Below are positions 1 through 64,000 of a stretch of DNA of 64,000 nucleotides, piece after piece. Below the pieces are notes generated by a model. It was not told where the DNA came from, made no database searches, and worked only from the letters and a program-made list of their open reading frames with translations. Within the stretch, counting starts at the first letter, position 1; every line of letters begins with the position of its first letter. This DNA comes from Ranitomeya imitator (lineage: Eukaryota): the NCBI RefSeq assembly GCF_032444005.1, contig NC_091283.1:45136001-45200000 (forward strand), given 5' to 3'. The translations under genes were made by a program, and so were the position numbers.

Positions 1-1730
1 TGAAGCACTTGGGGGTTCAAAGTGCTCACCACATATCTAGATAAGTTCCTTGGGGGGTCTAGTTTCTAAAATGGGGTCACTTGGGGGGGGTTCTACTGTT
101 TAGCCACATCAGGGGCTCTGCAAACGCAACGTGACGCCCGTAGAGCATTCCATCAAAGTCTGCATTTCAAAATGTCACTACTTTACTTCCGAGCCCGGCA
201 TGTGCCCAAACAGTAGTTTACCCCCACATCTGGGCTATCACCGTACTCAGGAGAAACTGGACAACAAATATTGGGGTCAAATTTCTCCTGTTACCCTTGG
301 GAAAATAAAAAATTGCGGGCTAAAAAATCATTTTTGAAAAAAGAATTTTTATTTTCATGGCTCTGCGTTATAAACTTCTGTGAAGCACTTGGGGGTTCAA
401 AGTCCTCACCACACATCTAGATTAGTTCCTTTGGGGGTCTAGTTTCCAAAATGGGGTCATTTTGGGGGGGATCTCCAATGTTTATGCACACAGGGGCTCT
501 CCAAACGCGACATGGCGTCCGCTAATGATTGGAGATAATTTTCCATTCAAAAAGTCAAAAGGCGCTCCTTCCCTTCCGAGCCCTGCCGTGTGCCCAAACA
601 GTGGTTTACCCCCACATATGAGGTATCGGCGTACTCGGGAGAAATTGCCCAACAAATTTTAGGATCCATTTTATCCTATTGGCCATGTGAAAATGAAAAA
701 ATTGAGGCTAAAAGAATTTTTTTGTGAAAAAAAAAAAAAAAGTACTTTTTCATTTTTACGGATCAATTTGTGAAGCACCTGGGGCTTTAAAGTGCTCACT
801 ATGCATCTAGATAAGTTCCTTGGGGCATCTAGTTTCCAAAGTGGGGTCACTTGTGGGGGAGCTCCAATTTTTAGGCACACGGGGGCTCTCCAAACGTGAC
901 ATGGTGTCCGCTAAAGAGTGGAGCCAATTTTTGATTCAAAAAGTCAAATGGCGCTCCTTCCCTTCCAAGCCCTGCCGTGCGCCCAAACAGTGGTTTACCC
1001 CCACATATGAGGTATCAGCGTACTCAGGACAAATTGGACAACAACTTTCGTGGTTCAGTTTCTCCTTTTACCATTGGGAAAATAAAAAAATTGTTGCTAA
1101 AAGATAATTTTTGTGACTAAAAAGTTAAATGTTCATTTTTTCCTTCCATGTTGCTTCTGCTGCTGTGAAGCACCTGAAGGGTTAATAAACTTCTTGAATG
1201 TGGTTTTGTGCACCTTGAGGGGTGCAGTTTTTAGAATGGTGTCACTTTTGGGTATTTTCAGCCATATAGACCCCTCAAACTGACTTCAAATGTGAGGTGG
1301 TCCCTAAAAAGAAATGGTTTTGTAAATTTCGTTGTAAAAATAAGAAATCGCTGGTCAAATTTTAACCCTTATAACTTCCTAGCAAAAAAAAAATTTGTTT
1401 CCAAAATTGTGCTGATGTAAAGTAGACATGTGGGAAATGTTATTTATTAACTATTGTGTCACATAACTCTCTGGTTTAACAGAATAAAAATTCTAAATGT
1501 GAAAATTGCGAAATTTTCGCCAAATTTCCGTTTTTATCACAAATAAACACAGAATTTATTGACCTAAATTTACCACTAACATGAAGCCCAATATGTCACG
1601 AAAAAACAATCTCAGAACCGCTAGGATCCATTGAAGCGTTCCCGAGTTATTACCTCATAAAGGGACACTGGTCAGAATTGCAAAAAACGGCAAGGTCTTT
1701 AAGGTCAAAATAGGCTGGGTCATGAAGGGG
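1..1730. mobile_element. Right part of a large non-autonomous piggyBac-type (TTAA) element with ~385-bp internal tandem subrepeats
   Basis: Ends ...catgaagggg|TTAA at 1730. The unit TGAAGCAC-GGGG-TT-AAAGT-CTCAC recurs at ~1, ~381 and ~771. The 3' part is homologous to 29348-29846 and 63660-64000. Confidence 0.7.
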
Positions 1731-1910
1731 TTAAGTGTGGTATAGAAATGAGGATCATTGCTGCTTTCTTTCAGGATCAATGAAGCAGTATTGTATTGCA
1801 TCTCTGCTTCAGTGATTGGAGAGATGATTTTTTAATTATGGACAACCCCTTTAATCAGCTTGGTCTTCCACCGCTATCAACCAATGTAAGATATGGGACC
1901 TGTCTCAAGA

Positions 1911-2760
1911 CAAAAAAAAGGGAAGAAGCCAGCACTGCTCATGGTCAGAACGCAATAACTGAAGTGCAATTGCACATAAATTCTAACTGTATTTCAAATA
2001 TGAGACATTTAGCAAACAATTGATCAATTCTTTGAGCTACCCCGCCCCTTCACGGCAATCTCATAATGGGGTAGTCCTAATCTACGTATTTTATTTACGT
2101 TGTGCCATTATGGCCTCCTGAATGTATAAAAGAAAAAAAAGGACCACATTAAATGCAAACTGTACCTGGAGCATTTTCAGAGTCACTCCCTTGGTGCCAG
2201 GAAAGGCAAGCGCAGGTAAAGGCCGATCAGGTCCAGTGCGGACATTTCAGATCTGGCTTCCACACTGCCAAACCCGCACCAAAGATGAAGGGTGAGACAG
2301 GCTGAGACACAGGTGCACAATTAACTCAATTAACTCAATTAACTAGTTAATTGTGCACCTGTGTCTCAGCCTGTCTCACCCTTCATCTTTGGTGCGGGTT
2401 TGGCAGTGTGGAAGCCAGATCTGAAATGTCCGCACTGGACCTGATCGGCCTTTACCTGCGCTTGCCTTTCCTGGCACCAAGGGAGTGACTCTGAAAATGC
2501 TCCAGGTACAGTTTGCATTTAATGTGGTCCTTTTTTTTCTTTTATACATTCAGGAGGCCATAATGGCACAACGTAAATAAAATACGTAGATTAGGACTAC
2601 CCCATTATGAGATTGCCGTGAAGGGGCGGGGTAGCTCAAAGAATTGATCAAATGTTTGCTAAATGTCTCATATTTGAAATACAGTTAGAATTTATGTGCA
2701 ATTGCACTTCAGTTATTGCGTTCTGACCATGAGCAGTGCTGGCTTCTTCCCTTTTTTTTG
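1911..2760. repeat. 850-bp near-perfect palindrome (416-bp arms, 18-bp spacer) flanked by a 14-bp direct repeat
   Basis: 1911-2326 is the reverse complement of 2345-2760 with one mismatch seen by eye (2019). ACCTGTCTCAAGAC occurs at 1898-1911 and 2765-2778. Confidence 0.95.
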
Positions 2761-2805
2761 CTTTACCTGTCTCAAGACTCGGCAACAAATGCAAGGACAG
2801 ATATG

Positions 2806-4383
2806 CACTGCTCAAAAAAAAAATAAAGGGAACACAAACAGAATATAACGCCAAGTAAATCAAACTTCTGTGAAATCAAACTGTCCTTAGGAAGCAATCA
2901 ATGACAATCAATTTCACATGCTGTTGTGCAAATGGAGTAGACAACAGATGGAAATTATTGGCAATTATCAAGACACACTCAATAAAGGAGTGGTTCTGCA
3001 GGTGGGGGTCACAGACCACATCTCAGTACCAATGCTTTCTGGCTGATGTGTTGGTCACTTTTGAATGTTGGTTGTGCTTTCACACTCGTGGTAGCATGAG
3101 ATGGACTCTACAACCCACAAAAGTGGCTCAGGTAGTGCAGCTCATCCAGGATGGAACATCAATGCGAGCTGTGGCGAGGTGGTTTGCTGTGTCTGTCAGC
3201 GTAGTGTCCAGAGGCTGGAGGTGCTACTAGGAGACAGGACAGTACACCAGGACACGTGGAGGGGGCTGTAGGAGGGCAACAACCCAGCAGCAGGACTGCT
3301 CCCTCAGCCTTTGTGCAAGGAGGAACAGGAGGAGCACTGCCAGAGCCCTGCAAAATGACCTCCAGCAGGCCACAAATGTGCATGTGTCTGCACAAACTGT
3401 CTGTTAGAAACAGACTCCATGAGGATGGTCTGAGTGCCCGACGTCCACAGATTGGGGTTGTGCTCACAGCCCAACACCGTGCAGGATGCTTAGCATTTGC
3501 CACATAACACTAGGATTGGCAAATTTGCCACTGGCGCCCTGTGCTCTTCACAGATGAAAGCAGGTTCACTCTGAGCACATGTGACAGACGTGACAGAGTC
3601 TGGAGATACCGTGGAGAGCGATCTGCTGCATGCAACATCCTTCAGCATGACCGGTTTGGCAGTGGGCCAGTAATGGTGTAGGGTGGCATTTCAGTGGAGG
3701 GCCGCAAAGCCCTCCATGTGCTCGCCATAGGTAGCCCGACTGCCATTATGTACCGAGATGAGATCCTCAGACCCCTTGTGAGACCATATGCTGGTGCGGT
3801 TGGACCTGGGTTCCTCCTAATGCAGGACAATGCCAGACCTCATGTGGCTGGAGTGTGTCAGCAGTTCCTGCAAGATGAAGGCATTGAAGCTATGGACTGG
3901 TCCGCCCGTTACCCAGACCAGAAATCCGATTGAACACATCTGTGACATCATGTCTCGCTCCATCCACCAACGTCACGTTGCACCACAGACTGTCCAGGAG
4001 TTGGCGGATGCTTTAGTCCAGGTCTGGGAGGAGATTCCTCAGGAGAACATCCACTGTCTCATCAAGAGCATGCCCAGGCATTGTAGGGAGATCATACAGG
4101 AACGTGGAGGCCACAAACACTACTGAGCATCATTTCCTTGTCTTGGGGCATTTCCTCTGAAGTTGGATCAGCCTGTAATTTGATTTTCCACTTTGATTTT
4201 GAGCATCATTCCAACTCCAGACCTCCATGGGATATTAGTTGTGATTTACGTTGATAATTTTTAGGTTTTATTGTTCTCAACACATTCCACTATGTAATGA
4301 ATAAAGATTTACAACTGGAATATTTCATTCAATGATATCTAGGATGTGGGATTTTAGTGTTCCCTTTATTTTTTTGAGCAGTG
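2806..4383 (+). mobile_element. Full-length but decayed Tc1-like DNA transposon
   Basis: TIR CACTGCTCAAAAAAA(A)TAAAGGGAACAC at both ends with TA on the right. Broken transposase fragments (VLFTDESRF-like at ~3540, LMQDNARPH, NPIEHICDIMSR) carry stops and frameshifts. Confidence 0.88.
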
Positions 4384-4427
4384 TATGTATAACCTCTTGC
4401 TGTAAAAAAATAAATGAAATTAACCTC

Positions 4428-4458
<31 letters not shown>

Positions 4459-4942
4459 TTCTCAATGTCCTAACTTGCAAAGTATCTGCAGACACCAGCA
4501 ACTTTGCAATTTAACTCTTATTAAAAATATCAAGAATGGAAGGATTTTAAATTCTATAGTTTGCTGCTTGATGCGAAGGCTACTGGGCACCGCTGCAGTC
4601 TGTCAGTGGTGGCCAACTCCTAGGCAAGAGGCGCAGCACTTACATCCTCTTTGTACAGAGCTTATGAGCGCTGCTCTGAAGCTGTCAGGATTTTGCATGA
4701 TCTGAGCAGCTTCAGAGCACCTGTGCTCCTACGAGGCTGCAGAGGGAAAGCGGTCTACTTTTTCCAAGGGGGAAGCGCACAGTTCGGGACGGTGTTGCCA
4801 ACATGAACTGTCAATCATCAGGAGCAAACCTTCTCCAATCAGCAAACATCCTGGACGCGGTAGGAGCGGCGCGTCCCTGGAGGACGACCGCACTAGTTTG
4901 TTTGTAATGTTCCCGTGAGTGTCGGGCTGGGTGTCCTCTTAC

Positions 4943-5031
4943 CATGGCCTGTATATAGGAGAAGTCCTTCCTCGCCTTGCAGTAAGCGTTCTTAAATTGC
5001 CGCTTCTCTGTTTCTGACCAATGATCTGAAC
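4943..5031 (-). CDS. znf541: znf541 exon, SANT helices 1-2 (GSDHWSETEKRQFKNAYCKARKDFSYIQAM)
   Basis: ctacag|GT acceptor and ATG|GTAAGA donor; W-(S/T)-x-x-E-K-x-x-F and K-D-F SANT motifs. Confidence 0.92.
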
Positions 5032-8000
5032 CTGTAGAATAACCGATATATCAGAATGCAAAATGGTCCTGGAAAATCAGTCGGGACAATAAATACAGCG
5101 AGGAGCCAGAACGATGCCCCAGAGCACATGCTAGTAGGACTACACAACGACGTTGGCCGCAGCACAGGGAGTGCGACCACAGATCTCTGTACGTCGCTGC
5201 TACGTCTCTGCATTGTGACCTGCCGGGGACAGCGACCGCTCAGTCAGCACCGTGGGGGTCACAACACCTCCCTGCTCGCTTTATGCAGAGAATTAGCAGC
5301 GGCACACAGCTATCTATGGCCGGACAACCGGTAGCCCCGGCCTTGGCCTCTCCGGTGCCGGCGGTGGCTTAGGATTTTCTTACCTGCATAGTGATAATCT
5401 ACAAGACATTGAGGAAGAAGTTTCTGATGCTTTGAATCTAAAAGTTTCTCCAGCGTCTCCTAAAGCAGAACATGAGAGAATCAGTGGCGTTTCTGACGTC
5501 CAGATCTTTTATTTCACACTTTTTTTTTTTTTTACACTTTTATGATGAATGGATGGATATATATATTAGTACAGACCAAAAGTTTGGACACACCTTCTTC
5601 TCATTTAAAGATTTTTCTGTATTTTCATGACTATGAAAACTGTACATTGAAGGCATCAAAACTATGAATTAACGCATGTGGAATTATATACTTAACAAAA
5701 AAGTGTGAAACAACTGAAAATATTTCTTATATTCTAGTGCTAGGAAACCACTGCTAAGGACAGCCAACAAGCAGAAGAGACTTGTTTGGGCTAAAGAACA
5801 CAAGGAATGGACATTAGACCAGTGGAAATCTGTGCTTTGGTCTGATGAGTCCAAATTTGAGATCTTTGGTTCCAACCACCGTGTCTTTGTGCGACTCAGA
5901 AAAGGTGAACGGATGGACTCTACATGCCTGGTTCCCACTGTGAGGCATGGAGGAGGAGGTGTGATGTGTGGGGGTGCTTTGCTGGTGACACTGTTGGGGA
6001 TTTATTCAAAATTGAAGGCATACTGAACCAGCATGGCTACCACAGCATCTTGCAGCGGCATGCTATTCCATCCGGTTTGCGTTTAGTTGGACCATGATTT
6101 ATTTTTCAACAGGACAATGACCCCAAACCACACCTCCAGGCTGTGTAAGGGATATTATATTAATAAATATATATATATATATATATATATATCTACCTCT
6201 AATTTTTTTTACTGAACTTTTAAAAGGATTTAAAAAATTAACCCTTTCTCAACATCGCCCTACGTGTAAAACGCATGTTGGAGTATGGAACAGGCTGAGG
6301 CACTGACCCCGCTCCGCACCAGCCAGATGCCACCTGTGTTGCACAGCCGGAGTCCTCCGCCAGCAGTGGATTGCTGCTATTAGCCTCTTAAATGCCACTA
6401 ACAATCTTTGACAATGGGCATTTAAAACAAGTCCATAGTGCTCGTTGTTCTGTGCACCCATCCCTTTCCCTGAAACACAAGAGCTGATGGGTATTCATTG
6501 CAGCCAGGAGACTGACACAGAAATCTATGGGGTTTCTCTATATACTGCATAAACAAAAATGGTGGGGTTTATGCTTTTTAAGGAAAAAAAAATATTTTGT
6601 CTTGCTTTTTGACATTTTTGGGAAACTTTACAAGTAATAAAGCTGACCCAATATTATGGGATGATTAGTATTTCTAAGCCATTCTGCCTACTCGACTAGG
6701 TCATGATTGGGTTTAAACAGCTGTGATTGGAGTTTGTTCCGATCCTGGCTCAGCTGGATGATGTATCCGCTACCTGCTGCCAAATGTGCAGGCTCCGCTC
6801 CTGTGCCATCTGCAGGCTGTATGGCTGTGTGGGGAGTATCACCCACCAATGCTGTAAGTATGTGACATGGAAGGCAAGGAATAAACAGTGTGCCCGTGCG
6901 GCTGACGGCACAGCTCCTGAGCCCCGTGCGGCTGATGGCACAGCTCCTTATCTCGTGCGGCTGATGACACAGCTCCTGAGCCCCGTGCGGCTGATGGCAC
7001 AGCTCCTTATCTCGTGCGGCTGACGGCACAGCTCCTTATCTCGTGCGGCTGATGGCACAGCTCCTTATCTCGTGCGGCTGACGGCACAGCTCCTGAGCCC
7101 GTGCGGCTGACGGCACAGCTCCTGAGCCCCGTGCGGCTGATGGCACAGCTCCTTATCTCGTGCGGCTGACGGCACAGCTCCTGAGCCCGTGCGGCTGATG
7201 ACACAGCTCCTGAGCCCGTGCCATCCGTTGCATGCACCAGAATAGATATTCGCAATGACCTATAAAGCAGGTAGGAGACTGAAGGACTCACCAAGACGTT
7301 GCCCCGGCTAAAATGCAGACAGTGGAGGGCGAGCTCCAGGTTGCAGCCTCCTCCGGGTACAGCACTGGAGCAGGCAAGTTTGACAAGATGGGAGACTAAG
7401 GAAACAAGAGACATTAGTGACTGAGAGGGAATCATGGCGACAAGTACGTGACAATAGTGAAACACTGATCCCATCGATGGATGTGCCAGACGGCAGGTTA
7501 TAACAGCCACAATGTGGAAACATTAATAAAAGTGGTCTACACAGAAAAGTAGATCTTCACTGAACCCCTTCAGTGCAGCCTTTGGCCACGTGCCTGATTA
7601 TGGAGCAGTATTATCGGGGGTCTGTAGACTTCCATAGGCACAGATGCCGTATACTGTAGAATAAGGTTCCCCGCAGAGGAGCGAAGTATTTCATTACATG
7701 GAAAGCCTACAAGCTTCTAATACAGACTCGGGACGGACCGCGCTTGGCTGGGAGGACGCGGTGTTCGGGCTGAGTCCTCCGATCTGAGCACAAGTCGTCC
7801 GGCCTCAGAGGGCCTCCACACGCTGCGTACAAGCCGCGCTCATAAATCTAACCCCCCCCCAGCATCATGCCACACATCTATGGCTCTGGTGGTACTTCCT
7901 CGGCAGCGGAGGTATCGCTCAGCCCGCACCTCCCTCAGCGGTCACACTATGTGCAATGGCCGGGTCTGTGGCTAAATCCTCCCAATCCTGACCACTTAAC

Positions 8001-11000
8001 CCCTTAAATACTGCTGACAAAAGCGACTGCAGCACCTGAATCATTTGTTGTAAGGTCGGGGTCAGAGGTGGAGAGGGGTTACACATCCTTAAAGGGGTGG
8101 GATAAAATCTATGGACAGGCAGGTAGTAAACATAGCATGTGACTTTAGATTACTGCCTACAATCATCATGTGCTGGCGAGGGGTCTTACTCTCTGCAGTG
8201 AGTCTCCGGGGTCTCCAAACCAAATCAGCCTTTTCCTCTTCTCCTCCCATCACGGAGCGGTCTCTGCACACCGGGATCGCCGCCTGGAACCGATCTCCGA
8301 TGTTAATGTGACTTAAAGGGGGGAAAAAAAATCCAAAATGTAATCTATTAAAGGGACGAGGTCTTACCCTCAGATTGCAGGGACTTACGGCTGGACAGAA
8401 AACTCTGTGGCGTCTATGACGAGGCCGACTCCGTCAGTGTCTATATCTGCGGGGGGTAACGTGCGCTGTAAGTACCATTATACACACAGTCGTCCCACCA
8501 CATGGAAACCAGTACTCACCATCAACACTGGGAGGCTGGTACTGGGCACTGGAGGGGGCGCAGAAGGTCTGGAAATAGAGGCCGGTCCCTTGGCGGATGG
8601 GGCTCAGCATGGGAGGGGGTGTATACTGGCAGTGGAGGGCGCCTTTATGGAAGTACTCGGATAGCGGGGTGTCTGGGGAGCGCATGCTGCTCTGGAAACA
8701 ACCAGAGGGGGCAGAATTGTTTTCCGACACCGGAGGGGGGATGTATAAGGGCAGAGGACAAGGTCTTGTCTCTTTCCCTTTTTTCAGGGTAGACTTTAGA
8801 TGATGACCTCTAAGTCCATTCACCTAAACAGCAAAGACAAAAGAAGAAGCGCCAACAGTTAAAGGGGTTGTCCGGGGAATAAAAATGACTTTCTTAAAGG
8901 GCTCCCCTCACCTTGTCGTCTTTCTTAGTGACGGGCACAGACACAGGGATTACAAGGCGTCCTGCAGTCTCCTCCTTGCTTGTCCAGGATCCCAGACATT
9001 GCTCTGTCGGCTCCCCCGTGCGTTGCCAGCTTACCGTATCCCCTTCTCGATTGTCCTTTTAAAAGATCCTATATTGTCATATTTTAACAAAGGTCTATAA
9101 ATGTTTACTTATTTTCAAAGAAAAATCATTTTTGTAATTGGTTTTTAATACAAATGTTGCACCGTTCTATAGCCTGAGTGTGTGTTGGGCTGTCTATTGC
9201 TCGGCTGAAGAATGAGTTAGCTGAAAATCTGTCAGTGATCTCGTTCTGATGGGGAGTTTATACCTCTTTTGTCTGTTTTTTTTTATACCTCAGTTCCTTT
9301 CAATTGATTTATGACGAAAGTTGGGCTGAACTTTGTGGTGTAGGATACCTGCCGCAACCTGGGTTAATGTGGTGCTGATAATAATCAAACAGAAAATTAA
9401 CTTTTTTTTAAAGTGTTACAAAACTTTGTAAAAGTTTTTACTGTATTGTGGCTCCTAAGGCCGATAACTAATATATGACCCATGTAATATCTTTTATTCC
9501 ATTTTTGGTGACCGAGGAATGATTAAAAAATATATATATATATATATATATATACAGCTCTGGCAAAAATTAAGAGACCACTTTTAAATGTTCAGTTTGT
9601 CTCATTTTCCTCTTTATAGGCATATTTTGAGTAAAATGTAAATTGTTCTTTTATTCTATAAACTACTGACTACATGTCTCCGAAGTTCCAAGCAATAAAT
9701 TTTGTATTTATTTTCTGAAAATGGTCAAAATAACAAAAAAAATGCATTGCTTTCAGACTTCAAATAATGCAAAAAAAAAAAAAAAACAAGTTCATGATCA
9801 TTTAGAAACAACAATACTAATGTTTTAACTCAGGAAGCGTTCAGAAATCAATATTTTGTGGAATAACCATGATTTTTAATCCCAGCTTTCATGCGTCTTG
9901 GCATGCTTTCCACCAGTCTTTCACACTGCTTTTGGGTGACCTTATGCCACTTCTGGTACAAAAATGTAAGCAGTTCTTCTTTGTTTGATGGCTATTTTAT
10001 CCAGCAGGACAATGCGCCATGCCACACAGGTAGGTCAATCAAGGCGTGGATGAAGGACCACCCTATCAAATCCCTGTCATGGGCAGCCAATCTCCAGACC
10101 TGAACCCCACTGATGAAGAGGATGATGGATAGTCACAAGCAATCAAAGAAGAACTGCTGACATCTTTGCGCCAGGAGCAGTGCGAAAGACTGGTGGAAAG
10201 CATGGCAAGACGCACGGAAGCTGTGATTACAAATCATGGTTATTCCACAAAATATTGATTTCTGAACTCTTCCTGAGTTAAAACATTAGTATTGTTGTTT
10301 CTAAATGATTATGAACTTTTTTTTTTTTTTTGCATTATTTGAGGTCTGCCAAGCACTGGATATTTTTTTTTATTATTTTGACCATTTCTCATTTTCAGAA
10401 AATAAATACAATATGTATTGCTTGGAACTTCGGAGACATGTAGTCAGTAGTTTATAGAATAAAAGAACAATGTACATTTTACTCAAAAATAAACCTATAA
10501 AGAGAAAAATCAGACAAAGTGAACATTTAAAAGTGGTCTCTTAATTTTTGCCAGAGCTGTATATTCTGCATGTCAGTGATAGGATGAACTATATAGCAGA
10601 ACTGAAGGTTCTGGGAAAGCAGGAGACAAGTTGCATCCATCCCGACTTGGGCAAATCCCTCCTGAGGTTATGCTCCCAGCAGAGGGCACAGACGCAGTGT
10701 GTACCTAGCCTAAGCCGTGACCTCCTCCTCACATGGTGTCACATAGATCATAGTAATAGGAAAGCAACAGGCGACAGCAGAAGCCAAGATGGGCCTCTAT
10801 ATGGCAGAGGCATCGTGCAAGGGGGACATCTAGTGGCAGCAAAGCAGTGGTGCAGATGTAGCTGTACAACTTTTTTTATGCTTAGTTTTTCAACTTTCTA
10901 ATAAGTCATGGCCCCCGTTTATTAGTCAATTTACTGTTTAAAAAAAAAAGTTGGGCAAAAACCTAAAACTTTTATGCTGTGTTGAGGAAAAAAAAAAGAG

Positions 11001-14000
11001 GCCAAGACCACCATCTGTGCCCCATTTAATATATTTCCTGAAACTTCACCCAATTTACTTCTCTTTAGGACTGGTGTCTTAATATGTGTTGGCCTAATTC
11101 CTCACCGAGATCTCTGCTTGCTGTCAGTGAATGGGAGCAGCTCTGGTGCACTGCAATAAACCATGCAGCTGATGAATGCAAACAGTAATTCCTCACTTCG
11201 GTGACAGCAAGCACAGATCTTGAGAATGGTGAAGACTCATTTTTTCTCCTAATAATGTATCATTCCTCTTAGATTTCACTCCTTGATCTCATTCTCGGGC
11301 AGTGACACCACTTACTTTTGACTTGCCGATAGAAAGTCTATACATTTTGTCATTACCCTGGGAAATATTTAAGGCCGTGAAGGACTCTAGGGCCACCTGA
11401 CTTGCAGGGACTGTGCTGGGATTGATGGCCGACTTGCACTGGGATCTTCCGAGCTTGGTCTGTATTTCATTTGTGCTGTTTTCCAGTGTCTGACTCTCCT
11501 GTCTGGGTCGGGCTTGTGTTGCGCCGTTTTGGCCTCCACTGGCCACGTCTTCTGCCGCCCTGCTGATTCTGCATGTTATCAGTCCCGGAGGGTCTCTTTG
11601 CAGCTCCCCCCAGCCTCTTATGCCAGTCGTTTCTGGATGCCACTGGGGCATGGACATACTGGGGAGAGTTAGGGTCGCGGTGTGAGAGATCGTAGACGGG
11701 GAATTTTTCACGGGAGGATAAACGTTTGCCGTGTTTTGGATCTGGAAGCCTGAATTTGGACAGAGCTGAATGGTAAGTCTTGTGAAATCTGGAGCATGGG
11801 GAAACGAATACTGCGCGTGCATGGCCTGGTGTCCATTATCTGCTGCGGGAGACGCGTACCTATGATCTAGGCGGTTCGGGTGCCTGGCCAGGGGCTCTTT
11901 AAATTCGCCACTTAGTGTGTCGTCATTAAAGGACCCGGGTAAAAGAATATCCGGCTGCTCCTGCAGAGGTCGGATCTTTGCAGGATACAGGAGATGATCT
12001 GCTGAAGGATCGGAGTACCTGGCATAGGCCGGATCCATGGACACTTTGCTAGAAGAATTAATCACGGTGTAAGTATTTCTGGCAGCAAAGTCTTCGCTCC
12101 ACTTACTGCTATTTAAAGTCATTGTCTGGGGGACATGGTTGGCCTTGGTGTCTTGCAAGACAGCCATATTGGACGTGACCTTCTGCTGTAAAATCTCAGT
12201 CGCCAGGCATCTGATGAGCTCAACATCGGGCAGGACTGGCGGGCCGGGGACTGGATCTAGCACTCTGCTTGGCGGTAATGCAGGGTTTGCGGTGGGTACT
12301 TCCGGCTGCCTTGGCCACAGTCCGTGGTGGAGCTCGTAGTGTCTCCTCAATGACCTGAAATCACAGTAGCTCTTGTTGCAGCCGGGCTCCGTGCACACGA
12401 ACGGTTTCACCTTCAGATGCGTCAGCATGTGTCCCATCCTGGGGAGGAAAGAGGAGACACCGTGACTACGTTACATGACAGCACCCGGCACAAGCTGAGC
12501 AGTTCTCACTATAGAGACCAGGTCTGTATAGATATGGAGGACTATCCACTACGACAGAATGAAAAGGCAAGTGGCACCTAATGGACATAGCTGCTCCAAA
12601 TTTAGTGTCTGGCCCTTGCAACACAACCTTTTTTTGATGCCTGCCCCTTCTCAGGGTGGCACAGATTGGAGGGATGATCCCTGATCCTGTTGCGAGGCTC
12701 GTTAAGGGGTGGACCTAGACTTACCGCACCGCTACCTCCAATCGATGGCACTCTATTCTGCAGAATGCATATGAATTTTTGGCATTTGGGGTGAATTGGG
12801 ACGGCGGTGGGAAGTTTGCATGTGAATATACATCTGCTTTAGTGATTCGTCAGAAATAGATATATAGTGCGATTTTCTTCTAATCAAGTCATTCAAAACA
12901 TTAGACGTACTGGTGCATCCTATGCCTGGTGCAGGGTCAGGGGCTGAGCTCGCTCAGATGATGGCTGTGTTATACTGCCGGCACCTGCCTCCAAAAATTG
13001 GCGCAAGCTCCAACTGTAGCGGTTTACTCAATTACACACCGCTGTCAATTCGATAGCATTATTTACATGGTGCGATCACATCATGCGACTGTCCGGGCAC
13101 CTATTGGCCCCACTGTGAGGGGATTGCTGATGGGTTGCCATGGCAGTCGGGAGCCTACTGAAAAGCCCCCTATTGCCAAAAACTTTGTACAACCTGCATT
13201 GGGACTTCATAGGAAATCTACATTCATTTTCTAAACTGCAACATTATAGTGCAAATGGTCAAACGATCACAGGTTCAAGTCCCCCAGGGGGACAAAGAAA
13301 AATAAATAAAAAAAAACCAAAAGTTATACATATACAGTATATCTCCAACTACAATTTACCCAATTCAAAAGTAAAAGAAAAAAAACATATTAAGTGTTGT
13401 TGGGTCCATAAAAGTTTAATCTACGGAAATATACAACTAATTAATTCTTAAGGTAAAAACCACAGAGATATGTGGCTATGTTATTGGAAAAATAAAAATT
13501 ACAGCTCTTTGAAGAGAGGAACACAAAAAAAGAGCAAAAAAAAAAAAATTAGAATGTTGTGCCCAACGTTATGGATGAAGGGCGCATGCACTTGTCTCCA
13601 GCATTTTTAAGTCTTATGAGTGCGCAAAAAAAAAATTGGATGCCATACAGAAAATCCATTTGGCATCCAATTTTTACGGATAGTTTGCAATTAAGAAACT
13701 TTATTTGATCTTGTAACTTTTCTTAAATTCTGATGTAAAAAATTGGATGCAAAAAAACAAAACAAAACGGACATATAGGTAAAAACTGTGCGATTTTTCA
13801 GGAAGAAAGCATTTCATAGGCTTGTCTGTACGCGGCCTTGTGGGCAGCGAGACGACATCCTGTATTGCATTACTACATGGCCGGCGGTCCGGGTACATAC
13901 AGGTGGTCCTGTCTTTTGAAGGCTTTCATGCAGATCTTGCAGATGTGACTTCGCTCCTGGCTGTGGGTGACCGAGTGTTTGTTGAGGGAGCCGGTGCTGG

Positions 14001-15142
14001 AGAAGACCTTCCCGCACACCTTGCAGTTCAGCATGGTGGTCTGAACGCATTTCTCGGTGCAAGACTTGTTCAGTAGCGAACTGCTGCCCTCAGCGCCTCC
14101 GAGGTGGAGATCTGGAAGGGGCAAAATGAGAAATCTAATCAGCATAGGGCAATTCTGCAGCGATCCCTAATGAAGGGGGTTGGTCGGGATTTAGGAGCGC
14201 CCCCTCGGGGACCTGTCTATCTCAAGAACAGGGGTCCCATTTCCCTTACTCTGCTATTTATTGGATCTCTCGTTTACAGCCACCACCTCAGCAGGTAAGA
14301 CGGGCATTGGGAGGACCCCATTCTTGAGACAGGTGCAGTTCCCCGGAGGTGGGACTGATCTCCATCAGATATTGCTGAAATAAGCCCAACACTCGATGAC
14401 CACAAGTCACTTAGAAAATTAAAGGGGAAAAGACTGCAGTAGCTCTAAAGGCAAACAAACTGGGATTTAATTACTTTCCCGGGGTCTAGCGCCGAGGCTC
14501 CGCCGCTTCTTCAGTCTCAGTTGTTTGTCTGCAGTGCTAACGTCACTTCAACAGCGCTGCAGCCAATCAGTAGTTTATTCTGTCTATAATGCAGTGTACC
14601 CCCATGGTCTCCTGTGTTCCCAAATGAAGCCACCAAAAAAAAAAATAGAATGGTGGCGTGCATGCTCACCCTCCACCACATTCAGAAGGGGCTCTATAGA
14701 ACCCTCTTCTTGTTTTTTGGGGGACCTGCGTGCTAGGAATGCTGTCCCCTATGCCATCCATAGGTGTTATAATTCAACATTTTTTAAGTAGGGAAACACC
14801 CCAAAGATAAGGGAAATAGTAACATCATGTTGTCAATTTATTTCTATTTTTCCAGGAGTAACCAAGGGACAGCACAAGGCAACATCGATGTTTTAAGATT
14901 GTTCTAGGGGAATACAGGGATAGGTGACGGATCCTGATGAAAGACAAACCTGCGTCCCATTTATTGGTGACCGCCGATACCTCCTCCATCCTGCAGGGCA
15001 GAAGTATATCCCCCAACATGACGTCAGCGGAGCTTAGACCGTGGTCCGGAGGCTGGAAGAGCTCGCTGATGGGCTGGAACAACTCCCGGCAGAAGTCATC
15101 GGGCTGGAGGCCGAATCCATCGTTTAAGCTGAAATGGGTCAT
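4943..15142 (-). CDS. znf541: Zinc finger protein 541 (ELM2-SANT / C2H2 meiotic transcriptional co-repressor), spliced CDS, 3'-incomplete. Exons: 15142-14950, 14111-13901, 12438-11316, 9055-8912, 8823-8520, 8446-8389, 8311-8190, 7395-7292, 5459-5384, 5031-4943
   Basis: Manual splicing gives GT-AG introns with matching phases (1,2,0,0,1,2,1,0,1). The product has CKVCGKVFSSTGSLNKHSVTHSQERSHICKICMKAFKRQDHLMGHMLTHLKVKPFVCTEPGCNKSYCDFRSLRRHYELHH, then YTPPPMLSPIRQGTGLYF, ELM2 (PHINIGDRFQAAIP...LVWRP...LACSSAVPGGGCNLELALHCLH) and SANT (GSDHWSETEKRQFKNAY...KDF). Order and motifs match human ZNF541 as I recall it. Confidence 0.92.
5384..5459 (-). CDS. znf541: znf541 exon, ELM2-SANT linker (ETLEKLL...LVDYHYA)
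   Basis: ctttag|GAG acceptor and CAG|GTAAGA donor; DYHYAG family motif. Confidence 0.9.
5572..6150 (+). mobile_element. Truncated Tc1-like fragment in a znf541 intron
   Basis: TA|CAGACCAAAAGTTTGGACACACC terminus; remnants LWSDESKFEIFGS, PTVRHGGGGVM and FQQDNDPKH. Confidence 0.85.
6890..7222. repeat. ~29-31-bp minisatellite (CCCGTGCGGCTGATGGCACAGCTCCTGAG and a CCTTATCT variant) in a znf541 intron
   Basis: About 11 tandem units are visible; they explain ORFs 6688..7029 and 7007..7510 in part. Confidence 0.9.
7292..7395 (-). CDS. znf541: znf541 exon, ELM2 C-part (LVKLACSSAVPGGGCNLELALHCLHFSRGNVL)
   Basis: ccttag|TC acceptor and TTG|GTGAGT donor; PGGG-x-N-x-ELALHCLH family motif. Confidence 0.93.
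8190..8311 (-). CDS. znf541: znf541 exon, ELM2 domain N-part (HINIGDRFQAAIP...ADLVWRP)
   Basis: tttaag|T acceptor and A|GTAAGA donor; canonical ELM2 I-G-x-x-F-Q-A-x-I-P motif. Confidence 0.92.
8389..8446 (-). CDS. znf541: znf541 58-nt exon (DIDTDGVGLVIDATEFSVQP)
   Basis: ccgcag|AT acceptor and CC|GTAAGT donor; phases 1/2 join the neighbours exactly; resembles human DGSFGICVVKDDTKISIEP. Confidence 0.85.
8520..8823 (-). CDS. znf541: znf541 exon with the YTPPPMLSPIRQGTGLYF motif
   Basis: gtttag|GTG acceptor and G|GTGAGT donor; motif conserved in the ZNF541/TRERF1/ELMSAN1 family. Confidence 0.92.
8912..9055 (-). CDS. znf541: znf541 144-nt exon not in the ORF track (DNREGD...GRLVIPVSVPVTKKDDK)
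   Basis: AAG|GTGAGG donor; the LVIPVSVPV motif resembles the ZNF541/TRERF1 V-P-V-S-V-P-V segment; phase 0/0. The acceptor (ttttaaaag|) is weak, so the 5' boundary is less certain. Confidence 0.72.
9555..10559 (+). mobile_element. Internally deleted Tc1-like element with long TIRs, inserted at the end of a (TA)n run
   Basis: TA|CAGCTCTGGCAAAAATTAAGAGACCAC...GTGGTCTCTTAATTTTTGCCAGAGCTG|TA; inverted arms of roughly 300 bp; residual QQDNAPCH and SPDLNP transposase remnant. Confidence 0.9.
11316..12438 (-). CDS. znf541: znf541 large exon (end of finger 2, finger 3, low-complexity linker)
   Basis: ccccag|G acceptor completes the CTG codon; open for 374 codons; AAA|GTAAGT donor. Ends QGNDKMYRLSIGKSK, compared with human IQGGNIYRL. 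Confidence 0.92.
13901..14111 (-). CDS. znf541: znf541 exon, C2H2 finger 1 and most of finger 2
   Basis: ttccag|AT acceptor and CT|GTATGT donor; encodes CKVCGKVFSSTGSLNKHSVTH-SQERSHICKICMKAFKRQDHL. Confidence 0.93.
14950..15142 (-). CDS. znf541: znf541 first coding exon (MTHFSLNDGFG...KWDA)
   Basis: Acceptor tttttag| just before 15151, ATG at 15142, donor CAG|GTTTGT at 14950/14949 (phase 1). The N-terminus resembles human MDQYSLGD. Confidence 0.75.
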
Positions 15143-16202
15143 CTCGAAAACCTAAAAAAAAGAAGCAACGTGCAGAGTGTCACCTTGTTACCCCCTAACT
15201 GAAATCATTCCGTATAAAATAGCAATTCTGGAACGCCTATTGGTGGAACTGCACCTCTGTTATTCCTCCTGAGAATCAATTAATTAATTAGGCGTTTCCA
15301 TTCTCGGTTAGTGGAAACTCTGACACTGGCCAATCAGTCTTGACATTTTGGGGACATTCCCAGTTTACTATGGAAATCAGTAACGCCCATGTGTCAACTT
15401 AGTCATACATTTCCAGGAGGAATAACAGAGGATCGAAACAACTATTAATTAATACATAACTATTATTAATCAATAATTATTTATAAATATTTCTAGGGAA
15501 GCTGTCAGGTTACATCACCTAACGATTGTTTCACTCCATTAATTACCCCGCTATCAGTTTCTGCACATGCGCTGCATCTCTGTCCCTCCCATTGCATGCG
15601 CGGAGGATGACGGCCAGGCACCCTTTCGTCACTGCACATGCCCAGGAGACCAGGGTTTAGCCCGGACTGAGCAATATCGCTCCAATCACTCGGGGTCCCC
15701 GGATCTACGGGAATCTATTGGGGGGTCGGACCCTGGCGATCATACCTTTGCGATAGCCATTGCTAAAATGCTTATTGGTGAGACCGATGACACAGCACTT
15801 TATTTGTACTTTCTGAGCACTGATTGACAAAGGGGTGTGGCTTTACTGAAAGGGGTGTGCCTTATGCGCTACAAACCGGGGCAGATTCATCCAGTAAACC
15901 AGCTTAGAGCCGAGCAGAACTTGTGCAACTCTTGGCGCTTTTGTGACTGTGCCAACCGGCTACGACTATCTTTTTCCAAATGGGCGGAGATCTGCTCGAT
16001 CTGAGTGCGCCGACACATTCATAATTTGTGCGGTAAATTAGGATAGAAACGTACGGCAGACCCTGACGGGAGCTCATTTCTAGACTCGCAGAATTTAAGA
16101 CTGAGGGGCAAAAAATGCCAAAAAAAAAGGGGAAAACAGGTGTGCACCCTCTAAGAATGAATCAAGACTGGCGTTTTGCATTCCAGTTTTTACACCTATT
16201 AA

Positions 16203-16484
16203 AGGGGGTTGTGCAGTGAAGTTAGAACTTGTGGATCAGTGGTGGTCCGACTATTGGGGTCTGCACCGACCGTCAGAACGGGACAGCGGTGCACACGCTC
16301 GACCGCCGCTCCATCCGTTCTCTATGGGGTCGATGGAAAAAGCCGAGCGCAGCGCTCATCAGCCCCATAGAGAATGAATGGAGCAGCGAGCGAGTGTGCA
16401 CCGCTGTCCCATTCTGCAGATCACTACAAGTCCCAGCAGTCGGACCCCCATGGATCAGTAACATCTTTCCACTGGACATCCCCT
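16203..16484. mobile_element. T2/Kolobok-type MITE (TTAA target)
   Basis: TTAA|AGGGGGTTGTGC...GGACATCCCCT|TTAA with internal inverted repeats. Similar termini occur at ~1841-1854, ~8860 and ~18686. Confidence 0.6.
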
Positions 16485-16959
16485 TTAATGCATCTTGCAG
16501 CTACTCGTGCATTAGTCGTATCTTGTCCTCCGGCCTTAAAGCGGAACACGTTCATGTCACTAATTTTGCATAGATTATAGCGGATCTATTGGGGGTTGTG
16601 CTGGGCCACACCCACTTGTCCAAGTTTTTCTAGCTGGCGCATCACCAGACATTTCCACCCATTACTTTGTGGCGGTATTATACACATTAGACCACGCCCA
16701 CTTGTCAGACAACGCACAGGACGCGTGTGATGGTTTTTTTTTTTTTTTTTGGGGGGGGGGGGGTTGTGCTGCAAAACTGTCGCATTTCTCTTGATAAATC
16801 TCCCCCTGTGTATCTCAGGTCAAGAATGATGGAGGGGTCTCCTGTATACAACACAAGGGCCCTACTGGTTTTTTGTGCAATGATCATCCTCCCTTCCAGC
16901 TATTGCTCTACTTTGCTAAAGCAGAAAACACAACAAAACCGTAATGTCTAAGGCTCCAA

Positions 16960-17340
16960 GATGGCTGACACCGGCATCCACCGGGCTGCGCACCTCCTCC
17001 CTGACCGTGCAGCTCCCTGTACCGCGCCGCCCTGTCTGCTGCTCAGAGGAGCGAGATCTCCCGGCTAGAAACCATCCTTTTCCCTGATTGGATAGGACGA
17101 GTCACGTGACGCACAGTTCCCCAGAGCCGGGAAGGGGGGGAAAAAAAGGTAAATAACCGCACCTTTACACGTGACATTCCACCAATAGCAGTGTCGTTTA
17201 GAGTCACGTGGTCCGGGTAAAAAGTTAGTAAACTGGTTGTTGGGGAGGGAGGTAGATTACAACTACAAGAGCCAATGCTTAGCGCCACCTTTAGGTAGTT
17301 GGTGGAATTGCAACTTCGTTACCTCCTGGGGGCGGATTTC
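16960..17340 (-). promoter_or_regulatory. CpG-rich promoter-like region, probable proximal znf541 promoter or non-coding exon 1
   Basis: CACGTG at 17103, 17168 and 17205; CCAAT boxes at ~17088(-), ~17182 and ~17272; GC box GGGGGCGG at ~17329; YY1-like AAGATGGC at ~16958. It lies ~1.9 kb upstream of the ATG-bearing exon, which begins with an acceptor. Confidence 0.6.
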
Positions 17341-17492
17341 TTTCCTCTTTCACACTTCCGTCCTTCGTTTTCCGTCACGATGCGTCGTTTTGTGAAAAAA
17401 AACGGATCCAGCGAATGTTTCTGCAGGATCCGTTTTTTTTCTCATAAATAGGCCTCTTTCACACTTCCGTTGGCTACTTTCACACTTCCGTT

Positions 17493-17887
17493 GGCTACTT
17501 TCACACTAGCGTCGTACTCGGCCCGTCGCAGTGCGTCAGGCCGACGTACCAACGCATACTGTGGAAGCGCCGCACAACGGGGGCAGCGGATGCATTTTTC
17601 CAGCACATCCGCTGCCCCATTGTGAGTTGCGGGGAGGTGGGTGCGGAGTTCCGGACGCGCATGTGCGGTCGGAAATGGCGGACACGACGCTCAAAAAAAC
17701 GTTGCAAGCAACGTTTTTTTGTTTGGACGGTCCGCCACAACACGACGGCGGCGACGTGTGGCAATGCGTCGCTAATGTTAGTCTATGGGGAAAAAACGCA
17801 TCCTGCAGACAACTTTGCAGGATGCGTTTTTTTACCCAAAACGACGCATTGTGACGAATCCCAAACGACGCTAGTGTGAAAGTAGCC
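17493..17887. mobile_element. PIF/Harbinger-type MITE nested within a cluster of related MITE fragments (17340-18020)
   Basis: TIR GGCTACTTTCACACTAGCGTCG...CGACGCTAGTGTGAAAGTAGCC, preceded by a 21-bp tandem duplication of a related terminus (17472-17492). Confidence 0.75.
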
Positions 17888-18821
17888 TTTACAGATCCGT
17901 CGCAATGCGTAGCTTTGGGAAAAAAACGGATCCTGCAAATGTGCCTGCAGGATCTGTTTTTTTTTCGCCATAGACTTGTATTAGCGAGGGATCGCGACGG
18001 AGACTGGCGTGTGTAGGGCTGTGTGCACACATTCAGTATCTGGAACGGAAATTCTGCACCAAAAAATGCGTATATTGGCAGGAAAAAGCAGGGAAGAAAT
18101 AAGGAAGAATTAAGGAGCACGCGCGAGAGGTCAGAGAAAAAAAATGTGGCAAAAACGCACTGTGTGAACATGTGCTGATTCTAAGGCTACGTTCCAACCA
18201 CAAGATTTTCATGTTGCAAATTTTCCGCGCCCATTAAGTTACTTGCGTTTTTCACTGAGTTTTTTTAGTGAATTTTTTATGGTGTTTTTTGCCTCAGGCA
18301 AACGATGACTATTTTCTCTGTCAAAAACGCGGCGTCTTACAGCTCCAACAAAGGGGATGGGATTGATAGAGATCTCCTGGCGATTCACATTCGCAGCGTG
18401 TTCATTTCTATTTCACGTACACTGAGTTTTACTATGCAGATTTTTCCCATAGACTTGCATCAGATGCGGAAAAAATGCAAAAAAACAAAACAAAACGCGT
18501 TTAATCCACACGTGACTGTATCAATAAAGTTTTGTCGAAGACAAAAACCAGGAAGTATCAAAAGCAAAGCAGCTTTATTTAAAACACGACATAACAAAGA
18601 GACAAAAAAAAACAAAGCGTAGAAAATGTGATAAAACAGCGCAAGTAAACTGGTTTACATAATAGGTTCAGAAACGCAGTCATTTTTAAAGGGGTTGTCC
18701 GGTCCAAACCAATAAGTCTGCAGTCACTCTGTCACTGGCCGGGGGTATGTATACCTACCCTCCAGTCCCGGCTCAGAAACCAGCAGGCTATTGGCTCATA
18801 TTGGTTTTCTCTTAGGTTTAA

Positions 18822-19465
18822 GGTACCGTCACACTAGACGATATCGCTAGCGATCCGTGACGTTGCAGCGTCCTCGCTAGCGATATCGTCCAGTGTGACA
18901 GGCAGCAGCGATCAGGCCCCTGCTGTGCTGTCGCTGGTCGGGGAAGAAAGTCCAGAACTTTATTTCGTCGCTGGACTCCCCGTAGACATCGCTGAATCGG
19001 CGTGTGTGACACCGATCCAGCGATGTCTTCACTGGTAACCAGGGTAAACATCGGGTAACTAAGCCGTCTGTCCTCCAGCGCTGTGCTCTGCTCTCCTCCT
19101 GTACTGGCTGTGAGCGTCGGTCAGCCGGAAAGCAGAGCGGTGACGTCACCGCTCTGCTTTCCGGCCGCTGTGCTCACAGCCAGTACAGGAGGAGAGCAGA
19201 GAAGCAGAGCACAGCGCTGGAGGACAGACAGCGGAAGGTAAGTATGTACTGTTTGGTTTTTTTACTTTTAGGATGGTAACCAGGGTAAACATCGGGTTAC
19301 TAAGCGCGGCCCTGCGCTTAGTTACCCGATGTTTACCCTGGTTACCGGCATCGTTGGTCGCTGGAGAGCTGTCTGTGTGACAGCTCTCCAGCGACCAAAC
19401 AGCGACGCTGCAGCGATCCGGATCGTTGTCGGTATCGCTGCAGCGTCGCTTAATGTGAAGGGGCC
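18822..19465. mobile_element. Palindromic MITE (Harbinger- or T2-type); second copy at ~55670-56353 in the opposite orientation
   Basis: TTAA-flanked GGTACCGTCACAC...GTGAAGGGGCC with internal GGTAACCAGGGTAAACATCGGG inverted repeats shared with 55670-56353. Confidence 0.75.
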
Positions 19466-20375
19466 TTAAATGGCCGCAGTGTGAACGTGCACCTACACAT
19501 TGCCCTTATACCCACATACATTCCGGATTATTTTTTTTTGTTATGAAATTAAAGAGGTTGCTTGATCCCGTAACATACGTATCAGGCATTGGGGCCTGCC
19601 TGTCCAGATGACGTCCCAAATTTGCCAAAAAATAAAAGATACATTTGACACTAAAAGTCTGATTTAAACAAAAATGTATTTACTGATGACACATTCCCTT
19701 TAAGAGAGATCATCAATATCCTAGTACAGGTGGGGTTGCCCTCTTTCAATAATTTTTAGCTCACAGGCTCAGTCCCAGTCTCTATTGATTGGATACAATG
19801 GTGGCGTCAAGTTGACAGCGCTGCAGCCAATCGCTGTGCTCAGCATCTTGTTTCCTCTATACCGGGTGGGGCAGCCTAGTTAAGTGATTAGCAGCAGCGC
19901 TGTCTACATGATGTCATCGCTGCAGCTGATCAGCAAAAACCAAGGCAGCAGACGACCCCTTTGTTGCCCTTGCATCGCTGTGTATAGTATGTACATATAC
20001 AAGTCCATTTTTATGTAAAATCATAAGAGTGTAGAAATCCAAATATCAGAAGATAAAAGGGACAGCGCCAGGAGGAACTGCAGAGGCTCATGAAGGAATC
20101 ACATCGGCCCCATTCATCATGTGTGATTTATTAAAATCACTTTTTTTTGTTTTACATTATTCGCTGATTTCTTTTTTCCAAATTCCTCAAAATGGTGCAT
20201 GTGGTTCATAAATTTGGTGCAAAAGAATTTTAAAAAAATGTATTTTTTTTTCTTTAACCAGTTATTTCAACTTTAAAAAGCTGCGAAATTCGTCCAGGCG
20301 GGAAGAAGCAAATTACTCCAAAAAACTGGACAAACACCAATAATGAATCAGGGGGTATAGATGTTATTGGCATAC

Positions 20376-20445
20376 AAGAAACGCGTTTCTACCTCCACTA
20401 GGGGCCTTCATCAGGATCCAAGACCTTGGTTGAGGTGAAAACGCA
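20376..20445 (-). ncRNA. Degenerate minimal hammerhead-ribozyme-like motif (Penelope-like/retrozyme remnant)
   Basis: The minus strand reads C-CTGATGA-A-G(GCC CC TAGT GG A GGT)A-GAAA-C-GC-GTT. Stem II closure and stem I are imperfect. A more decayed mirror copy follows on the plus strand. Confidence 0.4.
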
Positions 20446-21805
20446 TTGTTCGTACCCCTACAGGATCTAGTGTGCTACATGTGCAGAGCTTACGGGCGTT
20501 TCCTGGTATTTCATTCGCGAGCCTCCACGGTTCCTCCTGGCACTGTCAATTCTGTCTTATGATTGGAAGTCTGGATCTCTAAAGGGTTTGCAACAAGTTA
20601 ATACATTATTCCCTCTCGATGGAATATTGATCGCTGGGGTCCGACTATTGAGACCCCGAGAAACCAGGCTGTACAAATGTAAATGACCCTGTAACCGACC
20701 ATTTCCTTACATAATGAATATACTTTTCTAGTTGTCCGCACCTCATTCTGCCGTCAGCGATTTTAACCTTCACACTGAAGGCCTCGTTCATGTCATCTTT
20801 TTACGGGTTACCTACAACTTGGACGCCCGCCAGGATGGTACATACAGTATATTCACTTGGCAGCCGTCAGGATAAACACGATCCGGCCTTAGGCGTCTTT
20901 ATATTAATGATCTTCTAACAATGGCCTCCACTGGTTTATTTGTGTACTGAGTCCTATCATATGTGTAGCCCGGGGGCGATATTATCAGGAGATACGGGCA
21001 AAGAAGCCGCCGCTTACAGCCTCCCGGAACATGTGAGAAACCGTTTCATTAGGATTACTGGAGATTGTAAGGGTATATGGGGCAGGAAAAAAACAAGAAA
21101 TGTTGTACTTCTATATCCTGGGGGGAAATTATATCATGTACACCAAGAGCACGGCTAATGCAATACAATACTAAATTACAGAGGTGCAATGCAGCATCGT
21201 CGTACAGGCCCAGGTTATAGCTCGTCCGGGCCCAGATTATAGCTCGTACGGGCCCAGGTTATAGCTCATACGGTCTCAAGTTATAGCTCGTCCCCAGGTC
21301 ATAGTTCGTAGGGGCCCAGGTTTTAGCTCGTACGGGCGCAGGTTATAGCTCCTCCAGGCCCAGGTTATAGCTCGTCTGGGCCCAGGTTATAGCTCGTCCG
21401 GGCCCAGGTTATAGCTCGTCCGGGCCCAGGTTATAGCTCGTAGGGGCCCAGGTTATAGCTCGTACGGACCCAGGTTATAGCTCGTCCGGGCCCAGATTAT
21501 AGCTCGTCCGGGCCCAGGTTATAGCTCGTCCGGGCCCAGATTATAGCTCGTACGGGCCCAGGTTATAGCTCATATGGTCTCAAGTTATAGCTCGTCCCCA
21601 GGTCATAGTTCGTAGGGGCCCAGGTTTTAGCTCGTACAGGCCCAGGTTTTAGCTCGTCCGGGCCCAGGTTATAGCTCCTCCAGGCCCAGATTTTAGCTCA
21701 TCCGGGCCCAGGTTTTAGCTCGTACGGGCGCAGGTTATAGCTCCTCCAGGCCCAGGTTATAGCTCGTCCGGGCCCAGGTTATAGCTTGTCCGGGCTCAGG
21801 TTATA

Positions 21806-23417
21806 CAGGTCCTTCTCAAAAAATTAGCATATAGTGTTAAATTTCATTATTTACCATAATGTAATGATTACAATTAAACTTTCATATATTATAGATTCAT
21901 TATCCACCAACTGAAATTTGTCAGGTCTTTTATTGTTTTAATACTGATGATTTTGGCATACAACTCCTGATAACCCAAAAAACCTGTCTCAATAAATTAG
22001 CATATTTCACCCATCCAATCAAATAAAAGTGTTTTTTAATAACAAACAAAAAAACCATCAAATAATAATGTTCAGTTATGCACTCAATACTTGGTCGGGA
22101 ATCCTTTGGCAGAAATGACTGCTTCAATGCGGCGTGGCATGGAGGCAATCAGCCTGTGACACTGCTGAGATGTTATGGAGGCCCAGGATGCTTCAATAGC
22201 GGCCTTAAGCTCATCCAGAGTGTTGGGTCTTGCGTCTCTCAACTTTCTCTTCACAATATCCCACAGATTCTCTATGGGGTTCAGGTCAGGAGAGTTGGCA
22301 GGCCAATTGAGCACAGTAATACCATGGTCAGTAAACCATTTACCAGTGGTTTTGGCACTGTGAGCAGGTGCCAGGTCGTGCTGAAAAATGAAATCTTCAT
22401 CTCCATAAAGCATTTCAGCCGATGGAAGCATGAAGTGCTCCAAAATCTCCTGATAGCTAGCTGCATTGACCCTGCCCTTGATGAAACACAGTGGACCAAC
22501 ACCAGCAGCTGACATGGCACCCCACACCATCACTGACTGTGGGTACTTGACACTGGACTTCAGGCATTTTGGCATTTCCTTCTCCCCAGTCTTCCTCCAG
22601 ACTCTGGCACCTTGATTTCCGAATGACATGCAAAATTTGCTTTCATCAGAAAAAAGTACTTGGGACCACTTAGCAACAGTCCAGTGCTGCTTCTCTGTAG
22701 CCCAGGTCAGGCGCCTCTGCCGCTGTTTATGGTTCAAAAGTGGCTTTACCTGGGGAATGCGGCACCTGTAGCCCATTTCCTGCACACGCCTGTGCACGGT
22801 GGCTCTGGATGTTTCCACACCAGACTCAGTCCACTGCTTCCTCAGGTTCCCCAAGGTCTGGAATCGGTCCTTCTCCACAATCTTCCTCAGGGTCCGGTCT
22901 CCTCTTCTCGTTGTACAGCGTTTTCTGCCACATTGTTTCCTTCCAACAGACTTACCATTGAGGTGCCTTGATACAGCACTCTGGGAACAGCCTATTTGTT
23001 GAGAAATTTCTTTCTGGGTCTTACCCTCTTGCTTGAGGGTGTCAATGATGGCCTTCTTGACATCTGTCAGGTCGCTAGTCTTACCCATGATGGGGGTTTT
23101 GAGTAATGAACCAGGCAGGGAGTTTATAAAAGCCTCAGGTATCTTTTGCATGTGTTTAGAGTTAATTAGTTGATTCAGAAGATTAGGGTAATAGGTCGTT
23201 TAGAGAACCTTTTCTTGATATGCTAATTTATTGAGACAGGTTTTTTGGGTTATCAGGAGTTGTATGCCAAAATCATCAGTATTAAAACAATAAAAGACCT
23301 GACAAATTTCAGTTGGTGGATAATGAATCTATAATATATGAAAGTTTAATTGTAATCATTACATTATGGTAAATAATGAAATTTAACACTATATGCTAAT
23401 TTTTTGAGAAGGACCTG
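21806..23417 (-). mobile_element. Full-length Tc1 (IR/DR type) transposon, 1612 bp
   Basis: 200-bp TIRs (21806-22005 and 23218-23417) that look identical by eye; TA duplication; internal direct repeat AATTAGCATAT at both ends of each TIR. Confidence 0.96.
22084..23088 (-). CDS. Intact Tc1 DD34E transposase (334 aa from MGKTSDL)
   Basis: Uninterrupted ORF with HTH (TQKEISQQIGCSQSAVSR), GRKR, VLFSDESKF, QHDLAPAH[12 protein letters not shown]. D-to-E spacing counted as 34. Confidence 0.93.
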   Translation of the reverse strand: MGKTSDLTDVKKAIIDTLKQEGKTQKEISQQIGCSQSAVSRHLNGKSVGRKQCGRKRCTTRRGDRTLRKIVEKDRFQTLGNLRKQWTESGVETSRATVHRRVQEMGYRCRIPQVKPLLNHKQRQRRLTWATEKQHWTVAKWSQVLFSDESKFCMSFGNQGARVWRKTGEKEMPKCLKSSVKYPQSVMVWGAMSAAGVGPLCFIKGRVNAASYQEILEHFMLPSAEMLYGDEDFIFQHDLAPAHSAKTTGKWFTDHGITVLNWPANSPDLNPIENLWDIVKRKLRDARPNTLDELKAAIEASWASITSQQCHRLIASMPRRIEAVISAKGFPTKY

Positions 23418-24401
23418 TAGCTCGTCCGGGCCCAGGTTATAGCTCGTCCGGGCCCAGGTTATAGCTCGTCCGGGCTCAGGTTATAGCTCGTCTGGGCCCA
23501 GGTCATAGCTCGTCCGGGCTCAGGTCATAGCTCGTCCGGGCTCAGGTTATAGCTCGTCCGGGCCCAGGTTATAGCTCGTCCGGGCCCAGGTTATAGCTCG
23601 TCCGGGCCCAGGTTATAGCTCGTACGGGCCCAGGTTATAGCTCGTACGGGCCCAGGTTATAGCTCGTACGGGCCCAGGTTATAGCTCGTACGGGCCCAGG
23701 TTATAGCTCGTACGGGCCCAGGTTATAGCTCGTACGGGCCCAGGTTATAGCTCGTCCGGGTCCAGGTTATAGCTCGTCCGGGCCCAGGTTATAGCTCGTC
23801 CGGGCCCAGGTTATAGCTCGTCCGGGCCCAGGTTATAGCTCGTCCGGGCCCAGGTTATAGCTCGTCCGGGCCAAGGTTTTAGCTCCTATGGGCCCAGGTT
23901 ATAGCTCGTCCGGGCCCAGGTTATAGCTCGTCCGGGCCAAGGTTTTAGCTCCTATGGGCCCAGGTTATAGCTCGTCCGGGCCCAGGTTATAGCTCGTCCG
24001 GGCCCAGGTTATAGCTCGTCCGGGCCCAGGTTATAGCTCGTCCGGGCCCAGGTTATAGCTCGTCCGGGCCCAGGTTATAGCTCGTCCGGGCCAAGGTTTT
24101 AGCTCCTATGGGCCCAGGTTATAGCTCGTCCGGGCCCAGGTTATAGCTCGTCCGGGCCCAGGTTATAGCTCGTACGGGCCCTCGTCCAAAATGTGCGCTT
24201 TCTGATGCTGTAAGCAGAGGCAGCGTGGATTCTACGGCGACACTGAACCTGCCAACTACATGGACACAACATCTACATTGGTTTCCCTTGTGCATGAGCC
24301 TTAGCTAGGGCCACACGGCGATGTGTCGAGCAGAATCAAGTCTCAAACAACTTCAGCTCCGATGGATCAAGATGCACGCCAGTCAGGGTACGAAGGAGTA
24401 A

Positions 24402-24763
24402 GGCTATGTTCACACTTTGCGGATTCCACTGCGGATTTTTCCGCAGCAGAATTCCAAAATCTGCAGTGAAAACCCGTTGCGGTTTTTACTGCGGATTTAT
24501 CGCGGTTTTTACTGCGTTTTCTTCTGCGGATTTTCATCTGCAGTTTTCTATTGGAGCAGGTGAAAATCCGCAGAAAAGAAGTGACATGCTGTGGAATGTA
24601 ATCCGCAGCGTTTCCGCGCGGATTTTTCTGCAGCATGTGCACAGCGTTTTTTGTTTCCCATAGGTTTACATTGTACTGTAAACTCATGGGAAACTGCTGC
24701 GGATCCGCAGCGGTCAAATCCGCTGCGGATCCGCAGCAAAATCCGCAAAGTGTGAACATAGCC
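24402..24763. mobile_element. PIF/Harbinger-type MITE; related copies at ~46832-47187, ~54793-55143 and ~38860-39240
   Basis: TAA|GGCTATGTTCACAC...GTGTGAACATAGCC|TAA (TWA TSD) with CCGCAG/CTGCGG-rich internal palindromes. Confidence 0.85.
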
Positions 24764-26987
24764 TAAGATGCGCCTCACTCACTAAGAGGCGTGTGATCCT
24801 GGGACGAGTAGCTTTCTGTCATAATTTATGATTTTGTAAATTAGGATCTTACATATATGTCCCGGGCTCTGCTTTCTTCCTCTGTGTCCGCTGCCCTCTG
24901 TTGTGCTCCATGTCGGGTTTTACAAGTTGTAAGACCTAGTGTATTTAAGACCCATTAAAACACACAGGTTTATCTTGGCATTGAGACTCTAGTCCTATGT
25001 TTGGTGTGCTCCACCGTATGTGCTTTTTGTATTTGTGTTTTCATTTCACCCCTTTATGCTTCCACTTCATCCATCCTGCTGTTCGTGAGATTTCTGTGTT
25101 TGCCAAGTCATTGCTGCCCACGTGCCTTTCTGCCTGTTGTATCAATGCCCCGGGTCCATGTGCCCACCTGGAGCCACCACCCCTGGTGACCCTAACACAT
25201 AATGAATTTGTCGGCCACGCTCCCCTCTCGATTGACCTCCAGCCCGACCTTGAACACCATACTCCATTTTTTAATTTATTTTTTTAACTAAATTGTGCTG
25301 ATTGTGCCTCGTCCTCCATCCTGCTGTTCACCAAGATGACATCGGCTGTGACATCCCGCCGACAGATCGGAGTGGAAGAGAGGGAAGCGCTCAGTCGACA
25401 GGACATCACGGGAAGTTGCCCCGTGTAGAGCCGTCACGTGACAATCGAGAGGATCGGTGCAGAATCAGAAGAGAACGTTAATTACACATGTCCTTTTCAC
25501 AGGCCATGAAATACATAGAAAAAAAGTGTCGGTCCAAATGTCAGACAGTTGGTCGGCAGCACAAGACAGATCGTTGGTCGGCAGCACACTCCATCATGAA
25601 AAAGTGATCTGGACACAACTGTGCGGGTGGCGTCATGCAAACAATATGTGCGATCTTTGTCACCACTCGCTTTTACACAAGAGGATGTCCTGACGACTAT
25701 TGATCGTTTTTGCGACCCCCCCCTAAAAAAGACAATCAGTTTTACACTTGGCAATGACCTGCAATTACTGTTCCAACGTAGGTGATCACTCCCTCCCTGG
25801 AAAGATCGATAAAAGTTTCCATTAAGTTCTTAAATGAAAATTATCATCAGAAAATTACCTATTGTTTAACAGATTTTTTTACGTCTATTTAAATATATAT
25901 ATACATGTGCTTTCAATGTGATTTTTTTTTTCATATCACAATGAGTTTCCAGCAGTCTCCTTATCATCAGAGGCAGGATTACAATGACAGGTAACACCTC
26001 TGTACACAGCTGATAATCATAGTAGATGATGGCACAGCTCACCTACCCCTCCTCCCTTCACAATGACCTTTACACATGCTCATTAGATATTGGGGAATGG
26101 TCTCTTCTACTTCCCGCTGAGCCTAGAAGCTTTATTAGATCTGGGGACAAAGGTTTCTTTTCACAGAGGACATCATTGTATTGCAGATGGACGTGTAACA
26201 AATGCTATGTTGCTGTGTTAGGGTTGCCTCGTTAGGACCCCTGTCCTAATACCTGGATGTCATGGAGAATTTCCGCTACTTGGGACCCCACTGCCTCTCG
26301 CTTTGGTGGTCGAATGATTTTCCGGCAGGGGTCAGCGGGATTTTTTTTTTTACATGAAACCCAGAGTGATCAGGCTTCAACATCAAAAGGGGTTGTCATG
26401 TAGAGATAACCCCTTTAAGTCCATGTTCAGGAGACCATTGTAATAATAGGGCCAGTCACATCTGCATATTCCAGAAGCATCAGCGTGCCAGGGCGACCTG
26501 CACAAGTCAATGACATCTGGGGTTAAAGGATATGGGGACATATGTTTTTTTTTTACTTAAATGCTTGTATTTTAAAATAATTTGGCAACTGGGTTTCATG
26601 AAAAAAATACATTGTCTGCAGTTTGGCTTTTACTTGCTCTTTGTTTCCCTACAAATTCCTGGCTGCAGAAAGAGTTTAGTGAGAATCCATCAGCGAGCTT
26701 ATTACGATGGAAGAGTATGTGACTCTTATCTCCCGTCTTCTGAGCTCCTTTCAGCTGATTTGTCACCACAACGTTTTAGCCCAACTTGTGGACACGTTCA
26801 CACGACCGTATTTTCGGGATTAAAGGGCTGTCCTTTAAAAAAAAAAAAGAAGGGGGAAGCATTGGATCAATGTTATTCAATAGGGCTGTTCAGATGATTA
26901 ATTCTTTTTCACAGTGAATGTCACAAAAATCACGATTTAAATGAAAAAACAAAAAAACAAATGCCCTTAAGTTATCCAAATCCTTTA

Positions 26988-29846
26988 ACCCCTTAACGAC
27001 TGCCGATACGCCTTTTAACGGCGGCAGTTAAGGGTACTTAAACCACAGTGCCGTTAATTAACGGCGCTGTGGAAAAAGTGAATAGCGCCCCCCAGAGTCG
27101 GATTTTCTCTGGGGTCTCAGTTGCCGGGGGTAGCCGAGACCCCAGAGAACATGATTCGGGGATTTTTTACCGACCCCCGTATTAACCCTTTACCGGCGGT
27201 CGCACAAAAAAAACCTGCGATTTCCCATTTAATGTCTCTGTCCTCCGATGGGATCGCACATCAGAGGACTGAGAAATGGGGTCCCCGATAGCCCCCGATA
27301 CTCACCCTTCTCCCCCGGTGCTCCTCGTGGCTCCCGATGGGCGCTGCCATCTTGTTCCGGCCAAAAAATGGCGGGCGCAAGCGCAGTGCGCCCCCCGGCC
27401 AGCACCCGGAAGATCTTTGGGGTCTCGGCTGCCAGGTTTTGCGATCGCTGGTAATTAACTGTTTACCGGCGGCCGCAAAAAAAAAAGCGATCTGTCATTC
27501 TCTGTCCTCTGATGTGATCGCACATCAGAGGACAGAGAAATAGGGGGATTCGGGGACCCTATTATACTTACTGGTGTCCCTGGGTTCTCCTGCGTCTCCT
27601 TCAGCCCGCCGGCTTCTTCATCCGGTAAGAAAATGGCGGGCGCATGCGCAGTGCGCCCGCCATGATCGGCCGGCAGCCAGAGGAGTTGGGGCTAAATTTA
27701 GGGTTAGGGTTGGGGCTAAATTTAGGGTTAGGGCTAGGGTTAGGGTTAGGCTTCTTTCACACTTGCGTCGGTACGGGGCCGTCGCAATGCGTTGGCCCGA
27801 CGTATCGACGCACATTGTGAAAATTGTGCACAACGTGGGCAGTGGATGCAGTTTTTCAACGCATCCACTGCCCAGTCTATGTCTTGGGGAGGAGGGGGCA
27901 GAGATACGGCCACGCATGCGCGGTCGGAAATGGCGGACGCGACGTACAAAAAAAGTTACATTGAACGCTTTTTTTGTGACGACTGTCCTCATATGACCTC
28001 TAGCGTGGGAACTTTTCTGAATATTTTCCCAGCCTCGAGGTCATATGAGGACATCCAGCAGAGGGCGCATCACCGCGAATGAAGGTAACTACAGGTTATT
28101 GACCTACATTACCTTCATTCCCCGGGGTTTTACAGGCAGGAGCACAGATGCATTATAGCAGAGCTCCTGCCTGTAAAATAATTTAACCCCTTCAGATGGA
28201 TTTACATCGTGGGACATATCGACGGAAGGTATGAGATATTGTTGGTTTATTATTTTTACTTTGTTACAGGTCGAGGGTCTTCAGGTGGATTGAGAGTGGA
28301 ATAAAATATTACAACAACCTGTGTGTTTATTTCATTAAAATACTTTGCAATATTGTTTGTGTGTTTTTGTAACCATTTCATGCTATTGGATTAATAATGG
28401 ATAGGTGTCATAATTGACGCCTCTCCATTATTAATCTGGCTTAATGTCACCTTACAATAGCAAGGTGACATTAACCCTTCATTACCCCATATCCCACCGC
28501 TACACGGGAATGGGAAGAGATTGGCCAAGTGCCAGAATAGGCGCATCTTCCAGATGTGCCTTTTCTGGGGTGGCTGGGGGCAGATGTTTTTTTAGCCAGG
28601 GGGGAAGCCAATAACCGTGGACCCTCTCCAGGATATTAATATCTGCCCTCAGTCTCTGGCTTTACTACTCTGGCGGAGAAAATTGCGCAGGAGCCCACGC
28701 CAATTTTTTCCGCCATTTAACCCTTTAATCTAATAGCCCAAATTTTGCACATACACACTACTAACATTAGTAGTGTGGAATATGCAAAAAAAAATGGAGA
28801 GAAGACATGGTTTACTGTATGTAAACCAGGTCTCAAATCATGTCGGGTTTAGGAAGGAGATGGCAAAAGCCGGTAATTGAATTACCGGCTTTTAAGCTAT
28901 CTAGCGCTGTATGAAATATTAATATATATACATATATGTGTCTACTGACATATATATATATATATATATATATATACCTATTCTATGTGTACACATTTAT
29001 TCTACCTATTCTACTGTAACCTGTCAGTGTGATTTTACTGTACACCGCACTGAATTGCCGGCTTTTCTATAGAACATCGCTGCGTATTTCTCGCAAGTCA
29101 CACTGCTGGTCCGTGTGTAATCTGTATTTTTCTCACCCCCATAGACTTTCATTGGCGTATTTTTTGCGCAATACGGTGACAAACGCAGCATGCTGCGATT
29201 TTCTACGGCCGTAGAAGACCGTATAATACGGATCAGTAAAATACAGCTGATAGGAGCAGGGGCATAGAGAAGCATTGTACCGTATGCAATCCGTATTTTC
29301 TGCACCTCTCATACGTCCATAAAACACGGTAGTGTGACCCCGGCCTGAGGGGTGCAGTTTTTAGAATGGTGTCACACTTGGTTATTTTCTATCATATAGA
29401 CCCCTCAAAATGACTTCAAATGTGATGTGGTCCCTAAAAAAAATGGTGTTGTAAAAATGAGAAATTGCTGGTCAACTTTTAACCCTTATAACTCCCTAAC
29501 AAAAAAAAAAAATTGTTTCCAAAATTGTGCTGATGTAAAGTAGACATGTGGGAAATGTTATTTATTAACTAGTTTGTGTTACATATCTCTCCGATTTAAG
29601 GGCATAAAAATACAAATTTTGAAAATTGCTAAATTTTAAAAATTTTCGCCATATTTCCGTTTTTTTCATAAATAATCGCAAGTAATACCACTTGCCACTA
29701 ACATGAAGTACAATATGTCACCAAAAAACAGAATCAGCGGGATCCGTTGAAGCGTTCCAGAGTTATAACCTCATAAAGTGACAGTGGTCAGAATTGTAAA
29801 AATTAGCCCGGTCATTAAGTACCAAATTGGCTCTGTTACTAAGGGG
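26988..29846 (+). mobile_element. Complete non-autonomous piggyBac-type element with telomere-like repeats and a nested composite insert
   Basis: TTAA|CCCCTTAACGAC...ACTAAGGGG|TTAA. The left end matches 62569 onward and the right end matches 1210-1730. TTAGGG-like repeats at 27686-27750. Confidence 0.75.
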
Positions 29847-30836
29847 TTAAGGATGAAAATGGAAAGATTCCGAGATCCGTTCAGCGTCATGTAAAATTTT
29901 TGTGTTTTTTTTTTAGCTTTTTAACATTATTTCTCAAGATCATACTATGGTGATGTCTAGAATTGTGCAGATAATCGCAAACTGTAGGAAATGTTTATGC
30001 TCGAGTCTTTTATATTGTTTCCATTTTCTTCATTGATTTCACTTAAAGGTGCATTTAATTAAAGGGGTAGTCTGATTTGGACATCTCTTATCTGCCAACA
30101 GGACAAGCTGGTCAGCCATTGTTTTAGGGGAAGGATGCAACAAAGCACTGGTCAGTGAGCTACCACTCTGTCATTCAGTCCATAAGCTGTGTTTATGGGT
30201 GCGGATATCTCCAGCAGTCCCATAGACAATGAATGGAGTGGTGGGTATTTATGCAGAACGGTGGGGGTCCCGGATATCATCCAACAAACAGGTTGCGACA
30301 AAACCTTTAGGCCGAAAACTTAAAAGGAATGAGGCAGGACTAGTCCGGGAGAAGAGACGCCTGATCTGCTTATACAATGAGTGGAATAAAAGTCAGATCT
30401 TCAGACGTTACAGCGAAGTTACATAAAAGACGTGATCACATTAAAGAGATCTGCGCCGTATAGATGCAGTTGGGGACCGGACAGCTTCCATTTAAAGTGG
30501 TATTTACGAAATGGTAATTTATCCCCTCTCCACTGATCACAAAAAATGAGAGTAAAGCGCAGATGCCTGACCTCTGCTGCGTTCATTGTCTATAGGACGG
30601 CTGGAGAAAACAGAGAACAGCGCTCCGCTATTTCAGGCAGTCCTATTGTCAATGAATGGAGCAAAGATGGAACCTGTGCACTTGGCTCTGCGGAGACGCA
30701 TTCTTGGGATCACGGGTCGGACCCCCAGCGAAGTGCAAATTAGCCCCTACTTGTCATTTTGGCTACACCCCTTTTAACCTGAATCAACTTTGTGACCCCT
30801 TGACTCTTCTGGTTGGGGCGTGGAGATCCCCATATA

Positions 30837-32445
30837 CAGTGGGGCAAAAAAGTATTTAGTCAGTCAGCAATAGTGCAAGTTCCACCACTTAAAAAGATGA
30901 GAGGCGTCTGTAATTTACATCATAGGTAGACCTCAACTATGGGAGACAAACTGAGAAAAAAAAAATCCAGAAAATCACATTGTCTGTTTTTTTTATCATT
31001 TTATTTGCATATTATGGTGGAAAATAAGTATTTGGTCAGAAACAAAATTTCATCTCAATACTTTGTAATATATCCTTTGTTGGCAATGACAGAGGTCAAA
31101 CGTTTTCTGTAAGTCTTCACAAGGTTGCCACACACTGTTGTTGGTATGTTGGCCCATTCCTCCATGCAGATCTCCTCTAGAGCAGTGATGTTTTTGGCTT
31201 TTCGCTTGGCAACACGGACTTTCAACTCCCTCCAAAGGTTTTCTATAGGGTTGAGATCTGGAGACTGGCTAGGCCACTCCAGGACCTTGAAATGCTTCTT
31301 ACGAAGCCTCTCCTTCGTTGCCCTGGCGGTGTGCTTTGGATCATTGTCATGTTGAAAGACCCAGCCCCGTTTCATCTTCAATGCCCTTGCTGATGGAAGG
31401 AGGTTTGCACTCAAAATCTCACGATACATGGCCCCATTCATTCTTTCATGTACCCGGATCAGTCGTCCTGGCCCCTTTGCAGAGAAACAGCCCCAAAGCA
31501 TGATGTTTCCACCACCATGCTTTACAGTAGGTATGGTGTTTGATGGATGCAACTCAGTATTCTTTTTCCTCCAAACACGACAAGTTGTGTTTCTACCAAA
31601 CAGTTCCAGTTTGGTTTCATCAGACCATAGGACATTCTCCCAAAACTCCTCTGGATCATCCAAATGCTCTCTAGCAAACTTCAGACGGGCCCGGACATGT
31701 ACTGGCTTAAGCAGTGGGACACGTCTGGCACTGCAGGATCTGAGTCCATGGTGGCGTAGTGTGTTACTTATGGTAGGCCTTGTTACATTGGTCCCAGCTC
31801 TCTGCAGTTCATTCACAAGGTCCCCCCGTGTGGTTCTGGGATTTTTGCTCACCGTTCTTGTGATCATTCTGACCCCACGGGGTGGGATTTTACGTGGAGC
31901 CCCAGATCGAGGGAGATTATCAGTGGTCTTGTATGTCTTCCATTTTCTAATTATTGCTCCCACTGTTGATTTCTTCACTCCAAGCTGGTTGGCTATTGCA
32001 GATTCAGTCTTCCCAGCCTGGTGCAGGGCTACAATTTTGTTTCTGGTGTCCTTTGACAGCTCTTTGGTCTTCACCATAGTGGAGTTTGGAGTCAGACTGT
32101 TTGAGGGTGTGCACAGGTGTCTTTTTATACTGATAACAAGTTTAAACAGGTGCCATTACTACAGGTAATGAGTGGAGGAAAGAGGAGACTCTTAAAGAAG
32201 AAGTTACAGGTCTGTGAGAGCCAGAAATCTTGATTGTTTGTTTCTGACCAAATACTTATTTTCCACCATAATATGCAAATAAAATGATAAAAAAACAGAC
32301 AATGTGATTTTCTGAATTTTTTTTTTCTCAGTTTGTCTCCCATAGTTGAGGTCTACCTATGATGTAAATTACAGACGCCTCTCATCTTTTTAAGTGGTGG
32401 AACTTGCACTATTGCTGACAGACTAAATACTTTTTTGCCCCACTG
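30837..32445 (-). mobile_element. Full-length Tc1 (SB/Frog Prince/ZB-like clade) transposon, 1609 bp
   Basis: TA|CAGTGGGGCAAAAAAGTATTTAG...CTAAATACTTTTTTGCCCCACTG|TA; ~210-bp TIRs with a few mismatches. Confidence 0.96.
31055..32077 (-). CDS. Intact Tc1 DD34E transposase, 340 aa
   Basis: [10 protein letters not shown]..., [61 protein letters not shown]-to-E spacing counted as 34. Confidence 0.94.
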
Positions 32446-35190
32446 TATACCCTTATACTCTACTAGTCAGTGGGGGTCTGCGTATTTACCCTTATACTCT
32501 CCTGGTCATGGGGGTCCTGGTATATACAATTGTGCTCAAAAGTTTACATACCCCGGCAGAATTTTTCCTTTCTTGGCATTTTTTCAGACAATATGAATGA
32601 TAACACCAACACTTTTTTTCCACTCACGGTTATTGGTTGGGTGAAGCCATTTATTGTCAAACTACTGTGGTTTCTCTTTCCCTGACTCACCTGGTCAGTG
32701 GGGGTCCTCGTATTTTTCCCTTATACTCTACTGGTCAGTGGGGGTCCTCGTATTTACCCTTATACTCTACTGGTCAGTGGGGGTCCTCGTATTTTTCCCT
32801 TATACTCTACTGGTCAGTGGGGGTCCTCGTATTTACCCTTATACTCTACTGGTCAGTGGGGGTCCTCGTATTTACCCTTATACTCTACTGGTCAGTGGGG
32901 GTCCTCGTATTTACCCTTATACTCACCTGGTCAGTGGGGGTCCTCGTATTTACCCTTATACTCTACTGGTCAGTGGGGGTCCTCGTATTTACCCTTATAC
33001 TCTACTGGTCAGTGGGGGTCCTCGTATTTTTCCCTTATACTCTACTGGTCAGTGGGGGTCCTCGTATTTACCCTTATACTCTACTGGTCAGTGGGGGTCC
33101 TCGTATTTACCCTTATACTCTACTGGTCAGTGGGGGTCCTCGTATTTACCCTTATACTCTACTGGTCAGTGGGGGTCCTCGTATTTACCCTTATACTCAC
33201 CTGGTCAGTGGGGGTCCTCGTATTTACCCTTATACTCTACTGGTCAGTGGGGGTCCTCGTATTTACCCTTATACTCTACTGGTCAGTGGGGGTCCTCGTA
33301 TTTACCCTTATACTCTACTGGTCAGTGGGGGTCCTCGTATTTACCCTTATACTCTACTGGTCAGTGGGGGTCCTCGTATTTACCCTTATACTCTACTGGT
33401 CAGTGGGGGTCCTCGTATTTAGCCTTATACTGTCCTGGTCAGTGGGGGGCCGTCTATTTACCCTTATACTCTCCTGGTCAGGGGGGGGGGGGTCTGTGTA
33501 TCTTCCCTTATACTCTCCTCGTCAGGGGGGGGCGTGTATTTACCCTTATACTCTCCTGGTCAGGGGGGGTCCTCGTATTTACCCTTATACTCTACTGGTC
33601 AGTGGGGGGCCGTGTATTTACCCTTATACTCTCCTGGTCAGGGGGGGTCCTCGTATTTACCCTTATACTCTCCTGGTCAGGGGGGTCCGTGTATTTACCC
33701 TTATACTCTCCTGGTCAGGGGGGGGGGGGGGGTCTGTGTATTTACCCTCATACTCTCTTGGTCAGGGGGGGTCTGTGTATCTTCCTTTATACTCTCCTCG
33801 TCAGGGGGGGCCGTGTATTTACCCTTATACTCTCGTCATCAGGGGGGTCCGTGTATTTACCCTTATACTCTCCTGGTCAGTGGGGGGCCGTGTATTTACC
33901 CTTATACTCTACTGGTCAGTGGGGGTCCGTGTATTTACCCTTATACTCTCCTGGTCAGTGGGGGTCCGTGTATTTACCCTTATACTCTCCTGGTCAGTGG
34001 GGGGCCGTGTATTTACCCTTATACTCTCCTGGTCAGTGGGGGGCCGTGTATTTACCCTTATACTCTCCTGGTCAGTGGGGGGCCGTGTATTTACCCTTAT
34101 ACTCTCCTGGTCAGTGGGGGTCCGTGTATTTACCCTTATACTCTCCTGGTCAGTGGGGGGCCGTGTATTTACCCTTATACTCTCCTGGTCAGTGGGGGGC
34201 CGTGTATTTACCCTTATACTGTCCTGGTCAGTGGGGGGCAGTGTATTTACCCTTATACTGTCCTGGTCAGTGGGGGGCCGTGTATTTACCCTTATACTCT
34301 CCTGGTCAGTGGGGGGCCGTGTATTTACCCTTATACTGTCCTGGTCAGTGGGGGGCCGTGTATTTACCCTTATACTGTCCTGGTCAGTGGGGGGCCGTGT
34401 ATTTACCCTTATACTCTCCTGGTCAGTGGGGGGCCGTGTATTTACCCTTATACTCTCCTGGTCAGTGGGGGGCCGTGTATTTACCCTTATACTGTCCTGG
34501 TCAGTGGGGGGCAGTGTATTTACCCTTATACTGTCCTGGTCAGTGGGGGGGCCGTGTATTTACCCTTATACTCTCCTGGTCAGGGGGGGGGGTCCGTGTA
34601 TTTACCCTTATACTCTCCTGGTCAGTGGGGGGCCGTGTATTTACTCTTATACTCTCCTCGTCAGGGGGGGCCGTGTATTTACCCTTATACTCTCCTGGTC
34701 AGGGGGGGTCCTCGTATTTACCCTTATACTCTACTGGTCAGTGGGGGGCCGTGTATTTACCCTTTAGTGACTGGCCATGGGGGTCCGTGTATTTACCCTA
34801 TAGTGACTGGCCATTGGGGTCCGTGTATTTACCCTTTAGTGACTGGCCATGGGGGTCCGTGTATTTACCCTATAGTGACTGGCCATGGGGGTCCGTGTAT
34901 TTACCCTTTAGTGACTGGCCATGGGGGTCCGTGTATTTACCCTATAGTGACTGGCCATTGGGGTCCGTGTATTTACCCTATAGTGACTGGCCATGGGGGT
35001 CTGTGTATTTACCCTTTAGTGACTGGCCATGGGGGTCCGTGTATTTACCCTTTAGTGACTGGCCATGGGGGTCCGTGTATTTACCCTTTAGTGACTGGCC
35101 ATGGGGGTCCGTGTATTTACCCTATAGTGACTGGCCATGGGGGTCTGTGTATTTACCCTTTAGTGACTGGCCGTGGGGGTCCGTGTATTT
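32446..35190. repeat. 39-bp minisatellite (TTTACCCTTATACTCTACTGGTCAGTGGGGGTCCTCGTA) grading into a related 36-bp unit from ~34760
   Basis: Direct reading of the units; explains ORFs 32637..33422, 32654..35200, 32698..34767 and 33534..35216. Confidence 0.95.
32527..32680 (+). mobile_element. Tc1 terminal fragment inside the 39-bp array
   Basis: TATATA|CAATTGTGCTCAAAAGTTTACATACCCC, a Tc1-type TIR start containing the AAGTTTACATAC motif of SB-like ends. Confidence 0.7.
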
Positions 35191-35619
35191 TCCCTTATAA
35201 TCAGGGTTTTTCCTGATCTCTGTTCTATAATAATCTTTATATAGCGCTAACACATTCCGCAGCGCTTTACAGTTCGCTGTCCCCGCTGGGGCTCACAATC
35301 TAGATTCCCCGTCAGTATGTCTGTTCTGCACAATAGTTGCAGGCCCTGTGAAATAACCATCTCGGAGAGTCTTTTCCTAGGACGCTGTGCTCTATCATTC
35401 CTATTACTCCTCCTGGAAACGTAGGAATAAGCTGACAACAGAGCATTACCATTGACAAGTGTGCGCCCCTCCACCCACACTGGCACGGGTGAACAGTAAA
35501 GACCAAAATCGTCGATGACTACATTTCCAGGAGGAATAACAGAGGCACAGCAACAGCGTAACCCACAGCAGTCCTGGGGGAAAAGAAGCTGCAGAACTAT
35601 TATGTATTGGTAAGCATGA

Positions 35620-36160
35620 GCGGCCGTAAAGCGAGCACTGCCCGCACCCCCGGGGGTCGGCGGCACAGTGACCCTTCACAGCGCTACGCTCGCACTTTAT
35701 ATAGCGTCCTCGCGCACCCATCCCTGTCAGGACACTGTGCCGTTCAAATCTGACCAATGGCAGCGTACAAACAAACCCTCTGCCCCTCCCCCTTGATTAA
35801 TTATTACGCACGGATGTCTATCACTTTCAACACGCCCAATCGGTCAGCAGGGTGACCCACGAAGACCCGCCCACTTCACCTGCGCCTGAGCCAATCACAG
35901 CGAGTTGTTACCTCTCTGGCAGAACCAGTTTATGATGGTTCCAGCTAGGACCCCGGCAATAGGCGGCTTCATCACTGCCTGTGTGGAGCGCTATAGAAAC
36001 GTAAATACGCTGTATACTGAGCGCGGAAGCAGAAGTAGTGCTGGGAGGCCGGCGGCCGGGTGTAGTGTGTAAACAGCCTGTGCGTCTGGTACCTTAGTGC
36101 CCAGTGCGCATGACATTGCTGGGGCAGTTCTATATACCTGCAGTTATGTGCGCACAACAT
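35620..36160. promoter_or_regulatory. CpG-rich promoter-like region
   Basis: CCAAT at ~35755, ~35837 and ~35892; GC box CCCGCCC at ~35866; TATATAAA on the minus strand at ~35696-35703; GCGGAAG (ETS-like) at ~36022. Confidence 0.5.
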
Positions 36161-37164
36161 TGTAAATAAAGTTGTTGTTTTTTAACCCCTTCATGATTGG
36201 GTAATTATGCGTTTTTGTCTTTTTTTTTTTTTAATCTTTTGCCCCTTTTTTTTCTCGTCCTGTTGTCATGTTACCGCATAATGTTCTGACAAAACGAAAA
36301 AAAAAAAAAATCCAAAATGTAGTGAAATAGTGAAAAATACCCGCTATTCATTTTTTTAAAATTATTTTACGGTGTTTATTGTGCTGTAAAAATAACCTGG
36401 CGATATTATTCTCCGGGTCAGTACAATGTCGGCGATACCTGAGTGATAGTTTATTTATATTTTAGTGGTTAAAACAAATCCAAACTTTGTAAAAAAAAAT
36501 AAAAAAATGTTTGTCTCCATATTCCGAGATGCGTAACGGATTTTTTTTTATATCAATTCAGCGGTATTATAGCATCAAGCTGATGTTTTTTTTATACCAT
36601 TTTGGGGTACATCATCGTTTTTTATTGCAGGGGTTTTTTAGAGGGGGGGGGACAAAAAATGCCATTTGTGACTTTTCTTATTTTTTTCCTCTTTTTGGTG
36701 TTTATTGCAGGGTTTATGTAACTTTATATCTTGATAGATCGGACAGTTACGGACATGAGGACACCAAATATGTTTCTTTTTTTAATTTCTTTATCTGGAA
36801 AACTTAAATGCAATTATATATATATATATATTCCCCTATATTGCGATGCACGGACTGCCGCGGGTCTCCTGACCTGAGTGTGACAGCCTAATCTCTGCCC
36901 ATGAAGCCATTGAGTTCCGATCAAGAGACCCCCACAGTCAGTACTAGGACCATCAATGACGGCAATTGACGGCTGCGGATCTGCAGCGTTTCTACACCTC
37001 AAAAAACGCTGTGGATCCGCAGAGAATTCGCAACGTGTGCACATAGCCTAATAGAAACATATGCACCACTTCTGTACTTATCACCCACTCCTGGTTTTGG
37101 CTACAAATACTGATGTAAAATACTGACCAAATACTGCTAGTGTGAATGTGGCCTAATATTGGGT

Positions 37165-38350
37165 ACTGGTGGGCCGTTAACAGTGGGTAATTAAGAGCGG
37201 GTAAAAGCGGGCCGTTAACAGTGGGTAATGGTGGGCCGTTAACAGTGGGTAATGGTGGGCTGTTAACAGTGGGTAATGGTGGGCCGTTAACAGTGGGTAA
37301 TGGTGGGCTGTTAACAGTGGATAATGGTGTGCTGTTAACAGTGGGTAATTAAGAGCGGGTAATAGTGGGACGTTAACAGTGGGTAATGGTGGGCAGTTAA
37401 CAGTGGGTAATGGTGGGCTAACAGTGGGTAATGGTGGGACGTTAACAGTGGGTAATGGTGTGCTGTTAACAGTGGATAATGGTGGGCTGTTAACAGTGGG
37501 TAATGGTGGGCTGTTAACAGTGGGTAATGGTGGGCTAACAGTGGGTAATGGTGGGCCATTAACAGTGGGTAATGGTGGGCAGTTAACAGTGGGTAATGGT
37601 GGGCTAACAGTGGGTAATGGTGGGACGTTAACAGTGGGTAATGGTGGGCTGTTAACAGTGGGTAATGGTGGGCCGTTAACAGTGGGTAATGGTGGGCCGT
37701 TAACAGTGGGTAATGGTGGGCCGTTAACGGTGGGTAATGGTGGGCCGTTAACGGTGGGTAATGGTGGGCCGTTAACGGTGGGTAATGGTGGGCCGTTAAC
37801 AGTGGGTAATGGTGGGCCGTTAACAGTGGGTAATGGTGGGCCGTTAACAGTGGGTAATGGTGGGCCGTTAACGGTGGGTAATGGTGGGCCGTTAACGGTG
37901 GGTAATGGTGGGCCGTTAACGGTGGGTAATGGTGGGCCGTTAACGGTGGGTAATGGTGGGCCGTTAACGGTGGGTAATGGTGGGCCGTTAACGGTGGGTA
38001 ATGGTGGGCCGTTAACAGTGGGTAATGGTGGGCCGTTAACGGTGGGTAATGGTGGGCCGTTAACAGTGGGTAATGGTGGGCCGTTAACGGTGGGTAATGG
38101 TGGGCCGTTAACGGTGGGTAATGGTGGGCCGTTAACGGTGGGTAATGGTGGGCCGTTAACGGTGGGTAATGGTGGGCCGTTAACGGTGGGTAATGGTGGG
38201 CCGTTAACAGTGGGTAATGGTGGGCCGTTAACAGTGGGTAATGGTGGGCCGTTAACAGTGGGTAATGGTGGGCCGTTAACGGTGGGTAATGGTGGGCCGT
38301 TAACGGTGGGTAATGGTGGGCCGTTAACGGTGGGTACTGGTGGGCTGTTA
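37165..38350. repeat. 24-bp G-rich minisatellite (GTTAACRGTGGGTAATGGTGGGCC)n
   Basis: About 49 tandem units; source of the (PPLPTVNG)n and (GNGGPLTV)n ORFs. Confidence 0.96.
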
Positions 38351-39588
38351 AACGACTGCTGATCAGCCGTCAGGTTACGTTCCCACAATGAATGTTTGTT
38401 GAGTTTGTGATGTTTCAGATTTTCTGCACCATTTTGTTACTTGCATTATTTTACATGTATTTTTTTTGTCTTTTGTTTGTGTGTCATGTTTTAAATAAAG
38501 TTGCTTTGTTTTTTTTTAAATACTATTTTGACACTACATTGTTTTTGGTAGTATTTGGCTTTGACAAAACTTTATTTATAGTCATGTGTGAATTACATGT
38601 ATTTTTCATGCATTTCCACTGCAGTTTGTTTACCTGTGGATTTTCCACACCTAAAGTCTACGGGGAATATCTACACAGAAAACTCAGCGTACTCGCAGGA
38701 GAAATTGATGCACCGTGGATCTGATATACGCACCGTGGATCCAATAAACACACCGTGCATCCGATACACGCACCACAGGTCAATTCACACTGGAGAAGAA
38801 CGGTTCTTGAAAAATATGCAGCATAAAAAAAAGCACCGAATACTCATTGTGGGAACGTAGCCTTAAGGCTGTGGCGCCCACATTGCAGAATAGAAGCAGA
38901 ATTTTCTTCTTCAGTTCTGCATACCCTTTGCAGGAAAAACTCATGCGGATTCAGTCGCGTTTTAAACACGTTTTTGACGCGTTTTGCATGCGATTTTCAA
39001 GTGTTTTTCTAATCCATGTCTATGGGTGCGGAATTGCAGCGATTCCGCACAAATAATGAACATGCGGTGTTTTTAACCGCGATGTGATTCCACCGCGGAA
39101 AAAAAACGCATCATGGGCACATCAATTGCGGAATGCATTGGAAATGAATGGGATGCTGTTTGTAAGAGTTTTTTAAGCGTTTCTGCAGCGGAAAATTGCG
39201 GCAAAACCGCTTAAAAAAACGCAACGTGGGCACATAGCCTAAAGTAAATCCATGTAATCTGAGAGCGGCATGATGTAGGGGCAGAGACCCTGATTTCTGC
39301 ATTGTGTCACGGACTCTCACTGGAAATCGCTCCAGATTTGAGTTTTAAGTAAAAATGGCTGCAAAATGAGTAAAGAAAAACAAAACAAACAAAACAAGTA
39401 AAAGTAAATAAAAAAAAAAACAATAGCTCCGTAACTTTGAACAGATTTCTGAATTGGCGAAACAATAAAATAATCGCTGTGATGGGGTTCGGTATGACCT
39501 CGGCTTCAGAACTTGGCGCGGTCTTGCTCCTCTCTGGGGGAGGGGTATGGCTTTTGTCATACAAGTTCCATGCTGGAATCAAAGAGAG

Positions 39589-41463
39589 TGTGCAGCAGCA
39601 GTAGCCTTTAGTGCAATAGCAGCAGCAGCCTTTAGTGCAGCAGCAGCCTTTACTGCAGCAGCAGCAGCCTTTAGTGCAGCAACAGCAGCCTTTAGTGCAG
39701 CAGCAGTAGCCTTTAGTGCAGCAGCAGTAGCCTTTAGTGCAGCAACAGCAGCCTTTAGTGCAGCAGCAGTAGCCTTTAGTGCAGCAGCAGTAGCCTTTAG
39801 TGCAGCAGCAGTAGCCTTTAGTGCAGCAGCAGCAGTAGCCTTTAGTGCAGTAGCAGCAGCAGCCTTTACTGAAGCAGCAGCAGCCTTTAGTGCAGCAACA
39901 GCAGCCTTTAGTGCAGCAGCAGTAGCCTTTAGTGCAGCAGCAGTAGCCTTTAGTGCAGCAGCAGTAGCCTTTAGTGCAGCAGCAGTAGCCTTTAGTGCAG
40001 CAGCAGTAGCCCTTAGTGCAGCAGCAGTAGCCTTTAGTGCAGCAGCAGTAGCCTTTAGTGCAGCAGCAGTAGCCTTTAGTGCAGCAGCAGTAGCTTCTAG
40101 TGCAGCAGCAGTAGCCTTTAGTGCAGCAGCAGTAGCCTTTAGTGCAGCAGCAGTGGCCTTTAGTGCAGCAGCAGTAGCCTTTAGTGCAGCAGCAGTAGCC
40201 CTTAGTGCAGCAGCAGTAGCCTCTAGTGCAGCAGCAGTAGCCTTTATTGCAGCAGTAGCCTTTAGTGCAGCAGCAGTAGCCTCTAGTGCAGCAGCAGTAG
40301 CCTTTAGTGCAGCAGCAGTAGCCTTTAGTGCAGCAGCAGTGGCCTTTAGTGCAGCAGCAGTAGCCTTTAGTGCAGCAGCAGTAGCCCTTAGTGCAGCAGC
40401 AGTAGCCTTTAGTGCAGCAGCAGTAGCCTTTAGTGCAGCAGCAGTGGCCTTTAGTGCAGTAGCAGTAGCCTTTAGTGCAGCAGCAGTAGCCCTTAGTGCA
40501 GCAGCAGTAGCCTCTAGTGCAGCAGCAGTAGCCTCTAGTGCAGCAGCAGTAGCCTTTAGTGCAGCAGCAGTAGCCTTTAGTGCAGCAGCAGTAGCCTTTA
40601 GTGCAGCAGCAGTAGCCTTTAGTGCAGCAGCAGTGGCCTTTAGTGCAGCAGCAGTAGCTTCTAGTGCAGCAGCAGTAGCCTTTAGTGCAGCAGCAGTAGC
40701 CTTTAGTGCAGCAGCAGTGGCCTTTAGTGCAGCAGCAGTGGCCTTTAGTGCAGCAGCAGTAGCCTTTAGTGCAGCAGCAGTAGCCCTTAGTGCAGCAGCA
40801 GTAGCCTCTAGTGCAGCAGCAGTAGCCTTTATTGCAGCAGTAGCCTTTAGTGCAGCAGCAGTAGCCTCTAGTGCAGCAGCAGTAGCCTTTAGTGCAGCAG
40901 CAGTAGCCTTTAGTGCAGCAGCAGTGGCCTTTAGTGCAGCAGCAGTAGCCCTTAGTGCAGCAGCAGTAGCCTTTAGTGCAGCAGCAGTAGCCTTTAGTGC
41001 AGCAGCAGTGGCCTTTAGTGCAGCAGCAGTAGCCTTTAGTGCAGCAGCAGTAGCCCTTAGTGCAGCAGCAGTAGCCTTTAGTGCAGCAGCAGTAGCCTTT
41101 AGTGCAGCAGCAGTGGCCTTTAGTGCAGCAGCAGTAGCCTTTAGTGCAGCAGCAGTAGCCCTTAGTGCAGCAGCAGTAGCCTTTATTGCAGCAGCAGTGG
41201 CCTTTAGTGCAGCAGCAGTAGCCTCTAGTGCAGCAGCAGTAGCCTTTAGTGCAGCAGCAGTAGCCTTTAGTGCAGCAGCAGTAGCCCTTAGTGCAGCAGC
41301 AGTAGCCTCTAGTGCAGCAGCAGTAGCCTTTATTGCAGCAGTAGCCTTTAGTGCAGCAGCAGTAGCCTCTAGTGCAGCAGCAGTAGCCTCTAGTGCAGCA
41401 GCAGTAGCCTTTAGTGCAGCAGCAGTAGCCTCTAGTGCAGTAGCCCTTAGTGCAGCAGTAGCC
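39589..41463. repeat. 21-bp GCA-derived minisatellite (GCAGCAGCAGTAGCCTTTAGT)n with higher-order structure
   Basis: About 90 units; a diagnostic variant block (CCCTTAGT-CTCTAGT-CTTTATT) recurs at ~40200, ~40784 and ~41285. Confidence 0.96.
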
Positions 41464-41699
41464 GCAGGAGGACAGCCTGCCCTGACCCCGAGTCCTGCTG
41501 CTGCTCACACTCCTCTGCCCCCCAGGGCTCCTGCCGGGCTGATTTGCATGTCAATGTCGGCAGCAGCAGGCAGTGCCCAGTGTGGGGGCAGAGCTCCCCT
41601 CCCAGCACCTCCTATTTGGGTGGGTTCCATTGTTTTGGAGGAGGGGAGAGAAGGGAGGAGACTCAGGAGTGGGAAGTGGGGGAAAAAAATAACCCTCTG

Positions 41700-42060
41700 C
41701 GATCAATTTTTTTTTTTTAATTTCCTTCCTCCAGGAAACGCGAGGTGAATTTGTGGTGCTTTCTAGGCTGTGGTCTGGGGGCGGCGGCGGGCCGGGGGGC
41801 AGCGCTGGGCCCTCTGCGGCGGCGCCATCTCGTCAGGCTTCGCGCTAACCCTCTATGTGTCTAGGCCACTTGGGTCCTGCATTGAGAGCCCGTGCTGGGA
41901 TGACTCGGAGACCCCGGGCCGACTGCTGCTCAAACACCGCGGTGAGTTTGTTACAATTGTAGCGATTTCTCTTTAAATGTGTATAAGTCTGCCCTTACCT
42001 GCACCCTCCGCGGGAGCGGCCGGGGCCGGGGGGAGAGGGGGAGCACCCAGCCCCCAATTA
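41700..42060 (+). promoter_or_regulatory. CpG island with a probable non-coding first exon of a plus-strand gene (exon ends at 41941)
   Basis: GGGGCGGCGGCGGG, GCGGCGGCGCCATC, and a strong donor CCGCG|GTGAGT at 41941/41942 followed by GC-rich intron-start sequence. Confidence 0.55.
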
Positions 42061-42487
42061 CACCCAGCACCACCCCCCCTGCTCTCCTGCATCTCACCCC
42101 CCTCTCTCCTCTGCTCCCTGTCACGTCTGCAGGATGCAATGGGGGCTTCTCCTGCAAGGTAGTGGGGGGCAGCAAGATGCTGATCAGCCCCCCTTACAAA
42201 TCCCGTGCACCCCCTTGTCTGTGGCCCGGTGATATGAATGCAATGCACACACATCCCCCTGTGTATAATATGGGGTGTCCATGGTTAACCCCCCCAATCC
42301 CACCAATATTGCAAGCTTATGTCATCTGCAAACATGGGGGCCCTGCTGGAGTATAAAGAATTGGGCACCCCCCTATATAGACTTGGGGATACCCCTACAC
42401 CCCCAACCATAGGAAGCTTCTGGGATTATTTTTGCTTATTAGGGGTTTCCCCTTTACATTCCAGTGATGGTATATTGGATGCAGAAT

Positions 42488-43142
42488 GCATTGATGGGGG
42501 AGAGCGGTGCATTGATGGCGGAGAGCGGTGCATTGATGGCGGAGAGCGGTGCATTGATGGTGGAGAGCGGTGCATTGATGGGGGAGAGCGATGCATTGAT
42601 GGGGGAGAGCGGTGCATTGATGGGGGAGAGCGGTGCATTGATGGTGGAGAGCGGTGCATTGATGGGGGAGAGCGGTGCATTGATGGCGGACAGCGGTGCA
42701 TTGATGGGGGAGAGCGGTGCATTGATGGCGGAGAGCGGTGCATTGATGGCGGAGAGCGGTGCATTGATGGGGAGAGCGGTGCATTGATGGTGGAGAGCGG
42801 TGCATTGATGGTGGAGAGCGGTGCATTGATGGTGGAGAGCGGTGCATTGATGGCGGAGAGCGGTGCATTGATGGCGGAGAGCGGTGCATTGATGGGGGAG
42901 AGCGGTGCATTGATGGTGGAGAGCGGTGCATTGATGGGGGAGAGCGGTGCATTGATGGGGGAGAGCGGTGCATTGATGGGGGAGAGCGGTGCATTGATGG
43001 CGGAGAGCGGTGCATTGATGGCGGAGAGCGGTGCATTGATGGCGGAGAGCGGTGCATTGATGGCGGAGAGCGGTGCATTGATGGCGGAGAGCGGTGCATT
43101 GATGGCGGAGAGCGGTGCATTGATGGCGGAGAGCGGTGCACA
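42488..43142. repeat. 21-bp minisatellite (GCATTGATGGSGGAGAGCGGT)n
   Basis: About 31 units; a single-base deletion near 42770 shifts the repeat-derived ORF frames. Confidence 0.95.
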
Positions 43143-45235
43143 AGATCTACCCTGAAGTTTAGTGAGCGCTCTGCGTGTTATGGTCGGGGCCTTTATTGCT
43201 ATAGGATGTCTAAAAGGAGCGTGTGTTTATATGGGGAGTTGAGAAGAATTGTCGTGGTGTCCCTTTAATCCCCCCCCATTCTATTTAGTGTGTAACGCGC
43301 CCATCGGAGACCCCCGCCTCTTCTGTATCGGGGAACCCCCGCCTCGTTATATCATTAATAATAAAATCCAGCCGTACCTGTAATGCCTTTATCCAGTTGT
43401 TGGTGCCTTTCCCCTTTATCTCACGTCCGAACATTCCGACATTCCGTTTGTGACCTTTACGGAACGCACCATCAGGAATACGCGATCCATTGCGTCACTC
43501 AGGGAATTGAAAGCAGATCGACCCCATTTGATTTTAATAGGGTCCGAATTAGATCTTTTTAGACGATAATAATTCCGCATACAGGATTTTTTTTTTCTCC
43601 CAGTTGTAAAAATTCCGGCCGCCATTACTGATGCAGCAGTGGGTCATTTATTCTGCATGTCATAATGTTTGTGGGGTGTCCCTATAACACGCCCTATGGT
43701 GAAGAGGGTTAGCTTCTTTTTTTGGGGGGAGTATGATTGTGATTTGCATGGCTGTCCCACATTTAGGAGGAGAGGCAAGCGACGTTACATCTGTACAAGC
43801 ACCTCCGCCACTGTATGTGTACCCGGGATTTCATGTGACAGTTCTTCCTGGCGTGTGAGTAAAAATGGAGACTGGTGTCATAGAATGACATCTGCAGGGA
43901 CTGAGGGGGTCCCCCTTTAACCGACTCCTTACCAATGACAATTATGGGGTCTCATCCTCCCCGATTGTGGTAAATGCTGGAGAATTTAAACAGTTGGACA
44001 TTTTCCCCGATTGTTATTTCTTACTATATTATTCTTTTATGTTGTTTTTATAAGTTTATGTTGATGATTCGTCGCTTATGGAATGCCAACTTAACCTGCA
44101 GACATTGTCACGTCAGACCCCGTCTCGCACTTAAGGGTGCAATCCGAAAAAAGCCGCGTGAACTCGTTACGGCCTCATTCCGATTATTTTTCACATACAA
44201 AAAAATTGGACCCGTTATTCTGATCAGATTCTGTGGTCCAAGCATCATCTGAACAAACAAAAACCTCAACCATCTCCATTCTGGGAGTCCGTGAAAATCG
44301 GATCACACTCGGATGTAATTTTTTCGTTGACTTACATTCCCGATTTTGATCCGACCCTTGGATAAAAATCAAACGCATCGCCAATATTTTCCACAGATCA
44401 CTCGGTTCAAGGAAAAAATTCGGACCTGTGAATGGCCCTATAGACTATCATGGGTATAAGTGAAAAACACGGCTGGCACTCGTGCGCAAAAATCAGACGT
44501 CTGAACGAGACCTGAACCTGGCCGTCATTGAGTGACGGACCCGAGATGCGGGCTGCAGCGTTTCCGGGTCCGTCACTGCTAGCGCAGATGGAGCTAGCAG
44601 ATGCGCCATCTGCGCTAGCGCTGTGCCAAAGTCGGCACTTGCGTTAGCGCAGTCCGTTTAACGTATGCGTTGAACGGACTGCACTAACGCAATGGGAATC
44701 TTCGACACTGGACAGGGATACTGAGTTTAGAGAGGATGTCTGGTGTGTGTGTATATATCCTTTAAAAAAAAAAAAAGTAGTGTCTCTGTTTACCTGCCCA
44801 GAAGCAATAGCACATGACCGCTGCAGGCAATCACTGGCTTCTGTGGTCTTGTGATAGATGCAAGCATCATTGCCGAGGCCAGTGATTGTCTGCAGCAGTC
44901 ACGTGCATGATGGATGGCACATCATCACCGCAGAAGATAAACATAAGGGAGTATTTGTCTTGTTTATGTTTGTTTTTTATTTTATTTACCATCCCACAAT
45001 TAGTCAGTTTTCCTTTTACTCCCCGTAATGTCCTGTATCCGCAGGCCAAGCTGCTGGTAAAGGAGCGAACACTTGTGACTAGTACCTACATTTTGATGAT
45101 TTTTTTTTTGCATTGATTAAAAAAAATACTGCCGACCCCTTAAGATTGCCACTTGGACTCCTGGATTAATGTAGAAAGTCATTATTATTTTGCACATTTA
45201 TAGTATATCCACATATTGTAAATGTATGGTAGATG

Positions 45236-45424
45236 CTAGAGTTAGTGCAAATCGATTTGTAGCATCTAGTCCAATTTCTGGCCTTGCGCGACCGCATCGC
45301 AATGGTGGCTTATGGAAAGAATACTGGTAGGTGGGAGGCGGATGACGAGGCTCACGACTGATGCCCATAGATCGCTGACCTAGCCACTGGACTCAGTCTG
45401 GCAAATCAATTTGCGCCAACTCTA
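45236..45424. mobile_element. Short MITE-like element (hAT-like termini)
   Basis: CTAGAGTTAGTGCAAATCGATTTG...CAAATCAATTTGCGCCAACTCTAG imperfect TIRs. Confidence 0.5.
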
Positions 45425-46590
45425 GAAGATTCGAGTCTCCCCACCACTCAGCACTACATGACGCATTTTAGGCCATATTGAGCTGTGAACCTTCTATCGG
45501 TATATATTGCCTAAAGATGATGGCGGTATTACATAGTCGTAGGTATGTCGAGTCTTAGCGCCTGTTATAACCATTACGGACCGCAAATTCTAGACCGGCC
45601 ACAAATCTCTTGTGCCGAACAGCTTTATGACTGTGTAATGACATATGTGGTTGTTGCGTTTGGGTTAGGAGACCCACGGCCACTCTGTAAAACGTGTCCT
45701 GCACGTGGACCGTTGAGGTGGACATTGGAAATCTGGCCACTTCTATGCAATACAGATTCTAAAAAATGTGAAAAAACGGCTGACTAGTCCCTTACATCAA
45801 CACTGGTGTAACGAAATGTTAGCAAATAATTTGGTGATCATCACTCATAGTTTAGGCAGTGCGATTGCCTTTCTAGGAATTGCATCTATACAAGATAACA
45901 TAGAGGGCCCAAAAAAATAAGCTGGGCGGGAAATCCATTGCGTGTTACAGTGCCGAAAGTTTTCAGAGAAAATCCTCATTGGAAATTCTGCTCCTTTTCG
46001 TTGAGGGTTTCATCTTTTGCGACACTGAGGGTGAAGTCTGTTGTAAATGCACCTGATATTATGCGGATTTTTACAGCTGCGGAAAATCCGCAGCAGCTAA
46101 GCCCCAAATGGACATAACTTCAAAGTCGCTGTACAGTTTGGAGAACTTCAGTTGCATCGGTCAACAGCTTCTTGTATATGGGGGTCTAGGACGGGGGAGG
46201 GAAGGGTCCAGCATATTGGATTTTCAACTGCTGATCACTTTATTCTCCAGGAGGCCGCTGCCAGATGGTAGCCACAGTGTCTTGTGAGCACGGGAGCGCC
46301 CAAATGAGCCCAAAATTCCCATGTATGGGGTCTCGGAAGTGATAGAGAAGAAATTTCCACTTTAACTGGTTGACGGGTGGCGCTGAGTTTTGCAGGTTCC
46401 AGCCAGCATTCAACTTAGTTTGATTGTTTTTATTTTCTTGTAAAATCGAAAAGATAACTAGAATATACAAAAAGTACAAAATGCCAAAAAAAAAACACCT
46501 ATAGTCATCTCACCTGAATGTAGGCTGCTCCTCATCTGTTCCTGCACTGAAAGGTTGGAGCAAACGATCCACAGAAAAAAGTAAGTTGAT

Positions 46591-46668
46591 CGTTATTCCA
46601 ACGCGTTTCGACCGAAGTCTTAATCATGGCCATGATTAAGACTTCAGTCTAAACGCGTCGGAATAACG
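46591..46668. ncRNA. 78-bp palindrome made of two head-to-head minimal hammerhead-like motifs
   Basis: Minus 46629-46598 reads CC-ATGATTA-A-GAC-TTCG-GTC-GAAA-C-GC-GTT-GG. The plus copy has TTCA/TAAA substitutions and GTC at the cleavage site. Three mismatches between the arms. Confidence 0.5.
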
Positions 46669-49600
46669 CTGCTATACTTTGAAATTTTGCGTGACATGCT
46701 GTGAAATATTCATGAGTTTAATATTTTGGAGTGGTGTACTATATTTTTAATGAAGAAATAGAAACCGGTTTTAACTTCAATCTTGCTGAATTCAACTTAC
46801 CGTACTTTTTTCAAAAGTACAAAATGGTTTAAGGTATATGCATACGTTGTGGATTTTGCTGCGGATCCGCAGCGGATTGGCAGCAGTTTTCCCTGAGTTT
46901 ACAGTACCATGTAAACCTATGGAAAACCAAATCTGCAGTGCACATGCTGCGGAAAAAAATGCGCGGAAACGTAGTGTTGTTTATTCCGCAGCATGTCAGT
47001 TCTTTGTGCGGATTCCGCAGCGGTTTACACCTGCTTCATAATAGGAATCCGCAGGTGTTAAACCGCTGTTGGAATCCGCAAAAAAACACGGTAAATCCGC
47101 AGGTAATCCGCAGTGCTGTTTACCTGCGGATTTACCAAAATCGGTCCGGAAAATTCTGCACCACTTTCCGCAACGTGTGCACGTGGCCTTAAGGTTCGGG
47201 TATACGCAATGCTGCCAATGGCCGCGATCAGGCCTAGCTTTCAAAGTCCTTGGCCAATGACGTTCCCGTAGTCATAAGGTTGTGTCTTTATGGCGGCTTT
47301 AAAGAGTCCGAGGTACCAGAAAATGTGCACGAGGACAAAACGCAGCCTCCATTCCATCCCCCAAAAATTGAAAATCCATATCCTATGACTTATAAAAAAA
47401 AAAATAAATCAATGTCATTTGGGAATATGGATAAAAAAAGTAGACCTCTTATGCCCCAAGGTATGGACGATGGGGTGGCTGGACGCTGGTACCCTCTCTG
47501 CCACCGATTCAGATGATCTCTCTTTAGTAGAGAAGGAAAGTCAGAAGTTGTGAGTCTCGTTACGTGATGGGTCATTGTGCTCTATTAGTTTTATGACTCT
47601 GAGAAAATGTATTGTACTAATAATAAAGACGTGTAGTAAAAATCCCGGGAGCTCTTACTGGATGAATGCCCTTCTTGAAATTAGGACAATTCCAAAACTT
47701 TTTCCAGCTTCGGTTTCTCTTGAGATTTTGGGGTGTTGTAAGTGATTTTGCTGCTTTTGCCTATTGAAAAAAAAAAATACAAAACAGTACATATCCAATT
47801 TTTCTTGTGCTGAGAATAGGCCACCATGTTGTTTTGTAGATTGTGTAAATGTTGTGCTTTAGATCCTCCAGTCGCGTCCGTGGTGCAAACCCTGTGCAGT
47901 TGTCAAATTCTATTTTCCCCTTTTGCTTGTTTTTGACCAAAGTTACTGCTTTTTCTCCTGACTCCTTTCCATGGAGAGATCGGCCAGGGAAGGTTTATAA
48001 TACTTGTTTTTGTTTTGATACTTTGCGCCTCTGGCTGGCTGCCGTATATCTCAGAGCGAGCACCACTGCTTACTGTATCGGCATCAACATGGCGACCACA
48101 CCATTGGATCCAGTGGTAGAGCAGGGAGTCATAGGCTCCCTGGTCCACCATCCTCCATCTGAAGGTCAGAGGTTGCTGTAGGCTCGCAAAGCTACGAGAC
48201 AACACAAATGGCGCAATGATGGCCTTTTTCGAATGCAGGGGAGAAGAGGACTGGATGGCTCACATTTAGTGACTATACACTGTATTTTTGTTGTGAGGGG
48301 GATTATTACCTTTGGAGGGGCATTTGGATATTTTTTGCAAGGGAGGCACTACACAGCCAGTAATACCTTTTTTAAGGGGACATTATTTGTGTTAAGGGGG
48401 CATTCAGGGAATTATTACTGGGTTAGAGGACCCAATACTTTCCCTGCATCTTGCACCCCATGTTATGTTGGTTGTTAGGGCAGATACTTTTTAGGTTCTA
48501 TCTTCACGTCCATATTGCATGTGAATCATACCCTCTGTGGTACATCCAAAAATGTCATATTTGCCCCTAAAGGAGCGCAAAAATTAATATATTTTTTTTC
48601 CACTGGGGTTGTCGTATAGATACCCGAAAGGCATTGTGGCCTAGTTACTGGTAACCGCCACCTCTGTCCAGTAATGCAGCATGTCACGTTCACACGTTTG
48701 GTTTTATTGCGGTATTTTGCCAGGCAGATCTTGCAATAGAATTACGGTAATAGGAATTTAACAAAAACAAATTCTCTATTCACAATGATTATGGGTTGAT
48801 GGGAACGCAACTTTTTTTTTTTTTTTTGTATAAACTACACCAAGCCTGATCTCTTGTGGGTTTCTTGTGATTTTGTTGTGGTTTTTTTTTCTTTTTTCTT
48901 TTATGTGACTTCAAATTGGGAAAACCAAGTCATAAAAAAGCAGTACGCGATCTCGGTTATACATAGCAGCTCTATAAACTGGTCCCAGCACCAAAAACCT
49001 GTGGCAGAACTGTGAGGGACCATATTTTTCTGTCAGGAAATCGCTTCGTGACAGCCCAATAATGGTGCCTACTTTGGTTGTCACTCCTTTACAAATCTGC
49101 GCATACACATAAAATGGCTGTCGACCTAATGCGAGTTTTTCACAAATTGTCAATTTAAGTTGACAGAATTTTTTTTCTTCTCGTGGGGGCGGTAGTGTTT
49201 TATTATATAAAATGTGAGTCACAAGTGTGTTCTCTGACTACACAGAAACCTCAACATCTGTCTAGAGTTAGGTGAACCATGGTGCCGTGTGTCCAAATCA
49301 GAACCGAGTAATCCTTGTGCCTAGACGTTGGCACGTGTCATGCATTTTTGGTGCATATTTTAATATTAATAATGTTTATTTTCTGTCAAATGGCCATTAA
49401 GAAAAAAAAATGGCTGCTGACTGCATCCGCGTTGGAGCCTCTGTCACGTTACCAGAGCTGTATGCAGTATTTTTTTTTTCTTGGCGTGTTACTAGAACCA
49501 TTGTGTCCCTCTTGTCACATATCCGCCATAGTTTTTTCCAAACTTAAAAAAAACGGAGTTTGGGACGTAGTTGTGAACTGTCGCCACTCTGCTTGATGCT

Positions 49601-50031
49601 GTGTTAGGCCGCATTCACACTTGTGAAACTAGGGAGTCCAAAACATAGAAACAACATAAATTTCAGCTTTTCTCTTACTTCTGACTTAAAAAGTACCGTA
49701 TATTATGGTTTAATTTTTGCAAAAGGTGATGTTGGTTTTGCAGCAATCTCCACCTCCCTACGGGGTGTCCAGATATTGCAGAATTGCGGTAGATTTGCGG
49801 AGCCTATTTACTTTATATATAGATGTAGTTTCATGGCCCATTTTGCCGAAATTCAGTAAACGAACATTCATGGGAATAATCAATCCCAACTATCAGCTAG
49901 TCTAAACCAACCGGCATTCACTTGACAAGCGATTAAATGCTCGGCAGCACATTGTTCAGTGTAAACGAGAGATGTGCTTCCGATAAAGTCTTGTAATGGC
50001 CTAGATTGGCTTGGGACATTAAACCCCATAT

Positions 50032-50035
<4 letters not shown>

Positions 50036-50109
<74 letters not shown>
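50036..50109. repeat. (CA)n microsatellite
   Basis: About 35 CA units. Confidence 0.98.
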
Positions 50110-50111
<2 letters not shown>

Positions 50112-50458
50112 TGTGCACACGGTTTATGCACACGTCAGGATTTTCTAGCAGAAATTTCCTGACAAAAAACAGACATTTCTGCCAGAAATCCGCATGCGTT
50201 TTTTTCGCGTTTTTTGACGCGTTTTTTCCCAATGTATAGGATAGCGGGAAAAACGCAAAAAAAATGCAAAATTAATGAACATGCTGCTTTTTTTCCCGCA
50301 ATACGGTTTTTTTTTTTTTTTTTTTGCGGAAAAAAACGCATCATGTGCACAAAAATTTCAGAATGCATTCTAAATGATAGGATGCATATGTCTGCAGTTT
50401 CTAATGCGTTTTTATCGCGAAAAAAACGCGAAAAAACCTTAATGCGTGCACATACCCT
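50110..50458. mobile_element. Harbinger-type MITE; second copy at ~51437-51793
   Basis: GGGTATGTGCAC/GTGCACATACCC termini and a shared internal sequence (CAGGATT...GCAGAAATTT...CCTGACAAAAA). Confidence 0.75.
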
Positions 50459-52933
50459 TAAGCTACATAGTATATTCCAAACTGTGGATTGCGGTACACA
50501 AGCCTGCACTGACCGAGTCAATATAAATTTTCCGGCATCATACGTCCATGGCAGCCATCATTGGAATCGCCATCTTTGCAGCAGTTTTGTCACTTCTTGT
50601 TTTCTTTTTTTTCTTTTTTTTTTCCCTTGCTTCGCGTGCGTCTCTCCAGGAAAAGCACACTGCGAGTAGCATCTTTGGATCTCCCTGGAGATAATCAAAT
50701 CGGTTTGCAAATTTCTCGGCGATACTATAGATGGATGAAGCTATTACTATCAATAAGCAGAACAAGTTGGAAGTCAGTCCGCTCGTCCATATTACGTATA
50801 GTCATCTGTCCAGCGTGCCCACAGTTTCCGTGACCTTAGCTACCAGCCGGTGCCTCGTTTCTGGTTGTCGTGCTTTGCCCTTCTTCTTGGCTCTGTGCAT
50901 TTCGTCCTCTGCCTCTTCATTCTATACATGCCATTCAGTGTCTGCATAGTTTTAACCCTTGCTGCTTGCATGGAGGAGCCGGTCATTGTTTCCAGTAATG
51001 ATCACCCCCCCCTCCCCAAATGATCTACGTTACATGGGATCATAGTGCAAACTGGGATGAATGTGTTCATGTATGCTGCTACTATACAACCGTATAGACT
51101 TGTGCTGCCGTACCTCGTCTTGGGTGTGAACATAAAACCGTGATTTGTATCAGACTGATATTTCCGAGTATGTCCTCAAATAAGGTGCTGACCTATATGT
51201 ACGTCCAGGACCAATTAATCTAGTAAAAGGCCTATTCACACTGGCTGATTCCTGCCTATAAACTATCACCTTTTAATGACCTTTTCACAAGGACCATTAA
51301 CGTAATCACCATATCCCCCAATACAGCATGTTTGTTGTTGGCAGCGCATCCCTTGTTTGCATAGGGTGATGAGCTGCCAACAATCCAATCATCGAGTGTT
51401 TTCGTCATTCCTTGGGCTGATCGGCCGATGAGTTCAGGGTATGTGCACATGTCAGGATTTCTGGCAGAAATTTTCCTGACAAAAACCCAAAATTTCTGCC
51501 AGAAATTCCCATGCGTTTTTTTTTTTCCACGGTTTAGATGCTTTTTTTGTGTGTTTTTGATGCGTTTTTTCTTGCGTTTTTTCCAAATGCATAGATTAGC
51601 GGGAAAAACGCAGAAAATTCGCAAAATTAATGAACATGCTGCTTTTTTTACCGCAGTGCGTTTTTTTGTTGGCGGAAAAAAACCGCATCATGTGCACAAA
51701 AATTGCAGAATGCATTCTAAATGATAGGATGCATAGGTAGGCGTTTTCTAATGCGTTTTTATCGCGAAAAAACCTGAAGGTGTGCACATACCCTCACACA
51801 GTCCTACGATCGGGAACGATCATTATCGGTCCACATAAACAGACGTCTGCACACGTACGAAGCCCCCGTGTAGTTGATGCCTCGGAAAATCACATTTTTA
51901 TCACTGACGAATTCCGTGTTTTTTGTTTGTTTTTTTTTCTATTAAAAGAAAACTTGCTAAAAAGTTGTTTAGTTTGTTTGTTTTTTTTTTTTGTTTGTTT
52001 TTTTTGTACAAGTCGTCTTTTTTTATCAGTACGCATGTTTTTAGCCTTTAGAATTCAGAGTTTAATTTTTAATATACCATAAGCATAGCTATGAAATATG
52101 CCATGGAATATGATCCCTATTTCAGCAAAATTGCAAAAATGGCCAAAAAAAAAAAGAATAGTCTCCTTCAATGGCCAGTGTGAAGTCAGCATCCTCGGTG
52201 CCCTCCTTTTGAAGGATCGTTCTGTCTTTTCTCGTTTTCAGAAAGTGTCTGTCGCAATCCAACTTCTAAGAAAAAAAAAATTCCTCCATAAAAAGTCAGA
52301 AATTATCCGCGCGCTTCGCCGCTCTGTGACAGGACCCAGCGCCAACATCTAGTCTGTTAGAAGGAATTGTCGGTAATGGGGTTGTGACTTCTAAGGATGT
52401 TCTTTCTGGAGAGGTCACAGACTGTGCCAGCCATTTTTTCTGTAAAACAAAACGGAGGAACGGTATTAGGATCATTGTTGGCTATAATCTGGCACTCACT
52501 GGTATCAGCCGATTACAGCCAATGGTGGCCATGCAATCTGTGAACAGGGAAGCCCAACATCACCGATCCCTTATTGTCGACCATCCACTTCTTCCAACAT
52601 CCACTTTGTGTGTGGCTGAAGTGGGGAGGATTGATATGGAGCGAGCACAAGCAGACGTCTGCCATTGCCAGCTGCAGTTGGCGCTAGCTCTGATCACAGC
52701 AGTATAACCCCCTTAGATACTGTGATCACTGTTCACCATAGCGTCTAAGTCGTTAAATGAGGGAAGACCCATTGGGATCCCGATAGGTTGTTTAATGGCC
52801 CATTTAAGAGGCCAAAATTTGGACTGAAGTATGTACCTGATTGGTATATAAAACAAAAGATGTTTGTAGCATAATTTTACAATTTTGATATTTTTTTTTC
52901 AATGTTCCGAAATTGTACACCAGTGCACCTAAG

Positions 52934-53258
52934 GGTATGTTTCCACGGTCAGTAAACGCTGCGGGTTTGACGCTGCGTTCATTCACAGCCACACTATGTG
53001 TGCAAGGACACCTCCGGCTTCTCTGCGGAGACGGACATGTGGGGCGTATTTCGAGACCGCAGCATGTCAATTTATCTTGCAGAGACCCTCCGTCTCCGCA
53101 ATCTAAATTTCCTGTCCAATGTATAGGGCGCGGTGATTCCGCACGGTTCAGTGAACACATGCGGAATCACCTGCGTTCAAAAGCCGGCAGCGCGTTGGAC
53201 GGAGCGGACATGTGCTGCGTCCATAGCACTGCCGGTTCCTGACTGTGGAAACATAGCC
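52934..53258. mobile_element. Harbinger-type MITE
   Basis: TAA|GGGTATGTTTCCAC...GTGGAAACATAGCC|TAA. Confidence 0.8.
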
Positions 53259-53890
53259 TAAGGGTAATATAAATCTAATTCATCTTATCAGCATTGCCCA
53301 TCCTGTTCCTTTCGCAGTAACGCTCTACTACTACAATAGTAAGCACCTTGGCGCATTTACGTCTTTGCTCGACAGGATGGCTCGGCCGTTTTTTGTTTTT
53401 TTTTTTTCTTTCAGGCAGTGATCATTCAGGCAGCTCGTGCATATTTCCATCAGTCTGTTCCCCCAAGGGACAAAGAGCCATGTGTGAGACTAAAACTCAT
53501 TAGGATCATCACCCCGTTGGCCGTCACTCGTTTCTGTGGTGGAAACACGACATGTTAGGAGGTGTATAGGTAGCCGGTGCCATGGGCGCTGTAAATGGCA
53601 GCCTGTGTGTTAACCCGTGGTGCCCTCTGTTATGGAGGAAGGCTTATACTTTACTGCCTAGAAATAATACGCCGTGGATGTTCAGCACTAGTATTTCCTG
53701 TCTGATGGTCGGCCGTCCCTGCCAGGAAAATAGGCCGGAGCTGAGGAGACAGCTTTTACCTCATACTAAATGCAAGGGTGCACATAGCTAGAAGGAAATA
53801 CAAATATACTAATGTCTGCCTTTTGGGTATTTTCTACCTTAAGAATTTAACTTTTATTTTGGCTTTTTTTGTTATTATTACTCTATTTAG

Positions 53891-53931
53891 GAGGGATCAT
53901 TCATTTCCAGTTTGTTTCTCTATCCAGTGTG
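53891..53931 (+). other. Possible small non-coding exon of the plus-strand gene
   Basis: T-rich tract ending ctatttag| and a donor GTG|GTAAGA; no homology support. Confidence 0.2.
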
Positions 53932-56900
53932 GTAAGAAATAATATTTTACTACCAGGAAACCATCAACAAGCAGGCTAGCTGCTGTAAACCGTTCTTAAT
54001 GTGGCTTTGTTTCTATGCTAATTATACCAAGAACGGCACATAATTGAAGGTTGGATATTGATGACCTATCCTTAGTGCAGGTCTTCAGTATCAGATGGGT
54101 GACTAGAATACAAAAGTCATCCCTGCCGAATAACATATATGCAGCCCGTCAATGGAAGTCCAGGCCCAGCCACAGATCACGGCAGCAATCAATCGATCGA
54201 TGATTATTGTTGTCCAAGGCCACTACTGTAACTGACCAACAAGAGTGATTAGTCGTTCTGAAATTATCTAGTTCTTCATGGGTTGTCTTATGAAGGTTAC
54301 CCCTTTTTCAGATCGAATGTGCCCCTTCTCTGACCAGACACCTTTTTCCTTCTCTGAATATGTAGTAATACATCCCAGCCATGAAAATAAATGGCCACCC
54401 ATGTATTATATGAATGGGCCAGGTCCTCCAGAGAGAGAGGGGGTCACTCTTTGTAGTTGGTGCTCCTTCTGGATAATAGAAGGTGGTCCCATGCAGGATA
54501 TTGGGGAGTAGGAGATCTATGCACATGGGAAAGGGTTGTCTTGATGACCCGAAGAAGCAAAATGACCTTCGATTCTGGTATTTGTGCAAGACCGTGTTGA
54601 GAAAGGACCATGCCCCTTTTAGTTTTAGATGAAACCTTTACTGATGAATAGACAGTTCAGAAAAAAAATGGTAAAGCTTAGCTGTTAGGTATGTAACCTC
54701 AAGTTTGATAAAGCTGAAGTATGATTTCAGCTCTGGAGTGAAATATGTAGTACAAGATGTACACATGATATATAATCCTATAAAACCTGTCAGGGTATGT
54801 GCACACGTTGCCGATTTTGCTGCGGATCCGCAGTCGGATTGGCCACTGCGGATTGGCAGCAGTTTTCCATGAGTTTACAGTACCATGTAAACCTATGGAA
54901 AACAAAATCTGCAGTGCACATGCTGCGGAAAAAAACGCACGAAAACGCTGCGTTGTTTATTCCGCAGCATATCAATTCTTTGTGCGGATTCCGCAGTGGT
55001 TTACACCTGCTCCATTATAGGAATCCGCAGGTGTAAAACCGCAGGTGGAATCCGCACGAAAACCGCTGTAATTCCGCAGTGTGGATTTACCAAAATCGGT
55101 GCGGAAAAATCCACACAACATTACGCAACTTGTGCGCATACCCTGAATGATGTGCAAAGGTGAAATGTGAGGTAGAGGCAGTATGTTGTATGGAAGCTTT
55201 GCTGACGGGGTCTGTAGGAGCACAATAATGTTTTCTAGGAGTCCATTATCTGAGTACAGCAGTGTAGCTGCGAACAGCGCAGCGTATATTAATGTACAGA
55301 GCATGAAATCTGTGCTCCGCTCATCGCAGTGTCACCAGAAAGTGTACGGCAGCGTCTGTCTGTCAGGAAGCCACCGTCTTGTTTAGTCCTGATGAAGATT
55401 GACTTCCTGTAATGTAATAGCCCGAGGCGGCAGCCCTGTGTAAGTGGGGTTATCACCCCAGATGCCAGGACACTTTTCCTGTTTGTTTTTTTTAATTGTA
55501 CTTTTTTCACAAAAATTTGGCAATTACACTGGAGACCCTCAACTGCCTTGTGTGTCAATGGGCTTGTGCAGAACATTGCTTTTCCATTTTTTAGGTTGAC
55601 TTCTCATACACTAAGTACACCGTGTTGTTTTTTTTTGTTTGTTTGTTTGTTTTTTCCTCTCTCCTAGCTTAAAGGTACATTTAGCGACGCTGCAGCGATC
55701 TAGACAACGATCCCGATCGCTGCAGCGTCGCTGGAGAGCTGTCACACAGACAGCTCTCCAGCGACCAACGATGCCGGTCCCCGGGTAACCAGGGTAAACA
55801 TCGGGTTACTAAGCGCAGGGCCGCGCTTAGTAACCCGATGTTTACCCTGGTTACGAGCGTAAACTTAAAAAAAAAAACACTATATACTTACATTCCGGTG
55901 TCTGTCCCCCGGCGCTGTGCTTCTCTGCACTGACTGTGAGCGCCAGCCAGAAAACACAGCGGTGACGTCACCGCTGTGCTCTGCTTTACGGCTGGCCGGC
56001 GCTCACAGCACAGCACAGCGCCGGGGGACAGACACCGGAATGTAAGTATGTAGTGTTTGTTTTTTTTACGTTTACACTGGTAAACATCGGGTTACTAAGC
56101 GCGGCCCTGCGCTTAGTAACCCGATGTTTACCCTGGTTACCAGTGAAGACATCGCTAAATCGGCATCACACACGCCGATTCAGCGATGTCTGCAGGAGAG
56201 CCAGCGACGAAATAAAGTGCTGGACTTTCTGCTCCGACCAACGATGGCACAGCAGGATCCAGATCGCTGCTGCCTGTCAAACTGAACGATATCTCTTTCC
56301 AGGACGCTGCAACGTCACGGATCGCTAGCGATATCGTTCCGTGTGAAGGTACCTTTAGGCTAAGTTCACACATGCATTGTGCAGATAACGGGAAAAAACA
56401 AACAAAATAGGATTCCGTCATAATGTCCGCTAAAGTGTCGGAAACCTGTCCAGCCCCTATTAAAGTGAATGGGGTCCATCGGGCACTCTTGGGGGCCATT
56501 ATGATACTGATCTGGCTTTGCGAAAGAGAAGAACGGAATATACAAGTGCATAATGTTTTATGGTGGGGTTGGTTGTACTTTTATCGTCTGCAGAAGGGCT
56601 GTGGAGTCGGTAAGCCAAACCTCTGACTCCTCAATTTCCATCACTCCGAGGAAAATGGGCTCAGACTCCATGACTCCAACTCCACAGGCCTGGTCTGCAG
56701 AGCACCTATCATCTTGGTTTGGGTCCTGCAGGACTGACAGCTGCTCTGTGAACCACTGTATACATCCCGGAAAGTGTATGGGATTCTATGAAAACTCTAC
56801 ATTTGCTAGGGGGAGCCTGAAAAAAAAATGTGCAATTGTGGTTTTTAAGGGCAAAATTGCACTAAAAAACACATTAAAAAAAGGAAAAAGCAATAAAAAA

Positions 56901-57844
56901 CTGTAAACACAGAGTAGAATTCTATTGACTATTTTGGTGTGCATTCCATAGGGATGCAAATAGCAGCGGAATAAAAATCTGTAGCAATTTTGCTGGGGAA
57001 CCTGAAGCGGTGCTTGTGTTTTTTTTTGTTTTTGTTTTTTTCTGTGCACCCTGTGTATTAAAAATGTTGAAGACTTTTTTTTTTTGCACAGGGTCTGGAT
57101 GAGATTTGTCAGAATGTTATCGATTTTGCTGCTAACTGTAATCCACTTTGAATTTTCCACTCGGAAAGCGTAAAATGGCAGGCAGTGGATTTGGTGCAGC
57201 AATTTTTGTGCCTGCTATAATAATTTGGGTGGGGTTTCCAAAAATCTATGCACCCAATGCATAACCAGCCCAAACAAATTGTGGGATGGATTTTCAGTTG
57301 TGGAATCTTCTTCCTGAGTGGGGTCCCCCTGTTTTGGGTTATGCCTTACTGAGCTGCTCCCCGCCACAAACCACTGATCGGATGCCGGTGGGGTAGGGTT
57401 ATGGCAGTAGTACTTGCAGTATAGGTCTTGGCTGGTATTGACAGGCATAGGTTACCGTACTTGTCAGAAGTAATGGCTGCCTCTAGTGTGGGCAGGTAAC
57501 AGGCCGCTATCATCTATAGCATCTCTATAATTAGTGGCGGTGACACAGATGAGTGTCCCAGGATGCCGGTTTGTCAAGGTCTGGTGAGGCCATCACTTAC
57601 TAGCACGTTGGCACACTTCCACAGCTAACTAATCTGACCTCCTGTCAGGTCACGTTGCTTGTAATTTCCATTTTGGGGTTCATCTTATCCATAAATTCTA
57701 TGAATCTAGTTACGGGTAACTCCATTTTAATTTAGTATAATAATGTCCCATTGGCAAATTAAATTTGGTTATCATTAATTTATATGTGGAGGTTCCTGAC
57801 GCCAAATCTGCTCAATCAATATTTGTTGTCACAATGCAGGTTAA

Positions 57845-60800
57845 CTCCAGTGTTCTCTGCTGCTCATGCTGTCCTTCCAGTCCCCAGTAATGTGCTGTGT
57901 GCAGTGACTGCAGTGTACTCTGCTGTTCATGCTGTACTTCCAGTCCCCAGTAATGTGCTCTGTGTGCAGTGACTGCAGTGTACTCTGCTGTTCATGCTGT
58001 ACTCCCAGTCCCCAGTAATGTGCTCTGTGTGCAGTGACTGCAGTGTACTCTGCTGCTCATGCTGTACTTCCAGTCCCCAGTAATGTGCTCTGTGTGCAGT
58101 GACTGCAGTGTACTCAGCTGCTCATGCTGTACTTCCGGTCACCAGTAATGTGCTGTGTGCAGTGACTGCAGTGTACTCTGCTGCTCATGCTCTGCTGTTC
58201 ATGCTGTACTTCCAGTCCCCAGTAATGTGCTCTGTGTGCAGTGACTGCAGTGTACTCAGCTGCTCATGCTGTACTTCCGGTCACCAGTAATGTGCTGTGC
58301 GCAGTGACTGCAGTGTACTCTGCTGCTCATGCTGTGCTTCCTGTCCCTAGTAATGTGCTGTGCGCAGTGACTGCAGTGTACTCAGCTGCTCATGCTGTAC
58401 TTCCGGTCACCAGTAATGTGCTGTGTGCAGTGACTGCAGTGTACTCAGCTGCTCATGCTGTACTTCCAGTCCCCAGTAATGTGCAGTGACTGCAGTGTTC
58501 TCTGCTGCTCATGCTCTGCTGCTCATGCTGTACTTCCGGTCACCAGTAATGTGCTGTGTGCAGTGCCTGCAGTGTACTCAGCTGCTCATGCTGTACTTCC
58601 GGTCCCCAGTAATGTGCTCTGTGTGCAGTGACTGCAGTGTACTCTGCTCTTCATGCTGTACTTCCAGTCCCCAGTAATGTGCTCTGCGTGCAGTGACTGC
58701 TGTGTTCTCTGCTGCTCATGCTCTGCTGCTCATGCTGTACTTCCAGTCCCCAGTAATATGCTCTGTGTGCAGTGACTGCAGTGTACTCTGCTCTTCATGC
58801 TGTGCTTCCAGTCCCCAGTAATATGCTCTGTCTGCAGTGACTGCAGTGTACTCTGCTCTTCATGCTGTACTTCCAGTCCCCAGTAATGTACTCTGCATGC
58901 AGTGACTGCAGTGTTCTCTGCTGCTCATGCTCTGCTGCTCATGCTGTACTTCCGGCCACCAGTAATGTGCTGTGTGCAGTGACTGCAGTGTACTCAGCTG
59001 CTCATGCTGTACTTCCGGTCACCAGTAATGTGCTGTGTGCAGTGACTGCAGTGTACTCAGCTGCTCATGCTGTGCTTCCGGTCCCCAGTAATGTGCTCTG
59101 TGTGTAGTGACTGCAGTGTACTCAGCTGCTCATGCTGTACTTCCAGTCTCCAGTAATGTGCTCTGTGTGCAGTGACTGCAGTATACTCTGCTGTTCATGC
59201 TGTACTTCCAGTCCCTGTAATGTGCTCTGTGTGCAGTGACTGCAGTGTACTCTGCTGCTCTTACTGTTCCCAGTAATGTGCAGTGACTGCAGTGTACTCT
59301 GCTTCTCATTCTGTACTTCCAGTCACCAGTAATGTGCTTTGTGTGCAGTGACTGCAGTGTACTCTGCTGCTGATGCTGTGCTTCCAGTCCCCAGTAATGT
59401 GCTTTGTGTACAGTGACTGCAGTGTACTCTGCTGCTGATGCTGTGCTTCCAGTCCCCAGTAATGTGCTTTGTGTGCAGTGACTGCAGTGTACTCTGCTGC
59501 TCATGCTGTGCTTCCAGTCCCAAGTAATGTGCTTTGTGTGCAGTGACTGCGGTGTACTCTGTGCTCATGTTGTGTTTCCAGTCTCCATAATGTGCAGTCA
59601 CTGCAGTGTACTTTGCTGCTCATGCTGTGCCTCCAGTTTCCAGTAGTATGTTCTGTGTGCAGTGACTGCAGTGTTCTCTGCTGTTCATCCTGTGCTTCCA
59701 GTTCCCAGTAATGTGCTGTATGTGCAGTGACTGCAGTGTACTCTGCTGCTCATTCTGTGCTTCCATTAACCAGTAATGTGCTCTGCATGCAGTGACTGCA
59801 GTGTACTATTCTGCTCATACTGTGCTTCCAGTCTCCAGTAATGTGCTCTCTGTGCAGTGACTGCGGTGTACTCTGCTGCTCATGCTGTGCTTCCTGTCCC
59901 CTGTAATGTGCAGTGACTGCAGTGTACTCTTCTGCTCATTCTGTGGTTCCAGTCTCCAGTAATGTGCTCTGTGTGCAGTTGCTACAGTGTACTCTGTGCT
60001 CATGTTATGTTTCCAGTCTCCATAATGTGCAGTGACTGAGGTGTACTCTGCTGCTCATGCTGTGCCTCCAGTTTCCAGTAGTATGCTCTGTGTGCAGTGA
60101 CTGCAGTGTACTCTGCTGCTTATGCTGTGCTTCCAGTCACCATTAGGCTACGTTCATATTTACGCCTTTGGGCGCAGTGTCGTCGACGCATACCGACGCA
60201 TGCGTCACGCGCCCCTATCTCTAACATGGGGGGCGCATGGACATGCGCCGGTATGCGTTGTACTGCGTTTTACGACGCATGCGTCATATAGACGCACAGA
60301 CAGGGCGCAGAGGACGCTACTTGTAGCGTTTTTCCTGCGCCGAAATTCCTGCTCTGTGCTTTTTTAAGGCAACGCATGCGTCGCAAAACACAGCGTTCTG
60401 CACATGCGTTGTTGGATGTGTCGCGTTGCCGACGCTGCGCCCAACAACGCAAATGTGAACGTAGCCTTAGTATGCTGTGTGCAGTGACTGCAGTGTTCTC
60501 TGCTGCTCATCCTGTGCTTCCAATTCCCAGTAATGTGCTGTGTGCAGTGACTGCAGTGTACTCTGCTGCTCATGCTGTACTTTCAGTTCCCAGTAATGTG
60601 CTGTGTGCAGTGACTGCAGTGTACTCTGCTGCTTATGCTGTTCTTCCTGTCCCCAGTAATGTGATCTGTGTGCAGTAACTGCAGTGTACTTCTGCTGCTC
60701 ATGGTATCCTTCCTGTCCCCAGTAATGTGCTGTGTGCAGTGACTGCAGTGTATGTGCTCTGTGTGCAGTGACTGCAGTGTGCTCTGCTGCTCATGCTGTG

Positions 60801-61800
60801 CTTCCTATCCCCAGTAATGTGCTCTGTGTGCAGTGACTGCAGTGTACTCTGCTGCTCATGCTGTCCTTCCTATCCCCAGTAATGTGCTGTGTGCAGTGAC
60901 TGCAGTGTACTCTGCTGCTCATGCTGTGCTTCCAGTCACCAGTAATGTGCTGTGTGCAGTTTCTGCAGTGTACTCTGCTGCTCATGTTGTGCTTCCTGTC
61001 CCCAGTAATGTGCTGTGTGTGCAGTGACTGCAGTGTACTCTGCTGCTCGTGCTGTGCTTCCTGTTCCCAGTAATGTGCTGTGTGCAGTGACTGCAGTGTA
61101 CTCTGCTGCTCATGCTTTGCTTCCTATCCCCAGTAATGTGCTGCGTGCAGTGACTGCAGTGTTTGTGCTGTGTGTGCAGTGACTGCAGTGTACTCTGCTG
61201 CTCATGCTGTGCTTCCAGTCACCAGTAATGTGCTGTGTGCAGTTTCTGCAGTGTACTCTGCTGCTCATGTTGTGCTTCCTGTCCCCAGTAATGTGCTGTG
61301 TGTGCAGTGACTGCAGTGTACTCTGCTGCTCATGCTGTGCTTCCTGTCCCCAGTAATGTGCAGTGACTGCAGTGTTCTCTGCTGCTCATGTTGTGCTTCC
61401 TGTCCCCAGTAATGTGCAGTGACTGCAGTGTTCTCTGCTGCTCATGTTGTGCTTCCTGTCCCCAGTAATGTGCTGTGTGTGCAGTGACTGCAGTGTTCTC
61501 TGCTGCTCATGCTGTGCTTCCTGTCCCCAGTAATGTGCAGTGACTGCAGTGTACTCTGCTGCTCATGTTGTGCTTCCTGTCCCCAGTAATGTGCTGTGTG
61601 CAGTGACTGCCATGTACTCTGCTGCTCATGCTGTGCTTCCTGTTCCCAGTAATGTGCTGTGTGTGCAGTGACTGCAGTGTACTCTGCTGCTCATGCTGTG
61701 CTTCCTGTCCCCAGTAATGTGCAGTGACTGCAGTGTTCTCTGCTGCTCATGCTGTGCTTCCTGTCCCCAGTAATGTGCAGTGACTGCAGTGTGCTCTGTT
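57845..61800. repeat. ~63-bp minisatellite (GTGCAGTGACTGCAGTGTACTCTGCTGCTCATGCTGTACTTCCAGTCCCCAGTAATGTGCTGT)n
   Basis: About 55-60 diverged units, interrupted by a MITE at 60146-60466. Confidence 0.95.
60146..60466. mobile_element. PIF/Harbinger-type MITE inserted in the 63-bp array
   Basis: TTA|GGCTACGTTCA...TGAACGTAGCC|TTA (TTA TSD). Confidence 0.88.
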
Positions 61801-62568
61801 GCTCATGGCTTGGATATTTTTGGGATTGATGTCACCTTTGTTCTGCTTGGTAACATTTAGCCCACGGCTTAGTATTTGAGTCGTCTATGAGACACCTCTA
61901 TCCATTACTAATCCTATAGTAATATGGTAAATAAAGGCACAGCCAGAATAAAGTCTTTTATTTGCAATAAAAACCAAACGCTCCTTCCTATTTTTATTGT
62001 AACATAACAAACATATTTATACTGCCCTAATGCTCATTGCTTTGAAGCCAAGGGGTCCCTATCTCTTACCTGTCCGACTTTCTGTTCCACAACGTAATCC
62101 ATGTCAGGGTATTGATAGTTGCCAACCTGGATGGTGCCAATATGCGACTGTCCAACCTGAGAATCACTGATGAATGAGCTGCTGAGATCGCAGCATCAGT
62201 GGTCTGCTGTGAACTCACTGAGCTGAACTGCGGTGAACTCAGTGAGTTTTTCTCACTGTGCTGAGATCTTCGTAGTTCAGCCTGGCTTTTATGCAGCCTC
62301 AGTGACCGATGGTAACCTCGATGATTTCACTGCTGATCAATGATGTGCAGCAGCTCATTCACCAGTGGTTCTCAGCGTAGACGGTTGCCTCTTGGCACCA
62401 TCCAGGTTGAAAACTATTAATCACGAGACATGGGATTACAGCGTGGGACAGAGCGTCATACAGGTGAGGCATATTTTTTTATTTATTTTTTGTTTTATTA
62501 TAGTAGACGAGGGATTCAGTGGAATTAGGCATTAGGTATGTATAACTGTGTTTGCTATTTTTAATTAA

Positions 62569-64000
62569 TCCCTTAACGACTGCTGATACGCCTTTTTAAT
62601 GGTGGCAGTTAAGGGTGCTTATTCCTCATCGCCGCTTTTTTACGGCTCTGAGAAATAAGTATATAGCGCCCCCCGGCGTCGGAATTTCTCCAGGGTCTCG
62701 GCTAACGAAGGTAGCTGAGACCCTGGATAACATGATTTGGGTCGATTTTTACCTATTCAAGTGTTGCGATCGCCGTTATAAACGGAATAACGTCGACCGC
62801 AAAAAAAAAAGTCAGATTTCCCATTTAATTTCTCTCTCCTGTGATGTGATCAGATCAGAAGAGAGAGAAATGGGGTCCCCCAATCTTCCCCCGGTACCTC
62901 CGGCATCCCTGGATCCTACTGCATCACACCGTGATGTCACCCTGCCATCAGCGTCGTCTTCTGGGAAGAAAATGGCAGGCGCATGTGCAGTGCGCCCACT
63001 GAGATCTGCCGGCCGGCACCCAGCAACAATAGGAAATTTTTCCTATTGGTTCATTTTGATCAAAATAAAAAAAAAATAAATAAATCAAACCCCCCTTTTA
63101 TCATCCCCTTAGGTCAAAATAATAGAAAAAAATGTATTTATTTCCATTTTTCCAATAGGGTTAGGGTTAGGGTTAGGGCTAAAGTTAGGATTGGGCAAAA
63201 GTTAGTGTTGTGCTAAAATTAGTGTTGGGCTAAAGTTAAGGGTTGTGATTAGGGTTATGGTTGGGATTAGGGTTTGGGGTGGGTTGTGGTTACTGTTATG
63301 GTTAGGATTAGGGTTAGGGGTGTTTTGGGGTTAGGGTTGGAGTTAGAATTGGGGGGGTTCCACTATTTAGGTGCATCAGGGGGTCTACGCAGCAAGGCAC
63401 CGCCCTTGATTCCAGGCAATTTTGCATTCATAAAGTCAAACTGTGCTCTCCCTCCTGAGCCTTGCCATGCACCCAAACAGTGGCTTTCCCCCACATACAG
63501 GATATCTGTACTCAGGAGAAATTGCACAACAAATTTTGTGGTCCATTTTCTCCTGGTACCTTTGTGAAAGTAAAAATAAAAATTTGGTTCCAAAGTAATT
63601 TTTTTGTGGAGAAAAAAAAAAAAGATAATTTTTTTCCATCCACATTGCTTTAGTTCTCGTGAAGCACCTGAAGGGTTAATAAACTTCTTGAATGTGTTTT
63701 TGTGCACCTTGAGGAGTGCAGTTTTTAGAATGGTGTCACTTTTGGGTATTTTCTGTTCTATTGACCCCCTTCAAACTCACTTCAAATGTGAGGTGGTCCC
63801 TAAAAAAAAATGGTTTTGTAAAATTTTGTTGTAAAAATTAGAGCACGCTAGTCAACTTTTAACCCTTATAACGTTCTAACAAAAAAAAAATATGTTTCCA
63901 AAATTGTGCTGATGTAAAGTTGACATGTGGGAAATGTTATTTATTACCTATTTTGTGTGACACTACTCTCTTATTTAAGTGTACAAAAATTAAAAGTTTG
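62569..64000 (+). mobile_element. Left part of another copy of the piggyBac-type non-autonomous family, with a degenerate (TTAGGG)n tract at 63156-63350
   Basis: TTAA|TCCCTTAACGACTGCTGATACGCC is homologous to 26988 onward; downstream sequence is homologous to 1-1500. Confidence 0.75.

What the first reader, a model, noticed from the sequence alone, without database searches (positions are those of the whole stretch)
1898..2778. 850-bp near-perfect palindrome with a 14-bp direct-repeat flank, probably inside the znf541 transcript
Seen: two 416-bp arms (1911-2326 and 2345-2760) differ at one base. ACCTGTCTCAAGAC flanks the insert on both sides (1898-1911 and 2765-2778), with a short CTTT filler. 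The right junction CTTTACCTG also occurs inside the arm (2450-2458). The arms show no recognisable MITE terminus or transposase and look like single-copy sequence. Inference: a very recent fold-back (hairpin) insertion at a staggered break, either templated/microhomology-mediated repair or a Penelope-type inverted insertion. znf541 lacks its 3' exons in this window, so the palindrome probably lies in an intron. The pre-mRNA of a germline gene would then carry a ~416-bp perfect dsRNA stem, a potential endo-siRNA, ADAR or back-splicing substrate that could silence the arm's source locus in trans.
Basis: partly seen in the sequence, partly recalled or inferred. Interest (0 to 1): 0.75.

Follow-up and report, generated by a model that had tools for sequence, protein, structure and literature searches.

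The report
Mirror-image pair of jumping-gene copies
The 850-base palindrome is real, but its arms are not unique DNA: they are two back-to-back copies of the end of a repeat found many times in this poison-frog genome, pasted in together in one event, which is an ordinary though tidy example of how some copy-and-paste elements insert.

Summary
Arms 1911-2326 and 2345-2760 are 416 nt each and differ at one position (2019/2652). The 14-mer ACCTGTCTCAAGAC flanks them at 1898-1911 and 2765-2778, with CTTT between the right arm and its 14-mer.

The claim that the arms are single-copy does not hold. In contigs from four public runs (two frog species), each variable arm position carries 10-50 distinct variant contigs at 90-99% identity. 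Some copies continue past the arms' inner end into other sequence. Two joints in the second species fit fold-back copies with unequal arms.

Both arms share at least four letters that are rare in the family, so they come from one template.

The 14-bp duplication fits no cut-and-paste transposon I know of. It fits reverse transcription primed at a staggered nick. Best reading: a young head-to-head double insertion of the 3'-terminal ~420 nt of a multi-copy retroelement, the architecture described for Penelope-like elements.

Penelope membership is unproven: the arms hold no hammerhead, and I could not reach a full-length copy.

The same scan has noted similar fold-back insertions with 13-18-bp duplications elsewhere in this genome.

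Location in znf541, transcription, and any siRNA or ADAR role remain untested.

The parts
1898..1911 (.). Left copy of the 14-bp target-site duplication, ACCTGTCTCAAGAC. Its last base, C1911, also pairs with G2760, so it can be counted with the arm.
   Evidence: (family D20).
1911..2326 (-). Left arm, 416 nt. It is a copy of the terminal part of a multi-copy repeat. If the outer end is the element's 3' end, the element's sense strand here is the minus strand.
   Evidence: One search shows tens of variant contigs per site, a contig that ends at about 1912, and other copies that run on past 2326.
2318..2344 (.). CAATTAACT three times. The right arm has this unit once, so the left arm carries two extra units (18 nt). 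Most likely slippage when the two halves were joined.
2339..2350 (.). Head-to-head junction: the perfect 12-nt palindrome TTAACTAGTTAA, with no spacer.
2345..2760 (+). Right arm, 416 nt, the mirror image of the left arm apart from position 2652.
2761..2764 (+). CTTT between the right arm and the duplication. Inferred to be the last four bases of the element's 3' end (...TTTTTTTTGCTTT). At the left junction the target's own AAGAC stands in the place of AAAGC (microhomology).
2765..2778 (.). Right copy of the 14-bp target-site duplication.

Best explanation
This is a young head-to-head ('fold-back') double insertion of a multi-copy retroelement. An element-encoded endonuclease nicked the two strands of the target 14 bp apart. 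Each of the two exposed 3' ends primed reverse transcription from the 3' end of the same kind of RNA, so two antisense cDNAs grew towards each other with their 3' ends facing outwards. Both stopped at the same point, about 420 nt in. They were joined at a short self-complementary stretch (CTAG, TTAA), with some slippage on a 9-mer. Filling in the staggered ends gave the 14-bp duplication. Shown: the structure, the duplication, the multi-copy nature of the arms, and the common origin of the two arms. Inferred: the RNA intermediate, priming from both ends, and the enzyme. The architecture is the one described for Penelope-like elements and for the elements they mobilise. No cellular function is implied.
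For: (1) Multi-copy family. In contigs of four runs from two species, arm positions carry 10-51 distinct contigs with an alternative letter, for example 2038, 2047, 2072, 2157, 2599 and 2731. Laid contigs are 90-99% alike. The neighbouring stretch 1763-1819 has essentially none.
(2) The outer end is the family's end and the inner end is not. A contig ends at 1912. Contigs in X1 run past 2326 into TGAGCCTGAGGCGGGGCAGGGCTGC, and X8 shows the reverse complement before 2345 (table 7). The arms are therefore a terminal piece cut short on the inside, as in 5' truncation.
(3) Both arms share rare letters. The window has T/A at 2072/2599 where nearly all other copies have C/G. It is also in the minority at 2047, 2182 and 2731, each mirrored in the other arm. 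The arms differ from each other only once, so they are sister copies of one template.
(4) The exact 14-bp duplication is far beyond chance.
(5) Two joints in species B (2327 to 2544 with TTA between; 2302 to 2628 with ACGTGGT between) fit other fold-back copies with unequal arms (table 5c).
(6) Published description of Penelope-like elements: 5'-truncated copies, an adjacent inverted 5'-truncated copy, palindromes at the inverted junction, head-to-head as the commonest form, and a TATA box in the terminal repeat (PMC8557442; PMC3846280). The arm has a GC box at 2040-2048 and TATAAAAG at 2125-2132.
(7) Leads only, unchecked: this scan noted other fold-back insertions with 13-18-bp duplications in the same genome, several linked to hammerheads or Penelope-type elements.
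Against: No reverse transcriptase or GIY-YIG endonuclease could be tied to this family, because I could not fetch any full-length copy. The arms contain no hammerhead ribozyme (Rfam at E up to 1; no CUGANGA on either strand), although canonical Penelope terminal repeats usually have one. There is no 30-40-bp 'tail'. Both arms end at exactly the same internal base. That needs either a short template RNA of about 420 nt or a preferred stop, and it would also fit a palindromic unit that moves as a whole. The runs were contigs only, so neither the junctions of this particular locus nor an empty allele could be seen in independent data. The published duplications for rotifer Penelope elements are 8-10 bp, not 14.
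Confidence: 0.6

Rival explanations
1. The 850-bp palindrome is itself the mobile unit. It would be a non-autonomous foldback element (two inverted terminal repeats with nothing between) that is copied or moved as a whole. It could be a DNA-transposon MITE or a pair of inverted Penelope-type terminal repeats mobilised in trans.
For: Both arms stop at the same internal base. A joint in species B also breaks at 2327, which could be a deletion derivative of such a palindromic unit. In rotifers, terminal repeats alone suffice for mobilisation in trans (PMC3846280). The window also holds ordinary long-armed transposon derivatives, for example 9550-10564.
Against: To my knowledge, a 14-bp duplication plus four extra bases fits no DDE transposon superfamily; their duplications are fixed at 2-11 bp. 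Other copies run past the inner end into different sequence, and fold-back copies differ in their centres, so the centre seems to be made anew at each insertion. The arms' termini match no known transposon end, and there is no second copy in 64 kb.
Confidence: 0.17
2. DNA-level fold-back. Unique or local DNA was duplicated in inverted orientation by hairpin formation, template switching or microhomology-mediated repair at a chance double-strand break.
For: The arms are near-perfect and the centre is spacer-less with short self-complementary words. CTTTACCTG occurs both at the right junction and inside the arm at 2450-2458, which could hint at a template switch.
Against: The arms are not unique DNA. 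They end outwards exactly where a multi-copy family ends. A direct 14-bp duplication of the flank is not what a replication fold-back produces; such events duplicate the flank in inverted orientation.
Confidence: 0.06
3. Assembly or long-read fold-back artefact.
For: Other follow-ups on this assembly could not confirm a 12.9-kb palindrome in short-read data (unchecked note). I could not see this locus's junctions in independent reads.
Against: A chimeric read does not create a direct target duplication, does not stop exactly at the terminus of a repeat family on both sides, and does not add a base difference and an 18-nt length difference between the arms.
Confidence: 0.03
4. On top of being an insertion, the palindrome acts as a hairpin-RNA gene. 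Transcribed inside a germline gene's intron, it would give double-stranded RNA that feeds siRNA, piRNA or ADAR pathways against the family. This does not exclude the main explanation.
For: Predicted RNA stem of -840.7 kcal/mol. A C2H2 exon lies upstream on the minus strand. One contig of a run guessed to be RNA carries ten A-to-G changes at 2126-2157 that no DNA run shows.
Against: There is no evidence that this locus is transcribed. The edited-looking contig comes from another copy (it runs on past 2326), and the run's RNA label is a guess. The A-to-G changes are confined to 32 nt.
Confidence: 0.07

Closest known systems
Penelope-like element insertions with an inverted 5'-truncated copy (inverted pseudo-LTRs), as described by Arkhipova and colleagues (PMC3846280, PMC8557442)
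   Same: Head-to-head inverted copies with 3' ends outwards, truncation on the inner (5') side, a short perfect palindrome at the inverted junction, a target-site duplication, and TATA-type promoter words in the repeated terminal part. The family is high-copy and forms fold-back copies repeatedly.
   Different: There is no ORF between the arms, no hammerhead in the arms, and no 30-40-bp tail. The duplication is 14 bp, against 8-10 bp reported for rotifer elements. The link to a Penelope reverse transcriptase or GIY-YIG endonuclease is not shown.
Animal retrozymes and other non-coding repeats mobilised by Penelope-type enzymes
   Same: A non-coding unit of about 400 nt, a fold-back insertion, and a 13-16-bp duplication.
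   Different: No hammerhead motif and no tandem monomer structure here.
L1 twin priming (5'-inverted L1 insertions; from my own knowledge)
   Same: Both 3' ends of a staggered break prime reverse transcription. The product has an inverted part and a variable 7-20-bp duplication.
   Different: Twin priming inverts a different, upstream part of one RNA, so it does not give two identical arms. L1 products also end in poly(A), which is absent here.
Foldback elements and long-armed MITEs of DNA transposons (for example Drosophila FB or Galileo, and Tc1-derived MITEs such as 9550-10564 in this window)
   Same: Two long inverted arms with little or nothing between, in a multi-copy family.
   Different: Those have fixed short duplications (TA, 7-9 bp) and recognisable transposon termini. 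Here the duplication is 14 bp with four extra bases, and the termini match no superfamily.

Membership tests
Penelope-like element (PLE) insertion | ORF with a PLE-type reverse transcriptase and a GIY-YIG endonuclease in full-length family members | not testable with these tools
I could not fetch any other copy. The arm is absent from the rest of the window.
Penelope-like element (PLE) insertion | Adjacent inverted 5'-truncated copy, head-to-head, with a palindrome at the junction | tested here: met
   The arms' outer ends coincide with the family terminus and the inner ends are truncated. The 12-nt palindrome lies at 2339-2350. The feature is as described.
Penelope-like element (PLE) insertion | Hammerhead ribozyme in the terminal repeat (canonical clades) | tested here: not met
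   No hammerhead family among the Rfam matches at E up to 1 on 1-8000. No CUGANGA in 1880-2800 on either strand. Some PLE clades lack it, and the motif could lie further inside than 416 nt.
Penelope-like element (PLE) insertion | Target-site duplication of variable length | tested here: met
   14 bp, exact.
Penelope-like element (PLE) insertion | 30-40-bp 'tail' at one end (optional) | tested here: not met
   Only CTTT (4 nt) lies between the arm and the duplication.
DNA-transposon foldback / MITE | Duplication of the fixed length typical of a DDE superfamily (2-11 bp), directly abutting the inverted ends | tested here: not met
   14 bp, with four extra bases on one side. The superfamily values come from my own knowledge.
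DNA-transposon foldback / MITE | Many copies sharing the same two-armed structure | tested here: inconclusive
   The family is multi-copy. The few informative contigs show different centres and copies running on past the arm. Most contigs are too short to tell.
L1-type twin priming | The inverted and direct parts are different, adjoining segments of one RNA, with a poly(A) tail at the 3' end | tested here: not met
   The two arms are the same segment. The 3' end is T-rich, not poly(A).
Hairpin-RNA (endo-siRNA) locus | Transcription through both arms and small RNAs mapping to them | not testable with these tools
   Only contigs were available, and they were dominated by other copies.

The most novel reading that the evidence does not exclude
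The inverted pair sits in an intron of a germline-expressed zinc-finger gene. It would be transcribed into a 416-bp perfect hairpin that is diced or edited. Each new fold-back insertion of this family into a gene would then create a trans-acting silencer of the family: a built-in brake that arises from the element's own way of inserting.
Probability: 0.07. Interest if true: 0.55.

Novelty: new member of a known kind. Interest (0 to 1): 0.22.

Why it matters
It matters mainly as a correction. The palindrome is not a fold-back of unique DNA with a donor locus to silence. It is one more inverted double insertion of an abundant frog repeat.

It is a clean specimen, with an exact 14-bp duplication, a spacer-less junction, possible microhomology at one end, and only one base difference between the arms. 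It could therefore help to work out how Penelope-type or similar enzymes make inverted dimers, which the literature still calls unresolved.

Such insertions also scatter long perfect hairpins through genes of a TE-rich genome. That is relevant for double-stranded-RNA pathways and for assembly quality control.

Tried and rejected
- **Other arm copies in the window:** none (blastn, word size 7).
- **Paralogous empty site:** none. The 13-mer at 14322-14334 has no similar flanks.
- **Rfam:** only meaningless sub-threshold microRNA-type hits on the hairpin centre. Nothing at gathering score in the whole window.
- **Hammerhead word search:** none in the arms.
- **Public contig scans with arm words:** two metagenome scans and one viral scan gave nothing. 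The single hit, L001, is a chance 23-mer in an unrelated contig.
- **Protein word search with the ORF that reads through the right junction:** meant to recover other copies' termini. No candidates.
- **Protein word search with the zinc-finger exon:** meant to name the gene. No candidates. That tool only sees proteins of similar length, so this says nothing about znf541.
- **Pfam on the ten longest ORFs:** only two Tc1-type transposases. No reverse transcriptase or GIY-YIG.
- **Depth along the arms:** higher in the outer third in X1 and X4, which would suit 5' truncation. The tool warns that contig depth cannot rank parts of a stretch, and X8 does not show the trend, so I give it no weight.
- **Scan notes by sequence:** blank.

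Full report
**1. The observation**

- Arms 1911-2326 and 2345-2760 are 416 nt each. They are complementary at every position except 2019/2652.
- ACCTGTCTCAAGAC flanks the insert at 1898-1911 and 2765-2778. CTTT lies at 2761-2764, between the right arm and its 14-mer.
- The 14-mer has no other exact match in 64 kb. About 0.01 matches are expected by chance with up to one mismatch allowed.
- A third match with one mismatch, at 14321-14334, has no similar flanks and is chance.
- As RNA the stretch folds to -840.7 kcal/mol, against -242 for shuffles.

One refinement concerns the centre. The 18 nt between the arms are two extra copies of CAATTAACT. This unit stands three times at 2318-2344 and is followed at once by its reverse complement at 2345-2353. 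The palindrome therefore has no spacer; its centre is TTAACTAGTTAA at 2339-2350.

**2. The arms are a multi-copy repeat, not unique DNA**

I laid contigs of four public runs on 1250-2950. The runs come from two coded species, A and B. Three are DNA or unlabelled, and one is guessed to be RNA.
- Contigs cover the arms with many different sequence versions at 90-99% identity.
- At single positions, 10 to 51 distinct contigs carry an alternative letter. Examples are 2038, 2047, 2072, 2157, 2182, 2599 and 2731.
- The stretch 1763-1819 just to the left has essentially no contigs.
- A single-copy locus cannot give this picture.
Poison-frog genomes are known to be dominated by young repeats (PMC6278860 and PMC11152451, listed).

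**3. Where the family ends**

- On the outside, a contig ends at 1912 and coverage stops at the arm's edge (tables 2 and 8).
- On the inside, contigs of run X1 continue past 2326 into TGAGCCTGAGGCGGGGCAGGGCTGC. Run X8 shows the reverse complement of that sequence before 2345 (table 7).
- The arm is therefore the terminal about 420 nt of something longer, cut short on its inner side.
- Two joints in species B fit other fold-back copies with unequal arms and different centres. One goes from 2327 to 2544 with TTA between. The other goes from 2302 to 2628 with ACGTGGT between (table 5c).

**4. The two arms are sister copies**

- At 2072/2599 the window has T/A, where virtually all other copies have C/G.
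- At 2047, 2182 and 2731 the window's letter is also in the minority, and each of these is mirrored in the other arm.
- That gives at least four differences from the family majority, all shared by both arms, against a single difference between the arms.
- The arms therefore came from one template or from each other, and recently.
- One change in 416 bp suggests an age of roughly a million years at typical vertebrate mutation rates. The error is very wide, and gene conversion between the arms could hide a greater age. This dating is inference.

**5. Mechanism**

*What the duplication means.* An exact 14-bp direct duplication means the two strands were cut 14 bp apart and filled in.
- To my knowledge, cut-and-paste transposases give fixed duplications of 2-11 bp.
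- Lengths of 13-18 bp, variable from copy to copy, are typical of insertion by reverse transcription primed at a nick.

*The proposed steps.* After such a cut, both DNA ends carry a free 3' end.
- If each end primes a cDNA on the 3' end of the element's RNA, the result is two copies with 3' ends outwards and 5' ends meeting in the middle. That is the arrangement seen here.
- The joint lies in a stretch rich in self-complementary words (CTAG, TTAA, AATT). Two identical cDNA ends can pair with each other through such words.
- The two extra 9-mers look like slippage at that step.

*The CTTT.*
- The right junction reads ...TTTTTTTTG-CTTT-ACCTG.
- The left junction, read on the other strand, gives ...TTTTTTTTG-TCTT-GAGAC.
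- If the element ends in ...TTTTTTTTGCTTT, the right arm is complete.
- At the left, the target's own AAGAC takes the place of AAAGC.
- That gives four of five pairs, counting one G-U pair, which would be the usual microhomology between a nicked target and the RNA's end.
- On this reading CTTT is part of the element, not filler. This is inference. It needs the family's terminus from other copies.

**6. Comparison with what is known**

The published description of Penelope-like elements matches point by point:
- strong 5' truncation;
- an inverted 5'-truncated copy next to the direct one;
- inverted repeats that upset assemblies (PMC8557442);
- palindromes at the inverted junction, with head-to-head as the commonest form;
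- TATA and initiator words in the terminal repeat;
- mobilisation of foreign sequence in trans through the terminal repeats alone (PMC3846280).

The arm has a GC box at 2040-2048, TATAAAAG at 2125-2132 and a CAG|GTAAAG donor-like site at 2213-2221.

Membership is nevertheless unproven:
- The arms hold no hammerhead.
- There is no 30-40-bp tail.
- I could not link any reverse transcriptase or GIY-YIG gene to the family.

L1 twin priming works in a similar way, but it inverts a different part of one RNA and leaves a poly(A) tail, so it does not fit.

Unchecked notes of this scan report other fold-back insertions with 13-18-bp duplications in the same genome. Several are tied to hammerheads, retrozymes or Penelope-type elements. 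I used these as leads only.

**7. Rivals**

- *A palindromic unit that moves as a whole.* This would explain why both arms stop at the same base. It is contradicted by the 14-bp duplication (for a DNA transposon) and by the differing centres of other copies.
- *A DNA-level fold-back of local sequence.* This does not explain why the arms end exactly at a repeat family's terminus, nor the direct duplication.
- *An assembly artefact.* This would not make a target duplication, and it would not put a base difference and a length difference between the arms. I could not see this locus's junctions in independent reads, so long-read confirmation is still wanted.

**8. Gene context and function**

- A C2H2 zinc-finger exon lies on the minus strand at about 13900-14097. 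It encodes CKVCGKVFSSTGSLNKHSVTH followed by half of a second finger that ends at a GT.
- The palindrome is downstream of that exon in the gene's direction, so an intronic position is possible.
- I could not name the gene, and I did not see exons on the other side.
- Nothing shows that this locus is transcribed.
- One contig from the run guessed to be RNA carries ten A-to-G changes within 2126-2157 that no DNA run shows. That looks like ADAR editing. However, the contig comes from another copy of the family, the RNA label is a guess, and the changes are confined to 32 nt. I leave this open.

**9. What could not be done**

- No tool here searches this genome as a whole.
- The family's consensus end, its full-length form and its spread of duplication lengths therefore remain to be determined.

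**10. Verdict**

This is a real and tidy, but ordinary, transposable-element insertion: a new member of a known kind.

Noticed in passing
window 2126-2157 (contig of run X5, tables 3 and 8, record 24): A 376-nt contig from a run guessed to be RNA matches the arm at 2094-2326 and runs on beyond it. It carries ten A-to-G changes within 32 nt. At six of these positions the three other runs show no such change at all. This could be ADAR-type hyper-editing of a family transcript, or a private variant copy.
   Followed up: partly
window 1-1123: A tandem array of 2.9 units of 389 bp at 79% identity. No Rfam hammerhead at E up to 1. The unit size is close to that of the frog 'retrozyme' monomers noted elsewhere by this scan.
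   Followed up: no
window 1250-1762: An extremely abundant repeat in all four runs, with around 100 variant contigs per site. Another copy at 81% identity lies at 29740-29851. It lies just left of the contig-poor stretch at 1763-1819.
   Followed up: no
window 2794-4395: A decayed Tc1-type transposon starts 15 bp to the right of the duplication. Its inverted ends are CACTGCTCAAAAAAA..AAAGGGAACAC (pairs I6 and I7), and the transposase is broken across several frames. The arm's outer end (AAAAAAAAGGGAAG...GCACTGCTCA) shares both short words with this end but in swapped order. This is probably chance.
   Followed up: partly
window 9550-10564: A Tc1/mariner-derived element of about 1 kb with arms of about 400 bp (93-97% alike), TA flanks and a remnant of transposase between the arms. 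It is a useful contrast: this is what a DNA-transposon foldback looks like in this genome.
   Followed up: partly
window 13900-14097, minus strand: An exon-like open stretch with one complete and one half C2H2 zinc finger, ending at a GT. It is the only C2H2 pattern in the window. I could not confirm the gene's name.
   Followed up: partly
window 32654-35200 and 39307-41748: Very long open reading frames in several overlapping frames and on both strands, with no Pfam match. They are probably stop-free tandem repeats rather than genes.
   Followed up: no
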